Shown piece after piece: positions 1-64,000 of a DNA stretch of 64,000 nt. The first letter of the stretch is position 1. Each line of letters begins with the position of its first letter. Origin of the DNA: Eledone cirrhosa (Eukaryota); the NCBI GenBank assembly GCA_964016885.1, contig OZ024742.1:169198001-169262000 (forward strand), written 5' to 3'. The notes under the pieces are model-generated. The model was not told the origin of the DNA. It ran no database searches and saw nothing but the letters and a program-made list of their open reading frames with translations. A program made the translations under genes and the position numbers.

Positions 1-1125
1 TGGTTGTCTGCAAACAGAGGCCTCTTATCAACATATATCCTCATTGACCCCTTAACCACAGAACAACTAAAATCCTATTCGTATAAATTTTTCAAACTGG
101 AACTCTTAGAATGTTTCCGAAAATCTCACCAATGGGTTAGCTATATTTTTGCTCCTCCCAGTTCTTTCACACGTGCTCAACGTCTCACATGTACCTTTGC
201 CCTATTGCTGGCACTGATGCTGAGCAATGTCATGTTCCATGGTATCCCATCAGATGACCCCAACAAACAGCTGGAGCTTGGTAAACTAAAAGTATCTGTC
301 ACATCTATAGTGATCTCCATTGAATCATCACTAATAATTATTCCGCTGGGGTTTCTCATCACCCAGATGTTTATACAGGTGAAAACAAAGTCAGAGGGCT
401 TTGTTTTTGTCCAAGAAGCTAACATGAAAACAGCGAAATTGAAAGGAAAAGTTAACGAAGAGCATGAGGTGAAGAAAGCAAAGAGTGTGTCAATCCGTGA
501 CAAAAAAGTCTATAATATGCTACAAAAAATAGTTAAAGATGACAGTAGCGGTAACGATCAAAACAATGAGAAAATAAAATATCAAAACAAAGACAAAGAA
601 GCAGGTAAGGATTCGAAGAATAATACGGATGAAAATAGTGACAATGATGATGAGAAGACTATGAAAGAAATGAAAACTCCGAAAGACCAGAAAAATGGGA
701 AAGAGAAGAAATATAAAAAGATTACACAAGTCCAGCTACCCAAAAGGTTGCTACCTTGGTGGTTTGTGTACATATCGTGGACCATCACACTGTTTTTCTG
801 CCTCATTTGCACTTATTTCATCATGCTTTATGGTTTCAGATATGGCTATAGTGTGAGCTTACATTGGAGTGTGACTTTCTTGATATCCTTGCTGCAGTCA
901 ATCTTCCTCGAGCAACCATTTGAGATCATTATCATGTCAATAACTGTTCAAATGAAGACAAGTTTCAGGGCAGAAATTTTCCACATGTCCATGGTTGATG
1001 AGAATGAGGACTTCCTCACATACATTCATGATAGGTGCTACTATGAAGAGAACCAAAGCGGTGTCATACATCTGCCTCCACTGGTGGACAACACAAGCAA
1101 GAAAGAGACAATGTCAAAGAAGTAG
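1..1125 (+). CDS. Polycystin-1/PKDREJ-like receptor, paralog A; 5'-partial (end of PLAT, TM2-TM5, short tail)
   Basis: Open frame from base 1. Motifs WLS.NRG, SH.W.S.IF.PP.SSFTRAQRLTC, LLPWWFVYISW and W...FL.SL.QSIFLEQP are typical of the PKD1-like PLAT-to-TM5 region. Collinear with the ORF at 12825-17354. AATAAA at 1187-1192. Confidence 0.85.
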   Translation, partial: WLSANRGLLSTYILIDPLTTEQLKSYSYKFFKLELLECFRKSHQWVSYIFAPPSSFTRAQRLTCTFALLLALMLSNVMFHGIPSDDPNKQLELGKLKVSVTSIVISIESSLIIIPLGFLITQMFIQVKTKSEGFVFVQEANMKTAKLKGKVNEEHEVKKAKSVSIRDKKVYNMLQKIVKDDSSGNDQNNEKIKYQNKDKEAGKDSKNNTDENSDNDDEKTMKEMKTPKDQKNGKEKKYKKITQVQLPKRLLPWWFVYISWTITLFFCLICTYFIMLYGFRYGYSVSLHWSVTFLISLLQSIFLEQPFEIIIMSITVQMKTSFRAEIFHMSMVDENEDFLTYIHDRCYYEENQSGVIHLPPLVDNTSKKETMSKK

Positions 1126-2135
1126 GACCTAGAAGCAAACTTAGCTTATAATCAGAAACCAAACTTCAAGACAGAGAAACAAACTAAATAAACATAGACT
1201 TTTGTGGGGTCAGTACCTCTGCTTGTGAACTGATCTGTTCCGCTGATGACCTGTCCAACCCTTACTAACAAGAAAAGTGGACATTAAACAATGATGATGA
1301 TGTATTTCATTTTTTTTTCAATAAACTATAAAGAAACTCTTCTCTTACCAACCTGTCAAGATTATTTGATCTCTAAATATGTAATTTCATAAACTTGGTA
1401 ACAACGTTTCTAAATCATTTATTGACAAAACAGTTAAACATTATTTTAGACAGACCAACATATATAGCAACATCGTTTCTGTCAGCTTTCACTAAATATA
1501 TATTTCAATTGGAAGTTAGATGGTGTTTGGTCCAGAACTTTTCAAAATGCGATCTGGTAAAATACATCACACCAAAAATAGTAGGAAACACCTCCAGAAA
1601 TCTGGTGGAATCATTAGCTAATACTGATAAATACATTTATAAATACATATATTTATTTTTTTATTTATTTAATCAATGTAAACATCGGTATAGAGTTAGT
1701 AGTAAGCCATGTCAGACTAGAGGTCGTGTCCAGTACCCCTTACAGTTAAAAAACAAAACTAAGAGAGAGAGACTGGACTGTGAGAGAAAAAAGGAAGACT
1801 ACGATTGACAAAAGAAGCATAAATAAAGTATAAATAACATATCGGCAAACCTCCTGCTTTCATGTATGTGTCTGTGTGTGTTTGCATGTAAATATATTAT
1901 ATATATAATTATATATATATATTTCGTTTCTGAATTTGTTTAGCAAGATTCTTTATCTGAAATCTTGTGTTGAAACCGATATTGTTATACTTTGGGAGGG
2001 TCATGTTGCCAATAAGAAACACACGCACCAGTTGCTTTCACTTCAATTTATTATAATAAATTTATAATAAATTTATAAATTTATAAATTTCTGGTTGGTT
2101 GGTTGGTTCCAAAACCAGATAGTTGTTTATATATT

Positions 2136-2178
2136 GTCATAGTTCTTTCGTCACACACTGTGACCTCTTCAGTGACTG
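2136..2178 (-). ncRNA. Minimal type I hammerhead ribozyme motif (left arm copy)
   Basis: Minus strand reads gtca-CTGAAGA-ggtcac agtgt gtgac-GAAA-gaac-TA-tgac. Confidence 0.65.
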
Positions 2179-3437
2179 GGGATTCCTTTCTTTGTTTCTG
2201 TGCCTCTCCTTTGTTCTGTCCTACGCCATTTTGTTTCTGTGTGTGTGTTGTGTGCTCAGTCTGCGCATGCGCCACATCCGGGTGTCTGTGTGTGTTTATG
2301 TTCATTTATTTATTTGTTTATTTACATGTTACTGGTTGGTTGTTTGTTCTATGTGTGTGTGTGTTTTCATTTTGTCCTTAATTGTAAGTTGTGATGTTGC
2401 TGTTCCACTCATATTTTCTATTTAATTTTGGTTGTAATTCTTTTATGTTTATTGCTTCTGTGATTTGTCTAAACATTGCGTCTTTTCTGTGTGTAGATTC
2501 TATTTTTATTTCTATGTTCTCTAATTTACCCTTCTGTTCTATTTTAGCATGTTGGTAGAGTACAGATGATTCTTTACTATCTTGAAGGTCTCGCCAGTGT
2601 TCATTTATCCGTTCCCCTACACTACGAGCTGCCTCACCTATGTACACTATATTTTTGTCTCTACATTGTCCTTCAGTATATCTTATGCTATACACTACAT
2701 TTCTAGTTTTACAGTTAATATGGGGGCTTATTTTACAGGTTATACATTTCTTATCTATACATGAGGGTCTTTGAAAAGGGTATGTCTTGCTAATAAGTGT
2801 TTTTACGGAGGTACCTGGTACTTATTAGCAAGACATACCCTTTTCAAAGACCCTCATGTATAGATAAGAAATGTATAACCTGTAAAATAAGCCCCCATAT
2901 TAACTGTAAAACTAAAAATGTAGTGTATAGCATAAGATGTACTGAAGGACAATGTAGAGACAAAAATATAGTGTACATAGGTGAGACAGCTCGTAGTGTA
3001 AGGGAACGGATAAATGAACACTGGCGAGACCTTCAAGATAGTAAAGAATCATCTGTATTCTACCAACATGCTAAAATAGAACAGAAGGGTAAATTAGAGA
3101 ACATAGAAATAAAAATAGAATCTACACACAGAAAAGACGCAATGTTTAGACAAATCACAGAGGCAATAAACATAAAAGAATTACAACCAAAATTAAATAG
3201 AAAATATGAGTGGAACAGCAACATCACAACTTACAATTAAGGACAAAATGAAAACACACACACATAGAACAAACAACCATACAGTAACATGTAAATAAAC
3301 AAATAAATAAATGAACATAAACACACACAGACACCCGGATGTGGCGCATGCGCAGACTGAACACACAACACACACACAGAAACAAAATGGCGTAGGACAG
3401 AACAAAGGAGAGGCACAGAAACAAAGAAAGGAATCCC

Positions 3438-3482
3438 CAGTCACTGAAGAGGTCACAGAGTATGTGACGAAAGAACTATGAC
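3438..3482 (+). ncRNA. Minimal type I hammerhead ribozyme motif (right arm copy)
   Basis: gtca-CTGAAGA-ggtcac agagtat gtgac-GAAA-gaac-TA-tgac, downstream of the GIY-YIG ORF, where PLE hammerheads normally lie. Confidence 0.65.
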
Positions 3483-3623
3483 AATATATAAACAACTATC
3501 TGGTTGTGGAACCAACCAACCAACCAGAAATTTATAAATTTATAATAAATTTATTATAATAAATTGAAGTGAAAGCAACTGGTGCGTGTGTTTCTTATTG
3601 GCAACATGACCCTCCCAAAGTAT

Positions 3624-3675
<52 letters not shown>

Positions 3676-3689
3676 CTCACTCTTACAGT

Positions 3690-6600
3690 GAAATCCAAAA
3701 CTTCAGAACTGCCACTACCAACGTCAGCACAATGAAAGGAAGATCAAAAGAGATTGTAAAGATGCTAGAACAAAAGAAAGTTGATGTATGTTGTGTACAA
3801 GACACCAGATGTTAAGGAATGACAGCTAGATTCCTTGGGGGGGGGGGGGCAATGCTACATTTTCTGGGTGGAGTAGGTATTAAGTTACCAGAAAATGGGT
3901 TGATAAGGTAATTGCTGTAAATAGAGTGAACAACAGAATCATTAAACTTAGACTACTCCTAAATAGAATAACTGTAACAATTATATTTACATATGCACCT
4001 TAATCTGGACTGTGACAAATTAAAAAAACAGGTTTTTTACAAATCCCTAATGCACACAACTTTCCTAATGAATGAAGATGACTGTATAATCATTGCAGGT
4101 AACTTTAACAGGCATGTGGGGCAACATTGTGATGCCTTCTATGGAACTCACTGAGGTTTGGGGTTCAGCCTGAGAAATGAGGAAGGTTTCAGGCTCCTGG
4201 AATTCTGTGATATCAATGATCTATCTATCTGTAACACAAACTTAAAACAAACAGACAATTACTTGATCACCTATAGATCAGGTGAGCATGCCAGTCAGAT
4301 AGATTTTATCATCACCAGAAGATGAGATAGAGTATCGGTTATAAACACAAAGTCCCTACCTGGTGAAGAATGCACCTCTCAACATAACCTAATAGTTAGC
4401 AACCTTATAGTTAGGGCTAGATGAACTCAGAGACAAAGGGCAATCTGGAGAAGAAGGATATGGATATTAACAGAGCTCTCAGCCTGTAACAAATTTATAG
4501 GTATGTTGCTTGATGCTTTTGAGAGTAAAGAAAAACAAATAGAGATATACAATATAGAGGAGCAGTGGGGTTCCTGAAAGATAATCTGCTGAAGACAACA
4601 AATGAAATGTGTGGCTGGAGTAGGTCTCTAGGAGAAGGGGAGTGACTTTGTAGTGGAATAGTAGAGTGGATGAGACAAAGCCAAGAAACAGGCATGAAAG
4701 AATGGCAGAATGGAGAAAGTAGAGAACACTACCAGGATACTAGGAGAGAAGTTAGGCAACAAGTATACTTTGCAAGGAGGAGAACAGAAAAGGAAAAAAT
4801 TAAGCATGTTATGCAACATGAGGACCAAAGGCATGAGATGTTCAGGATTGCAAGGCAATGTTTCAGGGAAAATTGTAATGTTGTTGTGGAGAAGTGTGTC
4901 TAAGATGATAATGATGTATTTGCCCTCTATGACACAGAAAAGAAAGTAGAATGGAAGTGTCAGTATGAAAGACTACTAAATAGAAATGTACGCAAGGAAG
5001 ATAGTCTGCCCCAATTGGGCCCAGTAGATGGGCCAGCTGTGCAAATCTGCAGCAGTGAAGTAAGAAAGGCAATTAAGGATATGAAACAGACAAAACAGCT
5101 GGACCATCAGGGATAGTTGCCAAGATGCTGAAAGTATGTGAGCATGGTGGGTTACAACTTAACCATCCATATTGCAAACCAAGTAATACAAAATGGTGTC
5201 ATACCCAATGACTGTTGTTGCAGCATCATTGTCAACTGCTTCAAGGGCAGAGGAGATGCACTAGATAAAGAAAAGCAGAGGCATCAAGTTGATGGACCAG
5301 GTTATGAAAGTAACAAAAAGAATTATAGCGCAGCTGATTAGAGACCGAGTTAACCTAGATGAGATGGATTTGTGCAAGGTAAAAATACCACTGGTGCCCT
5401 CTTCCTTGTGAGGCAACTGCTAGAGAAGTACCTAGCTAAAAGTAAGCCTCCCTAAATGGAATTTGTTGACTTAGAGAAAGCTTTTGAAAGAGTCCTCAAT
5501 TCCATAGTCTGGTGAGCTCTTAGAAAATTACGAGTAGATGAGTGGCCTGTGAAGGCAGTACAAGCCATTATAGAGGAGCAGTTAGCAAGGTTAAAAGTAA
5601 TAATGACTATACTGAAGAATTAAACATGCTGGTAGGAATCCATCAGGACTCAGTTCATAACCTTCTCTTTATTATCGTCCTGCAGTCTATATCAAAAAAG
5701 TTTAAGCCTGGCTGCCCATGGAACCTCCTGTATGTAGATTATCTAACACTCATAGCTGAATCTATGGAATAATTAAAGAAAAAATTCCAAACCCGGAAAC
5801 AAGGCCTAGAATCAAAAGATCTTAAAGTCAACTTGGCAAAGACTAAAGTCCTAATATCTCTAAAGGAAAACAGGAGCCAGATTCCCTCAGGTAAATGGCC
5901 ATGCTTAGTGTGCAGGAAAAGAGTAGGTAGAAATTCCATCCTATGTCCCAAATGCAAACTAGGGTTACACAAGAGATATAGTGGGATCTCAGGTAGGCTA
6001 GCAAAGAACAGGTTTTGTATGTGATCAATGCACATGAGCAGTAAGTAGTTAAAGCTCACATGATACTAGCTTCTTTAAATACCCTAAGGGCTCTATAGAA
6101 GTAGTTGATAGTTTCTGTTACCTAGGGGACCAAATTAGCAGTAGAGGGGGGGGGGGGGTCCTGAAAGTATAGTAGACAGAGTGAGAATGGGATGGAAAAT
6201 GTTCAGGGAGCTATTACTGCTGCTAGTTACAAAAGATTTTTCCCTCAAAATGAAAGGCAGACTGCATGAAGCATGTAAGAAAGACCTGGATAATATGTGC
6301 AGAGGACCTATGAAGGTTAAAAAGAAATGAAGCTTGCATGTTCCGATGGATGTGTAATAGTAGTGTGCATGAAAGAGAAAACATCAGTGAACTGAGAGAG
6401 AAACTAGGCATAAGAGGAGTCATATGCAGTGTGCAGGAGAGGAGATTGTGGAGGTATGGATATATGATGCATATGGAGGATGATAGCTGTATAAAAAGGA
6501 ACAGGGCTCTCAAAAATTGACGGAAACTATGGAAATAGAAGACCTAGGAAAGCTTGGGAACAAGTGATAAAAACTGACCTTGCCAAATTACACTTCACAA

Positions 6601-7270
6601 AGGAGATTGAGATCTCTAGCGCCATGCAGTACTGCATAAGACCTACCTTCCTACATGCACACAATGAAATAAAACAAGCATGTAGGAGACATACTAGTCT
6701 ACAGTAATCTACTCTTCACCCCTCCAAATTCACTTTTCCCAGTCTTAATACCCAGCCCTCACCAGCTAAATATCCCATGCACCTCAATGATGTCGAACTT
6801 GCTAACTTGTTCCCCCAAATCCTGATACACCTTACCTTCCCAACCCACTCATACAAGCATGAAAGCTGAACATGCTCTACATCTGATCTCTCACAATAAC
6901 GTTGCCACAACAAAATGCACTAAGTCCACCCTGTATGTTGATCTGGTGTCACATCAACAAGAGCACCCAATCCATCCTATAAGGTGATCGTGCTGGTGAC
7001 ACAAGAAAAATTGCCCAGTCCACCCAGTAGCGTGGTCAGGCGGGTGACACAACAAAAACCCCAGTTCTTTCAGTGTCATGATAAAAAGCACCCAGTTCAC
7101 ACTATAATGCGGTTGGCATTAGAAGGGCATCCAGCTGTAGAAACCAAGCCAAAATACAGATCCGTATAAGCATGACATGATCTTTGGACCTGACTTGTCT
7201 CATAACATGACAACCTGTCTAACCCATGTAAGCGTGAAAAAATAGGCGTTACCTGATGATGATGATGATA
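3690..7270 (+). mobile_element. Degraded near-full-length RTE-clade LINE (APE endonuclease, RT, 3' UTR, (GAT)n tail)
   Basis: Fragments VDVCCVQDTR, IIVNCFKGRGDALD, GCPWNLLYVDYL, SGKWPCLVCRK and RRLWRYGY, with many stops and frameshifts. Confidence 0.9.
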
Positions 7271-7409
7271 TATATATATCATCATCATCATCATATATAT
7301 ATATCAACTATAAAAATAGTGAATGTGTGTATATTTATTTATTTACATATTTGTCCATCACTCACTAAAGGGAGATGACTGAGGAAGGGAGGGGTGGTGA
7401 AAAATAATA

Positions 7410-7620
7410 GAAAACAGTTCTAGCGAAATAGCTACATACATTGGCTATTGTTGGATGCCATATTTTCTAGCATAGTTACGTCCCTTTACATTCTGAGTTC
7501 AAATCCCGCCGAGGTTAACTTTGCCTTTCATCCATACGGGGTCGATAAAATAAAGTACCAGTAATGCACTGGAATAATTGCTGGCCTTGTGCCTAAAGTA
7601 GAAACAATTATTATGTTTCA
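7410..7620 (+). mobile_element. tRNA-derived SINE, family 1
   Basis: B-box-like gagttcaaatccc followed by gccgaggttaactttgcctttcatcc...gtcgataaaataaagtaccag; the same sequence recurs many times in the window. Confidence 0.8.
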
Positions 7621-8639
7621 TCCTTACGGGGTCAATAAAATAAGCACCAGTAATGTACTGGGTAATTGCTGAAAAGTAGAAACAATTATTATGTTAGTCT
7701 TTGTGTGAGTGTATGTGTGTGGGTATAAGTGTGTTTGTGTGAATATATTTATACTTGTGTGCGTGCATGTGTGATTGTATGTATGTGAGTATATGTGTGT
7801 TTGTGTGTTTATAGCACTTGTGTGAGTGTATGTGTGTTTATATTTATACTTGTGTGAGTGTAATACACTCAATATATATATTGAGCACATGAGAACAAAC
7901 TTGAATTAATGGCTAGAGTGAAGCAAAACCCTTAACGATGCTAAAAAAACAAGTGTGGATGGATACCATATATCATCGATCAGGTAGTGGAGAATCAACT
8001 CCGAAAACCATCCGGTTCATATATTACCAAAACACATCACTAAAATGTATACAGGTAATTGCTGTCTGATGAAATCCTATCTATATGGTTTACAATTATG
8101 TGTAACAGCTATTATGTAATTTTAAAAATGTGAAGTATAACCTAATTGCCTTCTACTTCATTATACATATATGTAGGTTATTTAGTAATTTTGTTGATAA
8201 TTGGAGGTGGCACCAGTATGAGTACTCAATGATATTAATTAAACATGGTGATTCTCTAGAAAGTTTGTATTTCTCGTGGTATCAGTGCCTTGTATGTTTG
8301 TAATCAGCAGAGTGTATATATTATGTATGAGATAATGCAATTTCACTTTAAAATGTTTTTTCTTCCATATTCAATATTACATGTGAGATGAACCAATCAT
8401 ATGTTCGAGGTCTTTTTCAATGTGATAGATCTGACTCCAGTATTAGTTTATTCATCACACATGTAGATTCAAACATTGATTAAGACTTTAAGTCAATCAT
8501 CTATGAAACATATGTAACATGTAATATGGAATAAAATATTTTAAAGTGAAACTTTGTTATCTAATACAATATATATACTGAACAATGTTCCCTGCAGATC
8601 CATACCCCAATTCCAGGTTGTTGTGCAACTGACTGTTGG

Positions 8640-9910
8640 AATATGCACTTATTTATGTAGTTGCTGAGATGCTGAAATCTAAGAAAGTAGGAGTTGAACT
8701 AGTCACCTGCATAACCAATCAAGTAATACAAGATGGCGTTATACTATATTCATCAATTGTTACAAGGGAAAAGGTGATGCATGAAGGCACGTGGTCAAGT
8801 GGTATATGTATGGAGTTACAATCATAATGTCGTGGCTCAATGCCTGAACTGGATTGTGTGTTGTGTTCTTGAACAAAACACTTCATTTCACAATGCTCCA
8901 GTATACTCAGCTGAAAATGACTACCAGCAGTAGCTGGGGTTTTAACGCTGTGATGGACTGGTGTCCTGTCCAGGATAGAGTCTTGAACTTTCAGTCACTT
9001 AACGCCACGGAAACCAGGATAAACACTGGCCTGGTGAGCCTCAGGGCTCGAAACAAGCTTTAGAAAAGGTGATGCACTAGGAAGAAGCAATGACAGGGAC
9101 TTATAAGAGCAGTGCAAGCCATGTACGATAAGTTGTCAGTAAGGTGAGAGTAGTAATGAGTTTAGTGAGGAATTCAAAATACAAGTTTTCATCAGTGCTC
9201 TATGCTTAGCCCACTCCTAATTATCATAGTTCTGCAGGCCATAACTGGGGACTTCAAGACAAGCTGTCTATGGGAATTTCTGTACACCAACGACCTTGTT
9301 CTTATTATCCAAATCAGTAGCAGATCAAGTGAATAAATTACACCTTTGGAAAAACTTAAGAGAATAGGAAAGAATACAGGGCCCTGTTACCTATAGGGAA
9401 GTGGACTTGCTGAATATGTAGAAAAGGAGTAGGTAGAAACTCTAAATGATGCACAGCACAATGTAAATCTTAGGTACACAGAAGGCCTGGTAATCAAATT
9501 AGTTGGGGAGGGGTGGCAATGAGAACTTAGTAGCGAGAAAAAGAACAAGATGGAAAAGGTTCAGGGAGCCTCTACCACTGTTGACAATATGTTTCTCTCT
9601 AGAAACAAAAGGTTGGCTGTATGATGCATGATTTTGCATGGTAGTAAAACATTGGCAATGAATCCAGAGAATATACAAAGTATGAAGACAAATGAAGCAA
9701 GCATGCTTTGATAGATTTGCAATGCTATTGTGTGTGAATGTCAGAGCATGAATGAGCTGAGAGAAAACCTGGGTATAATTAAAATCAGATGTAATGTGCA
9801 GTAGAGGAGATTGCACTTATATGGATATGTGGTGCATGTGAGTGATGATTGGTAGATGAACAAGTACCAATGGATCCGAGTAGAAGAAAGCTACAGTAGA
9901 GGAATGATAA
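8640..9910 (+). mobile_element. Old RTE LINE fragment interrupted by a family 2 tRNA-SINE (about 8785-9062)
   Basis: RT-like remnants resembling 5100-6500. The sequence aaaaggtgatgca occurs on both sides of the SINE. Confidence 0.65.
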
Positions 9911-10589
9911 TGATACATCATCATTGTCATCATCATCATCACATAACATACACTCTCCCTCCTAGCAAGATTTGAATGGGTCTTCCTAAACAAAGTCAGT
10001 ACTCAAGAAGAACTGCTGACCTCTCAGACAAGCCAGAATCCAACATCTCACATACATTAACACACGCAACCAAGTGCTCAGATATGCTGGGGGTGGGTGG
10101 GTCCTATGTCTTGATTACATACATATCTATGCTCTATCGAGGGAATTTTATCATGGTGATAACCCTTCCTATCGCCAACCACTTCACAGTGTACTGGGTG
10201 TGTTTATCATGTAGATCACACTACAGAGGTTGTGCTGTTAACACAACTAATGAGTACTCTTGACCATTTTTACCATGGTTTCTACAGTAGGATGCCTGAC
10301 CTATGGCCAATCATGTTACAGGATCTATCGGCTGCAATTTTCATGGCACCAACACTAGAAAAGTTGCCAGTCATTAATACAATTCCGTTAGGGAAGGGAG
10401 TACTATAAGTATGATGTCATGGATGTATGAGAGGTGTTGTGGGATTTTATTGTTTCATGAGTAAGTGGAGGATGACCTCTAATTCTATGATGTTAGCAGC
10501 TATTAAGGAGTAAAACATGAATGTGGTGGGCACATTCAGTGGTGGTGAGAAATAGCTACTAAGGAGCATGGATGGGGTGAATGTGTACA

Positions 10590-11300
10590 GTAATGGCTAG
10601 GATCACTATTAAGCCATAATATGCTGCTAGAAAGGTCTTGTTGAGTTCAATATATCAGCAGCTTTAGTGGTCCCTGTCATCTCTGTTGTGTGGTTCATTC
10701 ACCTTCTTAGAATTTTGCCTTTAACTCTCCTACAGATTTATCTACGTAGAGTTGATCATTCCAAGGTGTGATACTTTTAAACTCCTCTGTTATGGCCTGA
10801 AGGAGAATAACATAGAAATGGACTGAGAACTGAGCCCTAGTTGACTGCTACATGAACTTCAAATTCATCACTGTATTCATTGCAAATATTGCCCTTGCTG
10901 GTTGCACTTCTATACCTGGTTTGCACAGCCCTTGTGACCGATTCATCTACAATTAGCTTCCAAAGTACCCAATAGATTACAGAGCAGGAGACTGTTGAAT
11001 GCTTTCTCTAGATCCCCAAATTTTAAGTACAGAGAATTGCACTTAGCTAAGTACTTCATGTGCATGCCTCACCTGAGATAGATCATCAGTAGTGCCCCTA
11101 GTTGGCATAAAGCCTAAGAGTATAACCTTAATTGCTTTGTCTATCAAACTGCTGTCAACTTTCGCAGCTGTTCCCTCAGTTGGGTCTATATGTAGTATAT
11201 CCTTACTCTTCCATTTACTCAGCAGTTGTTCATAGTAAGTCTTTCATGTCTCTTTCTTTTCATAATCAGACAGAGGAAGTACTTTACTACCACTTCAGAT
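10590..11300 (-). mobile_element. Highly decayed RTE LINE fragment
   Basis: Reverse-strand similarity to the RT region of other RTE copies (gaatgctttctctagatc, agctaagtacttc). Confidence 0.5.
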
Positions 11301-11314
11301 ACTTTCCCCAAGAG

Positions 11315-11910
11315 GTTTTTATCTGCTGCCTGTTAGATTCAGAATAACATCCAGAAAGTTTACAGCAGTTACATTTGTATCAAGAGTAATTTTTAGGCAG
11401 AAGGACATAAAGGTTTGTATTATGTCTTTCCTTAGTCTCTCATGTGCATGAACATTGATGTTTTCTGAGATAGCTAGAGCAGCATCTCTGTACAGGCCAC
11501 AGTTGGAAATAGAACCCCATAGGTTGTCTAACAGGTATAACCCAAACAAAATGCACACATCTGCCACTTTCAATGAGCCCATGCTGACATAACAGGAGCT
11601 GCTTAGCTCAACAATTTTTAGCCATTTAGTGTATTTGCTGAGGAATAGGGCTCTCCTTGCATGCATTATTATCTTATGGTCCTTGTCATCTATGGAATGG
11701 AATCAATCAACAAAGTGTAGGGTCCTATCTAATAGGTCCCCGGAGATCAACGTGTAAAAATCTACAATGACCTATTGAAGAAACTTAGTGTTGTACTTGT
11801 TATTGATAATATTAAAATGTTTGATAATCTTCCTACTATTAGCCCACTGTGTCAAGTTACTAGTCTTACATTGTTAACATGATTTTGCTAAATATGCCAA
11901 TTTCAGATGT
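11315..11910 (-). mobile_element. Penelope-like reverse transcriptase fragment
   Basis: ORF 11319-11666 has VSMGS...ADVC.LFGLYLL...GLYRDA...VNFLDV.LNL, a decayed PLE RT motif set (MGS / GLYRDD / FLD). Confidence 0.7.
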
Positions 11911-12824
11911 AACAGAGTTTTCATGTTGTGGCTGTTGTTATTGTGGTTTAGCTCTGGTTCAGGTGTTGATTTCTTAAAAATATAACTAACTATGGATGTA
12001 CATAGGACCTATAAGAGAGGGATTCAGCAGGTGCACATGAATATCTAATGTGTACTGCCAGCTCCCCTCAAAATTCCTCTCAACACCATTGAATTTCAAG
12101 AGAATTCTCCCTCACTCCTCATGTGTGGCATTCTGGTCCACTAAACACTAAATTATAATTAAAATGAATTACTCCAGTAATGAAACAAAATGGTAAAAAA
12201 TGTCAACTTCTACATAACAATAAACTATGACATCACACTCAAATCAGACTAGTCCATTTATGGAACAACAAACACTAATAGAATACTTTTTCTTTATTTT
12301 TGTAGCTATACTCAATTTTATTTATTTATGGATATAGTTTTTTTTTTTTTTTGACAATTAAATAGGTTTATTTACAATAGTTTATAACTTTTTTGTTCAC
12401 TTATTGTTTGTCTTCATAAATTGTTCGTGGATTTTTGTTTGTTTTGTTTTTTTAGTTTTTTATCTTAGCATCTGTTGTGTTCTATACCATCATCGCCATC
12501 ATGCTGAGATATTCTTTCTTTAAATTATTTTCCACCCTTTTAATACAAACCCATCAGATACTGCTCATACTAAAGGGATTATATTTAAATCAAAGCTTCC
12601 ATCAGAATCTCATTACATTGTCAACAATATCAAGAGATTTCAGTTAGTTAACATCAACATCATATTTATTCAAATATAAAGATACTGATATTTTACTAAA
12701 AACCTCCAAAATATTGATTATATTGAAAAATACTTGAAATATATAGGCAGTTTTCTCATTAGAAATATAGTCACGAAAGGATCAATAATACAAGAGCCTG
12801 TAAGTGTTGCTTGTTGCTTTCAAT

Positions 12825-15800
12825 ATGACTTTGTTATTGTTGTTGTTGTTGGTAGGTCAACAGATAACATACTGTAGTGCTGTCGGAGAAATACCTTATG
12901 ACAGTTTCAATATCAATGATACCATAGAAGTCAAAGCAGGTAACAGCACAATGAATATAGAGTTAAGTTGCTTGGATGAGGACTACATGAATCGTTTGAT
13001 CAATCAAGAATCCGTTGATTTGAAGAGTAGCATAGTCAAGCAAAAAGACTGCATCATCCAGGAATCAAAATATTTAACTGTCATGCCTATCAAATCTATA
13101 AAATTGATAATATTCTGTCTCCGAAATTGCCTGATGTTTAATGGAGAGACAGGCAGTGTTCAATATAGATTCAGCTGTCAGTTAACTCCCTATGAAGTCC
13201 AAAAAACTGACGACTCTTTCAAATGTAACTTTCGTGACAGAAGTGCACACTGTACCAAGAGTCAAAATACAAAGGGTCAGAGTGTAGTGATTGCTACAGC
13301 CACAGCCAATCAAATCCTCTTTCTACCATCAAACCTCCTTAAGGACGGAAATCCCAAACTAATTTCATTCCAACTGACTATGAACCTCAACAATGGTGAT
13401 GCAACAAAGCAGGTCAATGTGAACAAATATGTATACAACACACAAATTCAAGTTCTGCCATACATGTTTAGCAAACGCTGTAAAATAAATCCACAGTCAG
13501 GTTTTGCAAACTCAACTCTGTATAAGCTTTCTTGCAAAGATCTCTCTCTTTACAGTCAAAAAGGAAATTTTTTCTATAGTATATCTTACAAGGGTGCAAC
13601 ATCTTACATTAAAAAGAATGAAAAACTAGGGGAGACATTAGAGGCTGCTTTCAAACTTCCACCTATGCCAAAATATGAAGTCGATATTAAGTTATATGTG
13701 TACAGTGTTGAAGGAGGTAAGACTTGCCTAGAAACTATGTCATCGTTTAGGTGCTCAGTGGAGCCACTTGACAAAACATTAAGTGAAAAGATTGACAATG
13801 TGTCGTTGTCTCAGGATATTGATACTGCGATAAATTCTTTGCTGTTTCTCACCTATCGGGTTAACAACTATAGCATGATAATTAATGATGACACTCTTTC
13901 AAGAAAAGAGAAAGACAAAGTACTTAAAAGTTTAATCAACCTCCGTCTGAAGCTACTAAGAAAAGTGTATGGTTTACAAGTCAAGAGGGCACAAACATTA
14001 CCAAAGCTATCAACATTGTTGGATGAGATCACAAGGAATAAAATAGAATTCAATGCTACTGCGAAAATACTCTATAGCAAAATTTGTTCTATTTTCGCAA
14101 ACCAGCTCAGGAATAAAACCTCAAATTTGACAAAAGATGCATTTGACAATGAAACTCGCTACATTTTTATAGGAATTAGCCACATGCTTAGTAGCTATGA
14201 GGTGGAACCAAGGTTTAAAATGACCACTGCTGAAAAGAAGAAGAATATAAAAAAGTCAATAGAATCAGCGAATAAATTACTGTCCATCATTGATACCATA
14301 AATGTGGCTATTGGGGAAGAGGGTAAAGTGAAGCATACCAAGGAAATTCGGTCACCAAATTCTGTACTGATAGTGGCTAGACACAGCACATACATCAGTG
14401 ATACTTGCAACAATACTTTCATTTCCACTTTGATAATAAACAAGACAAAAATTCAAGCTATGCTCAGCTGTCAACATAAAAACACAGACAAGGATAGAAC
14501 TGTGTTGTTAAGCATGTGTTTAATTATCAATAATCCTTATGATCTGGCAGAATCACTGAAGCCAAATTACCCAATAGTCTTAGTCAAGGCCTACAAAAAC
14601 AACTCAAAGCCTACTGATATAGGTACAAAACTTATCAAAATATCTAATCCCAGGGTACCAGTGAATATAGAATGGAAAAAATTTAATCTAAAATTCGATT
14701 TTCGTCGAGAAGGAAATTTTCTTTATCCTGTTTATTCTAAAAATTTCTCTGTACCGATGGTGAAAGTAAAAAGATCTTACTCCAGCAACCATTACATATT
14801 TGTTAAGCTCGACAAGGGGCCCTTTCGACTTGATGTGATTCCACATGTGATTCGGAAGCTGTCATTCCAGCAGTTAGTCTCAGGAGACATCCCAAGGATA
14901 TCTAATAGCAAAGTATCAAGTGTGAACTACAAGAACTATACAGTGGTCGTACCAGTTGGCTCAATCAAGGAGAATATCTACTTTATCATGGTTCAACCTT
15001 TCAAGAATTACAGCATCGTTGATAGGGTAACTAGGGATCAGAATAACACCCAAAATGATAACAAAATGAACTTGGAACACATGGAAATATCAATGCAAGT
15101 CACAACAGTGGGTAAGACATGTCTGCACTGGAGTAAAGAACTCAGTGTTTGGAATGAGAAATCCTGTAAGCTATCCAACATTTCTGATGGGCTCAAACCA
15201 TCTATTACGTGTTCCTGTGAGAAACCCACCATGGTATCAGGCAGCTTCTTCATCCCACCCAATCTTGTACATCCGATCAATGACTCTTATCTTTTCACTG
15301 AGTTCTTCACAAATCCAATAATGTTTACAGTGTTACTATTTGCATGGGTGATCTACTTTGGACTGCTCCATCTTACAATGCGTCTCAACAAACACGACAT
15401 GGAGTGTGTGACTGTTCTCAGCAATGAATTGAGAGGCTATATCTACCTTATCAGTATCAAGACAAAATGGTGGCCAGGTGCAGGTACCAGCTCAAAGGTC
15501 TACCTGATGTTTATTGGAGTTAATATTTACTGCTCTGTGATCTATCTCCATAACTCACGCAAGCCATGCTTCCAGTCAGGTGACAAGAACTGGTTCCTCT
15601 TGACCACCGAAAGTGGAATTGGCACTATAAAAAAGATTCTGATCTGGCACGACAATTCAGGTCCAAGTCCAGACTGGCTACTTGATTACATAACAGTACA
15701 GGATTTACAAACCAAACAGATATGGTTTTTCATATTTTCTAACTGGTTATCACTAAACAGAGGTCTCTTCTTGACACATGCCATCCTTGAACCTTTAAGC

Positions 15801-16538
15801 GTGGAACAGCAAAAATCCTACACATTCAAACTTTTCCAACTGGAAGTCTTTGAATGTTTCCGAGAATCTCACCAATGGTTTAGCTACATTTTCGCCCCTC
15901 CCAGTTCTTTCACACGTGCACAGCGTCTGACATGTACCTTTGCTCTGTTGTTGGCACTAATGCTGGGCAATATCATGTTCCATGGTATCCCATCAGATGA
16001 CCCTAGTAAACAACTGGATATCGGTCTATTGAAAATATCCATCACATCTATAATGATTGGCTTGGAGACATCATTAGTAATTATACCAATAGGATTCATT
16101 ATCACCCAGTTGTTCATACAGGTGAAACCAAGCACACACACATTTCTTATCCTTGAAGACAACAATAAGAACAAGAAAAGGGAAAATATTGAAAAAGAAA
16201 AAGAGAAGCAATTGAAGGAGACAAAAGAGGGGAGAGAGAAGAAAAATGAAAAGGGTTTAGAGGAGATAAGAGAGTGTGGAGATGAGGAAAATAAGATGAA
16301 TAGATGTTCGTATTCTTTCTGGACTCACATTCGTCCAAGTCTTGATCAAAATACCTACAATATGTTACAGAAATTTAACCAAGATGACAATAATATCAAA
16401 AGTGAAATGGGTAGTAAAAACAGCCGAAAGCTGGAGCATTCCGATTTTGACACACATAAATATAGAGGAGGACATCGAGAGAGCAGAGCAGAATTGGAAG
16501 AGGACAATAAAAACAAGGATAATGATAATGATGTTCAA

Positions 16539-16571
<33 letters not shown>

Positions 16572-16835
16572 CATGATGATGATCATGATGATGATGATCA
16601 TGATGATGATGATCATGATAATAATGAAGTTCATGATAAAAATAATAATGTGAATGATAATCATGTTCATGATGATGATGATGATGATGTTCATGATAAT
16701 AATGAAGTTCATGATAAAAATAATAATGTGAATGATAATGATGTTCATGATGATGATGTTCATGATAAAAATAATAATGTGAATGATAATGATGATGTTC
16801 ATGATAATGATAGTGATCATGATAATGATGATGAC

Positions 16836-16885
<50 letters not shown>

Positions 16886-17354
16886 GAATGTAAAAGATGA
16901 GAAGGAAGATATGGAGGAGAAAAATAGGAAAGAGAAGAAAGGTAAAATTCAGATAAGTCTCAAGTTCCCCCATGAGCTGTTACCCTGGTGGTTTTTGTAT
17001 ATTTCGTGGACCATTGCACTGACATTCTGTCTCATTTGCACCTATTTCATCATACTTTATGGCTTCAAGTACGGCTACAATGTGAGCTTACATTGGACTG
17101 TGTCTTTCTTTACATCACTGATTCAGTCAATTTTCCTCGAGCAGCCATTCGAGATCATCGTTAGAACAGTGTTGTCAATTGTAATGAGAGCGGGTCCCAG
17201 TATGGAAATCTTGCATAAATCTGTGATTGATGAAGAGAAGAACTTCCTCTGGTCCATCCATGCCATATGTAACTATGAAGAGAACTGTAATTTTGTCATA
17301 TATCTGCCTGTACTGAGTGAAGGAGATTTGGATGATGCCAAAGACAAACAATAG
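12825..17354 (+). CDS. Polycystin-1/PKDREJ-like receptor, paralog B: signal peptide, REJ/GAIN-like ectodomain, GPS, TM1, PLAT/LH2, TM2-3, acidic loop, TM4-5; no TOP or channel domain
   Basis: Single uninterrupted 4.5-kb ORF. First ATG at 12825 gives MTLLLLLLLVGQQITYCSA (signal-like). Motifs: C.INPQSG.A..T.Y.LSC (REJ end), CLHW...W...C...CSC (GPS, about 15120-15262), Y.ISIKT...GAGTSSKV...IWHDNSG.SPDW.L..I.V.DL (PLAT), FTRAQRLTC, LPWWF. AATAAA at 17416-17421. The start could alternatively come from an upstream exon. Confidence 0.88.
16519..16885 (+). repeat. Coding (GAT/AAT/CAT)n low-complexity expansion encoding a D/N/H-rich tract
   Basis: Poly-Asp runs and three copies of VHDKNNNVNDN inside the polycystin ORF. 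Confidence 0.95.
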
Positions 17355-17964
17355 TCTGAAGCAGAAACTGAAGAAAACCTTGAGGAACTAAACTTTGAGA
17401 CAGAGGAACAAACTTAATAAATATAGACTTTTGTGTTGATGTTGCTGTTGATACTGCCTTTGTTATTGTTATTAAGTATGGCTTTCATAGTTTTTGTTGT
17501 TAATTTCAATTCAGTCCTCATCCAGCAAACCATGATCATCCTGTATTTGATTCAAATTTAGTGTATCTAGAAAATTATCTAAAGGGTCCTTTTTTGTAGT
17601 TGTTTAGCCCCAGGTCAGCAGTGATCCCCCAGATTTATATTTATATGTTATTGTCAATATCACCCTCACATATCTCTGTATGTCCTTCAGTGTTCCCATT
17701 TTCCAAAGCAAACAAATGTACTTGACAAAATGCATCTCTTGGTTGTAGTTATAATACACAATGTATACCCACATAACAGGTTAGGTAGATGACAGTGATT
17801 GGGGAAATTGAAACATTTACACATAACACAGGCATACATATGTATTGGTGGTGGGGCCAGCTTGATTCCAAATATTAGTTATTTCTAGAATCAGATAATA
17901 TTGTTTCTATGATGCCTATGATGGACATGGCTGGGCAGTCACAGTCTGCAATGAAATCATAATC

Positions 17965-18508
17965 ATCATCATTGTTTTTACATCCATTTTTCCATCTTTG
18001 CTTGGGTTGGATGAGTCCTTTTCAGAAGAGCATCTCTTAACCTGCTGTGTTCCTTCATCATCATCTCTGTGAGTCTCAGTGATTTGAGATCAGTTCTCAC
18101 CACCTCCACCAAGGTCTTCCTTGGTTTACTTCTACTGGCTTCCTTCTACGGGGATTTCCTAGCACTTCTTCATCCAGGTGCTTCACATGTCCATACCAAT
18201 GCAGTCTTCTCTCTTGTACACCACTTCGGATTCCTCTTAAACACAGTTTCTCCCTCAGTTCATCCAAGCTCTGCCTTTCTCTCACATTTACAGTATATTA
18301 CACATCCAACAAAGCATGGTTGCTTCATTTCTCTCCAGCCTACGCATGCCAACTGCAGTCACTGCTCATGTTTCACTACCATGAAGTATTGCACTTCACA
18401 GGCAGGCATCATACAGCTGTCCTTTTGTATGTAGGGAGAAGCCTTTTGTTGTCAACAGTGGGAGTAGTTCTCTAAACTTCTTCCATCCTATACTTATTCT
18501 AGCTATTA
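17965..18508 (-). mobile_element. RTE LINE 3' fragment
   Basis: ARISIGWKKFRELLPLL and RRLHWYGHV on the minus strand; (CAT)n tail on the left. Confidence 0.85.
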
Positions 18509-18670
18509 TATATATATATATATAAATGTAATCTGAGTTTTTTTTAATATTAATAATAACATTCGATTCGTTTGCAATTATGTAAACAAGGCTCAATTTT
18601 ATAGCCATGTCAGTAGAATGAACCCTTCATTCTTGCATATATTTTCGCTAGCTCTGACAGATTGGCAGGT

Positions 18671-18732
18671 GAACAGTGAGCTGTACTGATGAAGGGTGAT
18701 ACCCAGAAACATTAGTGTCTGCAGTTCTGTTC
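18671..18732 (+). ncRNA. Type I hammerhead ribozyme, copy 1
   Basis: gaacagtgagctgta-CTGATGA-agggt gat accca-GAAA-cattagtg-TC-tgcagttctgttc; long stem I, predicted cleavage after GUC (C18719). Confidence 0.85.
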
Positions 18733-19108
18733 ACATGCCAACACAAGAGCAAGAATGAAGGGTTCATTCTACTGACATGGCTATAAAATTGAGGCTTGTT
18801 TGCATAATTGCAAACGAATCAAATGTTGTTATTAATATTCAAAAAACTCAGATTACATTTATTGTATTTAGCCATGTAGAGCAAAATTTTCTTTTTTATT
18901 TGAATTTGGCAGAGCCGGCCATTTATCGCTAGTATACAGGAAACTGACTGGCCAGTCTGCTATGCTAATCTGACTGATCAGTGGATCTGCCAATATGCAG
19001 ATCTGACTGATCAGCCAGTCTGCTAATATGCAAATCAAACCGATCAGTCACTGTGTATTTTTGAAAATAGCATATATTTTCACTAGCTCTGACAATTTGG
19101 CAGGTTAA

Positions 19109-19169
19109 AACAGTGAGCTGTACTGATGAAGGGTGATACCCAGAAACATTAGTGTCTGCAATTCTGTTC
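19109..19169 (+). ncRNA. Type I hammerhead ribozyme, copy 2
   Basis: Core identical to copy 1; predicted cleavage after C19156. Confidence 0.83.
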
Positions 19170-19327
19170 ACATGCCAACACAAGAGCAAGAATGAAGGGT
19201 TCATTCTACTGACATGGCTATAAAATTGAGGCTTGTTTGCATAATTGCAAACGAGTCGAATGTTATTATTAATATTCAAAACACTCAGATTATATTTATT
19301 GTATTCAGCCATGTAGAGCGAAAATTT

Positions 19328-19358
<31 letters not shown>

Positions 19359-20422
19359 GATAGATAGATAATATAATAACACTGATCAACAACCAAAATG
19401 TTTCTGAGACCAGAGTAGCCATTTCCAACTAATTTTAGCTCGCTGATAATGAATATCATGGTTAAAGCTGTTTGTTAGCTCTACTTTTAAACATACACGT
19501 GTCATAGCAGACTTCAACAGGCTTGTGGCAGTGTGTTTCTTACCACATTCACAGTCCCACTGCCCTTCAGTATTGTTCCAGCAGTTATAGGAGGTAGTTG
19601 GGATGTACAATTTATATATTGAGGTGAAATGTAGTTGATTTTCCTAGTCAAACACATTTTAAACTTATAATTCATTTTAAATTTATAATTCATTTTATAA
19701 TTTATAAATTTATAATTTATAATTTATAAATTTATAATTCTTTTTAAACTTATAATTCATTGAGCAAGCTATTGATATGCATGTGAGGCATTTTATATTA
19801 ATTTTATTTTTCTACTGAATGATATAATTTTGATGAAGCACACTCCTCTAAACCACATTTCATAACACAAGGGGAACTCCATGACCTTGTCAGGGATCTA
19901 TAACTACCTAAGAATAAGGCAGAGTTGCTAGGCTCTCGTCTTCAACAGTGGAATCTCCTAGCAGCTGATGTGAAGATTTCAAAATTGTGTGACCATCAGC
20001 AGCAGTTCAGCAATTTCTTCATAATAGAAGGTGATTTATTGGCCTGCAGCAATAGTAATGGTCTGATGGAAGCACATCGTATTGAATACGAACCCAGTCA
20101 CTGGAGGCTGTTCATAGATTCATCAAAAGCTAGTCTGAAAGGTGTCTTGCTGCATAATGGCAATAGTGAACCATCAGTTCATATGAAAGAAACATGAGAA
20201 TATAAAGCATATTTTGCAATCAATAAAATATAATAAACATGATTTGGAAAATCCGTTGAGATAAGTTTAAGTTTATTATTATTCGTATCTCCAAACTTTT
20301 CGGTTTGCATGAGATTTGTATATATATATATATATATATAAATGAAAGGTATAGAAAACATTGTAGCAAAAAGCCAACAGTATTCCATAATATATAAGTG
20401 ACTATATATATATATATTATAT

Positions 20423-20825
20423 ATAAATTATTAAAAAAATAATGAATAAACAAAGAAACAGTTCCTTATATTAAACAAAAAAAGTTCATTATTTTACGAT
20501 CGTTTCTAGGACATATATGTGTTAGAATTGGTATGCATATTCAAAAGATCTATGTACAAAATTATACAAACTATCAGAGTAAATATACATACCTTCACAT
20601 ATATATGCTGTCTTCAGAAATAAATTATTTCTGAAGACAGCATATATATGTGAAGGTATGTATATTTACTCTGATAGTTTGTATAATTTTGTACATAGAT
20701 CTTTTGAATATGCATACCAATTCTAACACATATATGTCCTAGAAACGATCGTAAAATAATGAACTTTTTTTGTTTAATATAAGGAACTGTTTCTTTGTTT
20801 ATTCATTATTTTTTTAATAATTTAT
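20423..20825. repeat. Essentially perfect 403-bp palindrome centred on 20624
   Basis: tcttcagaaataa-a-ttatttctgaaga at the centre; arms mirror out to 20423 and 20825. Confidence 0.95.
20624..20760 (+). ncRNA. Type I hammerhead with about 104-nt stem II insertion (mirror copy on minus strand at 20488-20624)
   Basis: attattt-CTGAAGA-[...catatatatgtg...acacatatatgt...]-GAAA-cgatcg-TA-aaataat; 7-bp stem I and palindromic stem III. Confidence 0.75.
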
Positions 20826-21272
20826 TTTGACTCTGTTTTCCGTTTATCTTTCACCAAAAGTGATTTTTGAATGCATCTCTTCTTTTCATGATATCCGGAT
20901 TACATTGAGTTCTTCATACGGATTGGACACTACCGTAAACTTTTGGTAGATTTATCTACATATATTATATTTATATATAATATTGAAAAACTGGAGAATA
21001 ACATGGTCTAAACTTACATAGGAATGCATAAACTTACAAGTGAAATCATAAACTCGCCATCTACGTAAACCTCTTGTTGAGTCAAACAACGCTGTATGCT
21101 AAAACTATCCATAATAAGAAGTATTCACAACCTCTAACTTGATTACCTATAACAATATTTTGTTATCCTTTATATATATATATATATATGACATAACGGA
21201 GGAGTTGTGGTTAGGAACCAGATGGACCATAACGCACCAGAGTACTCAATACTTAGGGTAGTAGAGTGGGTA

Positions 21273-21403
21273 ATAGGAGAAAGTATGACCCCGACGGCAG
21301 AGCTCAAGCCATTTCGACGGCTATTTCTGGACTACAGACTTTAGTCCAGAAATAGCCGTCGAAACGGCTTGAACTCTGCTGTCGGGATCATACTTTCTCC
21401 TAT
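21273..21403. repeat. About 130-bp hairpin (inverted repeat, 7-nt loop)
   Basis: ataggagaaagtatgaccccgac...ctggacta cagactt tagtccag...gtcgggatcatactttctcctat. Confidence 0.9.
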
Positions 21404-21449
21404 ATATGACATATATAGATGTATGTATATATATATATACATATATATA

Positions 21450-22152
21450 TATGTAATAGTAATATACGTGAACGACAAAGCATAAACGAACTAAGGAAAA
21501 AATTAGAAATAAGAGGGATCAGATGTTGTTTACTAGAGAGAAGGCTACGTTGGTATGGTCACGTGATGCGCATGAAGGACGATAGCTGTATAACAAAGTG
21601 CAGGGCAATAAAGATAGACGGTAGCCACGGAATAGGCAGACCCAGAAAAACCTGGGACGAGCTGATAAACTCCGACCTCACACAGTTACACCTCACCAAG
21701 ACAATGTCACTGGACCGAGACCTTTGGCAGTACTCAGTAATAGAGAAGACCCGCCTTACCTAAATACAAAGTAAAACCTACTACAGTCAGTAGGCATCTC
21801 TAACAAAATACACCCCCGTCCCACCACCCCCACCCCATCCACACCGCCCCCTCTATGTAAAGTTATGTTGGTGCCACACCATCCAGGCCGAAACAAATGA
21901 GATCGTGTAGGTGTCACGACAAAAAAACACACAGTCCACGCTGTAATGTGGCCGTGTAGGCAACACGGTAAAAACCTCCCAGACCCACACTGTAAATGTG
22001 GTTGGTGTTAGGAAGGGCATCCAACTGTAGAAAACCTGCCAGACAGTCCTATGCGAGCAAGACAATCACTCTTGCCTCAAGTGGGAAAACCCCCGTCCAA
22101 ACCCATGCAAGCGTGGAACACGGACGTTAAACGATGATGATGATGATGATGA
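21450..22152 (+). mobile_element. RTE LINE 3' end with UTR and (GAT)n tail
   Basis: ERRLRWYGHVMRM...GRPRKTW. Confidence 0.9.
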
Positions 22153-22334
22153 TATATATGATGTGAATGTTAATATTTAAATTTGTGCGTATAGCCATAT
22201 TTCAGGATTTGGAAAATCCATTGAGATAAGTTTAAATTTATTATTATTTGTATTTCCAAACTTTTCGGTTTGCATGAGATTTGTATATATATATATATAT
22301 GTGACATATATATATATATATATATATGAGACGT

Positions 22335-23677
22335 AGCTTGGTTTTGTGCCTCGGAAAAGTACAACAGATGCCCTCTTCATAGTGAGGCAACTACAAGAGA
22401 GGTTTTTAGAAAAGAATAAGCCACTATACTTAGCTTTTGTTGACCTAGAGAAGGCCTTTGATAGGGTACCCTGATCTGTCATCTGGTGGTCCCTAAGGAA
22501 ACTAGGGGTAGAGGAATGGCTTGTGAGGACAGTGCAAGCTATGTACAGGGTGCTGTCAGTAAAGTGAGAATAGGAATGGAGTTTAGTGAGGAATTCCAGA
22601 TACAAGTAGGTGTACATCAAGGTTCTGTCTTCAGCCCACTCTTGTTCATTAAAGTCCTCCAAGCCATAACAGAGGAGTTTAAGACTGGCTGCCCATGGGA
22701 ACTTCTTTATGCTGATGATCTGGTTCTTATAGCAGAATCAGTAGAGGAGCTAGAGAATAAATTCTGGCTATGGCAACAGCAGTTGGAATCAAGAGGCCTG
22801 AGAGTGAACATAGCTAAAACAAAGGCATTGATAAGTAGAAGAGAGGACAATACTCTGATTCCATCAGGCAAATGGCCATGTTCGATATGTAGGAAAGGTA
22901 CTGGCATAAATTCCATAAAATGTACGCAATGCAGATCAAGAAATGTAGACAGGTAGGGAAAACTACGTATGCAGTAGATGTACAGGGAAAGTTGGCAGTA
23001 GTAATCGATGTGATAGACTCATTTTTCCAATGCAGGTGGGTTTTATAGAAGTGGTTGATAGCTTCCGATACCTAGGTGATCAGATTAGCATGGGGGGGGG
23101 GGGTTCCGAGGCCATAGTATCTAGAATAAGGACGGGTTGGAAGAGGTTTAGGGAGCTACTCCCTCTGTTGACAAAGAAGGGTTTCTCCCTGCGTAAAAAA
23201 GGTCGGTTATATGATGTCTGTGTGAGATGCGCGATGCTGCATGGTAGTGAGACATGGGCAGCAACTGCAGAAGATATTCAACGGCTGGAGAGAAATGAAG
23301 CAAGTATGCTCCGTTGGATGTGCAATGTCAATGTGCATGAACGACCAAGCATAGACGAGTTGAGAAAGAAACTGGGTATAAGAGGGATAAGTTGTGGTGT
23401 GCAGGAGAGAAGGCTGAGATGGTATGGACATGTGATGTGCATTGAGGATGACCGCTGGGTAAAGAAGTGCCAAGAAATCCCAGTGGAGGGAAGACGCAGT
23501 AGAGGTAGACCACGAAAAACATGGGTGGAGGTGGTGAGAGCAGACCGCAGATCACTGAAACATACCGAGGAGGTGACGAAGGACCGTGACAAGTGGAGAA
23601 ATGCTGTGCTGAATAGGACCCGTCCAACCCTTGCAAGCAGGGAAAAGCGGACGTAAAATGATGATGATGATGATGAT
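22335..23677 (+). mobile_element. 5'-truncated, relatively young RTE LINE (RT C-terminal half)
   Basis: AFVDLEKAFDRVP, GVHQGSVFSPLLF, ELLYADDL, FRYLGD, RLRWYGHV; (GAT)n tail. Confidence 0.93.
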
Positions 23678-24364
23678 CAATGGCAGCTCTATAGTGATTT
23701 AAAGCTTTTTGCTCTTGTGATGGGCTTTTACCAATTACTGCTGCTTTCTGTGTGAATGGGACAGCCGTGCATGAGGTTCTCACTATATCAGGAGAGACTG
23801 GCCACCTCATCAATCATTGGAGCCTGGGATGAAAAATGTTCAACAGCCACCTCTCACTCAACCAAACAAAATGTTGCTACCACCACTACACAAAAAACTG
23901 GGGCTCATGAAAAACTTTATAAAAGTTATGGATATATCCAGTCAGGGATTAAAGTATTTAACATCAAAATTCCTCTCACTGAGTGATGCTAAGATAAAAG
24001 AGGGAGTCTTCATTGGTCCTGAGACTCGAGAGCTTCTTAAAAGATGGTAACTTTAAATTAGCCCTTCGTGTAGAGAAGAAAGCTGCTTGGGAAGCATTCA
24101 AGTTAGTGGGGAAGGGATTTCTCGGAAACAGAGGGAAGGAAACTATGAAGAATTAGTGGGAAACCTCATCAAGGCTTACAAGATGCATTAACACCCACTT
24201 TTTGGACTCAACATCACTTAACATCCACTTTTTGGACTCCCATTTAGACTTTTTCCAGAGAACTGTGGGGGCAATTAGTGACAAACATGGTGATAGGTTT
24301 CAACAAGATTTTTCAACCATGGAAAAGCATTACCCAGGCAAATGGAGCACAACAATGCTTACAG

Positions 24365-25030
24365 TTTTTTTTTTTTAGTTTTTTTAAACACTTTAGTCTT
24401 TATTGTGTTGTATCAGATGAAAGAATGGTATTTAACTTATATATTGGTACGCGATGGGACCCACCTACAGCCCCGGCGGACAGAATGGAGAAGGTGTTTC
24501 CCCGGAGGACGGCAAGGGAGTCGCGCTGGAAAAGCCGCTCCAACTCGCGGGGCTCACACCTGCAGCTGGCCAGCTCAGCACCTATGGTGGTGAGTAAGGA
24601 GGTAGCCCTGGGGCTGAGGACACCCAGAAGTCTCCACTGCCAGGGGAACGACCGCAAACCTGTCGGAGAGAGACCGGTATTTGAGGAGTTTGGCCCCCTC
24701 AGCCCAACGTGCAGCAGAACCTGGGTCTGTCGCAGACTGCACCAGGTTGCGGCTGCAGAAAGTGTTGGTGCAAGTGGCATCCCAGACGAGGGGTTTGCCA
24801 CCACGGAACGGGAAGATGGTCGTGCCATCTGGCCTTTTGCCATCCCCTCAATCCAGCCCCACCGGCTCGAGCTGGGAAGGGAAGCCTGCAGCGTCCAAGC
24901 CATACTTAATGACCTCGTTGAGGGCAGCATGGTGTGGAATGCGACCGGCACTGTGGCGACAGGAAAGCGGATGGAGGCTGAAAGAGTCCACGGTGGAACC
25001 GCAGCGACATTGGTGTGGCTGGGACAAGAG
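24365..25030 (-). mobile_element. 3' fragment of a restriction-like-endonuclease non-LTR retrotransposon (CRE-like)
   Basis: GC-rich island. Minus frame reads HHAALNEVIK..L..AGFPSQLEPVGLD*GDGKRPDG.TIFPF..GK.LVWDATC..KY...PLAVET and ends QR.SLAVLRGN..SIL; A-rich tail at about 24365-24385. Confidence 0.78.
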
Positions 25031-25486
25031 ATGATTTTTCAGCCCATTATAAGTGTCAAGCAAAAAGGCAAAGAGTAGATATGGACTAGAGCTTAAAATA
25101 TAATGACACATATTGTACATTATAATAACAATCAAATATTACATATATATCTTTAAGCCTGTAGCTAATAAGCAAGGTGATATTTGGATTCAGGACATGA
25201 AAATACATAAGAATTAAATAATCTCATTTAAGAAACACACAACTTTTCAAAAATTGTTTCTACTTTAGGCACAGGGCCAGGCCAGTAATTTGAAGGGAAG
25301 GGGAACATTGATTAAATCGACCCCAATATATTACTGGTAGAAACAATAACAACAACAAATAAACAGTAGAAAACAATAACAACAACAAATAAACATTTTG
25401 TACATATTTTGGGTCTTTGTTATTTTTGTTTGTTTTGTTTTTTTCCTTTTTTTCTTCCAATGTAAACAAAATAATTGTATACTAAC

Positions 25487-25636
25487 TTGAGGGTGAAAAC
25501 AATCGTAAGTTCTCGTTTTGTTTTTTCTTGAAACCGTTTCATCAGAATGGAGATTAACTCAGTCTTAAAAACAGATTCCAACAAACTTTCATATTGATTT
25601 TGAACAAAAATCACAAACATATCATCTTGTAGTGGA
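25487..25636 (-). CDS. MYO1E: Myosin IE/F-like exon 8 of 8 in window (TH1)
   Basis: PLQDDMFVIFVQNQYESLLESVFKTELISILMKRFQEKTKRELTIVF; AG/GT bounded, 150 nt, in phase with the previous exon. Confidence 0.92.
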
Positions 25637-25799
25637 CTGAAAAAGAAGTAAATTTATATTGTAGACATCTACATAATGATACAAGTTGTTAACATGATAC
25701 CAGTCTATAATCTTCATTGAAGAAGCAGAAAATTTATGGTCTTTAGAACTCAGGACAAAATACCTTGCACTATACCTTCAGTCTTTTTTGTTATTCTTT

Positions 25800-26015
25800 T
25801 GGAGGTGGATTGGCAGTATCAGTAGATAGGCGGACACCAAGCTTTGCAACATAGAGTTACGGCCTTTTATGGTCTGAGTTCAAATCCTGCCAAGGTTAAC
25901 TTTGCCTTTCATCCTTATGAGGTCAATAAAATAAAGCACCAGTAACATACTGGAGTCAATTTAATCAACTTTCCCCTCCCCCCCAAATTAATGGCCTTGT
26001 GTCTATATCAGAATT
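25800..26015 (+). mobile_element. tRNA-derived SINE, family 1
   Basis: ggattggcagtatcagtag...gagttcaaatcctgccaaggttaactttgcc. Confidence 0.8.
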
Positions 26016-27913
26016 TATTCTTTTGGAGGTTAATAAAATATAGAGCCCATTCAGAGTAGTGGATTTGTGGCAGGGCTGGCATGCTTATGATATCATAGGA
26101 AGAGAGCCCCCATTTTATACAAATCAAATGTATTTGTCATTTCAAAAACGTTTTTTGGCAAACTTTATATGGGGGGAAGAGAAGTACCATAATCTTTTAA
26201 GTGCTTAGGGCATGAAAAGGACTTAATCTGGCCCAGATTCACAAAATACCTATTTGATCTGGTACTTTCCATTCTGAGTTCAAATCCTGTTGCAGCCTAG
26301 TTGGGTGGTAGATTTTATCTATCTCCGAATTTAACACCACCACATTGTCTTTGTGTGTCTTTAGCAGAGTCCACCCACTTTAATGACCCTATCTCTCCCT
26401 TGAGTGTCTTTAGCAGAGTCCACCAAGTTTAACATCATCACCTAGTCCTTGAGTGTCTTCAGCACAATCCACTTTGTTGAAAGCATCGAGGCCAGATCTC
26501 CAGTTTGAAAACACCACCCTCCTTCACAAACATCATGCTTAGAAGCCCTGAAAAATGATTTGAGTGCTGCCTTTTCTTTTCTGACTAAGTCATTAAAATA
26601 AACAAAAACTGATACAGTATCAAGGGGACTCTTTAGTCATCCTATAAGGAGCAACCTCCCTAATGCCAGTGGCATAATAAAATGCACACAGTATACTCTA
26701 TAAACTGACAAGTAAGAGCAAGGATATCCAATCATAGAAACTAATCCAAAAAGTGGAACATGTGTAAGGCTGGATATTACAAGTCACATTGCAGGCTGCC
26801 ATCTCAAATAAGAAATGACAAATGGTAAAGGGGACTCCTTAGTCCTCCTGTCTTAGTCAACACTGTAAGACACCAATTAACCAACTTTCCACAACATTGA
26901 GATGCCACTCTTGACGTTTTTGCAGTCAGCAGGTTGCCACTGGTCTTTTATCCTCCATCATTCATAGAAGGATTGCAGTTTCTAGTCCTGTCCAATCCTA
27001 GATGTTGTTCAACAAGGATTTTCGTTGTCTGCCTCTTCCTCACCTTCTCTCAACTGTATGCTGAATGATGGTTTGGAACAGGAAGTTGTGGCAGGATATG
27101 TAACCATACTAAGTAAGCGGCCATTATTTTTATCATGTCCAGCTGAGGTGCATGCCTGACAACATATTTGTTGATTTTCTACTAGATAAGGTTATTTGTC
27201 TTGATAGACACACAGTCAAAAAATGACATTCAGGACATGAAACAATGTGTGTGTGAGTACATGTATGTCTGTATATGTGCATGTAAATACTCAGTTTGGA
27301 GCATGAGTGCATGGTTAGCCCACATGGAGTGAGTGACCTCTAGTTCCTGTTAGGACATCATTCTAGGAGAAGGAAAACTGATGTAAAACCTACAACTCAA
27401 TGGCAGCCAGTTATGTTGATCTGTTCTTCTTTTTGGATACGTGTCACCATTGTTTAAAGAATGGAATTGATCCAGTTCAAGGCCTTTCGTCACTTAAAAG
27501 CATCAACCACAGGCATCACTTGATCTAAACGACTTTCACGTGTTGCATAAGCATGACCTTTTCTTTTCTCTTTCACTGCAGCATATGCAGAAAGGAATCT
27601 AAGTCCTTGGGAGGGTTAAAAAGTCATGAATGAGAAAAGTCATGTATGAGAAAAAGTGTCAAGGAATGGCAATTTTCAAAGCTGAAATGCAGTTTTTATG
27701 TGTGTATGCATGCTTCTATGTGTGTATGTGCATACATACATATGTGCGTATATATATGCACATGTGTTTTATGTACATATATATACATTTACGTGTATAA
27801 ACAGCAGAATAAGCACTCAATACTGAAATACAGTTTGTTTATTCATTAAAGATTGGGAGTATTTTCCTTTCTTCTCAGACAGACAAATTTAATAAAAGAA
27901 AATGTTTTATCAC

Positions 27914-28059
27914 CTTAACATTAATTTTTGAATGTCTTGTAAAGGGATTTTCCTTTTGATCACTTCAGTAAGAGTCCCTTTCTGTGGTCCTTTCTTCATT
28001 TTCTCCCGACCAATCAAGTACAAGTGTTTCGATGTCAAAAGCAGGTCTCTTTTCATTGG
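27914..28059 (-). CDS. MYO1E: Myosin IE/F-like exon 7 (TH1)
   Basis: [40 protein letters not shown]; AG/GT bounded, 146 nt. Confidence 0.93.
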
Positions 28060-28373
28060 CTGCAATAGAAAGCATTGTTTATTTAATCATCACTATCACC
28101 ACTACCATCATCATTGTGGAAAGCCCCAGTTGTCAAGGAAGCTATTCATCTAGTGGTGAAAGTATAGACATGTGGAGTTTAACATAAAATGAATTGTAAT
28201 AGAGAAGCCAGCAAACACAGACTGTGATCAGAAACAAAAATCTCAAATCCTATGGCATGGTTAACTGAGATGGTTGCTGTCTCTCCATTGAGACTTAGTA
28301 CAAGAATACTTACCATTGTCTTTAGGCTGATCACAAAACTTCAGCTCCAGATTACCAGTCAACAAAACACTCA

Positions 28374-28601
28374 TTAATCCTTTCATTACAACCAAACAAC
28401 CTGAAAACAATCCTGGTTCTATTAAATAAAACCACTCCTATTTAAATTAAAGTTGTCCAACATAATCTTATATATATAAATAGCCCTATGTTAAGTTACT
28501 GTCTTAGTAATGAAATAACAATTTTAGTACATTCCTCAAAATGTTTCCATAATTAATTGGAAGAGTGTATTACATTAGAAATACTGTAATGAAAGGCTTA
28601 A
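28374..28601. mobile_element. piggyBac-like MITE
   Basis: ttaa-tcctttcattac ... gtaatgaaaggc-ttaa: short TIRs flanked by TTAA. Confidence 0.55.
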
Positions 28602-28606
28602 TTACA

Positions 28607-28792
28607 TAATTGTTTCTACTTTAGGCACAAGGCCAGCAATTACCCAGTGCATTACTGGTACTTTATTTTATCGACCCCATAAGGATGAAAGGCAAAGTCA
28701 ACCTCGGCGGGATTTGAACTCAGATCGTAAAGGGACGTAACTATGCTGGAAAGCATGGCGTCCGACCCTCTACCGATACTGCCAATCCTTCT
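28607..28792 (-). mobile_element. tRNA-derived SINE, family 1
   Basis: gggatttgaactc (reverse B-box) within the conserved family sequence. Confidence 0.85.
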
Positions 28793-29249
28793 ACATGCCA
28801 GTCTATATTGAGTGAGCTGAGTTAGTAAGACCCAAATTACTTGACCATGTACACAACACAGCATTGGTAACAGTATATGGAGAGTCAACATCTACACATT
28901 GTGTCAATATATCCAATTGATGTTCATACACTGTGTCAATATATTAAGTTAGGAATGGATCTCCATCAGTTTCAACAATGAGTGTTCCAGTTATTCAATC
29001 TCAACAGAACTGCTTGCTCGTGAACATTCAACTGACACATGTACTCCTAATATAATTCTCAGGGAGATTCAGTATGATATTGTATGTGACATGGTTGGCC
29101 CTTTAAATTATAGGTGCAGTCCAACTGATGAGATTCCAAATAGTTTCTGTCTGCCCAATTTCACTGACAAGACATGGCTTGAGTGAAGGCTATGGTAAAT
29201 GGTACTTGGCTATGCTATATCCACATTTACATATTGTAATGGTCTAGTC

Positions 29250-30181
29250 CAAAGGTTCTCAACGGGGGGCATATGAACCCACGGGGGCGTTTCTGAACTC
29301 CAGGGAGGGCGTTTGGGAGCAAGGGGGCGCTAGGGTGGGGGTGGGGGCGTTTGGAGTTTGGGGGGCGCTGGAAGGCTCTTTACTTTGGTAAGTTTTATAA
29401 GCCATATTTGTATGTCTTTGAGACAGCCAGTGTGAATGCATTTGAATGAGCATGCAGACAGCATAACTATGGTCTGACCGCAGCTGTGAGCAGGTGTGCA
29501 GGCATGTCTAGACATTAACCGGCAATTGAGATCCTAAAAATGGAAAAACCCACAGTCAACTGGGTCAAGGACACTTTGAGCGCAGCCAGTTAGAATCTTA
29601 TCTTTCCTTCACGATAACAATGTATTTCATGTCTGAAATTATTGACTCAACCATAACAAGTTAACACTATGTAGATCTATTTTATTCCCTATTGTATAAA
29701 TAATATGACAAATAAAAAAAGAAAAGAAAAACACAGACGTGGGTAGCACACACATCTGGGACCACATACAATACATAATCAGATAATATACACATCTAGG
29801 ACCACATACAACACATAAGCAGGTAATACACACATCTAGGACCACATTCAACACATAAGCAGGTAATACACACGTCTTGTATAAATGTTCAAAATAGCTG
29901 GTATCGCCTGGTGGGAATATAACAGATTCAACTGGTCCTTATTCATAAAAAAAAACATTTATGTTCCTTTTTTTTAAATTTATATATTTCCTTTCAAGGA
30001 ATGTATTTATACTCTCAGCTGCCTGCAATGGTATCTTTGGAATATTGTTAATCAATATTTTAGTAATCTACTGATATAAAAATCAGTAGTATATTGAAAA
30101 ATGGAAAAATAGGGTAGGGGGCGTTTCGTGATTTCGAGGGACAAAAGGAGGCATTTGGCCTAAATGGGTTGAGAACCTGTG
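29250..30181. mobile_element. Non-autonomous hAT (Charlie-like) element
   Basis: TIRs caaaggttctcaac / gttgagaacctgtg; exact 8-bp TSD GTCTAGTC at 29242-29249 and 30182-30189. Confidence 0.88.
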
Positions 30182-30261
30182 GTCTAGTCAATAACATCTA
30201 CACACATTGTCAATCTATCCAGTCAACATCTACACAAACATCAATTATTCATTGATCTACT

Positions 30262-30830
30262 TTAACCCTTTAGCATTTAAAATGGCCGTATCTGACCAGA
30301 ATTCTCTTACCTCTTTCTGTTCAAACTGGCTGTAACCGGCCACTCATACTTATGATAAGGTATTGTTCTCAAAATAAATAACATCGAAATCTCATAGATT
30401 CTATATCATATGAGATAATTATGTGAAGTAAAGACTTTACCATGAAAATACAATAGTTAATATAGTGTACTCATCATCATCATCATTTTACGTCCACTTT
30501 TCCCTGCTTGCAAGGGTGGGACGGGAACTGATTCTGGCTTGATTTCTACAGCTCGATGCCCTTCCTAACACCAACCTCATTTACAGTGAGTGCTGGGTGC
30601 TTTTTTGCCGTGGCACCTCCACGACCACTTTACAGTGGAATGATAGGGACCCCAGTCCCTATCATCTCATTTCTACAGCTGAGTAAACTGGAGCAATGTG
30701 AAATAAAGTGTCTTGCTCAAGGAAATAACACATCACCTGGTCTGAGAATTGAACTCACAACCTTTCGATTGCAAGGCCAATGCTCTAACCACTAAGCCAT
30801 GTGCCTCCATACTGTAAATGCTAATGGGAT
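30262..30830. mobile_element. piggyBac-like MITE containing an RTE-tail/SINE insertion
   Basis: ttaa-ccctttagcattt ... aaatgctaatggg. Confidence 0.5.
30485..30812 (-). mobile_element. Family 2 tRNA-SINE head fused to an RTE-like 3' tail
   Basis: tRNA-like head (gagaattgaactcacaacc...ctaaccactaagccatgtgcc) joined to the RTE 3' terminus (acgtccacttttccctgcttgcaaggg). Confidence 0.75.
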
Positions 30831-30895
30831 TGTAAAACAACTTACATTAATTTGCCAAAATATTTCCATGTATTGAAACTTATTTGTTTCCTTAC

Positions 30896-31065
30896 CTTAA
30901 ATCTGCGATCAAATTTATTCACAGTCTCAGCAAATTCAATTCGTTCTTTCTTTTCGATCAAAGCTAACAGAGCTGGTTTCTGTTCCATGCCAATGTAATC
31001 ACCCACAAAATTACGGTTGAGGCTGTGGGCTCGACGTTCTTTCTTATTCAAAAATATATCAGAAG
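30896..31065 (-). CDS. MYO1E: Myosin IE/F-like exon 6 (start of TH1)
   Basis: [31 protein letters not shown]...[13 protein letters not shown]; AG/GT bounded, 170 nt. Confidence 0.95.
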
Positions 31066-31225
31066 CTATTAGAAAAAGACAAGTAAAATAATAATAATAA
31101 TCTTCATAGAAAAACTGACAATGATGATCATCATCATCACCATTTAATATCTATTTTCGATGATGATGATAAAAATGTATATGTATGTATATATATATAT
31201 ATATATTCCATTTCCATTCCATTTC

Positions 31226-31567
31226 ATTTTACGTCTGCTTTTTCACTGCTTGCAAGGGTGGGAAGGGAAGTGATTCTGGCTTGATTTGTACAGCTGGATG
31301 CCCTTCATTTACAGTGAGTGCTGGGTGCTTTTTACCGTGGCGCCTACACGTCCACTTTACAGTGTGGGCTGGGTGCTTTTTTTGCCGTGGCACCTCCACA
31401 ACCACTATGTAGTGAAATGATAGGGACCCCAGTCATATCATCTCATTTCTACAGCTGAGTAAACTGGAGCAATGTGAAATAAAGTGTCTTGCTCAAGGAA
31501 ACAACACATCACCCGGTCTGAGAATTGAACTCACAACCTTTCGATTGCAAGGCCAATGCTCTAACCA

Positions 31568-31570
<3 letters not shown>
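31226..31570 (-). mobile_element. Second copy of the SINE/RTE-tail chimera
   Basis: Near-identical to 30485-30794 with one extra internal repeat unit. Confidence 0.75.
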
Positions 31571-31609
<39 letters not shown>

Positions 31610-31613
<4 letters not shown>

Positions 31614-32671
31614 GATTTACATATACACAAACTAGACAGAGTTATAGATATGTTTTTGGCAACCATTCACGGTGTGTATATGCATTTTGGTATATGCATA
31701 TGCATTTTTTCTTCTAACTTTAATTTTATACCTAATTCTGTATGGTTGACGATATATTTAATCGATTTCCACGTGCTATTGAAATGATCGGTAAATATTC
31801 TATGGCTGTTGATCGCATATAGATGGCAATCGTTTATTTATCTATTATTTCATCACAGGTGCCTTTTAATCTTATAGCCTCGTTTAATTGGTTTTTTGTG
31901 TGGTTGATTATGCTAATTGGGAGAGGAAATTGAGTATATATCCTATCAAATGATTCTAAGGACATAATTTAAAGTATATTGCTCTGATTATTTAATTTAT
32001 TAATTCATCATTGATCCACATCGTGAATGGTTGCCAAAATCATATATATATATATATATATATATATAACTCTGTCTAGTTTGTGTATATGTAAATCTTT
32101 ATATTTGATAATCTCCCATAAGTTTGAGATGCAATTTGGGCAATATTAGGCTGCGCTTTCTAGCAACCAGCCTACTAGCCATAAGGCACCAATCACATTC
32201 TTTCTGACTTGACCACTGCCACGTCACAGTTTTTGGCCATTTTGAATTCGTTTCTGGCAGGGATCATTTAAGAAAAATCTTTGTCCAAGTGAGTTTGTTT
32301 CCTGATGAGTTCGAAGCTCGAGAATTTATCTTTGATAGGATATTTCCGAAAGCGAACAAAACCCTAAGGGTAGAAACGTAATCCTGGTATGTGTATATGC
32401 ATTTTTTCTTCTAACTTTAATTTTATACCTAATTGTGTATGGTTGACGATATATTTAATCAATTTCCACGTGCTATTGAAATGATGGGTAAATATTCTAT
32501 AGCTGTTGATCACGAATAAATGGCTATCGTTTATTTATCTATTATTTCTTCACAGGTGCCTTTTAATCTTATAGCCTGGTTTAATTGATTTTTTTTGTGG
32601 TTGATTATGCTAATTGGGAGAGGAAATTGAGTATATATCCTATCAAATGATTCTAACGACATAATTTATAG

Positions 32672-32672
<1 letters not shown>
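31610..32672 (+). mobile_element. PLE pseudo-LTR-like element (inverted 5' segment plus partial tandem duplication) with a degenerate hammerhead
   Basis: 31610-31675 is inverted relative to 32015-32100. About 31690-31975 is repeated at about 32386-32672. (TA)n flanks. Confidence 0.7.
32297..32377 (+). ncRNA. Degenerate type I hammerhead (GAAA changed to AAAA)
   Basis: gtttc-CTGATGA-gttcg...cgaac-aAAA-ccctaaggg-TA-gaaac; all three helices pair. Confidence 0.7.
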
Positions 32673-32703
<31 letters not shown>

Positions 32704-33049
32704 TGAATTTGTATACCTGGCGATATATGGTATGTTTATAAATAAACATTTTGAAAGCCTTCAGCTATGAATTTGGAAACTGATGGTGTAGCACCATCTA
32801 GCGTGTTCCAGTAGAAACTAGGACAGGTAACTAGCAATAATGACATCATCATTTCTGACTCTGGTTATTATCAAGCTAGTGCTCTCTACCCCACTTGCCA
32901 CTGAAACTTAATATAGGCGAAAACAAATAGTTTAGAAGCCTATGTACATGGGCTGGCATATAGAGCTATCGGCTGGCTCAGCCAGAAAATAAAATTAGGG
33001 TGTTAGCTCTAACATAGCTTTCATATACACAGCTATATCATCTACAGTA

Positions 33050-33465
33050 AAAAGCACCCAGTCCACACTGTAAAGTGGTCACATAGGTGTCACAACAAAA
33101 AGCACCCAGTCCACACTGTGAAGTGGTTGTGTAAGGCAAAAAGTGCCCAGCCCACACTGTAAAGCAGTCGTGTAGGCATCACAACAAAAAGCACCCAGCC
33201 CACACTATAAGGTGATCGTGTAGGTGTCACGATAAAAAGTGCTCAGACCACACTGTAAATGTGGTTGCGTAGGCGTCACAACAAAAAGGACCCAATACTC
33301 ACTGTAAATGTAGTTGGCATTAGGGAGAATAACCAGCTGTAGAAACCAAGCCCAAATCAGTTCTGAATGAGCAAGACACGGTCACCTGACCTAGCATTGC
33401 CCACAACAGGTCAACTCTTCTAACCCATGCTATCGTGGAAAAATGGACGTAAAATGGTGATGATA
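33050..33465 (+). repeat. RTE 3' UTR with about 6 tandem 40-45-bp units
   Basis: Repeated aaaaagcacccagtccacactgtaaagtgg followed by the RTE terminus and GAT tail. Confidence 0.8.
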
Positions 33466-34844
33466 TATAACCAAATGGAAAAGTTATATGTATATATAGA
33501 GAGAGAAAGAGCCATATATTGTATAAAAAATACGGTGTGTTCAAATACATATTCTATAGAAGAATATGTATTTGGTATATATACAATATACCGTGTTTCT
33601 TATACAATATATGGCTCTTTCTCTCTCTCTCTCTCTATATATATATATCTTTTTCATTTTGTTATTATGGCTCTAGATATTGTCTATTGAGAAAAACAAT
33701 ATTATAAACAGCCAGATGGCTGGAACAGGCAAAAGAGTAAAAGAGTATATATATATATAAACTTACATAGGAATACAAGTGAAATCATAAACTCGCCATC
33801 TACATAAACCTCTTGTTGAGTCAAACAACTCGTACACTAAAACTATCTATAATAAAAAGTATTCACAACCTCTAACTGAATTACCTATAATGATATTTGT
33901 TATCCCTTGTATATATATATATACATACATATAGTTCATATGAATAAACTTAATGAAAATCTGACACCTCGTCCATAGTTATAGCTATATATATATATAT
34001 ATATATATAAATATTCATATGCATATATATTCAGATATATATATATAAGAAAAAGAAACATTTAAGGGGAGATAACTGGTATTTGTAAACGGGCTTCAGG
34101 TACTGATAGTATTGCTATCCCAATAACATGTCTGGACAATGTGGGAGAACATCTCTGGTATGCAGAACCCTACTGCATGGCGGGTCATGGTCCCAGCGCA
34201 CAGAATAGTGAAAGTAATATTTATATATAGTACTACTCTCGGGTCCCAAATAATGGGAGGGGGGTATAAACGGAAGTGGGGATGGGAAATCGGTAATTGT
34301 ATAGTGTGCGTTCAGAAATATAGGATTTCTTGTAAGTGTATAGTGTACGTTCATAAATACGGGATTTCTTGTAATGTTCTCTTTTTTTTTTTTTTTTGTC
34401 ATACATAATGTTTTTTTTTAATTTTTGTAAAATTTTTGTAAAATACAATTATTATTAGATTCTCCAGTTGCTGTATTGATATGAATTACTGGCAATAACA
34501 TTTCGCCAGAGATAGATTAGAAAAATTTAATAAGGGTGAGTGGTGGAATAAAAGCGGAGGAAGAGATCTGAAAAATTAAGGAGGGGAACGATTATTCAAG
34601 ACCTGAGAATAACTAATGAGTTGAGAGATTTAAAGGGGAGATAACTGGGATTTATAAATAGAGTTATCTCAAAGATGGTCATGATAGATAAAAGGGTGAG
34701 ATAACTAGAATTTTTATATCCAAACATCTAAAAAAAATTATAGATTTACGTTCTAAGAAAAATTAAGAGATTTAAGGAGGACATAACTGGAAAATATCAT
34801 TAAAAAAATATACGTCGTCTTTTATTCACGGTTGTATAAAAATA

Positions 34845-35230
34845 TAATTGTTTCTACGTTTGGCACAAGGCCAGCAATTAACCAGTGCATTACTGGTACT
34901 TTATTTTATCGCCCCGTAAGGATGAAAGGCAAAGTTAACCTCGGCGGGATTTGAACTCAGAATGGCAAAGGCCGTAACTCTATGCGTCAAAGCATGGCGT
35001 CCGACCCTCTACCGATACTGCCAATCCACCACCTTTTAAATATAATTGTTTCTACTTTTGGCACAAGGCCAGCAATTACTCAGTGTATTACTGGTACTTT
35101 ATTTTATCGACCCCGTAAGGATGAAAGACAAAGTTAACCTCGGCGGGATTTGAACTCAGAATGGCAAGGGCCGTAACTCTATGCGTCAAAGCATGGCGTC
35201 CGAGCCTCAACCGATACTGCCAATCCCCAT
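34845..35230 (-). mobile_element. Two head-to-tail family 1 SINEs (local tandem duplication)
   Basis: 34845-35034 and 35042-35230 share private variants (cagaatggcaa, ctatgcgtcaaagc). Confidence 0.85.
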
Positions 35231-35565
35231 TTTAAATATAATAATATAATGCTTACAGAACGAAAACACAGACAATATATAAAAATATAAACGCATAAAA
35301 GGGAGATAGAACATAAAAAAGGGTGGGGGGTGCAATTCACCACCAAATGCGACAATCAGTCGCACATGATATCATAAGGGCTAACTCAGCAATACCATAA
35401 CTGGTATTTTTATATCTAGCTAGTTAAACAGCAAATAAGGATACACGACTAATATAATATAATATATTTGAGGTTTTTATCAATATATTTTATTTTTTGA
35501 ATTGTGATTAATTTCCGAGTATAATAGTTATAAAATAAACACCACCAACACCACTGTCACCACAA

Positions 35566-38500
35566 CTACACAATAAATCCTATCCTACCATACACTGCTA
35601 CTACTACTACTACACTATACATCCTACCATACACTGCTACTACTACTACACTATACATCCTACCATACACTGCTAGTACTACTACACTATACATCCTACC
35701 ATACACTGCTACTACCACCACAACTACTACACTACACATCCTACCATACACTGCTACTACTACCACAACTACTACACTACACATCCTACCATACACTGCT
35801 ACTACTACAACAACTACTACAACTACTACACTATACAACCAACCATACACTGCTACTACCACCACAACTACTACAACTACTACACTACACATCCTACCAT
35901 ACACTGCTACTACTACCACAACTACTACACTACACATCCTACCATACACTGCTACTACCACCACAACTACTACAACTACTACACTATACATCCTACCATA
36001 CACTGCTACTACTACCACAACTACTACAACTACTACACTATACATCCTACCATACACTGCTACTACCACAACAACTACTACAACTACTACACTATACAAC
36101 CTCCCATACACTGCTACTACCACCACAACTACCACAACTACTACACTATACATCCTACCATACACTGCTACTACCACCACCACAACTACTACACTATACA
36201 TCCTACCATACACTGCTACTACTACCACAACTACTACAACTACTACACTATACATCCTACCATACACTGCTACTACTACCACAACTACTACAACTACTAC
36301 ACTATACATCCTACCATACACTGCTACTACTACCACAACTACTACTACTACTACACTATACATCCTACCATACACTGCTACTACTACCACAACTACTACA
36401 CTACACATCCTACCATACACTGCTACTACCACCACAACTACTACAACTACTACACTATACATCCTACCATACACTGCTACTACCACCACAACTACCACAA
36501 CTACTACACTATACATCCTACCATACACTGCTACTACCACCACCACAACTACTACACTATACATCCTACCATACACTGCTACTACTACCACAACTACTAC
36601 AACTACTACACTATACATCCTACCATACACTGCTACTACTACTACAACTACTACACTATACATCCTACCATACACTGCTACTACTACCACAACTACTACT
36701 ACTACTACACTATACATCCTACCATACACTGCTACTACCACCACAACTACTACAACTACTACACTATACATCCTACCATACACTGCTACTACCACCACAA
36801 CTACTACAACTACTACACTATACATCCTACCATACACTGCTACTACCACCACAACTACTACACTATACATCCTACCATACACTGCTGCTACCACAACAAC
36901 TACTACAACTACTACACTACACATCCTACCATACACTGCTACTACTACCACAACTACTACAACTACTACACTATACATCCTACCATACACTGCTACTACT
37001 ACCACAACTACTACTACTACTACACTATACATCCTACCATACACTGCTACTACCACCACAACTACGACAACTACTACACTATACATCCTACCATACACTG
37101 CTACTACCACCACAACTACTACAACTACTACACTATACATCCTACCATACACTGCTACTACCACCACAACTACTACAACTACTACACTATACATCCTACC
37201 ATACACTGCTACTACCACCACAACTACTACACTATACATCCTACCATACACTGCTACTACCACCACAACTACTACAACTACTACACTATACATCCTACCA
37301 TACACTGCTACTACTACCACAACTACTACAACTACTACACTACACATCCTACCATACACTGCTACTACCACCACAACTACTACACTATACATCCTACCAT
37401 GCACTGCAACTACCACCACAACTACTACACTATACATCCTACCATGCACTGCAACTACCACCACAACTACTACACTATACATCCTACCATACACTGCTAC
37501 TACCACCACAACTACTACAACTACTACACCATACATCCTACCATACACTGCTACTACTACCACAACTACTACATCTACTACACTATACATCCTACCATAC
37601 ACTGCTACTACCACCACAACTACTACAACTACTACACTATACATCCTACCATACACTGCTACTACCACCACAACTACTACAACTACTACACCATACATCC
37701 TACCATACACTGCTACTACTACCACAACTACTACAACTACTACACTATACATCCTACCATACACTGCTACTACTACCACAACTACTACAACTACTACACT
37801 ATACATCCTACCATACACTGCTACTACCACCACAACTACTACAACTACTACACTATACATCCTACCATACACTGCTACTACCACCACAACTACTACAACT
37901 ACTACACTATACATCCTACCATACACTGCTACTACTACCACAACTACCACAGCTACTACACTATACATCCTACCATACACTGCTACTACTACCACAACTA
38001 CTACAACTACTACACTATTCATCCTACCATACACTGCTACTACTACCACAACTACCACAACTACTACACTATACATCCTACCATACACTGCTACTACTAC
38101 CACAACTACTACAACTACTACACTATACATCCTACCATACACTGCTACTACTACCACAACTACTACAACTACTACACTATACATCCTACCATACACTGCT
38201 ACTACTACTACTACACTATACATCCTACCATACACTGCCACTACCACCACAACTACTACAACTACTACACTATACATCCTACCATACACTGCTACTACCA
38301 CCACAACTACTACAACTACTACACTATACATCCTACCATACACTGCTACTACCACCACAATCTACTACAGCTACTACACTATACATCCTACCATACACTG
38401 CTACTACTACCACAACTACTACACTATACATCCTACCATACACTGCTACTACTACCACAACTACTACACTATACATCCTACCATACACTGCTACTACTAC

Positions 38501-40745
38501 CACAACTACTACACTATACATCCTACCATACACTGCTACTACTACCACAACTACTACACTACACATCCTACCATACACTGCTACTACTACCACAACTACT
38601 ACACTACACATCCTACCATACACTGCTACTACCACCACAACTACTACATTATACATCCTACCATACACTACTACTACCACCACAACTACTACAACTACTA
38701 CACTATACATCCTACCATACACTGCTACTACCACCACCACAACTACTACACTATACATCCTACCATACACTACTACTACTACCACAACTATTACAACTAC
38801 TACACTATACATCCTACCATACACTGTTACTACTACCACAACTACTACAACTACTACACTATACATCCTACCATACACTGCTACTACCACCACAACTACT
38901 ACAACTACTACACTATACATCCTACCATACACTGCTACTACTACCACAACTACTACACTATACATCCTCCCATACACTGCTACTACCACCACAACTACTA
39001 CAACTACTACACTATACATCCTACCATATACTGCTACTACCACCACCACAACTACTACACTATACATCCTACCATACACTGCTACTACTACCACAACTAC
39101 TAAACTATACATCCTACCATACACTGCTACTACCACCACAACTACTACAACTACTACACTATACATCCTACCATACAGTGCTACTACCACCACAACTACC
39201 ACAACTACTACACTATACATCCTACCATACATTGCTACTACCACCACAACTACTACAACTACTACACTATACATCCTACCATACACTGCTACTACTACCA
39301 CAACTACTACACTATACATCCTACCATACACTGCTACTACCACCACAACTACTACAACTACTACACTATACATCCTACCATACACTGCAACTACCACCAC
39401 AACTACTACAACTACTACACTATACATCCTACCATACACTGCTACTACCACCACCACAACTACTACACTATACATCCTACCATACACTGCTACTACCACC
39501 ACAACTACTACAACTACTACACTATACATCCTACCATACATTGCTACTACTACCACAACTACTACAACTACTACACTATACATCCTACCATACACTGCTA
39601 CTACCACCACAACTACTACAACTACTACACTATACATCCTACCATACACTGCTACTACCACCACAACTACTACAACTACTACACTATACATCCTACCATA
39701 CACTACTACTACTATCACAACTACTACAACTACTACACTATACATCCCACCATACACTGTTACTACTACCACAACTACTACAACTACTACACTATACATC
39801 CTACCATACACTGTTACTACTACCACAACTACTACAACTACTACACTATACATCCTACCATACACTGCTACTACCACCACAACTACTACAACTACTACAC
39901 TATACATCCTACCATATACTGCTACTACCACCACCACAACTACTACACTATACATCCTACCATACACTACTACTACTACCACAACTACTACAACTACTAC
40001 ACTATACATCCTACCATACACTGCTACTACCACCACCACAACTACTACACTATACATCCTACCATACACTGCTACTACTACCACAACTACTACACTATAC
40101 ATCCTACCATACACTGCTACTACTACCACAACTACTACACTATACATCCTACCATACACTGCTACTACCACCACAACTACTACAACTACTACACTATACA
40201 TCCTACCATACACTTCTACTACCACCACAACTACTACAACTACTACACTATGCATCCTACCATACACTGCTACTACTACCACAACTACTACACTATACAT
40301 CCTACCATACACTGCTACTACCACCACAACTACTAAACTACACATCCTACCACCACATCTACACTACAGACCCCCTTAACACCACCACGTCTACACTACA
40401 CACCTCCATACACTGCTACTACCACCACAACTACTACAACTACTACACTATACATCCTACCATACACTGCTACTACCACCACCACAACTACTACACTACA
40501 ACCTACCATACACTGCTACTACCACCACCACAACTACTACACTATACAACCTACCATACACTGCTACTACCACCACAACTACTACACTATACATCCTACC
40601 ATACACTGCTACTACTACCACAACTACTACACTATACATCCTACCATACACTGCTACTACTACCACCACAACTACTACACTATACATCCTACATTACACT
40701 TCTACTACCACCACAACTACTAAACTACACATCCTACCACCACAT
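35566..40745. repeat. Minisatellite, mostly 45/54-bp units (cactatacatcctaccatacactgctactacYaccacaactacta[caactacta])
   Basis: About 5.2 kb of directly visible tandem units with about one G per unit on the plus strand. Confidence 0.97.
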
Positions 40746-40899
40746 CTGCACTACAGACCCCCTTAACACCACCACGTCTACACTACACACCTCCATGACA
40801 CAACCTCCACCACCATGTCTACACTACACACTTCCTTACCACCACCTCTATCACCACAACTACACCTCCATGACACCTCTCACCACATGGCCACGTGCG

Positions 40900-43800
40900 A
40901 ACACCAACAACAACACCACCAACACCACCACCCCAACAACACCACCACTACCACCAACACCAACACGAATAACAAAACTAATACCACCATCACCAACTCC
41001 ACCAACACCACCACCGCCACCAATACCAACACCACCACCCCCAACAACAACACCACTACCACCAACACCAACACCAACACGAATAACAAAACTAATACTA
41101 CCATCACCAACACCACCAACAACACCACCAACAACACCACCAACACCACCAACAACACCACCACCCCCAACAACAACACCACTACCACCAACACCAACAA
41201 CAATACGAATAACAAAACTAATACCACCATCACCAACTCCACCAACACCACCACCACCACCAATACCAACACCACCACCCCCAACAACAACACCACTACC
41301 ACCAACACCAACACCAACACGAATAACAAAACTAATACTACCATCACCAACACCACCAACAACACCACCAACAACACCACCAACACCACCAACAACACCA
41401 CCACCCCCAACAACAACACCACTACCACCAACACCAACAACAATACGAATAACAAAACTAATACCACCATCACCAACACCACCAACACCACCAACAACAC
41501 CACCAACACCACCACCCCCAACAACAACACCACTACCACCAACACCACCACCCCCAACAACAACACCACTACCACCAACACCAACAACAATACGAATAAC
41601 AAAACTAATACCACCATCACCAACAATAACACCACCAACACCACCAACAACACCACCACCCCCAACAACAACACCACTACCACCAACACCAACATGAATA
41701 ACAAAACTAATACCACCATCACCAACACCACCAATAACACCAACACCACCACCCCAACAACACCACTACCACCAACACCAACACCAACACCACCACCCCC
41801 AACAACAACACCACTACCACCAACACCAACACGAATAACAAAACTAATACCACCATCACCAACACCACCAATAACACCACCACCACCACCAACACCAACA
41901 CCAACACCACCAACACCACTACCACCAACACCAACACGAATAACAAAACTTATACCACCATCACCAACACCACCAACAACACCACCAACAACACCACCAA
42001 CACCAATACCAACAACACCACCACCCCCAACAACAACACCACTACCACCAACACCAACATCAATACGAATAACAAAACTAATACCACCATCACCAACACC
42101 ACCAACAACACCACCAACACCACCAACAACACCACCACCCCCAACAACAACACCACTACCACCAACACCAACATGAATAACAAAACTAATACCACCATCA
42201 CCAACACCACCAATAACACCAACACCACCAATAACACAACCACCACCACCAACACCACCACCCCCAACAACAACACCACTACCACCAACACCAACACGAA
42301 TAACAAAACTAATACCACCATCACCAACACCACCAATAACACCACCACCACCACCACCACCACCCCCAACAACAACACCACTACCACCAGCACCAACACC
42401 AACACGAATAACAAAACTAATACCACCATCACCAACACCACCAACAACACCACCAACACCAATACCAACACCACCAACACGAATAACAAAACTAATACCA
42501 CCATCACCAACACCACCAACAACACCACCAACAACACCACCAACACCAATACCAACAACAACACCACCCCCAACAACAACACCACTACCACCAACACCAA
42601 CAACAATACGAATAACAAAACTAATACCACCATCACCAACACCACCAACAACACCACCAACAACACCACCAACACCACCAACAACACCACCACCCCCAAC
42701 AACAACACCACTACCACCAACACCAACATGAATAACAAAACTAATACCACCATCACCAACACCACCAATAACACCAACACCACCACCCCAACAACACCAC
42801 TACCACCAACACCAACACGAATAACAAAACTAATACCACCATCACCAACACCACCAATAACACCACCACCAACACCAACACCCCCAACAACAATACCACT
42901 ACCACCAACACGAATAACAAAACTAATACCACCATCACCAACACCACCAACAACACCACCAACACCACCAACACCAATACCAACACCACCACCCCCAACA
43001 ACACCACTACCACCAACATGAATAACAAAACTAATACCACCATCACCAACACCACCAATAACACCACCACCACCAACACCACCACCAACACCACCAACAC
43101 CAACACCACCACCCCCAACAACAACACCACTACCACCAACACCAACATGAATAACAAAACTAATACCACCATCACCAACACCACCAATAACACCACCACC
43201 ACCAACACCACCAACACCACCACCAACACCAATACCAACACCACCACCCCCAACAACAACACCACTACCACCAACACCAACAACAATACGAATAACAAAA
43301 CTAATACCAACACCACCAACACCAATACCAACACCACCACCCCAACAACAACACCACTACCAACACAAATAACAAAACTAATACCATCATCACCAACACC
43401 ACCAATAACACCACCAACAACACCACCAACACCACCAACAACACCACCACCCCCAACAACAACACTACTGCCACCAACACCAACACCAACATGAATAACA
43501 AAACTAATACCACCATCACCAACACCACCACCAACACCAACACCACCACCCCCAACAACAACACCACTACCACCAACACCAACACGAATAACAAAACTAA
43601 TACCACCATCACCAACACCACCAATAACACCACCACCACCACCACCCCCAACAACAACACCACTACCACCAACACCAACACGAATAACAAAACTAATACC
43701 ACCATCACCAACACCACCAACAACACCACCAACACCAATACCAACACCACCACCCCCAACAACACCACTACCACCAACACCAACATGAATAACAAAACTA

Positions 43801-44037
43801 ATTTCACCATCACCAACACCACCAATAACACCACCACCACCAACACCACCAACACCAACACCACAACCCCCAACAACAACACCACTACCACCAACACGAA
43901 TAACAAAACTAATACCACCATCACCAACACCACCACCACCACCACCAACACCAACACCCCCAACAACAACACCAATACCACCAACACCAATACGAATAAC
44001 AAAACTAATACCACCATCACCAACACCACCAATAACA
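40900..44037. repeat. ACC/AAC-rich compound minisatellite anchored on aataacaaaactaataccaccatcacc
   Basis: About 3.1 kb of variable-length units, almost no G on the plus strand; continues at 44260-44365 after a SINE. Confidence 0.95.
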
Positions 44038-44256
44038 ATGGTTTCTTATATAGGCACAAGGCCAGCAATTTTGGGGGAAGGGAAAAGTCGATGAAATTGA
44101 CCCCAGTGCGTGACTGGTACTTTATTTTATTGACCCCCGTAAGGATGAAAGGCAAAGTTAACCTCGGCGGGATTTGAACTCAGATCATAAAGAGCCGTAA
44201 CTCTATGCAGTAAAGCATGGCGTCCGACCCTCTACCGATACTGCCAATCCACCGCC
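44038..44256 (-). mobile_element. tRNA-derived SINE, family 1
   Basis: Full-length family sequence. Confidence 0.85.
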
Positions 44257-44392
44257 CTCACACCACCAATAACAATACCAACAACAACACCAATAACAAC
44301 ACCAACATTACCAACACCACCAACAATAACACTAACAACAACAAAACCAGCAACAACAACAATGCCCACAATAGACAAATAGACAGATATAC

Positions 44393-44507
44393 CTTCTAGT
44401 CTCTGTTTATAGTATTGATTTCTAGCATAATATTTCCGAAAAGCTTTCTGTATAACTCTGGCATATTTGTCAAACTTTCTCTCACGGACTTCTTCCAATA
44501 GAAATAA
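44393..44507 (-). CDS. MYO1E: Myosin IE/F-like exon 5 (end of motor, IQ motif)
   Basis: [38 protein letters not shown]; AG/GT bounded, 115 nt. Confidence 0.96.
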
Positions 44508-44761
44508 CTGAAATAAAGGAAAGATAACTTTTCAGCAATGACAATATCCTGATTATACAAGGGTTGGCTGAAAAATTAATGGGCTGACCAAGATATTCTC
44601 AAGGAATGACCAAATAAGGTATATATTACAACATAGTGGAAATTACTCTATAGGTGACATAAGTCACTTACAGTGCCCAGAATGTTAACTCTCTGTGTAG
44701 GTACTCGGTCATTGCTGATGGTATGAGTATTTATTTGTAAATGTTCAAGTACATTTCTTAC

Positions 44762-44906
44762 CGATTCAGGGTTTTTTATGAAAACTTTTGTATTTCCCAA
44801 CTGGAACTGATCTGGTGATATATTCACAGAATCCATCAGATGTTTGACACCCCGCGTCACACTACCACTCCAGTTGGGCCATGTTTGAGGGGTGAGAATG
44901 GCATAT
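44762..44906 (-). CDS. MYO1E: Myosin IE/F-like exon 4 (converter)
   Basis: [14 protein letters not shown]...[17 protein letters not shown]; AG/GT bounded, 145 nt. Confidence 0.96.
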
Positions 44907-45339
44907 CTAATATGAAAATAGACAATCAAGAAGAAAAATATCAGATTATGTCAACAAATTATTGGGTTATCATCATAATGAACATCAACGTTATTATACC
45001 ATCATCATCATTCTAACCAGCACAAGCACCATCACCACCACTACCTCTACCATTGCCACCACTTTCACCATTACCACCACCACCACTGTTGCTATCACTA
45101 TCACAGCCATCACCACCACCACAATCACCCCCACCATTGCCACCACTACCGTCGCTGCCACCATTGTCACTACCACCACCACCATTGCTAGCACCATTGC
45201 CACCATCACCCCATCACCACCACAAAAAGAGTGGGTGTTTCTGTTCACTTTTTCCTGCCTTAAGAGTCATCATCGTCATTTTACGTCCATTTTTCCACGC
45301 CAGCATGGAAAAATATATATATATATATATATATATATA

Positions 45340-45846
45340 CTAGCTGAGGTACCCGGTGATACCCGGGAGCCCCTGCTCCCATTAAAATGCCCAATGCCTC
45401 TCAGACCAAAAATGAAATCAAAATATAGAACAGATAATCAAAAGCGAAGACAAATTCATTTACGAAACAATAATACAAACAAATATTGTTGATTGCATTG
45501 GTCAGGTGAAAAAATGTTTGTCAGAGAAGTTGAGTGTTGCTATAAGGAAAAAATTAGAACCCCTATTAGGGGGTTTCATTGCTGAAATTTTGTGAATAGG
45601 CATCATATCTTGTCATTTAACTATGGTTTAAATTTCATATAAATCGAAGGAAAAAAATTAAGCAGGGGTTTTCAGCAGGGGTTTGAACCCCCGGGAAACC
45701 CTTTGATTAAAATGAAATATACGTAAGAAATCAAATGGGCATGAGCCCCACACATGTGTCAAGTTTCATCAAGATCTGTTTGCTAGTTTTTGAGCTTTAG
45801 GCTCACAAACAAACAGACAGAAATTGTCATTTATGTATATATATAT
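45340..45846 (-). mobile_element. Non-autonomous Helitron-like element
   Basis: Minus strand ends cccgggtatcaccgggt (hairpin) acctcag-CTAG; 5' end has a tgtctgtttgtttgtg microsatellite. Confidence 0.7.
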
Positions 45847-46098
45847 GGACATATGATGCGCATGGAGGATGACCGATGGGTGAAGAAGTGCCAGGAAATG
45901 CCAGTTGAAGGAAGACGTGGTAGAGGTAGACCATGAAAAACATGGGCGGAGGTGGTGAGAACAGACCTCAGATCGCTGAAGCTCACGGTGGAGATGACGA
46001 AGGACCGTGACAAATGGAGAGATGCTGTGCTAAATAAAACCCGTCCCACCCTTGCAAGCAGGGAAGAGCAGACGTAAAATGATAATGATGATGATGAT
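45845..46098 (+). mobile_element. RTE LINE 3' end
   Basis: Near-identical to 23425-23677; (GAT)n tail. Confidence 0.9.
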
Positions 46099-46869
46099 GC
46101 TATAAAATTCTTTGTCTTTCTGTTTGTCTGTCTGTCCCTACGCATTCTCTAATGGCTGGACTAAATCAAATCAAATTTTACAAGGTAAAAGTGTCAATAT
46201 GTAATTTTTATTAACATTTTATCAAAAATTATATTTTTATAGTCAATTATAGTAAACCACCACCACCATGACGGATATCACATTTTGTATATGAGTGTGT
46301 ATGTGTCTGAGTGTGTGTGTGTTTGTGCATTCGTTATGTACGTTAGCCTCAGAGAAGTAAACACACATACATACATACAGATAATTGTTTATACTTTTGG
46401 CACAAGGCCAGCAATTACCCAGTACATTACTGGTACTTTATTTTATCGACCCCGTAAGGATGAAAGGCAAAGTTAACCTCGATGGGATTTGAACTCAAAC
46501 CGTAAAGGGACGTAACTATGCTAGAAAGCATGGCATCCGACCCTCTACCGATACTGCCAATTCACCGCCTTACATACACATAATGTGTCTGAGTGTATGT
46601 GAGAGTGTAGATATCATATTTTGTATGTGTATGTGTCTGTCTTAGTATATGTATGCGAATGTATGTTAGAGTATGTGTGTGTGTGTGTGTATGTGTGTGA
46701 GTGTATGTGTGTTGACTGACATAACAATATTTTCTTTAGTCAACTAGAGTAAACCACCACCACAAAGTCATATATATTTTGTATATGAGTGTGCACATCT
46801 TCATATTTATTGTTTACTAATCTGAATAAGAACAGCAGTAATCCGGGCAATGCCGGGTAATTCAGCTAG
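46099..46869 (+). mobile_element. Non-autonomous Helitron-like element containing a family 1 SINE (46382-46570)
   Basis: Starts ctataaaa...tgtttgtctgtctgtcc; ends ccgggcaatgccggg taattcag-CTAG. Confidence 0.7.
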
Positions 46870-47224
46870 TATATAATAACATTAATAAAGTTGCTGATGT
46901 TACATAAATCCTTTATTCATTATAATTATTTCAACAATTCTCCCATGCAATCAAGATGTAATTCATGCATTTGTTGTTGTTATGAGAACGGTATCCTCAG
47001 ATGAAATTTGATTTTGTGATATGCCGCTGGACGCACAAGCAGAAGGACGTGTTTTTCATGCCAGTGGCTTATCACAAAATCGAATTTCATCTGAGGATAC
47101 TGTTCTCATAACAACAGCAAATGCATGAATTACATCTTGAATGCATGGGAGAACCGTTGAAATAATTATAATGAATAAACGATTCATGTAACATCAGCAT
47201 CTTTATTAATGTTATTATTATACT
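46868..47224. repeat. Inverted repeat, about 160-bp arms and 30-nt spacer, with a hammerhead in each arm
   Basis: 46868-47030 is the reverse complement of 47061-47224 with a few mismatches. Confidence 0.92.
47086..47175 (+). ncRNA. Type I hammerhead with 61-nt stem II (mirror copy on minus strand at about 46916-47005)
   Basis: ttcat-CTGAGGA-tactgttctc...gagaaccgtt-GAAA-taatta-TA-atgaa. Confidence 0.78.
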
Positions 47225-47306
47225 GAATCTCCATAACTACAAACTACGAATGTGGAGAGCTTTCTCCTGCTTGCTCTTGTTTTTACCAAAACAATCTCTT
47301 TGGAAC

Positions 47307-47365
<59 letters not shown>

Positions 47366-47504
47366 TAAAGTGAAAGTTAATTGCGTCCATGGGTGGTATG
47401 CTGGGTGAGCACTTGATGCTCTTGGGGGAAGAGTATCAATAGTATTAATATATAAAGGAACAAAGAATCAATGTTGCATCCTATACATATTTAAATATTT
47501 AATT

Positions 47505-47601
47505 ACATATTACATATGTTTCACTGTCGATCAGCTCGAGGAACGATCTATTAATGATCGAACCTGACTCTGAACCTGAATCGGAAGCTCTTCAGATATG
47601 T
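47505..47601 (-). ncRNA. Type I hammerhead with 66-nt stem II, sense to the myosin pre-mRNA
   Basis: Minus strand: acatat-CTGAAGA-gcttccgattcag...ctgatcgacagt-GAAA-catatg-TA-atatgt. Confidence 0.8.
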
Positions 47602-48684
47602 TTTAATGTGTAGGTCCGCATCTGAGAGTCGATGAATCTTTTCCCAAATCCTTCTTATAAGTTAGCACAAATTCTATCATAGTGGCATTCCACCGTATTT
47701 GCTCATTGGTCTATTTTCGGTCAAATAATGAGAGGGTCTCTTTATAAATTAGCAGCTATTCTCACCATCCCGGTCAAATCGTCGCACGTATCCATGTGTG
47801 TCGACCCGTCTGCCTGGCATCCACTGGCCTAATGTTTGAAGTCATCATTAGGGAGATAAAGTAATACGAGTATGCATTGGTGGTGAAAAGTAAGAGGTGA
47901 GGGAGTTAAAATGTAGAATATAAAATAATAAAAAAACTAAAAAATAAAAATAGCCGATAAGGAGATAAAATAAAACAAAAAAGTGGAACAATATATTATA
48001 GACATAAAAATAAAACCCATACAAATATACATATATATACAAAACCAATACAAATATACATATACATACACCAAGTTACATAGGTGAATCTGTCAAGTAA
48101 TAATAGTTTCAAGCTCAATGTGTTAATGTCATTTTAGATAGAAAGAAAAATACAGAAGAGAGGTTAGATTATTTAAAGAATAAAAGAGTTCAGGGATACA
48201 GAACCAGGGCCTCCAAGAGAAATTTTGCAAGGCAGTACAAGACCCTTTTTAGACCCAAAACAGGCAAAGATTTTTCTCAAAATGGATGTTACATGGTTGC
48301 TGTGGCGCCTTCTTAACTCTTGGGCCCTGGAACAAAGTACCGGCTGTGAAAGACTCATGTTAATCCCCTATAATTTAATGAACTCAAGGAATAGATTCTG
48401 GGCTCTTTATAAAGCCACATTGGACACTGGAATAGTTCCTTTATTTTCCTCGGAAGAAAAGATATTAATCTCGAAATATCAGGATATATGAATAAATTAA
48501 GGTTAAAAAACAAGCCCTGTTTCTTATAATTTAATTATTCTCCGTCCAAACCCGCATTGTCGTGACTTTCAAACTTCGAATTCTTTATATCATATACAAT
48601 GCTTCAAGTCAACTACAAATTCCTTCTTTATATATATATATATATAAAAGAAGTAGGATTTCGCTTCAAGCGTAGCTTTATACA

Positions 48685-49093
48685 ATATGTAGAGAAATTT
48701 TGTATTTCGAAGGAAATACGATTTTAGGAAGCCGTAGCTAAGCGAACACCGGTGGGCCCTCAGGTGTTGTCCAACAGAAGCAAGGGGGACAACCGTCTAT
48801 GCATTTCAGGCTTGACTGGCCATTGTCAGGACGATCCCTCCCACTGCTCTGCGACTGCTAGACTTGAAAACAGCCGAGAATAGACAAGAAAACTATATAT
48901 TCTCAGCTGTTTTCAAGTCCAGCAGTCGCAGAGCAGTGGGATGGATCGTCCTAACGATGGCCAGTCAAGCCTGAAATGCATAGACGGTTGTCCCCCTTGT
49001 TTCTGCTGGACAACAGCAGAGGGCGTTAGCCCACTGGTGTTCGCATAGCTACGGCTTCCTAAAATCGTATTTCGAAAGAAATACGAAATTTCT

Positions 49094-49101
<8 letters not shown>
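48685..49101. repeat. Inverted repeat, about 200-bp arms, each with a mutated minimal hammerhead
   Basis: Arms about 48685-48883 and 48897-49101; (TA)n flanks. Confidence 0.92.
48945..48988 (+). ncRNA. Degenerate minimal type I hammerhead (mirror at 48792-48835, minus strand)
   Basis: atcgtc-CTAACGA-tggc cagtcaa gcct-GAAA-tgca-TA-gacggt. The other arm has CTGACAA, so the consensus is CTGACGA. Confidence 0.75.
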
Positions 49102-49155
<54 letters not shown>

Positions 49156-49625
49156 GAAAATTAACAAAGAGAGGACAAGACAGTGAAGGCAAAACAAAAA
49201 ACAATTTTTTGAAATGGAGACCTTAAAAAATTATTTAAAAATACAAACGAAAGACACAGAACTCCAGAGTCTTCAGCCATTGAGATGCACTTAGGCAGTT
49301 AAAACCCTTACCAATGGTAACTTTGGTCCAACTGGGGTCACAGCATCTGACACAAGCCAAAATACTGCCCATGGAGTAAGAGACAAGACAAAACAATGAT
49401 TTGTAGCAATTAAGGTATAACATGTATACATAGAATTTTATGTGACGTACTGTGATTTTTATACCACGAGAGTCTCATGAAAGAAAAAGAAAAGATAAGA
49501 TAGGAGAAAAAAAGAAAAAGGTAGGAAAAAGGTAAGAAGAAAGTAAAATATTGTGTTTTATATATATATGTGTGTGCGCGTGCGTGTGTGTGTATATATA
49601 TATATATATATATTTCTTCCTGTAC

Positions 49626-49724
49626 CTGTTCATAAATTTGCTAAATTCTCTTCTGTATGCAAACCCAGCACGTCGAACTCTGATATTCTCTTTCAGACCT
49701 AAATATTCTATTTGATGAACAACG
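49626..49724 (-). CDS. MYO1E: Myosin IE/F-like exon 3 (SH1/SH2 helix region)
   Basis: [33 protein letters not shown]; AG/GT bounded, 99 nt. Confidence 0.96.
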
Positions 49725-51420
49725 CTGGAATAAATAAAAAAGATAATTATGTAATGTAAATATCATCATCATCATAGTTTTTACATCAACTTTTCCATGC
49801 TGGCATGGTTTGGATGGAATTTTTTGAAGAAATATTTTATACCCAATTGCATTTCCTAACAAACCTTTTTTGTCACTTCTTACAACATACAAGGATACAA
49901 TGTACCGATTCTACACACAGATACATTAATTTTTTTTTTTCTCTCATAACCCCACCAAACATCAAAATAAAAGTAAATAAAAAATAACAAACATAAACCA
50001 ACCAAAACCCACCATACAAATTACAATTACTCAGCCAAAAAGCACATTTAATACAACATCCATTACAAGCAAAATAATCCATAAAATGTCTAATCTAGAA
50101 AATGTGAAACTTATAACCAAAAAATAAATCCAAATTAAAAAAACTTTTAAGAAAGATAATAATGTATTAAAACTAAAATTAAAGGGAACCTTGTTATATT
50201 TGGGGAGGGTTATGTTGTTATAATATTGCCAGAAATATATAGTAAAACACACTCCCTGTTTGGTTGGGGTTGGTTTTTGCTTCAGTATATTTTATATTTC
50301 TATAATTAATTCAGCTGCCAATCAATGTTTATCATTGATTGACCAGCAGTTAAACATATTGATATAAATATAGTTTCTCAGAGTTCTTTCATCACACACC
50401 TGTGACATCAATAGTGATAATATGTTTCCTCCCATTGTATTATTAGTGCCGCACTCAATAGATCATGGAACCATATGTAAGCATGATTCTGGCCCCCAGC
50501 CCATCTGAGATGTCAGTAGCTCTGCTTGACTACTAACTTGGTCAGTGATAACCCATCTAACCCTTGATAGCAGGGAAAGTAGACAGTAAATGATGATGAT
50601 TCAGTGTAACACAATGTGTGACAAGGTAGACTCTTTGAATTACAGGTACAGTCCATCCAACTGGCTTCCAAAGACTTTCTGTCTAGCCAACTTGAGTTGT
50701 CCCAAAGTTACAGTAAAAGTAAAAGACATTTGCCAAAGATTTCACACTGTCATAATGAACCCGGGGTCATTTATGAAGTGAATTTCTTAAACATTCACCT
50801 ATAATATGTCTTCATATATTTTCAACTCCATTTAACCTGACTATTTGACTGTTAAATCTACACTAATAAATATATATGGATGGTTTGGCATAGTGGTCAG
50901 TGTTGGATTCATAATCATTTGTTGTAGGCTTGATTCCTGAACCAGACAGTGCATTGTGTTCTACAACAAGCCACTTCAATTTACATTGCTTTCCATGGTA
51001 GGACTGAGACTCCTTTCATTAAAACACCTCAGAAACTTCCTATGAGATGCAACCTTGTAGGAATCCAGCCAAACTTACATAGGTCTGTACTGTAACAATA
51101 ATATCCATCATCATCGTTTAACATCTATTTTCCACGCTAGCATGGGTTAAAACGGGTTTGTCCCATTTAGAGGCAATTTAGGTCGGGTGACTGTGTCTCG
51201 CTCATAAAGGACTGTTTCTGGCTGGTTTTCTATGGCTGGATGCCCTTCCTAGCGCCAACCACATATACAGTGTGTACTGGATGCTTTTTGTCATGACACC
51301 TACATGACCACTTTACAGTGGAAGTTTTGTGGAACCAACATAACATACACACACATATATATATGTGTGTGTGTGTATACATATGCACACATACATATAT
51401 ACACATACATATATACACAT

Positions 51421-54420
51421 CATCATCATCATTTAACGTCTATCTTCCACGCTAACATGGGTTTAGACGGGAATTGTCCCACTTGAGGCAAGGTTGGTCG
51501 GGTGACCGTGTCTCGCCCGTATAGGACTGTCTGGCAAGTTTTCTATGGCTGGATGCCCTTCCTAACACCAATCACATTTACAGTGTGGACTGGGAGGTTT
51601 TTACTGTGTTACCTACATGGCCACATTACAGCCTGGACTGTGTGTTTTTTTTTGTCATAACACCTACACAATCTCATTTATTTTGGACTGGATGTTGTGG
51701 TACCAACATAACTTTACAGAGAAAGGGTGGTGTTGGTGGGAGTGGGGGGTAGAGTAGGGATAGGGGTGTATATTTGGTTAAGAAGGTGCCTACTGACTGT
51801 AGATTTCGCTTTGTAATTAGGCAAGGCGGGTCTTCTGTATTACTGTGTAGCACTAAAGATCTCGGTCCAGTGACATTGTCTTAGAGAGGAGTAAGTGTGT
51901 AAGGTCGGAATTTATCAAATCGTCCCAGGTTTTGATCGCCCTGCACTTTTTTATACAGTTGTCATCTTTCATGGCCATCACGTGACCATACCAACGTAGT
52001 CTTCTCTCGAGTAAACAGCATCTGATCCCTCTTATTCCTAATTTCTCACTTAGTTCATTTATGCTTTGCCGTTCGCGTATATTACTATTACACATCCGAC
52101 GGAGCATGCAAGCTTCATTCCTCTCCAGTCTGCGCAGGTCCTCTGCACACAATGCCCAGGTCTCACTGCCATGTAACATTGCTGTTCGTATGCAGGCATC
52201 ATACAATCTTCCTTTCATTTTTAGAGAGAAACCTTTAGTGGCCAATAGTGGTATAAGCTCTCTCAACTTTTTCCATCCCGTTCTGACTCTAGCTACTGTA
52301 CTTTCAGAGCACCCTCCACCACTGCTGATGTTGTCACCCAGGTAACGAAAGCTGTCCACTATTTCTATAGAGCCATCTGGGCAATAGAAGGAGCTAGTAT
52401 CCTGTGGGCACTTGCTACTTATTGCACTTGAGCATCAGTCACATATAAAATCTACGTTCTTAAATAGCTTATCTGTGATCCCACTACATCTTTTATGTAC
52501 CCATACTTTACATTTGGGACATACAATGGAATTTCTTCTACCTACTCCTTTCCTACACACTGAGCATGGCCATTTCCCAGAGGGCACCTGTGCCCTATTT
52601 TCCTTTCTACATACTAGAACTTTAGTCTTAGACAAGTTAACTTTAAGGCCTTTTGATTCTAGGCCATGCTTCCATGTTTTGAATTTCTTCTCTAGTTCAG
52701 CCATCGATTTAGCTATGAGCGTTAGATCATCTACATAGAGAAGTTCCCATGGCCAGCCGGTCTTGAACTCCTCTGTTATAGCCTGAAGGGCAATAATAAA
52801 TAGGAGGGGGCTAAGGACAGAGCCTTGATGAACACCAAATTCTTCACTATATTCGTTGTTAATTCTAACCTTGCTGACTGTTTCTTTATACATGGCTTGT
52901 ATAGCTCTCACAAGCCATTTATCAAAACCTAGTTTTCTAATAGCCCACCAGATAATGGAACAGGGGACTCTGTCAAATGCTTTCTCCAAGTCAACAAAAG
53001 CTAAGTATAGGGGTTTACAGATAGTTAGGTTATTAGCGTCACAGAATTCCAGGATTCTGGAGCCTTCCTCATTTCTAGTACCAAACCCATAGCCTCCATG
53101 GATTCCGTCATAGCCATCACAATGTTATCCAACATGACCATTTAGGTCGCCAGCAATAATTATATAGTCACTGTCGGTTATTTGGGAGGTAGTAAGCATT
53201 AGCGACTCATAGAATCTGTCTTTTATAACGCTAGGCAGTCCGGATTGGGGTGCATAAGTGGATAATATTGTCACAGTAGTTCTATTTAGAACTAGTCTTA
53301 TTTTAATTATTCTATCGTTCCCTCTATTTACGGCAATTACCTTATCTACCCATTTTTCTGCTAACATAATTCCTACTCCACCCAGCCCATTGTCATTTCC
53401 CACCCAGGAAAGTTTTTAGCATCGTTTTTTAGCCACAATGAATCTAGCAGACCCACCCCTCCACCTGGTCTCTTGAACACAGGAAACATCAACTTCCTTA
53501 CGTTCAAGCATCTCTACAACCTCGTCAGAGTGACCTTTTAAAGTGCCTACATTCATGGTACCAACTCTGAAGTTTTGGATTGCGTTTGGTGGGTGGGAAG
53601 GATGAGGCACCTCATAATCAGTCAGTAAGCACCTCTTAATCAAATATACACCCCCATCCCACTACCCCAACTCCCCTGCCCCTACCCCCATCAACGCCAC
53701 CCCTTTCTCTGTAAAGTTGTTGGTACCACAACATCCAGTCCTAAATAAATGAGGTTGTGTAGATGTCACAACAAAAAACTCACAGTCCACGCTGTAATGT
53801 GGCCATGTAGGCAACACGGTAAAAACCTCACAGTCCACACTGTAAACATGGTTGGTGTTAGGAAGAGCATCCAGCCGTAGAAAACCTGCCAGACAGTCCT
53901 ATACGAGCGAGACGACCAATCTTGCCTCAAGTGGGACAATTCCCATCTAAACCCATGCTAGCATGGAAGATAGATGTTAAACGATGATGATGATGATGTC
54001 AGCTATTTGGGAGGTAGTGAGCATTAGCAACTCATAGAATCTGTCTTTTATAACGTCAGGTAGTCCGGATTGGGGTGCATAAGCGGATTTTATTGTCACA
54101 GTAGTTCTATTTAGGACTAATCTTATTTTAATTATTCTGTCGTTCACTCTATTTACAGCAATTACCTTATCTACCCTTTTTTCTGCTAACATAATTCCTA
54201 CTCCACCCAGCCCATTGTCATTTCCCACCCAGAAAGATTTATAGCATCGTTTTTTACCCACAATGAATCTAGCAGACCCACCCCTCCACCTGGTCTCTTG
54301 AACACAACAAACATCAACTTCCTTACGTTCAAGCATCTCTACACCCTCTTTAGAGCGACCTTTTAAAGTGCCTACATTCATGGTACCAACTCTGAAGTTT
54401 TGAATTTCGTTGGGTGGGTG
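51421..54420 (-). mobile_element. Rearranged RTE LINE complex (3' UTR, RT, internal deletion, APE, inverted 3' UTR, duplicated APE)
   Basis: ORFs with FRYLGD, EKAFDRVP, VHQGSVLSPLLF, YAPQSG, AGDLNGHVG and VQETRW; the APE segment occurs twice. Confidence 0.88.
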
Positions 54421-54894
54421 AAAGGGATGGGTTGGAGGCGCAGGGAGGGGTGAGGAGATGGGATTATGTTAGCCATCCGTATCTGAAATAAAGAGGAGTC
54501 CTTGCATTCTCACCAGCAACAGGAGGTGAATTTATCTTTATCTTTAACATTGTCATTGAGTGTTCAGATTCTTCAGACTTTCCAATTTCTGTAGTCCATT
54601 TAGCATATCGAAAAGCAACCAGGTCTAAACTTAAGGAGTGATAGCTGAGGCGGTGGTTTTGTGATAGAGATTGGTAAGAGAAACATATTATAAGCCGATG
54701 TATTATGATTGGAGCAAATAGTAATGGTGGCATGTGGGATGGGGGGGAGTTAACGAGAAGATTATTTTTATAAAGGTCCTACAGATTCAACCTTAATTAT
54801 GAAAAGTTAAATGAACATATAACAGTAATCGGAGTTTAAATACGAGAAGATTGTTTTTGAGGGTCTGACAGAATTATCGATAATAATAATATAT

Positions 54895-55021
54895 TACCCA
54901 CTGATGATTTATAAGAGCCCACTTGAATAAGTATCTGTTGATCTTATACAAGCTTCTACATAACTTGGTATAATTTCACCCAACTTGTAGAAATCTTATA
55001 ATGAAACGAGTCATCTGGGAA
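54895..55021 (+). ncRNA. Type I hammerhead-like motif with 95-nt stem II
   Basis: ccca-CTGATGA-tttataaga...tcttataat-GAAA-cgagtca-TC-tggg; stem III has one mismatch. Confidence 0.6.
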
Positions 55022-55254
55022 ATGATATATTTGATATATCTCATATGAAATAATACAGCCAATTATCCACACAATACAATATAGTTAGCAACCCAAACGT
55101 TTAATTGGGAATATACTCAGGTATTTCCTAATGTTTGTTGAGTGAGTTGGAATTTGGCCGGAGTATCGCATTTAGCTTTCTCCGATTATGTATTTATATA
55201 TATATATGCACACATGGTCTACATACACATATTTGTGTGTATATACACATATCA

Positions 55255-57772
55255 TCACCTCCGTCATACGTCCATTTTCCATGCTAGCATGGGTTAGATG
55301 GGTTGTTCTGTTGTGGGCAATCCTAGATCAGGTGACCATGTCTTGCTCATACATGTCTGGGTGTGGATTAGTTTCTGCAGCTGGATGCCCTTCCTAACGT
55401 TAACCTCAATTTACAATGATTACTGGGTGCTTTTTGTCGTGACGCCTACACAATCACTTTACAGTGTGGGTTGGGGGGGGCTTTCTCTTGGCCTGTCCTC
55501 CTAAGGGTGTATTGGGTTGGGGCATACTGTATATATGCTTTAGCTTGTACCTGTGGGAAGTCAGGTCTTCTGTATTACTGCGTATTGCCAGAGATCCCGC
55601 TCATGTGTCACCGCCTTTGAGAGGTGCAATTGGGCAAGGTCAGCTTTTATCACCTCATCCCAAGTCTTCTTGGTTCTCCCCACTCCAAGGCTTCTATCTA
55701 CTTTGGGCGCTCTGCACTTTTTTATGCAGCTGTCATCCTTCATATGCATCACATATCCATACCAACACAATCTCCTCTCCTGCACACAGCATTTGATTCC
55801 TCTTAGGCCTAGTTTCTCTCTCAGTTCATTTATGCTTCGCCGTTCTTGTATATTACTACGACACATCCATCGGAGCATGCAAACTTCATTTCTTTTCAAT
55901 CTACACAAGTCTTCTGCACACAGTGCCCAGGTCTCACTATCATGCAGTGCATAGCTGTTCGTATGCACACATCATACAGTCTGCCTTTCATTATGAAGGA
56001 GAAGCCTTTTGTAGCCAGCAGTGGTAGTAGCTCCCTGAACTTCCTCCATCCTGTTCTCACTCTGGCTACTGTACTTTCAGAACACCCACCACCGCTGCTA
56101 ATTCGGTCACCTAAGTAGCAGAAGTTGTCAACTGTTTCTACAGAGCCCTCCCAGAATTTGGTAGTGCTTGTTCCCTGCAGTCGTAAGCTGCTTACTGTTC
56201 CAGTGCAACTGCTACATGTAAAGCCTACATTCTTAACTAAACTTCCTGAGTTCACACTACATCTCTGGTGTACCCATAGTTTGCATATGGGGCAGAGGAA
56301 GGAGTTTCTACTTACGCCTTTCCTACATACTGAACAAGGCCAATTCCTCGAGAGGATCTGGGTTCTGTTTTCTCTTCTACTTACTAGGACTTTTGTCTTT
56401 GTCAGGTTGACTTTAAGACCCCTTCTTTCTAGGCCCTGCTTCCATGTTTGGAATTTCTTCTCTAGTTCCACCATAGATTCAGCTAGCAGCATAAGATCAT
56501 CCATGTACAGAAGTTCCATGGGCAACCAGTCTTAAACTCCTCCGTTATAGCCTGCAAAATGATAATAAACAAGAGTGGGCTAAGAACAGAGCCCTGGTGG
56601 ACACCAACTTGTGCGCTAATTCCTCACTATAGTCATTATTAATCCTGACTTTGCTGACTGCTCCTCTATACGTGGCTCCTCTATACGTGGCTTGTACAGG
56701 CTTCATAAGCCACTCATCTATTCCTAGTTTTCTAAGGCCCCACAAAATTATGTCACGGAGCACTCTGTCGAAAGCTTTCTCCAGATCAACAAATGCTAGG
56801 TAAAGATGCTTACTTTTAGCTAGGTACTTTTCCTTTAACTGTTTCACAACGAAGAGGGCATCGGTGGCGCTTTTGCCTGGCACAAATCCAAACTGCATCT
56901 CATCTAGATTTACCCTGTCCCTAATCAACTGTGCTATGACACTTTCAGTTACTTTCATTACCTGGTCCATCAGTTTTATACCTCTATAGTTACCTCTATC
57001 TAGTGCATCTCCTTTACCCTTGTAGCAATTGACAATGATGCTGCTGCGCCAATCATTTAGTGTGACGCCATCTAGTATTATTTGGTTACAATACATGTAG
57101 TTATGGTGTGTCCTACTGACCCAGATGCTTTCAGCATCTCACCAACTATTCATGATGGACCGGTTTTCGTATCCTTAATTGCCTTACCAACTACACTGTT
57201 ACTGACTTGTACTGCTGGTATCTCAATGGGGTCTGCTTGGGGTAGAGTCTCTTTCTCCCATGCATTCTCTTCATTCAGTAATCTTTCATAATGGCTCTTC
57301 CACGCATGTTTCTTCTCAGCATCTGTGAGGGCAAGTGCACCTTTATCACCTGAACACACTTCTCACTGATGACATCGCAATTTTCTGTAACACACTGCCT
57401 CACAATCCTGAACACCTGCTGTTTCTGGTTCTCACACTGCACAACATGCTTGAATTTTTTATCCTCCACTTCCCTTCTAGCAAAGTATACTTGTCGCCTA
57501 GCTTCCCTCCTGGTCTGTATATAATGTACCCTGCTCCCCTCGTTCTTCCATTGTTTCCATGCCTGTCTCTTGGCCTTAATTGCTACATCTACCTTATTGT
57601 TCCACCACCAAGTCATTCTCCTCCCTGTAGTCTTGCCCCAACCACAAATCTCGTCTGTCATTTTTAGTAGGTTATTTTTTAGGAACTACCAGTGCTCTCC
57701 TACATTGAATGTCTCTATCTGTTCTTCTTTACTGTCATAAGCTTCAAGTAAAATATCTCTAAATTTGTTACT
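55255..57772 (-). mobile_element. 5'-truncated RTE LINE
   Basis: TWWWN..V..AIKAKR, NYRGIKL, QFGFVPGKSATDA, AFVDLEKAFDRV, LLYMDDL, RLCWYG. Confidence 0.92.
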
Positions 57773-57997
57773 ATGGGGGAGGCAGCAGAACAGGCCTCGT
57801 GTTGGTCTTGTTGGTGCAGTAATTTGGCCAACACTGCTAACCCACCAGTGACAAGATGTTACAGTTGAGGGTCAAAACACCCAATGAATTTGGACACCAT
57901 CTGATGACATCAATGCCTCCTGGCCAAGGCTCTATTCACCAAAAGTGAATGAACATGAGGTATCTTCTTGAAGATGTAATTCTGCATATATATATAT

Positions 57998-58410
57998 ATC
58001 ATGATTTGACTGGGGCTCCTATCATTAAAATACCCAAGAAACATCCTATGAGATGCAACCTCATAGGAGGCCAGATAAATCTACATATGTGTGGATTGTA
58101 ACATTATATATACGTAATGATTTAACTGGGGCTCCTGTCATTAAAATACCCAAAAAATCTCATATGAGATAAAATTTCATAAGAAGCCAGCTAAACCTAC
58201 ATAGGGGTGAACTGTAACAACATGATAGAACTAGAGCCCTATCATTAAAACACTCAAGAAACCTCCTACAATTACAACCTCAAAGGTCAGCTAAACCTAC
58301 ACAGGTTAAAACTGTAAGATTCATGATAGGACAGGGGTTTCTATGATTAAAACACCCAAGACACCTCATATGAGGCTAGATAAACTTGCATAGATATGAA
58401 CTGTAAATTT
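57998..58410. repeat. Tandem array of diverged 80-110-bp units (one more copy at about 50995-51100)
   Basis: Recurring ggggctcctatcattaaaatacccaagaaac...tatgag...ccagctaaacctacatagg...ctgtaaca. Confidence 0.8.
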
Positions 58411-58698
58411 CATTCTTTTTTTTTTAACAAATATTTGTACTTCTTATAGTCAATTATTGATAAGTGTCCTCTTTCTAAATAATATACTATAACTACATTA
58501 GACACTGCTCCTCTAAATTTGCTGATTGTTATGCAACCATTATGACAAACCATTCAATGAATTTCTCTCTTCATTTTTAGTCCTTGAATTGATTAACAAC
58601 TGCCATGGTTATCCAAGAACTGAAAGCGAACAATTACTGCATGGAAGATTCATTTTAGCCTTTTAAAAACACACAAAAACTGTTAACTTTGCTTTATA

Positions 58699-59059
58699 TA
58701 GTTGTACCCCAGTATTCGCTAAAGTCACATTCCTGGAAAACCCGCGAAAAGTGAAAAACCGGGAATATTGGATGTGGTTCATAAAAATGCCTATAAACAT
58801 CAAAATATAATGTAAAATATAATAAAAAAAGAGGGAGCGTCTTATGCGAAGGGGTGTCCAATAGGCTGGCAGATACGGTATATTGTTATTAATAATTTAG
58901 CGTTAAAAAAATATATATTGCCACAAAAAAATCCATTAAAAAATCGCGGAACATATTTACGATTCTGTGAATATGCGGTGGTTGCCACAAACAATTATTA
59001 GTTAGGTTCTAAGGAAAATTCCACAAATGACCAGGATTGCAAATGCCAGGGGTACACTG
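58699..59059. mobile_element. Tigger/pogo-like MITE
   Basis: ta-tagttgtaccccagtattcgc ... gcaaatgccaggggtacactg-ta: TIRs with TA flanks. Confidence 0.6.
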
Positions 59060-59405
59060 TATATATTATTCATTTCTTGGTGTCAAAATTTTCAAAACAC
59101 TGTGACCTGATCACTGACATAACTCCACTGCAACTGAAGTCACTTGCCAGACATGTACATCTCCGAAAAAGTGGAAAACAATAACAATCTGTTTATCCTA
59201 AAGGAGTTTCACAGATGATAGAGGAGTGGAGTGGGGGCTTACTATTTAATGAAGGAAGAACTGCGTTCAATGACCGTTGAGAAAGTTCTCCTCAAACCAA
59301 AGGGTTTATCAAAGGTCTGCTTGATTCACAATCTGACTTGGGACTAAACAACAACAACATCAACAATATATAATCTTAAAAATGTTGATTAAAATTATAA
59401 CTTAC

Positions 59406-59512
59406 CGATTCTCTTCCCAGTCAAAAGGTTTTTTTGTTTCATTTGGTTTAATACATCGAATATAGTGAGGTGTACATAACATGAGCTTTTCTACTAATAA
59501 ATTGGCCTGAGT
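59406..59512 (-). CDS. MYO1E: Myosin IE/F-like exon 2 (actin-binding region)
   Basis: [36 protein letters not shown]; AG/GT bounded, 107 nt. Confidence 0.97.
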
Positions 59513-60774
59513 CTGAAGATTTAAAATATAATTATGTAAATTGTTTGTTTAGGAAGCTGCTACAATGCATGTGGAGCGAGGTGGAATGGAGTGAAGTAAG
59601 ATGGAGCGGTGTGGTGTGGTATGGAATAAAGAAAGGAGGAAACACCAGTGAATCAAACATGTGAGAATGAAGATATCACAAAAGCTCCAAAGAACAGAAG
59701 CCCCGCCTCCTCCTGAAATACTGACAGGAAAGGCAGATGTCAGAAAGAACAGACATGTTTGTGTGTGTCTGAGATCAAAGTGTATTTGGTGAGCAACACA
59801 GTGCCAATCAGTCAGGTGGCTTTCTTTGGGTGCCATTTAGGACATTTTTCTGTATGTAGCAGCAGCACCATCACAGATGTAGGAACAGTGCATCATTGTT
59901 GATCTCACTAGAGTTTTGTAGAAGGTTAGTAGTTGGGTGGGTGTTTATTTGAATTTTCCCAGAGCTCTGATCTGATAGTCCAATACTACATCTACTTTTT
60001 TCAAACATGATATCTTCCCTAGTGCTGGTGCTATGATAAAATGCACTCAGTATAATATGGGAACATATGTAAGTGAGATGCAGGTCCCTGACTCATCTGA
60101 GGGGTCAGTATTCTGCTTGAGTACTGACTCAGTCTTTGACGACCCATCCAGCCCTTGCTAGTGGGGTAAACAGATGTTAAATGGTGATGATGATGGTCCC
60201 AATAAGAGTAATTGTAATATGAGCTACTGTCATACCATGACCAGTACTACACTACAACAATAATTGAAACAGCATAAAGATCCTCTGTACAAATCAACGA
60301 GTCAGCCTCTATACAAGTTACCTCACCAACTAGAAATAACAGCCAAATCTTTCTCAAATTGGACTCTGGCCCTTTTAAAAATGGATAAATTCAATATTGA
60401 AGTCACAGAGACACACATCCTCATCATCATTGTTTTAATATCTATTTTTCACACTTACATGGGTTAGAAGAGTTGTCACATTCTGATGCTAGACAGACAA
60501 GTCAGATGACTGTATCTTGTTCATATGATCCATTCTGACATGGACCCTACAGCTGGGTGCCATTCCTAATGCCAACCACTTCATGGTGTGTACTAGGTGC
60601 GTTTTATCATTACACCATCACTACAAAAGACCAGATGGCCAGATTCTGATCTGTTTTTGATTATACATCAGCTAAATCAGGATTAAGTAGGGCTAAACAA
60701 TAACAATAAAATAAATATATATATATATTTTAAAAAAACAAAACAAAAAAAAACACAGGTAAACAGACACACAC

Positions 60775-60856
60775 CTTAATTTTTCCCCCTGCAGTTGTAG
60801 GGCGCCCTTTCTTCGCATCTTTGAGATTCTCTGGAAATAATTTACGGATGAAGCCA
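60775..60856 (-). CDS. MYO1E: Myosin IE/F-like exon 1 in window (loop 2 region); upstream exons lie beyond 64000
   Basis: GFIRKLFPENLKDAKKGRPTTAGGKIK; AG/GT bounded, 82 nt. Confidence 0.95.
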
Positions 60857-60915
60857 CTGAAAAGAAATATTAAATGATAGTAATATAATTCATTACATCA
60901 TGTCACTCTCAATCC

Positions 60916-61290
60916 CTACTGGTAACATGTGGCCCTGTACAACTGGTAACATGTGGCCCTGTACAACTGGTAACATGTAGCCCAGTACAACTGGTAACAT
61001 GTAGCCCAGAACAACTGATAGCATGTAGCCCAGTACAACTGGTAGCATATTGCCCAGTACAACTGGTAACATGTAGCTCAATACAACTGGTAGTATGTTG
61101 CCCAGTACAACTGGTAGTATGTTGCCCAGTACAACTGGTAGTATGTTGCCCAGTACAATTGGTAACATGTAGCTCAGTACAACTGGTAACATGTAGCCCT
61201 GTACAACCTGTCATGGTCAGGTCGTTCTCAAGTGCTACTGGTAACATGTAGCCTAGTACAACTAGTAGCATATAGCCCAGTACAACCTGT
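60916..61290. repeat. 24/25-bp minisatellite (ctggtaacatgtagcccagtacaa)
   Basis: About 14 visible units. Confidence 0.95.
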
Positions 61291-61972
61291 CATGTGGTTG
61301 AGTCATTGGCAACTAAACCAGCAACTCCACCAAGCTTTTTTGATGAGAGGATCATTTTTGGACACCCAGCAGAATGATAAACAAAATTCATCAATCAACA
61401 GCCATCCAGTAGTGTGTAAAACAAAAAAATAATAGTAAACAAAGCTCATTATACTTGGTTGGCTGTCTGTCTAGGAGAAGGCTCACTCTGATTTCAAAAC
61501 TGGAGTAAATGGGACTTCTTGGTCCACTTGGTGACAACCTTTCAAGTAGCCAACTGCTTCATCCTTATGATAAAGGCAGATGAGCTGTAGCTTGGTAGCC
61601 AGCTTCCAAGTAATGGTCAGACAAGGATTTGTGATCCACCAATGTCACTTTTTTCCTCCGATGAGTATCATGGACATACAGCATCATATAGATTAGCATT
61701 GGTGCACTTATCCATGGTCCCCGACCCTCAGCAATGAGGATGGGAAGCGATGGGATCAATAAAATTAAAAGCAGTTGATTCGCAGAATTAGTGGGCTGGT
61801 AGCCAAAATACCTTACAGTATTTACTAGTTATAAGAATTTACATTCTGAATATAAATCCCACTAAGTTTAATTTTTATATCATTCTTCCGGTGTTGATAA
61901 AATAAAATAGTAGTCATGTATTGGGGATCAATATAAATGGCTATACACCATCCTAAAATTGTATGACTTTGA

Positions 61973-62513
61973 ATCATTATCTATAAAAGGCAGATTGTTG
62001 TTGTTGTGTGTGCGTGTGTGTGTGCATGTTCCATGTTTATACATTTGCACAATTTCAAACCGATTCGACTCAAAGTCTGTAAGAATGTTGTAAATGGTCG
62101 AACTTAGGTCAACGACTATTTATTTCATTCAAACTCACCCACAATTACGGAAATAATCGATAAAACTAAATACATGACGCTTTACCCCTCTAATACAATC
62201 AGATTACCTCTCTCTACTCCCCTTCATCAGAGAAAGTTGCAGCATGTATGTACTTTTATCGAATTTTAAGGGCAGTAGAGAGAGGTATTCTGAATGTATT
62301 AGAGGGGTAAAGCGTCATGTATTTAGTATTATCGATTATTTCCGTAATTGTGGGTGAGTTTGAATGAAATAAATAGTCGTTGACCTAAGTTCGACCATTT
62401 ACAACATTCTTACAGACTTTGAGTCGAATCGGTTTGAAATTGTGCAAATGTATAAACATGGAACATGCACACACACACGCAACAACAACAATCTGCCTTT
62501 TATAGATAATGAT
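61973..62513. repeat. Inverted repeat, about 250-bp arms and 43-nt spacer, made of a Helitron-like 5' end
   Basis: tctataaaaggcagattgttgttg...ctactcccctt mirrored by aagggcagtag...aatctgccttttataga. Confidence 0.92.
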
Positions 62514-62974
62514 GATGATGATGATGATGATTAAACTTACAAACGTTAAGAGAGAGAGAGGGAGAGGGAGAGAAATCGAACGTTTGTTTTTGAGTGTGGA
62601 ACGGTCAAACATTTATTTACTTCAATGACAAAGAGAACTTATTACATTTCATACGAAACAACAATTATTCAAAAGCAACAGATAAATTTATTCAACAACA
62701 AAAAAATAGCGATAAATCTTTTTTAAAACATCTATCAATGAACATGGAAGAAAGAAATATCAGTTCATTTACTATACACAATAATATCCTCTATGAGGTC
62801 ACTAAACCTGCTAGAAACAGCAGCTAACTCTCCCCCATATCACACCACTCCCTACTGTCTTAAATTTAGAAAACATATCCCCTATGAGGTAACTAAACCT
62901 GCTAGAAACAGCAGCTAACTCTCCCCCATATCACACCCTTCCCTACTGTCTTAAATTTAGAAAACACACATTAG

Positions 62975-63263
62975 ACAACCATGCAGAACAACTCCATCGC
63001 AGCTCTGTTGTTCGGCTGGCATCGTCTACGCGCGTGTTGCGCAAGTACTGTGAAACAATAAATTTCAACACTTCTTTGCACAGAGATAATATCCATAGGC
63101 CCACTACAATTGTCACTGCTGGCGCAGCTCCTGCTTCGGCAGTCCAGGTCTGCAATTCATTCACCTAGTGCATGGCAGACAAAAAAGTGCTGCCATAAAA
63201 TGGGTGGTGCAACCTAACTTTGGTAACTTACTGACCCCGAGCAATGCCGAGCTTTAATGCTAG
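62975..63263 (+). mobile_element. Helitron-like 3' end
   Basis: cccgagcaatgccgag ctttaatg-CTAG, the same terminal pattern as 46845-46869. Confidence 0.55.
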
Positions 63264-63554
63264 TTATTGCTAAAAATCTATATTATTATTTGAACTTGAC
63301 TAAACGATTCTTTTTACTGCTGGCTACTATTGAAACCTCCAGTGACCTCGGTCACTGTTTTCTTCTACAAAATCAGGAGGAATTCATCCCAACTGAGGAA
63401 AGAGCCACATGAGGTGGAATGGCTGACGCTGTGGGTGTTGCTGGCTATTCCCCACAGCAATGTTTTCACCATTTTGTCCGGAGGGCTCAGCTACGATATA
63501 CCATGTAGTCAGGGATACAGAGTCTGACCCTCCTTTTTCCCTTCCCCTTCTTTC

Positions 63555-63697
63555 ATTTGGCAGTATCGGTAGAGCGTCAGACACCATGCTTTGCAGCAAA
63601 GAGTTACAGACCTTTATGATCTGAGTTCAAATCCTACCGAGGTTAACTTTGTACTGGAGTAATTGCTGGCCTTGTGCCAAAAGTAGAAACAATTATT
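63555..63697 (+). mobile_element. tRNA-derived SINE, family 1, internally deleted
   Basis: ttggcagtatcggtagagcgtc...gagttcaaatcctaccgaggttaacttt. Confidence 0.8.
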
Positions 63698-64000
63698 TAC
63701 TTTTCGTCTTTTTATTATTTATTTATTTTGTTTTGTTTTTCTGGTTTTCTAGAGCACAGGGCTGATTTATCTAACCTTAACCCTAACCCTTAACATCCTG
63801 TGTCACAATCTGTCCACTAGTAAAGATGCTATAAACATTTGAGCTAACAAATCACATGTAATCACATTAACAAGACATTCTTGAAAAAGTGCAAAACAGC
63901 ACTGTGACCTCATCACATTAAAAATTAAAGTTTTTACAACAACAACAACCTGCCACTGCCGCCACCGCCACCATAGCAACAACAAAAACTACACCAACAA

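Follow-up and report, generated by a model that had tools for sequence, protein, structure and literature searches.

A pair of channel-less polycystin-1-like genes in the octopod Eledone cirrhosa

The role of transmembrane helices (TM) 6 to 11 of polycystin-1 (PC1) has been explained by structures and electrophysiology; that of TM1-5 with the PLAT domain is much less clear. A stretch of 64,000 nucleotides from Eledone cirrhosa (the window, to which all positions refer) carries two polycystin-1 (PKD1)-like genes that stop after TM5, which raises the question of whether such a receptor half is complete in this form and what it may do without a pore.

Gene structure and domain order

Copy B is an uninterrupted single-exon frame of 1509 aa on the + strand (12825..17354; ATG at 12825, TAG at 17352-17354). 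The frame of copy A (+ strand, 1348 aa, also a single exon) begins 2922 bases before position 1 (L011:5079-9125), and its 3' end with the end of the PLAT domain, TM2-5, the tail and the TAG occupies positions 1..1125. An earlier, sequence-only reading had described two intronless paralogs with open frames, and this description holds. Both copies are nested antisense in one 35.6-kb intron of the myosin-IE gene, which is bounded by a TH1 exon at 25474..25641 (- strand) and by an exon that lies outside the window, approximately 10,100 bases ahead of it. A third, frameshifted copy (copy C) is located 123 Mb away; with two open copies and one broken one, the lineage expansion proposed earlier was overstated. 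The nested antisense setting and the frameshifted copy are new here. The stop codon of copy A is spanned by DNA contigs of runs X1-X3, in which all letters agree; these runs represent one sample, possibly the assembly's own, serve as a DNA check only, and their contig coverage does not extend to the 5' frameshift of copy C. Both open copies stop after TM5, as had been claimed; the equivalence of the two stop codons is uncertain, however, as the gapped alignment places the TAGs approximately 10 nt apart. The conserved 3' block was confirmed: 54 nt including an AATAAA are identical at 46 of 54 positions between copies A and B (counted by eye) and are also present in copy C. The AATAAA motifs, which are predicted polyadenylation signals, are located at 1187..1192 (copy A) and 17416..17421 (copy B), both on the + strand and in either case 64 nt from the first base of the respective TAG; the motif is frequent by itself, with 83 occurrences in the 64 kb.

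Both genes encode, in this order, a signal peptide, a putative partial REJ region, a GAIN domain, TM1, PLAT and TM2-5, followed by the stop. In copy B (all features on the + strand), the ectodomain (aa 1-815, 12825..15269) consists of the signal peptide, identified by hydropathy, a partial REJ-like region, based on REJ clusters, and a GAIN-like domain with a degenerate GPS, based on matches to the GAIN domain of BAI3 and on the GPS columns. It is followed by TM1 (aa 832-850, 15318..15374; hydropathy and AlphaFold2 model), the PLAT/LH2 domain (aa 874-976, 15444..15752; Pfam, E 4e-14), TM2 and TM3 (aa 1037-1094, 15933..16106; hydropathy, profile and model), and TM4 and TM5 (aa ~1386-1460, 16980..17204; hydropathy, alignment and model). 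A GAT-rich in-frame microsatellite, which is found only in copy B (16518..16885), adds an Asp/His/Asn-rich insert to the TM3-TM4 loop. The tail of around 50 aa (17205..17354) contains the clade-wide motif C-x-[YF]-E ... [FV]-I-x-x-P and is the counterpart of the TM5-to-TM6 linker of full-length relatives.

In Pfam searches of copies A and B, PLAT (PF01477; E 4e-14 and 2e-13) was the only match, and neither Polycystin_dom nor PKD_channel was found. The PLAT domain directly follows TM1, as in the PKD1-like family, and a profile comparison with human PC1 aligned TM1-PLAT-TM3 with an E value of 7e-35 and TM4-5 weakly. The hydropathy scan called four of the five helices and the signal peptide in both copies, and TM5 only in the relatives P0005 and P0006; all five helices are visible in an AlphaFold2 model of copy A residues 541-1348 (mean pLDDT 76, pTM 0.71), which was built from a 64-row alignment, an earlier 9-row fold (mean pLDDT 44) having left the membrane part unusable. 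Thus, the five-helix, receptor-only architecture is borne out, and neither the full set of 11 TMs nor the TOP domain and TRP-like channel half of PKD1-like proteins is present. An adhesion GPCR, which combines GAIN with seven TMs, was ruled out by the five TMs with PLAT and the alignment to PC1. The top two Foldseek matches of the region before TM1 are the GAIN domain of BAI3 (E 4e-6 and 2e-5; low-confidence model, mean pLDDT 44), and the sequence alignment to GPS-bearing relatives also supports a GAIN domain. Whereas the expected PLAT match and absence of a channel domain were found, the expected GPS match was absent in both copies because the motif is degenerate: its His-Leu-Thr/Ser triad is replaced in copies A, B and C and in both Octopus proteins, is intact in P0004 and P0005, and copy A has additionally lost two GPS cysteines. 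Because of this loss, the octopod copies are predicted to remain uncleaved. No REJ domain was found by Pfam in copies A and B; however, 30 of 30 ESM Atlas matches of copy A residues 20-330 carry the REJ family set (best 0.94). The profile alignment starts at the REJ end of Haliotis P0025, and the sequences suggest that REJ is partial at most.

Descent and age of the truncated form

In the phylogenetic tree, the sampling of which excludes PKDREJ, the channel-less cephalopod-type proteins form one clade of seven rows with a support of 100/100. This clade is nested in a larger group (98/98) that also contains full-length molluscan PKD1L2-like proteins; this nesting places the genes within the PKD1-like family by descent. 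None of the four full-length PKD1-like genes of the genome falls in the larger group. The same end point and tail are found in P0002 (O. bimaculoides), P0003 (Octopus vulgaris) and the pair P0004/P0005 (31% identical); the accessions for O. vulgaris and O. bimaculoides are CAI9743065.1 and A0A0L8GRK9. An ectodomain-only search with P0004 matched P0004 and P0005 alone and revealed no further members. Close relatives are therefore not all full-length. The truncation precedes the A-B duplication, as the sequence-only reading had proposed, and is older than claimed, being common to both Octopus species as well as to the much more remote pair.

The coding introns of the ancestral gene have been lost: single open frames stand against intron-split homologous regions in the four full-length paralogs of the genome, which were used for this comparison in place of the direct parent. 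No parent gene within the clade was found in the genome search or the tree. We infer that a molluscan PKD1L2-like gene gave rise to the genes through a processed (retro-type) copy, which lost its 3' half before the lineages split, and that the full-length parent has apparently been lost. The copies have 0.9-3 kb of upstream DNA in common, which would fit a later duplication at the DNA level. The homology between copies B and C was considered as a mark of mRNA ends, but it reaches approximately 0.9 kb upstream, which rules this out. Between copies A and B, upstream and 5' blocks (9673..12960 in copy B, + strand) are 94-99% identical compared to ~78% in the coding part, which suggests patchy gene conversion.

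Constraint, channel halves and possible function

Could the stop be an artefact, or could later exons of a spliced full-length gene have been missed? The full-length paralogs possess a conserved intron just after TM5, and gene models that end there are common, with 14 scattered channel-less rows among the homologues. However, the frame of the copies continues for around 50 codons beyond this intron site into a tail that is conserved at 31% overall identity, the stop of copy A is confirmed by DNA contigs, and no channel exons follow downstream: no TOP or channel sequence was found on chromosome C3, and none in the approximately 130 kb that surround the copies (best E 0.73). This explanation is therefore highly improbable. 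In another proposal, the receptor half would join up again with a cognate TOP-and-channel half made from a separate locus. This would agree with the position of the cut, where TM1-5 naturally give way to TM6-11, and with a PKD1L3 channel half that works by itself, according to the accessible part of PMC8357825. The genome-wide search, in which all 40 and all 12 candidates were scored, detected five TOP/channel loci; however, four of these each lie 3' of the N-terminal half that belongs with them, in one case across an intron of ~120 kb that was not read through, and the fifth (C14) is PKD2-like. A PLAT match on C17 is accompanied by neither TM2-5 nor channel matches within 40 kb. The 10-row molluscan channel clade (SH-aLRT 98, quick tree) includes none of the five channel halves. 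A separate channel half, as suggested by the sequence-only reading, is thus very unlikely.

The comparison of copies A and B yielded an omega of 0.34 for TM2-5 (p 3e-6 against 1), and values over the membrane part of 0.37 for B-C and 0.44 for A-C; judged from these sequences, purifying selection acts on the membrane core. The A-B values for the ectodomain (1.20, p 0.14), TM1 with PLAT (0.78, p 0.37) and the tail (0.96) do not differ from 1 and would also be compatible with relaxed constraint. A site model favoured M2a over M1a (LR 32; 11-13% of sites with omega ~6); this test used three sequences, one of them frameshifted and with gene conversion present, and our own implementation, and is suggestive of a fast-evolving ectodomain under positive selection. 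Decay, in which the copies of a once-working family are under relaxed constraint in this species and on course to be lost, a fate also proposed for fish pkd1l3, would be in line with the frameshift in copy C, the ectodomain and tail omegas near 1, the lost GPS motif and the repeat expansion in copy B. It is an unlikely explanation, however, in view of the constraint on TM2-5, the conserved 3' block, intact relatives at 31-52% identity, and the absence of any stop in both frames, for each of which around 25 stops are expected under neutrality; retention of the truncated form, as claimed earlier, is upheld. Alternatively, the five-helix protein could be an accessory subunit that attaches laterally to PKD2, another TRP channel or a full-length PKD1-like protein; it would contribute an ectodomain for ligand binding but would not line the pore. 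The genome contains potential partners (the PKD2-like locus and four full-length PKD1-like genes), the strongest constraint acts on the membrane helices, and an association with TRP channels is described for PKDREJ and SpREJ3 (PMC1934368). These two are full-length proteins, however, and the known assembly uses TM6-11, which alone make a channel with PKD2L1 (accessible part of PMC8357825) and which are missing here; an accessory role is rather unlikely.

As the channel-less form is kept in related species, we favour, with better than even confidence, the explanation that the receptor half (ectodomain, GAIN, TM1, PLAT and TM2-5) works alone as a channel-independent recognition protein of the cell surface. 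Its basis is what was observed: the architecture, the missing channel half, an old truncation, a membrane core under selection, and intronless genes nested in a host intron; the broken copy C, the GPS cysteines lost in copy A and the long repeat insert in copy B count against it. The fast-evolving REJ/GAIN ectodomain would bind a partner that itself changes fast, and the conserved TM1-5/PLAT module would anchor and sort the protein and pass binding on to a cytosolic or membrane partner. A 1:3 pore with PKD2 should not form, because this pore uses TM6-11. The signalling model for PC1 passes through the TOP domain and the C-tail, according to the accessible part of PMC9171645; the modelled stalk-TOP-pore-loop-C-tail route should not operate here because these parts are absent. 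For a recognition protein of this kind, the best guess for its site, which falls somewhat short of an even chance, would be the sperm or gamete surface, by analogy with the intronless, testis-specific PKDREJ and the one-TM SpREJ1; a role in sensory cells would rank next. PKDREJ is known for its fast evolution.

Comparison with known systems

The class had been suggested to be undescribed. A channel-less cephalopod PKD1-like gene was indeed not found described in the literature covered, which consists of titles and the beginnings of abstracts with few subscription journals, and neither Octopus accession appears in the supplementary table of one cephalopod TRP survey; however, channel-less PKD1 members as such are already known from sea urchins (PMC1934368) and fish (PMC5318412). 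England et al. (2017) described ray-finned fish pkd1l3 genes without the channel domain as "partial pkd1l3" and read them as genes being lost (PMC5318412). Five-TM proteins of fish and amphibians (Alosa, Albula, Pleuronectes, Crenichthys, Erpetoichthys, Rhinoderma, Pleurodeles) possess GPS, PLAT and TM1-5, lack the channel and terminate 15-31 aa after the TM4-5 profile in all seven rows. They belong to a 9-row vertebrate clade beside PKD1L3 and differ from the cephalopod proteins in their independent origin, intact GPS and different tail; from their position in the tree, we infer that the fish rows are the published pkd1l3 loci. P0028 (Pelobates, 2401 aa) was considered as a full-length member of this clade; its two GPS and two PLAT domains, however, make it probable that two genes have been fused in one model. 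A tentative wider reading, which we hold to be somewhat doubtful, is that the TM1-5/PLAT half is an autonomous receptor module. It would have been freed from the channel on at least two occasions (among cephalopods and among bony vertebrates), each time with the same break point, and would have persisted over hundreds of millions of years; the cephalopod protein would then be a receptor for gamete or cell recognition under positive selection, and the partial pkd1l3 genes of fish would be working rather than dying. Natural TM1-5/PLAT-only proteins under selection, which apparently evolved twice, offer clean constructs for pore-free function, and cephalopod biology gains a fast-evolving surface protein of a kind that surveys based on channel domains would miss.

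The premise that all sea urchin REJ proteins have 11 TMs does not hold: SpREJ1, 8 and 9 have one predicted TM, SpREJ2 two and SpREJ7 six (PMC1934368). These proteins, among them the sperm receptor for egg jelly SpREJ1, are likewise PKD1-family members without the channel half; they are encoded by 20-52 exons and are set apart from the genes here by their published description. Mammalian PKDREJ is an intronless PKD1-family gene as well (PMC1934368), but it has 11 TMs and the channel domain. The sister group in the tree, the molluscan PKD1L2-like proteins (Haliotis XP_046574496, Gigantopelta, Ylistrum, Mytilus, Mya), has the same order REJ-GAIN-TM1-PLAT-TM2-5 and provides the best full-length match (507 bits). 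In contrast to these proteins, which keep a Pfam GPS match and run on for ~540-580 aa through TOP and channel, the genes of E. cirrhosa are single-exon, end after TM5 and keep REJ in part at most.

Two copies inside a myosin intron and a third elsewhere

The sequence-only reading described two diverged paralogs with open frames, and both are present on the forward strand of the window, which belongs to an assembly of 3.0 Gb. Copy B is a single open frame of 1509 aa, running from the ATG at 12825 to the TAG at 17354, and copy A is a frame of 1348 aa, which starts 2922 bases left of the window, has its 3' end at 1-1125 and is 56% identical to copy B. An AATAAA is located in a conserved block 64 nt past each TAG; the stops, which had been called equivalent, share this spacing but are unpaired in the gapped alignment. 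Searching the genome with the region from GPS to TM3, with all 32 candidates scored, revealed three strong loci. Besides A and B, these include a single further one, copy C, on the minus strand of the same contig (L014:4937-9394, at C3:46.07 Mb), and this copy is frameshifted: one shift lies close to the 5' end and two are found in the TM3-TM4 loop, and its final frame runs through the position where the other copies stop, as far as the conserved AATAAA. DNA contigs from one sample, possibly the assembly's own, show no indel at the two loop sites of copy C and match the frame and stop of copy A. The three copies look lineage-specific, since they group together against the Octopus pair in the tree. 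The upstream blocks and first 45 codons of A and B are 94-99% identical, which exceeds the identity of the coding parts (approximately 78%) and points to gene conversion between them.

A myosin-IE gene on the minus strand, missed by the sequence-only reading, spans the whole window. Its motor, TH1, proline-rich and SH3 exons, matching the Octopus bimaculoides protein with 67-97% identity, extend over 25474-64000 and on into the further stretches L017, L012 and L013. Adjacent exons at 25641-25474 and some 10,100 bases to the left of position 1 bracket A and B, and both copies are therefore antisense inside one 35.6-kb intron. A long inverted repeat at 1979-3631 (arms of around 825 bp, 96% identical) contains a GIY-YIG frame at 2797-3237 and is presumably a Penelope-like element; a near-identical element adjoins copy C. 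Disrupted reverse transcriptase elements of the LINE type, which carry a PHD-like finger, are located at 22180-23676, 51856-57138 and L013:1880-5217. Satellite arrays in a myosin intron (35598-40728 and 40900-44032), with a 54-bp unit in about 100 copies and a 21-bp AC-rich unit, yield long spurious open frames.

Architecture and selection

Of the expected arrangement of GPS and PLAT without PKD_channel, a Pfam search of the copies recovered PLAT as the sole domain and no channel domain, but also no GPS match. All three copies and both Octopus proteins have other residues in place of the GPS triad, which is intact in the distant relatives P0004 and P0005; two GPS cysteines are gone from copy A. 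As a lead, the N-terminal part is similar to REJ-domain clusters (ESM Atlas score 0.94), and the BAI3 GAIN domain provided the best two structural matches of a first, low-confidence model. A second model (64-row alignment, pLDDT 76) has five membrane helices around the PLAT sandwich, predicted at about residues 830-860, 1032-1052, 1074-1099, 1229-1255 and 1257-1293 of copy A. This model matches lipoxygenase PLAT domains and also, with low overall TM-score, polycystin-1 chains; human polycystin-1 is matched by the sequence profile with an E-value of 7e-35. The stop lies around 50 residues past TM5, directly ahead of the helix preceding TM6 in full-length relatives, and falls on the TM1-5/TM6-11 boundary described for PKD1L3 in the available text of PMC8357825.

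Pairwise codon likelihood (own script), with the same pattern from NG86, gave an A-B omega of 0.34 for TM2-5 (p 3e-6), 0.78 for TM1 plus PLAT and 1.20 for the ectodomain (neither significant), and 0.96 for the tail. The B-C pair had an omega of 0.37 for the membrane part and 0.68 for the ectodomain; the A-C values were 0.44 and 0.90. Around 25 nonsense changes per copy are expected under neutrality; none is present. Fitted to A, B and C, a site model placed 11-13% of ectodomain codons at omega of about 6 (LR 32, two frequency models); with three sequences compared, a positively selected class is suggested but no more than that, and TM1-PLAT-TM3 gave no such class in these sequences (p about 0.1).

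Age of the truncation and the missing channel half

Among 1740 candidates, a GPS-TM3 search found 19 proteins, the top four of which have no channel domains: one each from O. bimaculoides (1283 aa) and O. vulgaris (1469 aa), and P0004 and P0005 (1333 and 1348 aa), which are 30-31% identical to copy B and, to judge by the tree described below, may come from a distant cephalopod lineage. All four end 14-23 residues past a common tail motif, which bears out the proposal that the truncation predates the duplication. When 1.84 billion representatives were searched with the profile, no clade member was added, and the next match was a full-length Haliotis protein. TM4-5 was matched in 131 of the 173 collected proteins, and 31 of these had no channel match: nine from this clade, eight from a vertebrate clade and 14 scattered ones with varied ends, some of which are partial models. 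In a tree of 60 selected rows, computed under LG+G4 without a mixture model and omitting multi-PLAT LOXHD-like matches, near-duplicates and many unnamed rows, seven truncated rows form one clade (100/100), nested in a 24-row group (98/98) of otherwise mostly full-length mollusc proteins. The genome's four full-length PKD1-like genes, represented by partial sequences, fall outside this group. In the sister clade, four gastropod and bivalve gene models (P0007, P0024, P0031 and P0060) likewise terminate past TM5, each carrying its own tail; these stops are either gene-model artefacts or further independent truncations.

It had also been proposed that the receptors pair with a separately encoded channel half. 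Genome searches with PKD_channel and Polycystin_dom revealed at least five loci, on contigs C4 (two), C10, C14 and C15, with no match on C3 among the loci listed. Four of the five lie downstream of their own PKD1-like N-terminal half, which contains introns, and the C14 locus looks PKD2-like. A quick tree was built from 41 channel halves; its 10-row molluscan clade, where the parent's channel half would be expected, contains none of these five loci, which speaks against the pairing. The best match of the channel profile to 3994 stop-to-stop frames in roughly 130 kb of DNA surrounding A, B and C had an E-value of 0.73. A lone PLAT-like match at L043:331-762 (C17:28.80 Mb) has no TM2-5 or channel match within 40 kb. 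The channel-less form is real, old and selected; it is of PKD1-like descent, but lacks the 11 TMs and channel of the family.

Proposed role and known channel-less relatives

The best reading is a recognition protein independent of any channel, in which a variable ectodomain would sit on a conserved five-helix/PLAT anchor. These proteins lack the half responsible for assembly with PKD2-type subunits (described in the available text of PMC8357825), and they have no TOP domain, pore loop or C-tail, which are parts of the tethered-agonist model of PC1 (likewise PMC9171645). A gamete role is suggested solely by analogy with SpREJ1 and PKDREJ, the latter being testis-specific and intronless according to the accessible part of PMC1934368.

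A literature search of partial coverage found no description of the cephalopod channel-less clade. A 2026 survey of cephalopod TRP channels has one TRPP per table row in the part examined, and both Octopus accessions are absent from its supplement table (PMC13402157). Fish and amphibian rows without a channel (P0009, P0010, P0075, P0088, P0091, P0094, P0135 and P0175) are PKD1L2/3-like, measure around 950-1120 aa (two are shorter) and end just past TM5. Seven named proteins of this kind end 15-31 residues past the TM4-5 profile and make their own clade beside PKD1L3, and the same cut at the end of TM5 thus appears to have arisen twice. The pkd1l3 genes of teleosts and gar have no channel domain and were interpreted as being lost in the available text of PMC5318412. 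In Pelobates, the fused model P0028 suggests that the fish/amphibian clade member lies beside a full-length paralog, and the clade may therefore represent an ancient paralog and not a pkd1l3 in decay. Channel-less relatives of the PKD1 family have thus already been published, and the copy number here is small. In sea urchin, the accessible part of PMC1934368 gives one predicted TM for SpREJ1, 8 and 9, two for SpREJ2 and six for SpREJ7; these published channel-less relatives have one, two or six TMs, whereas the copies described here have five.
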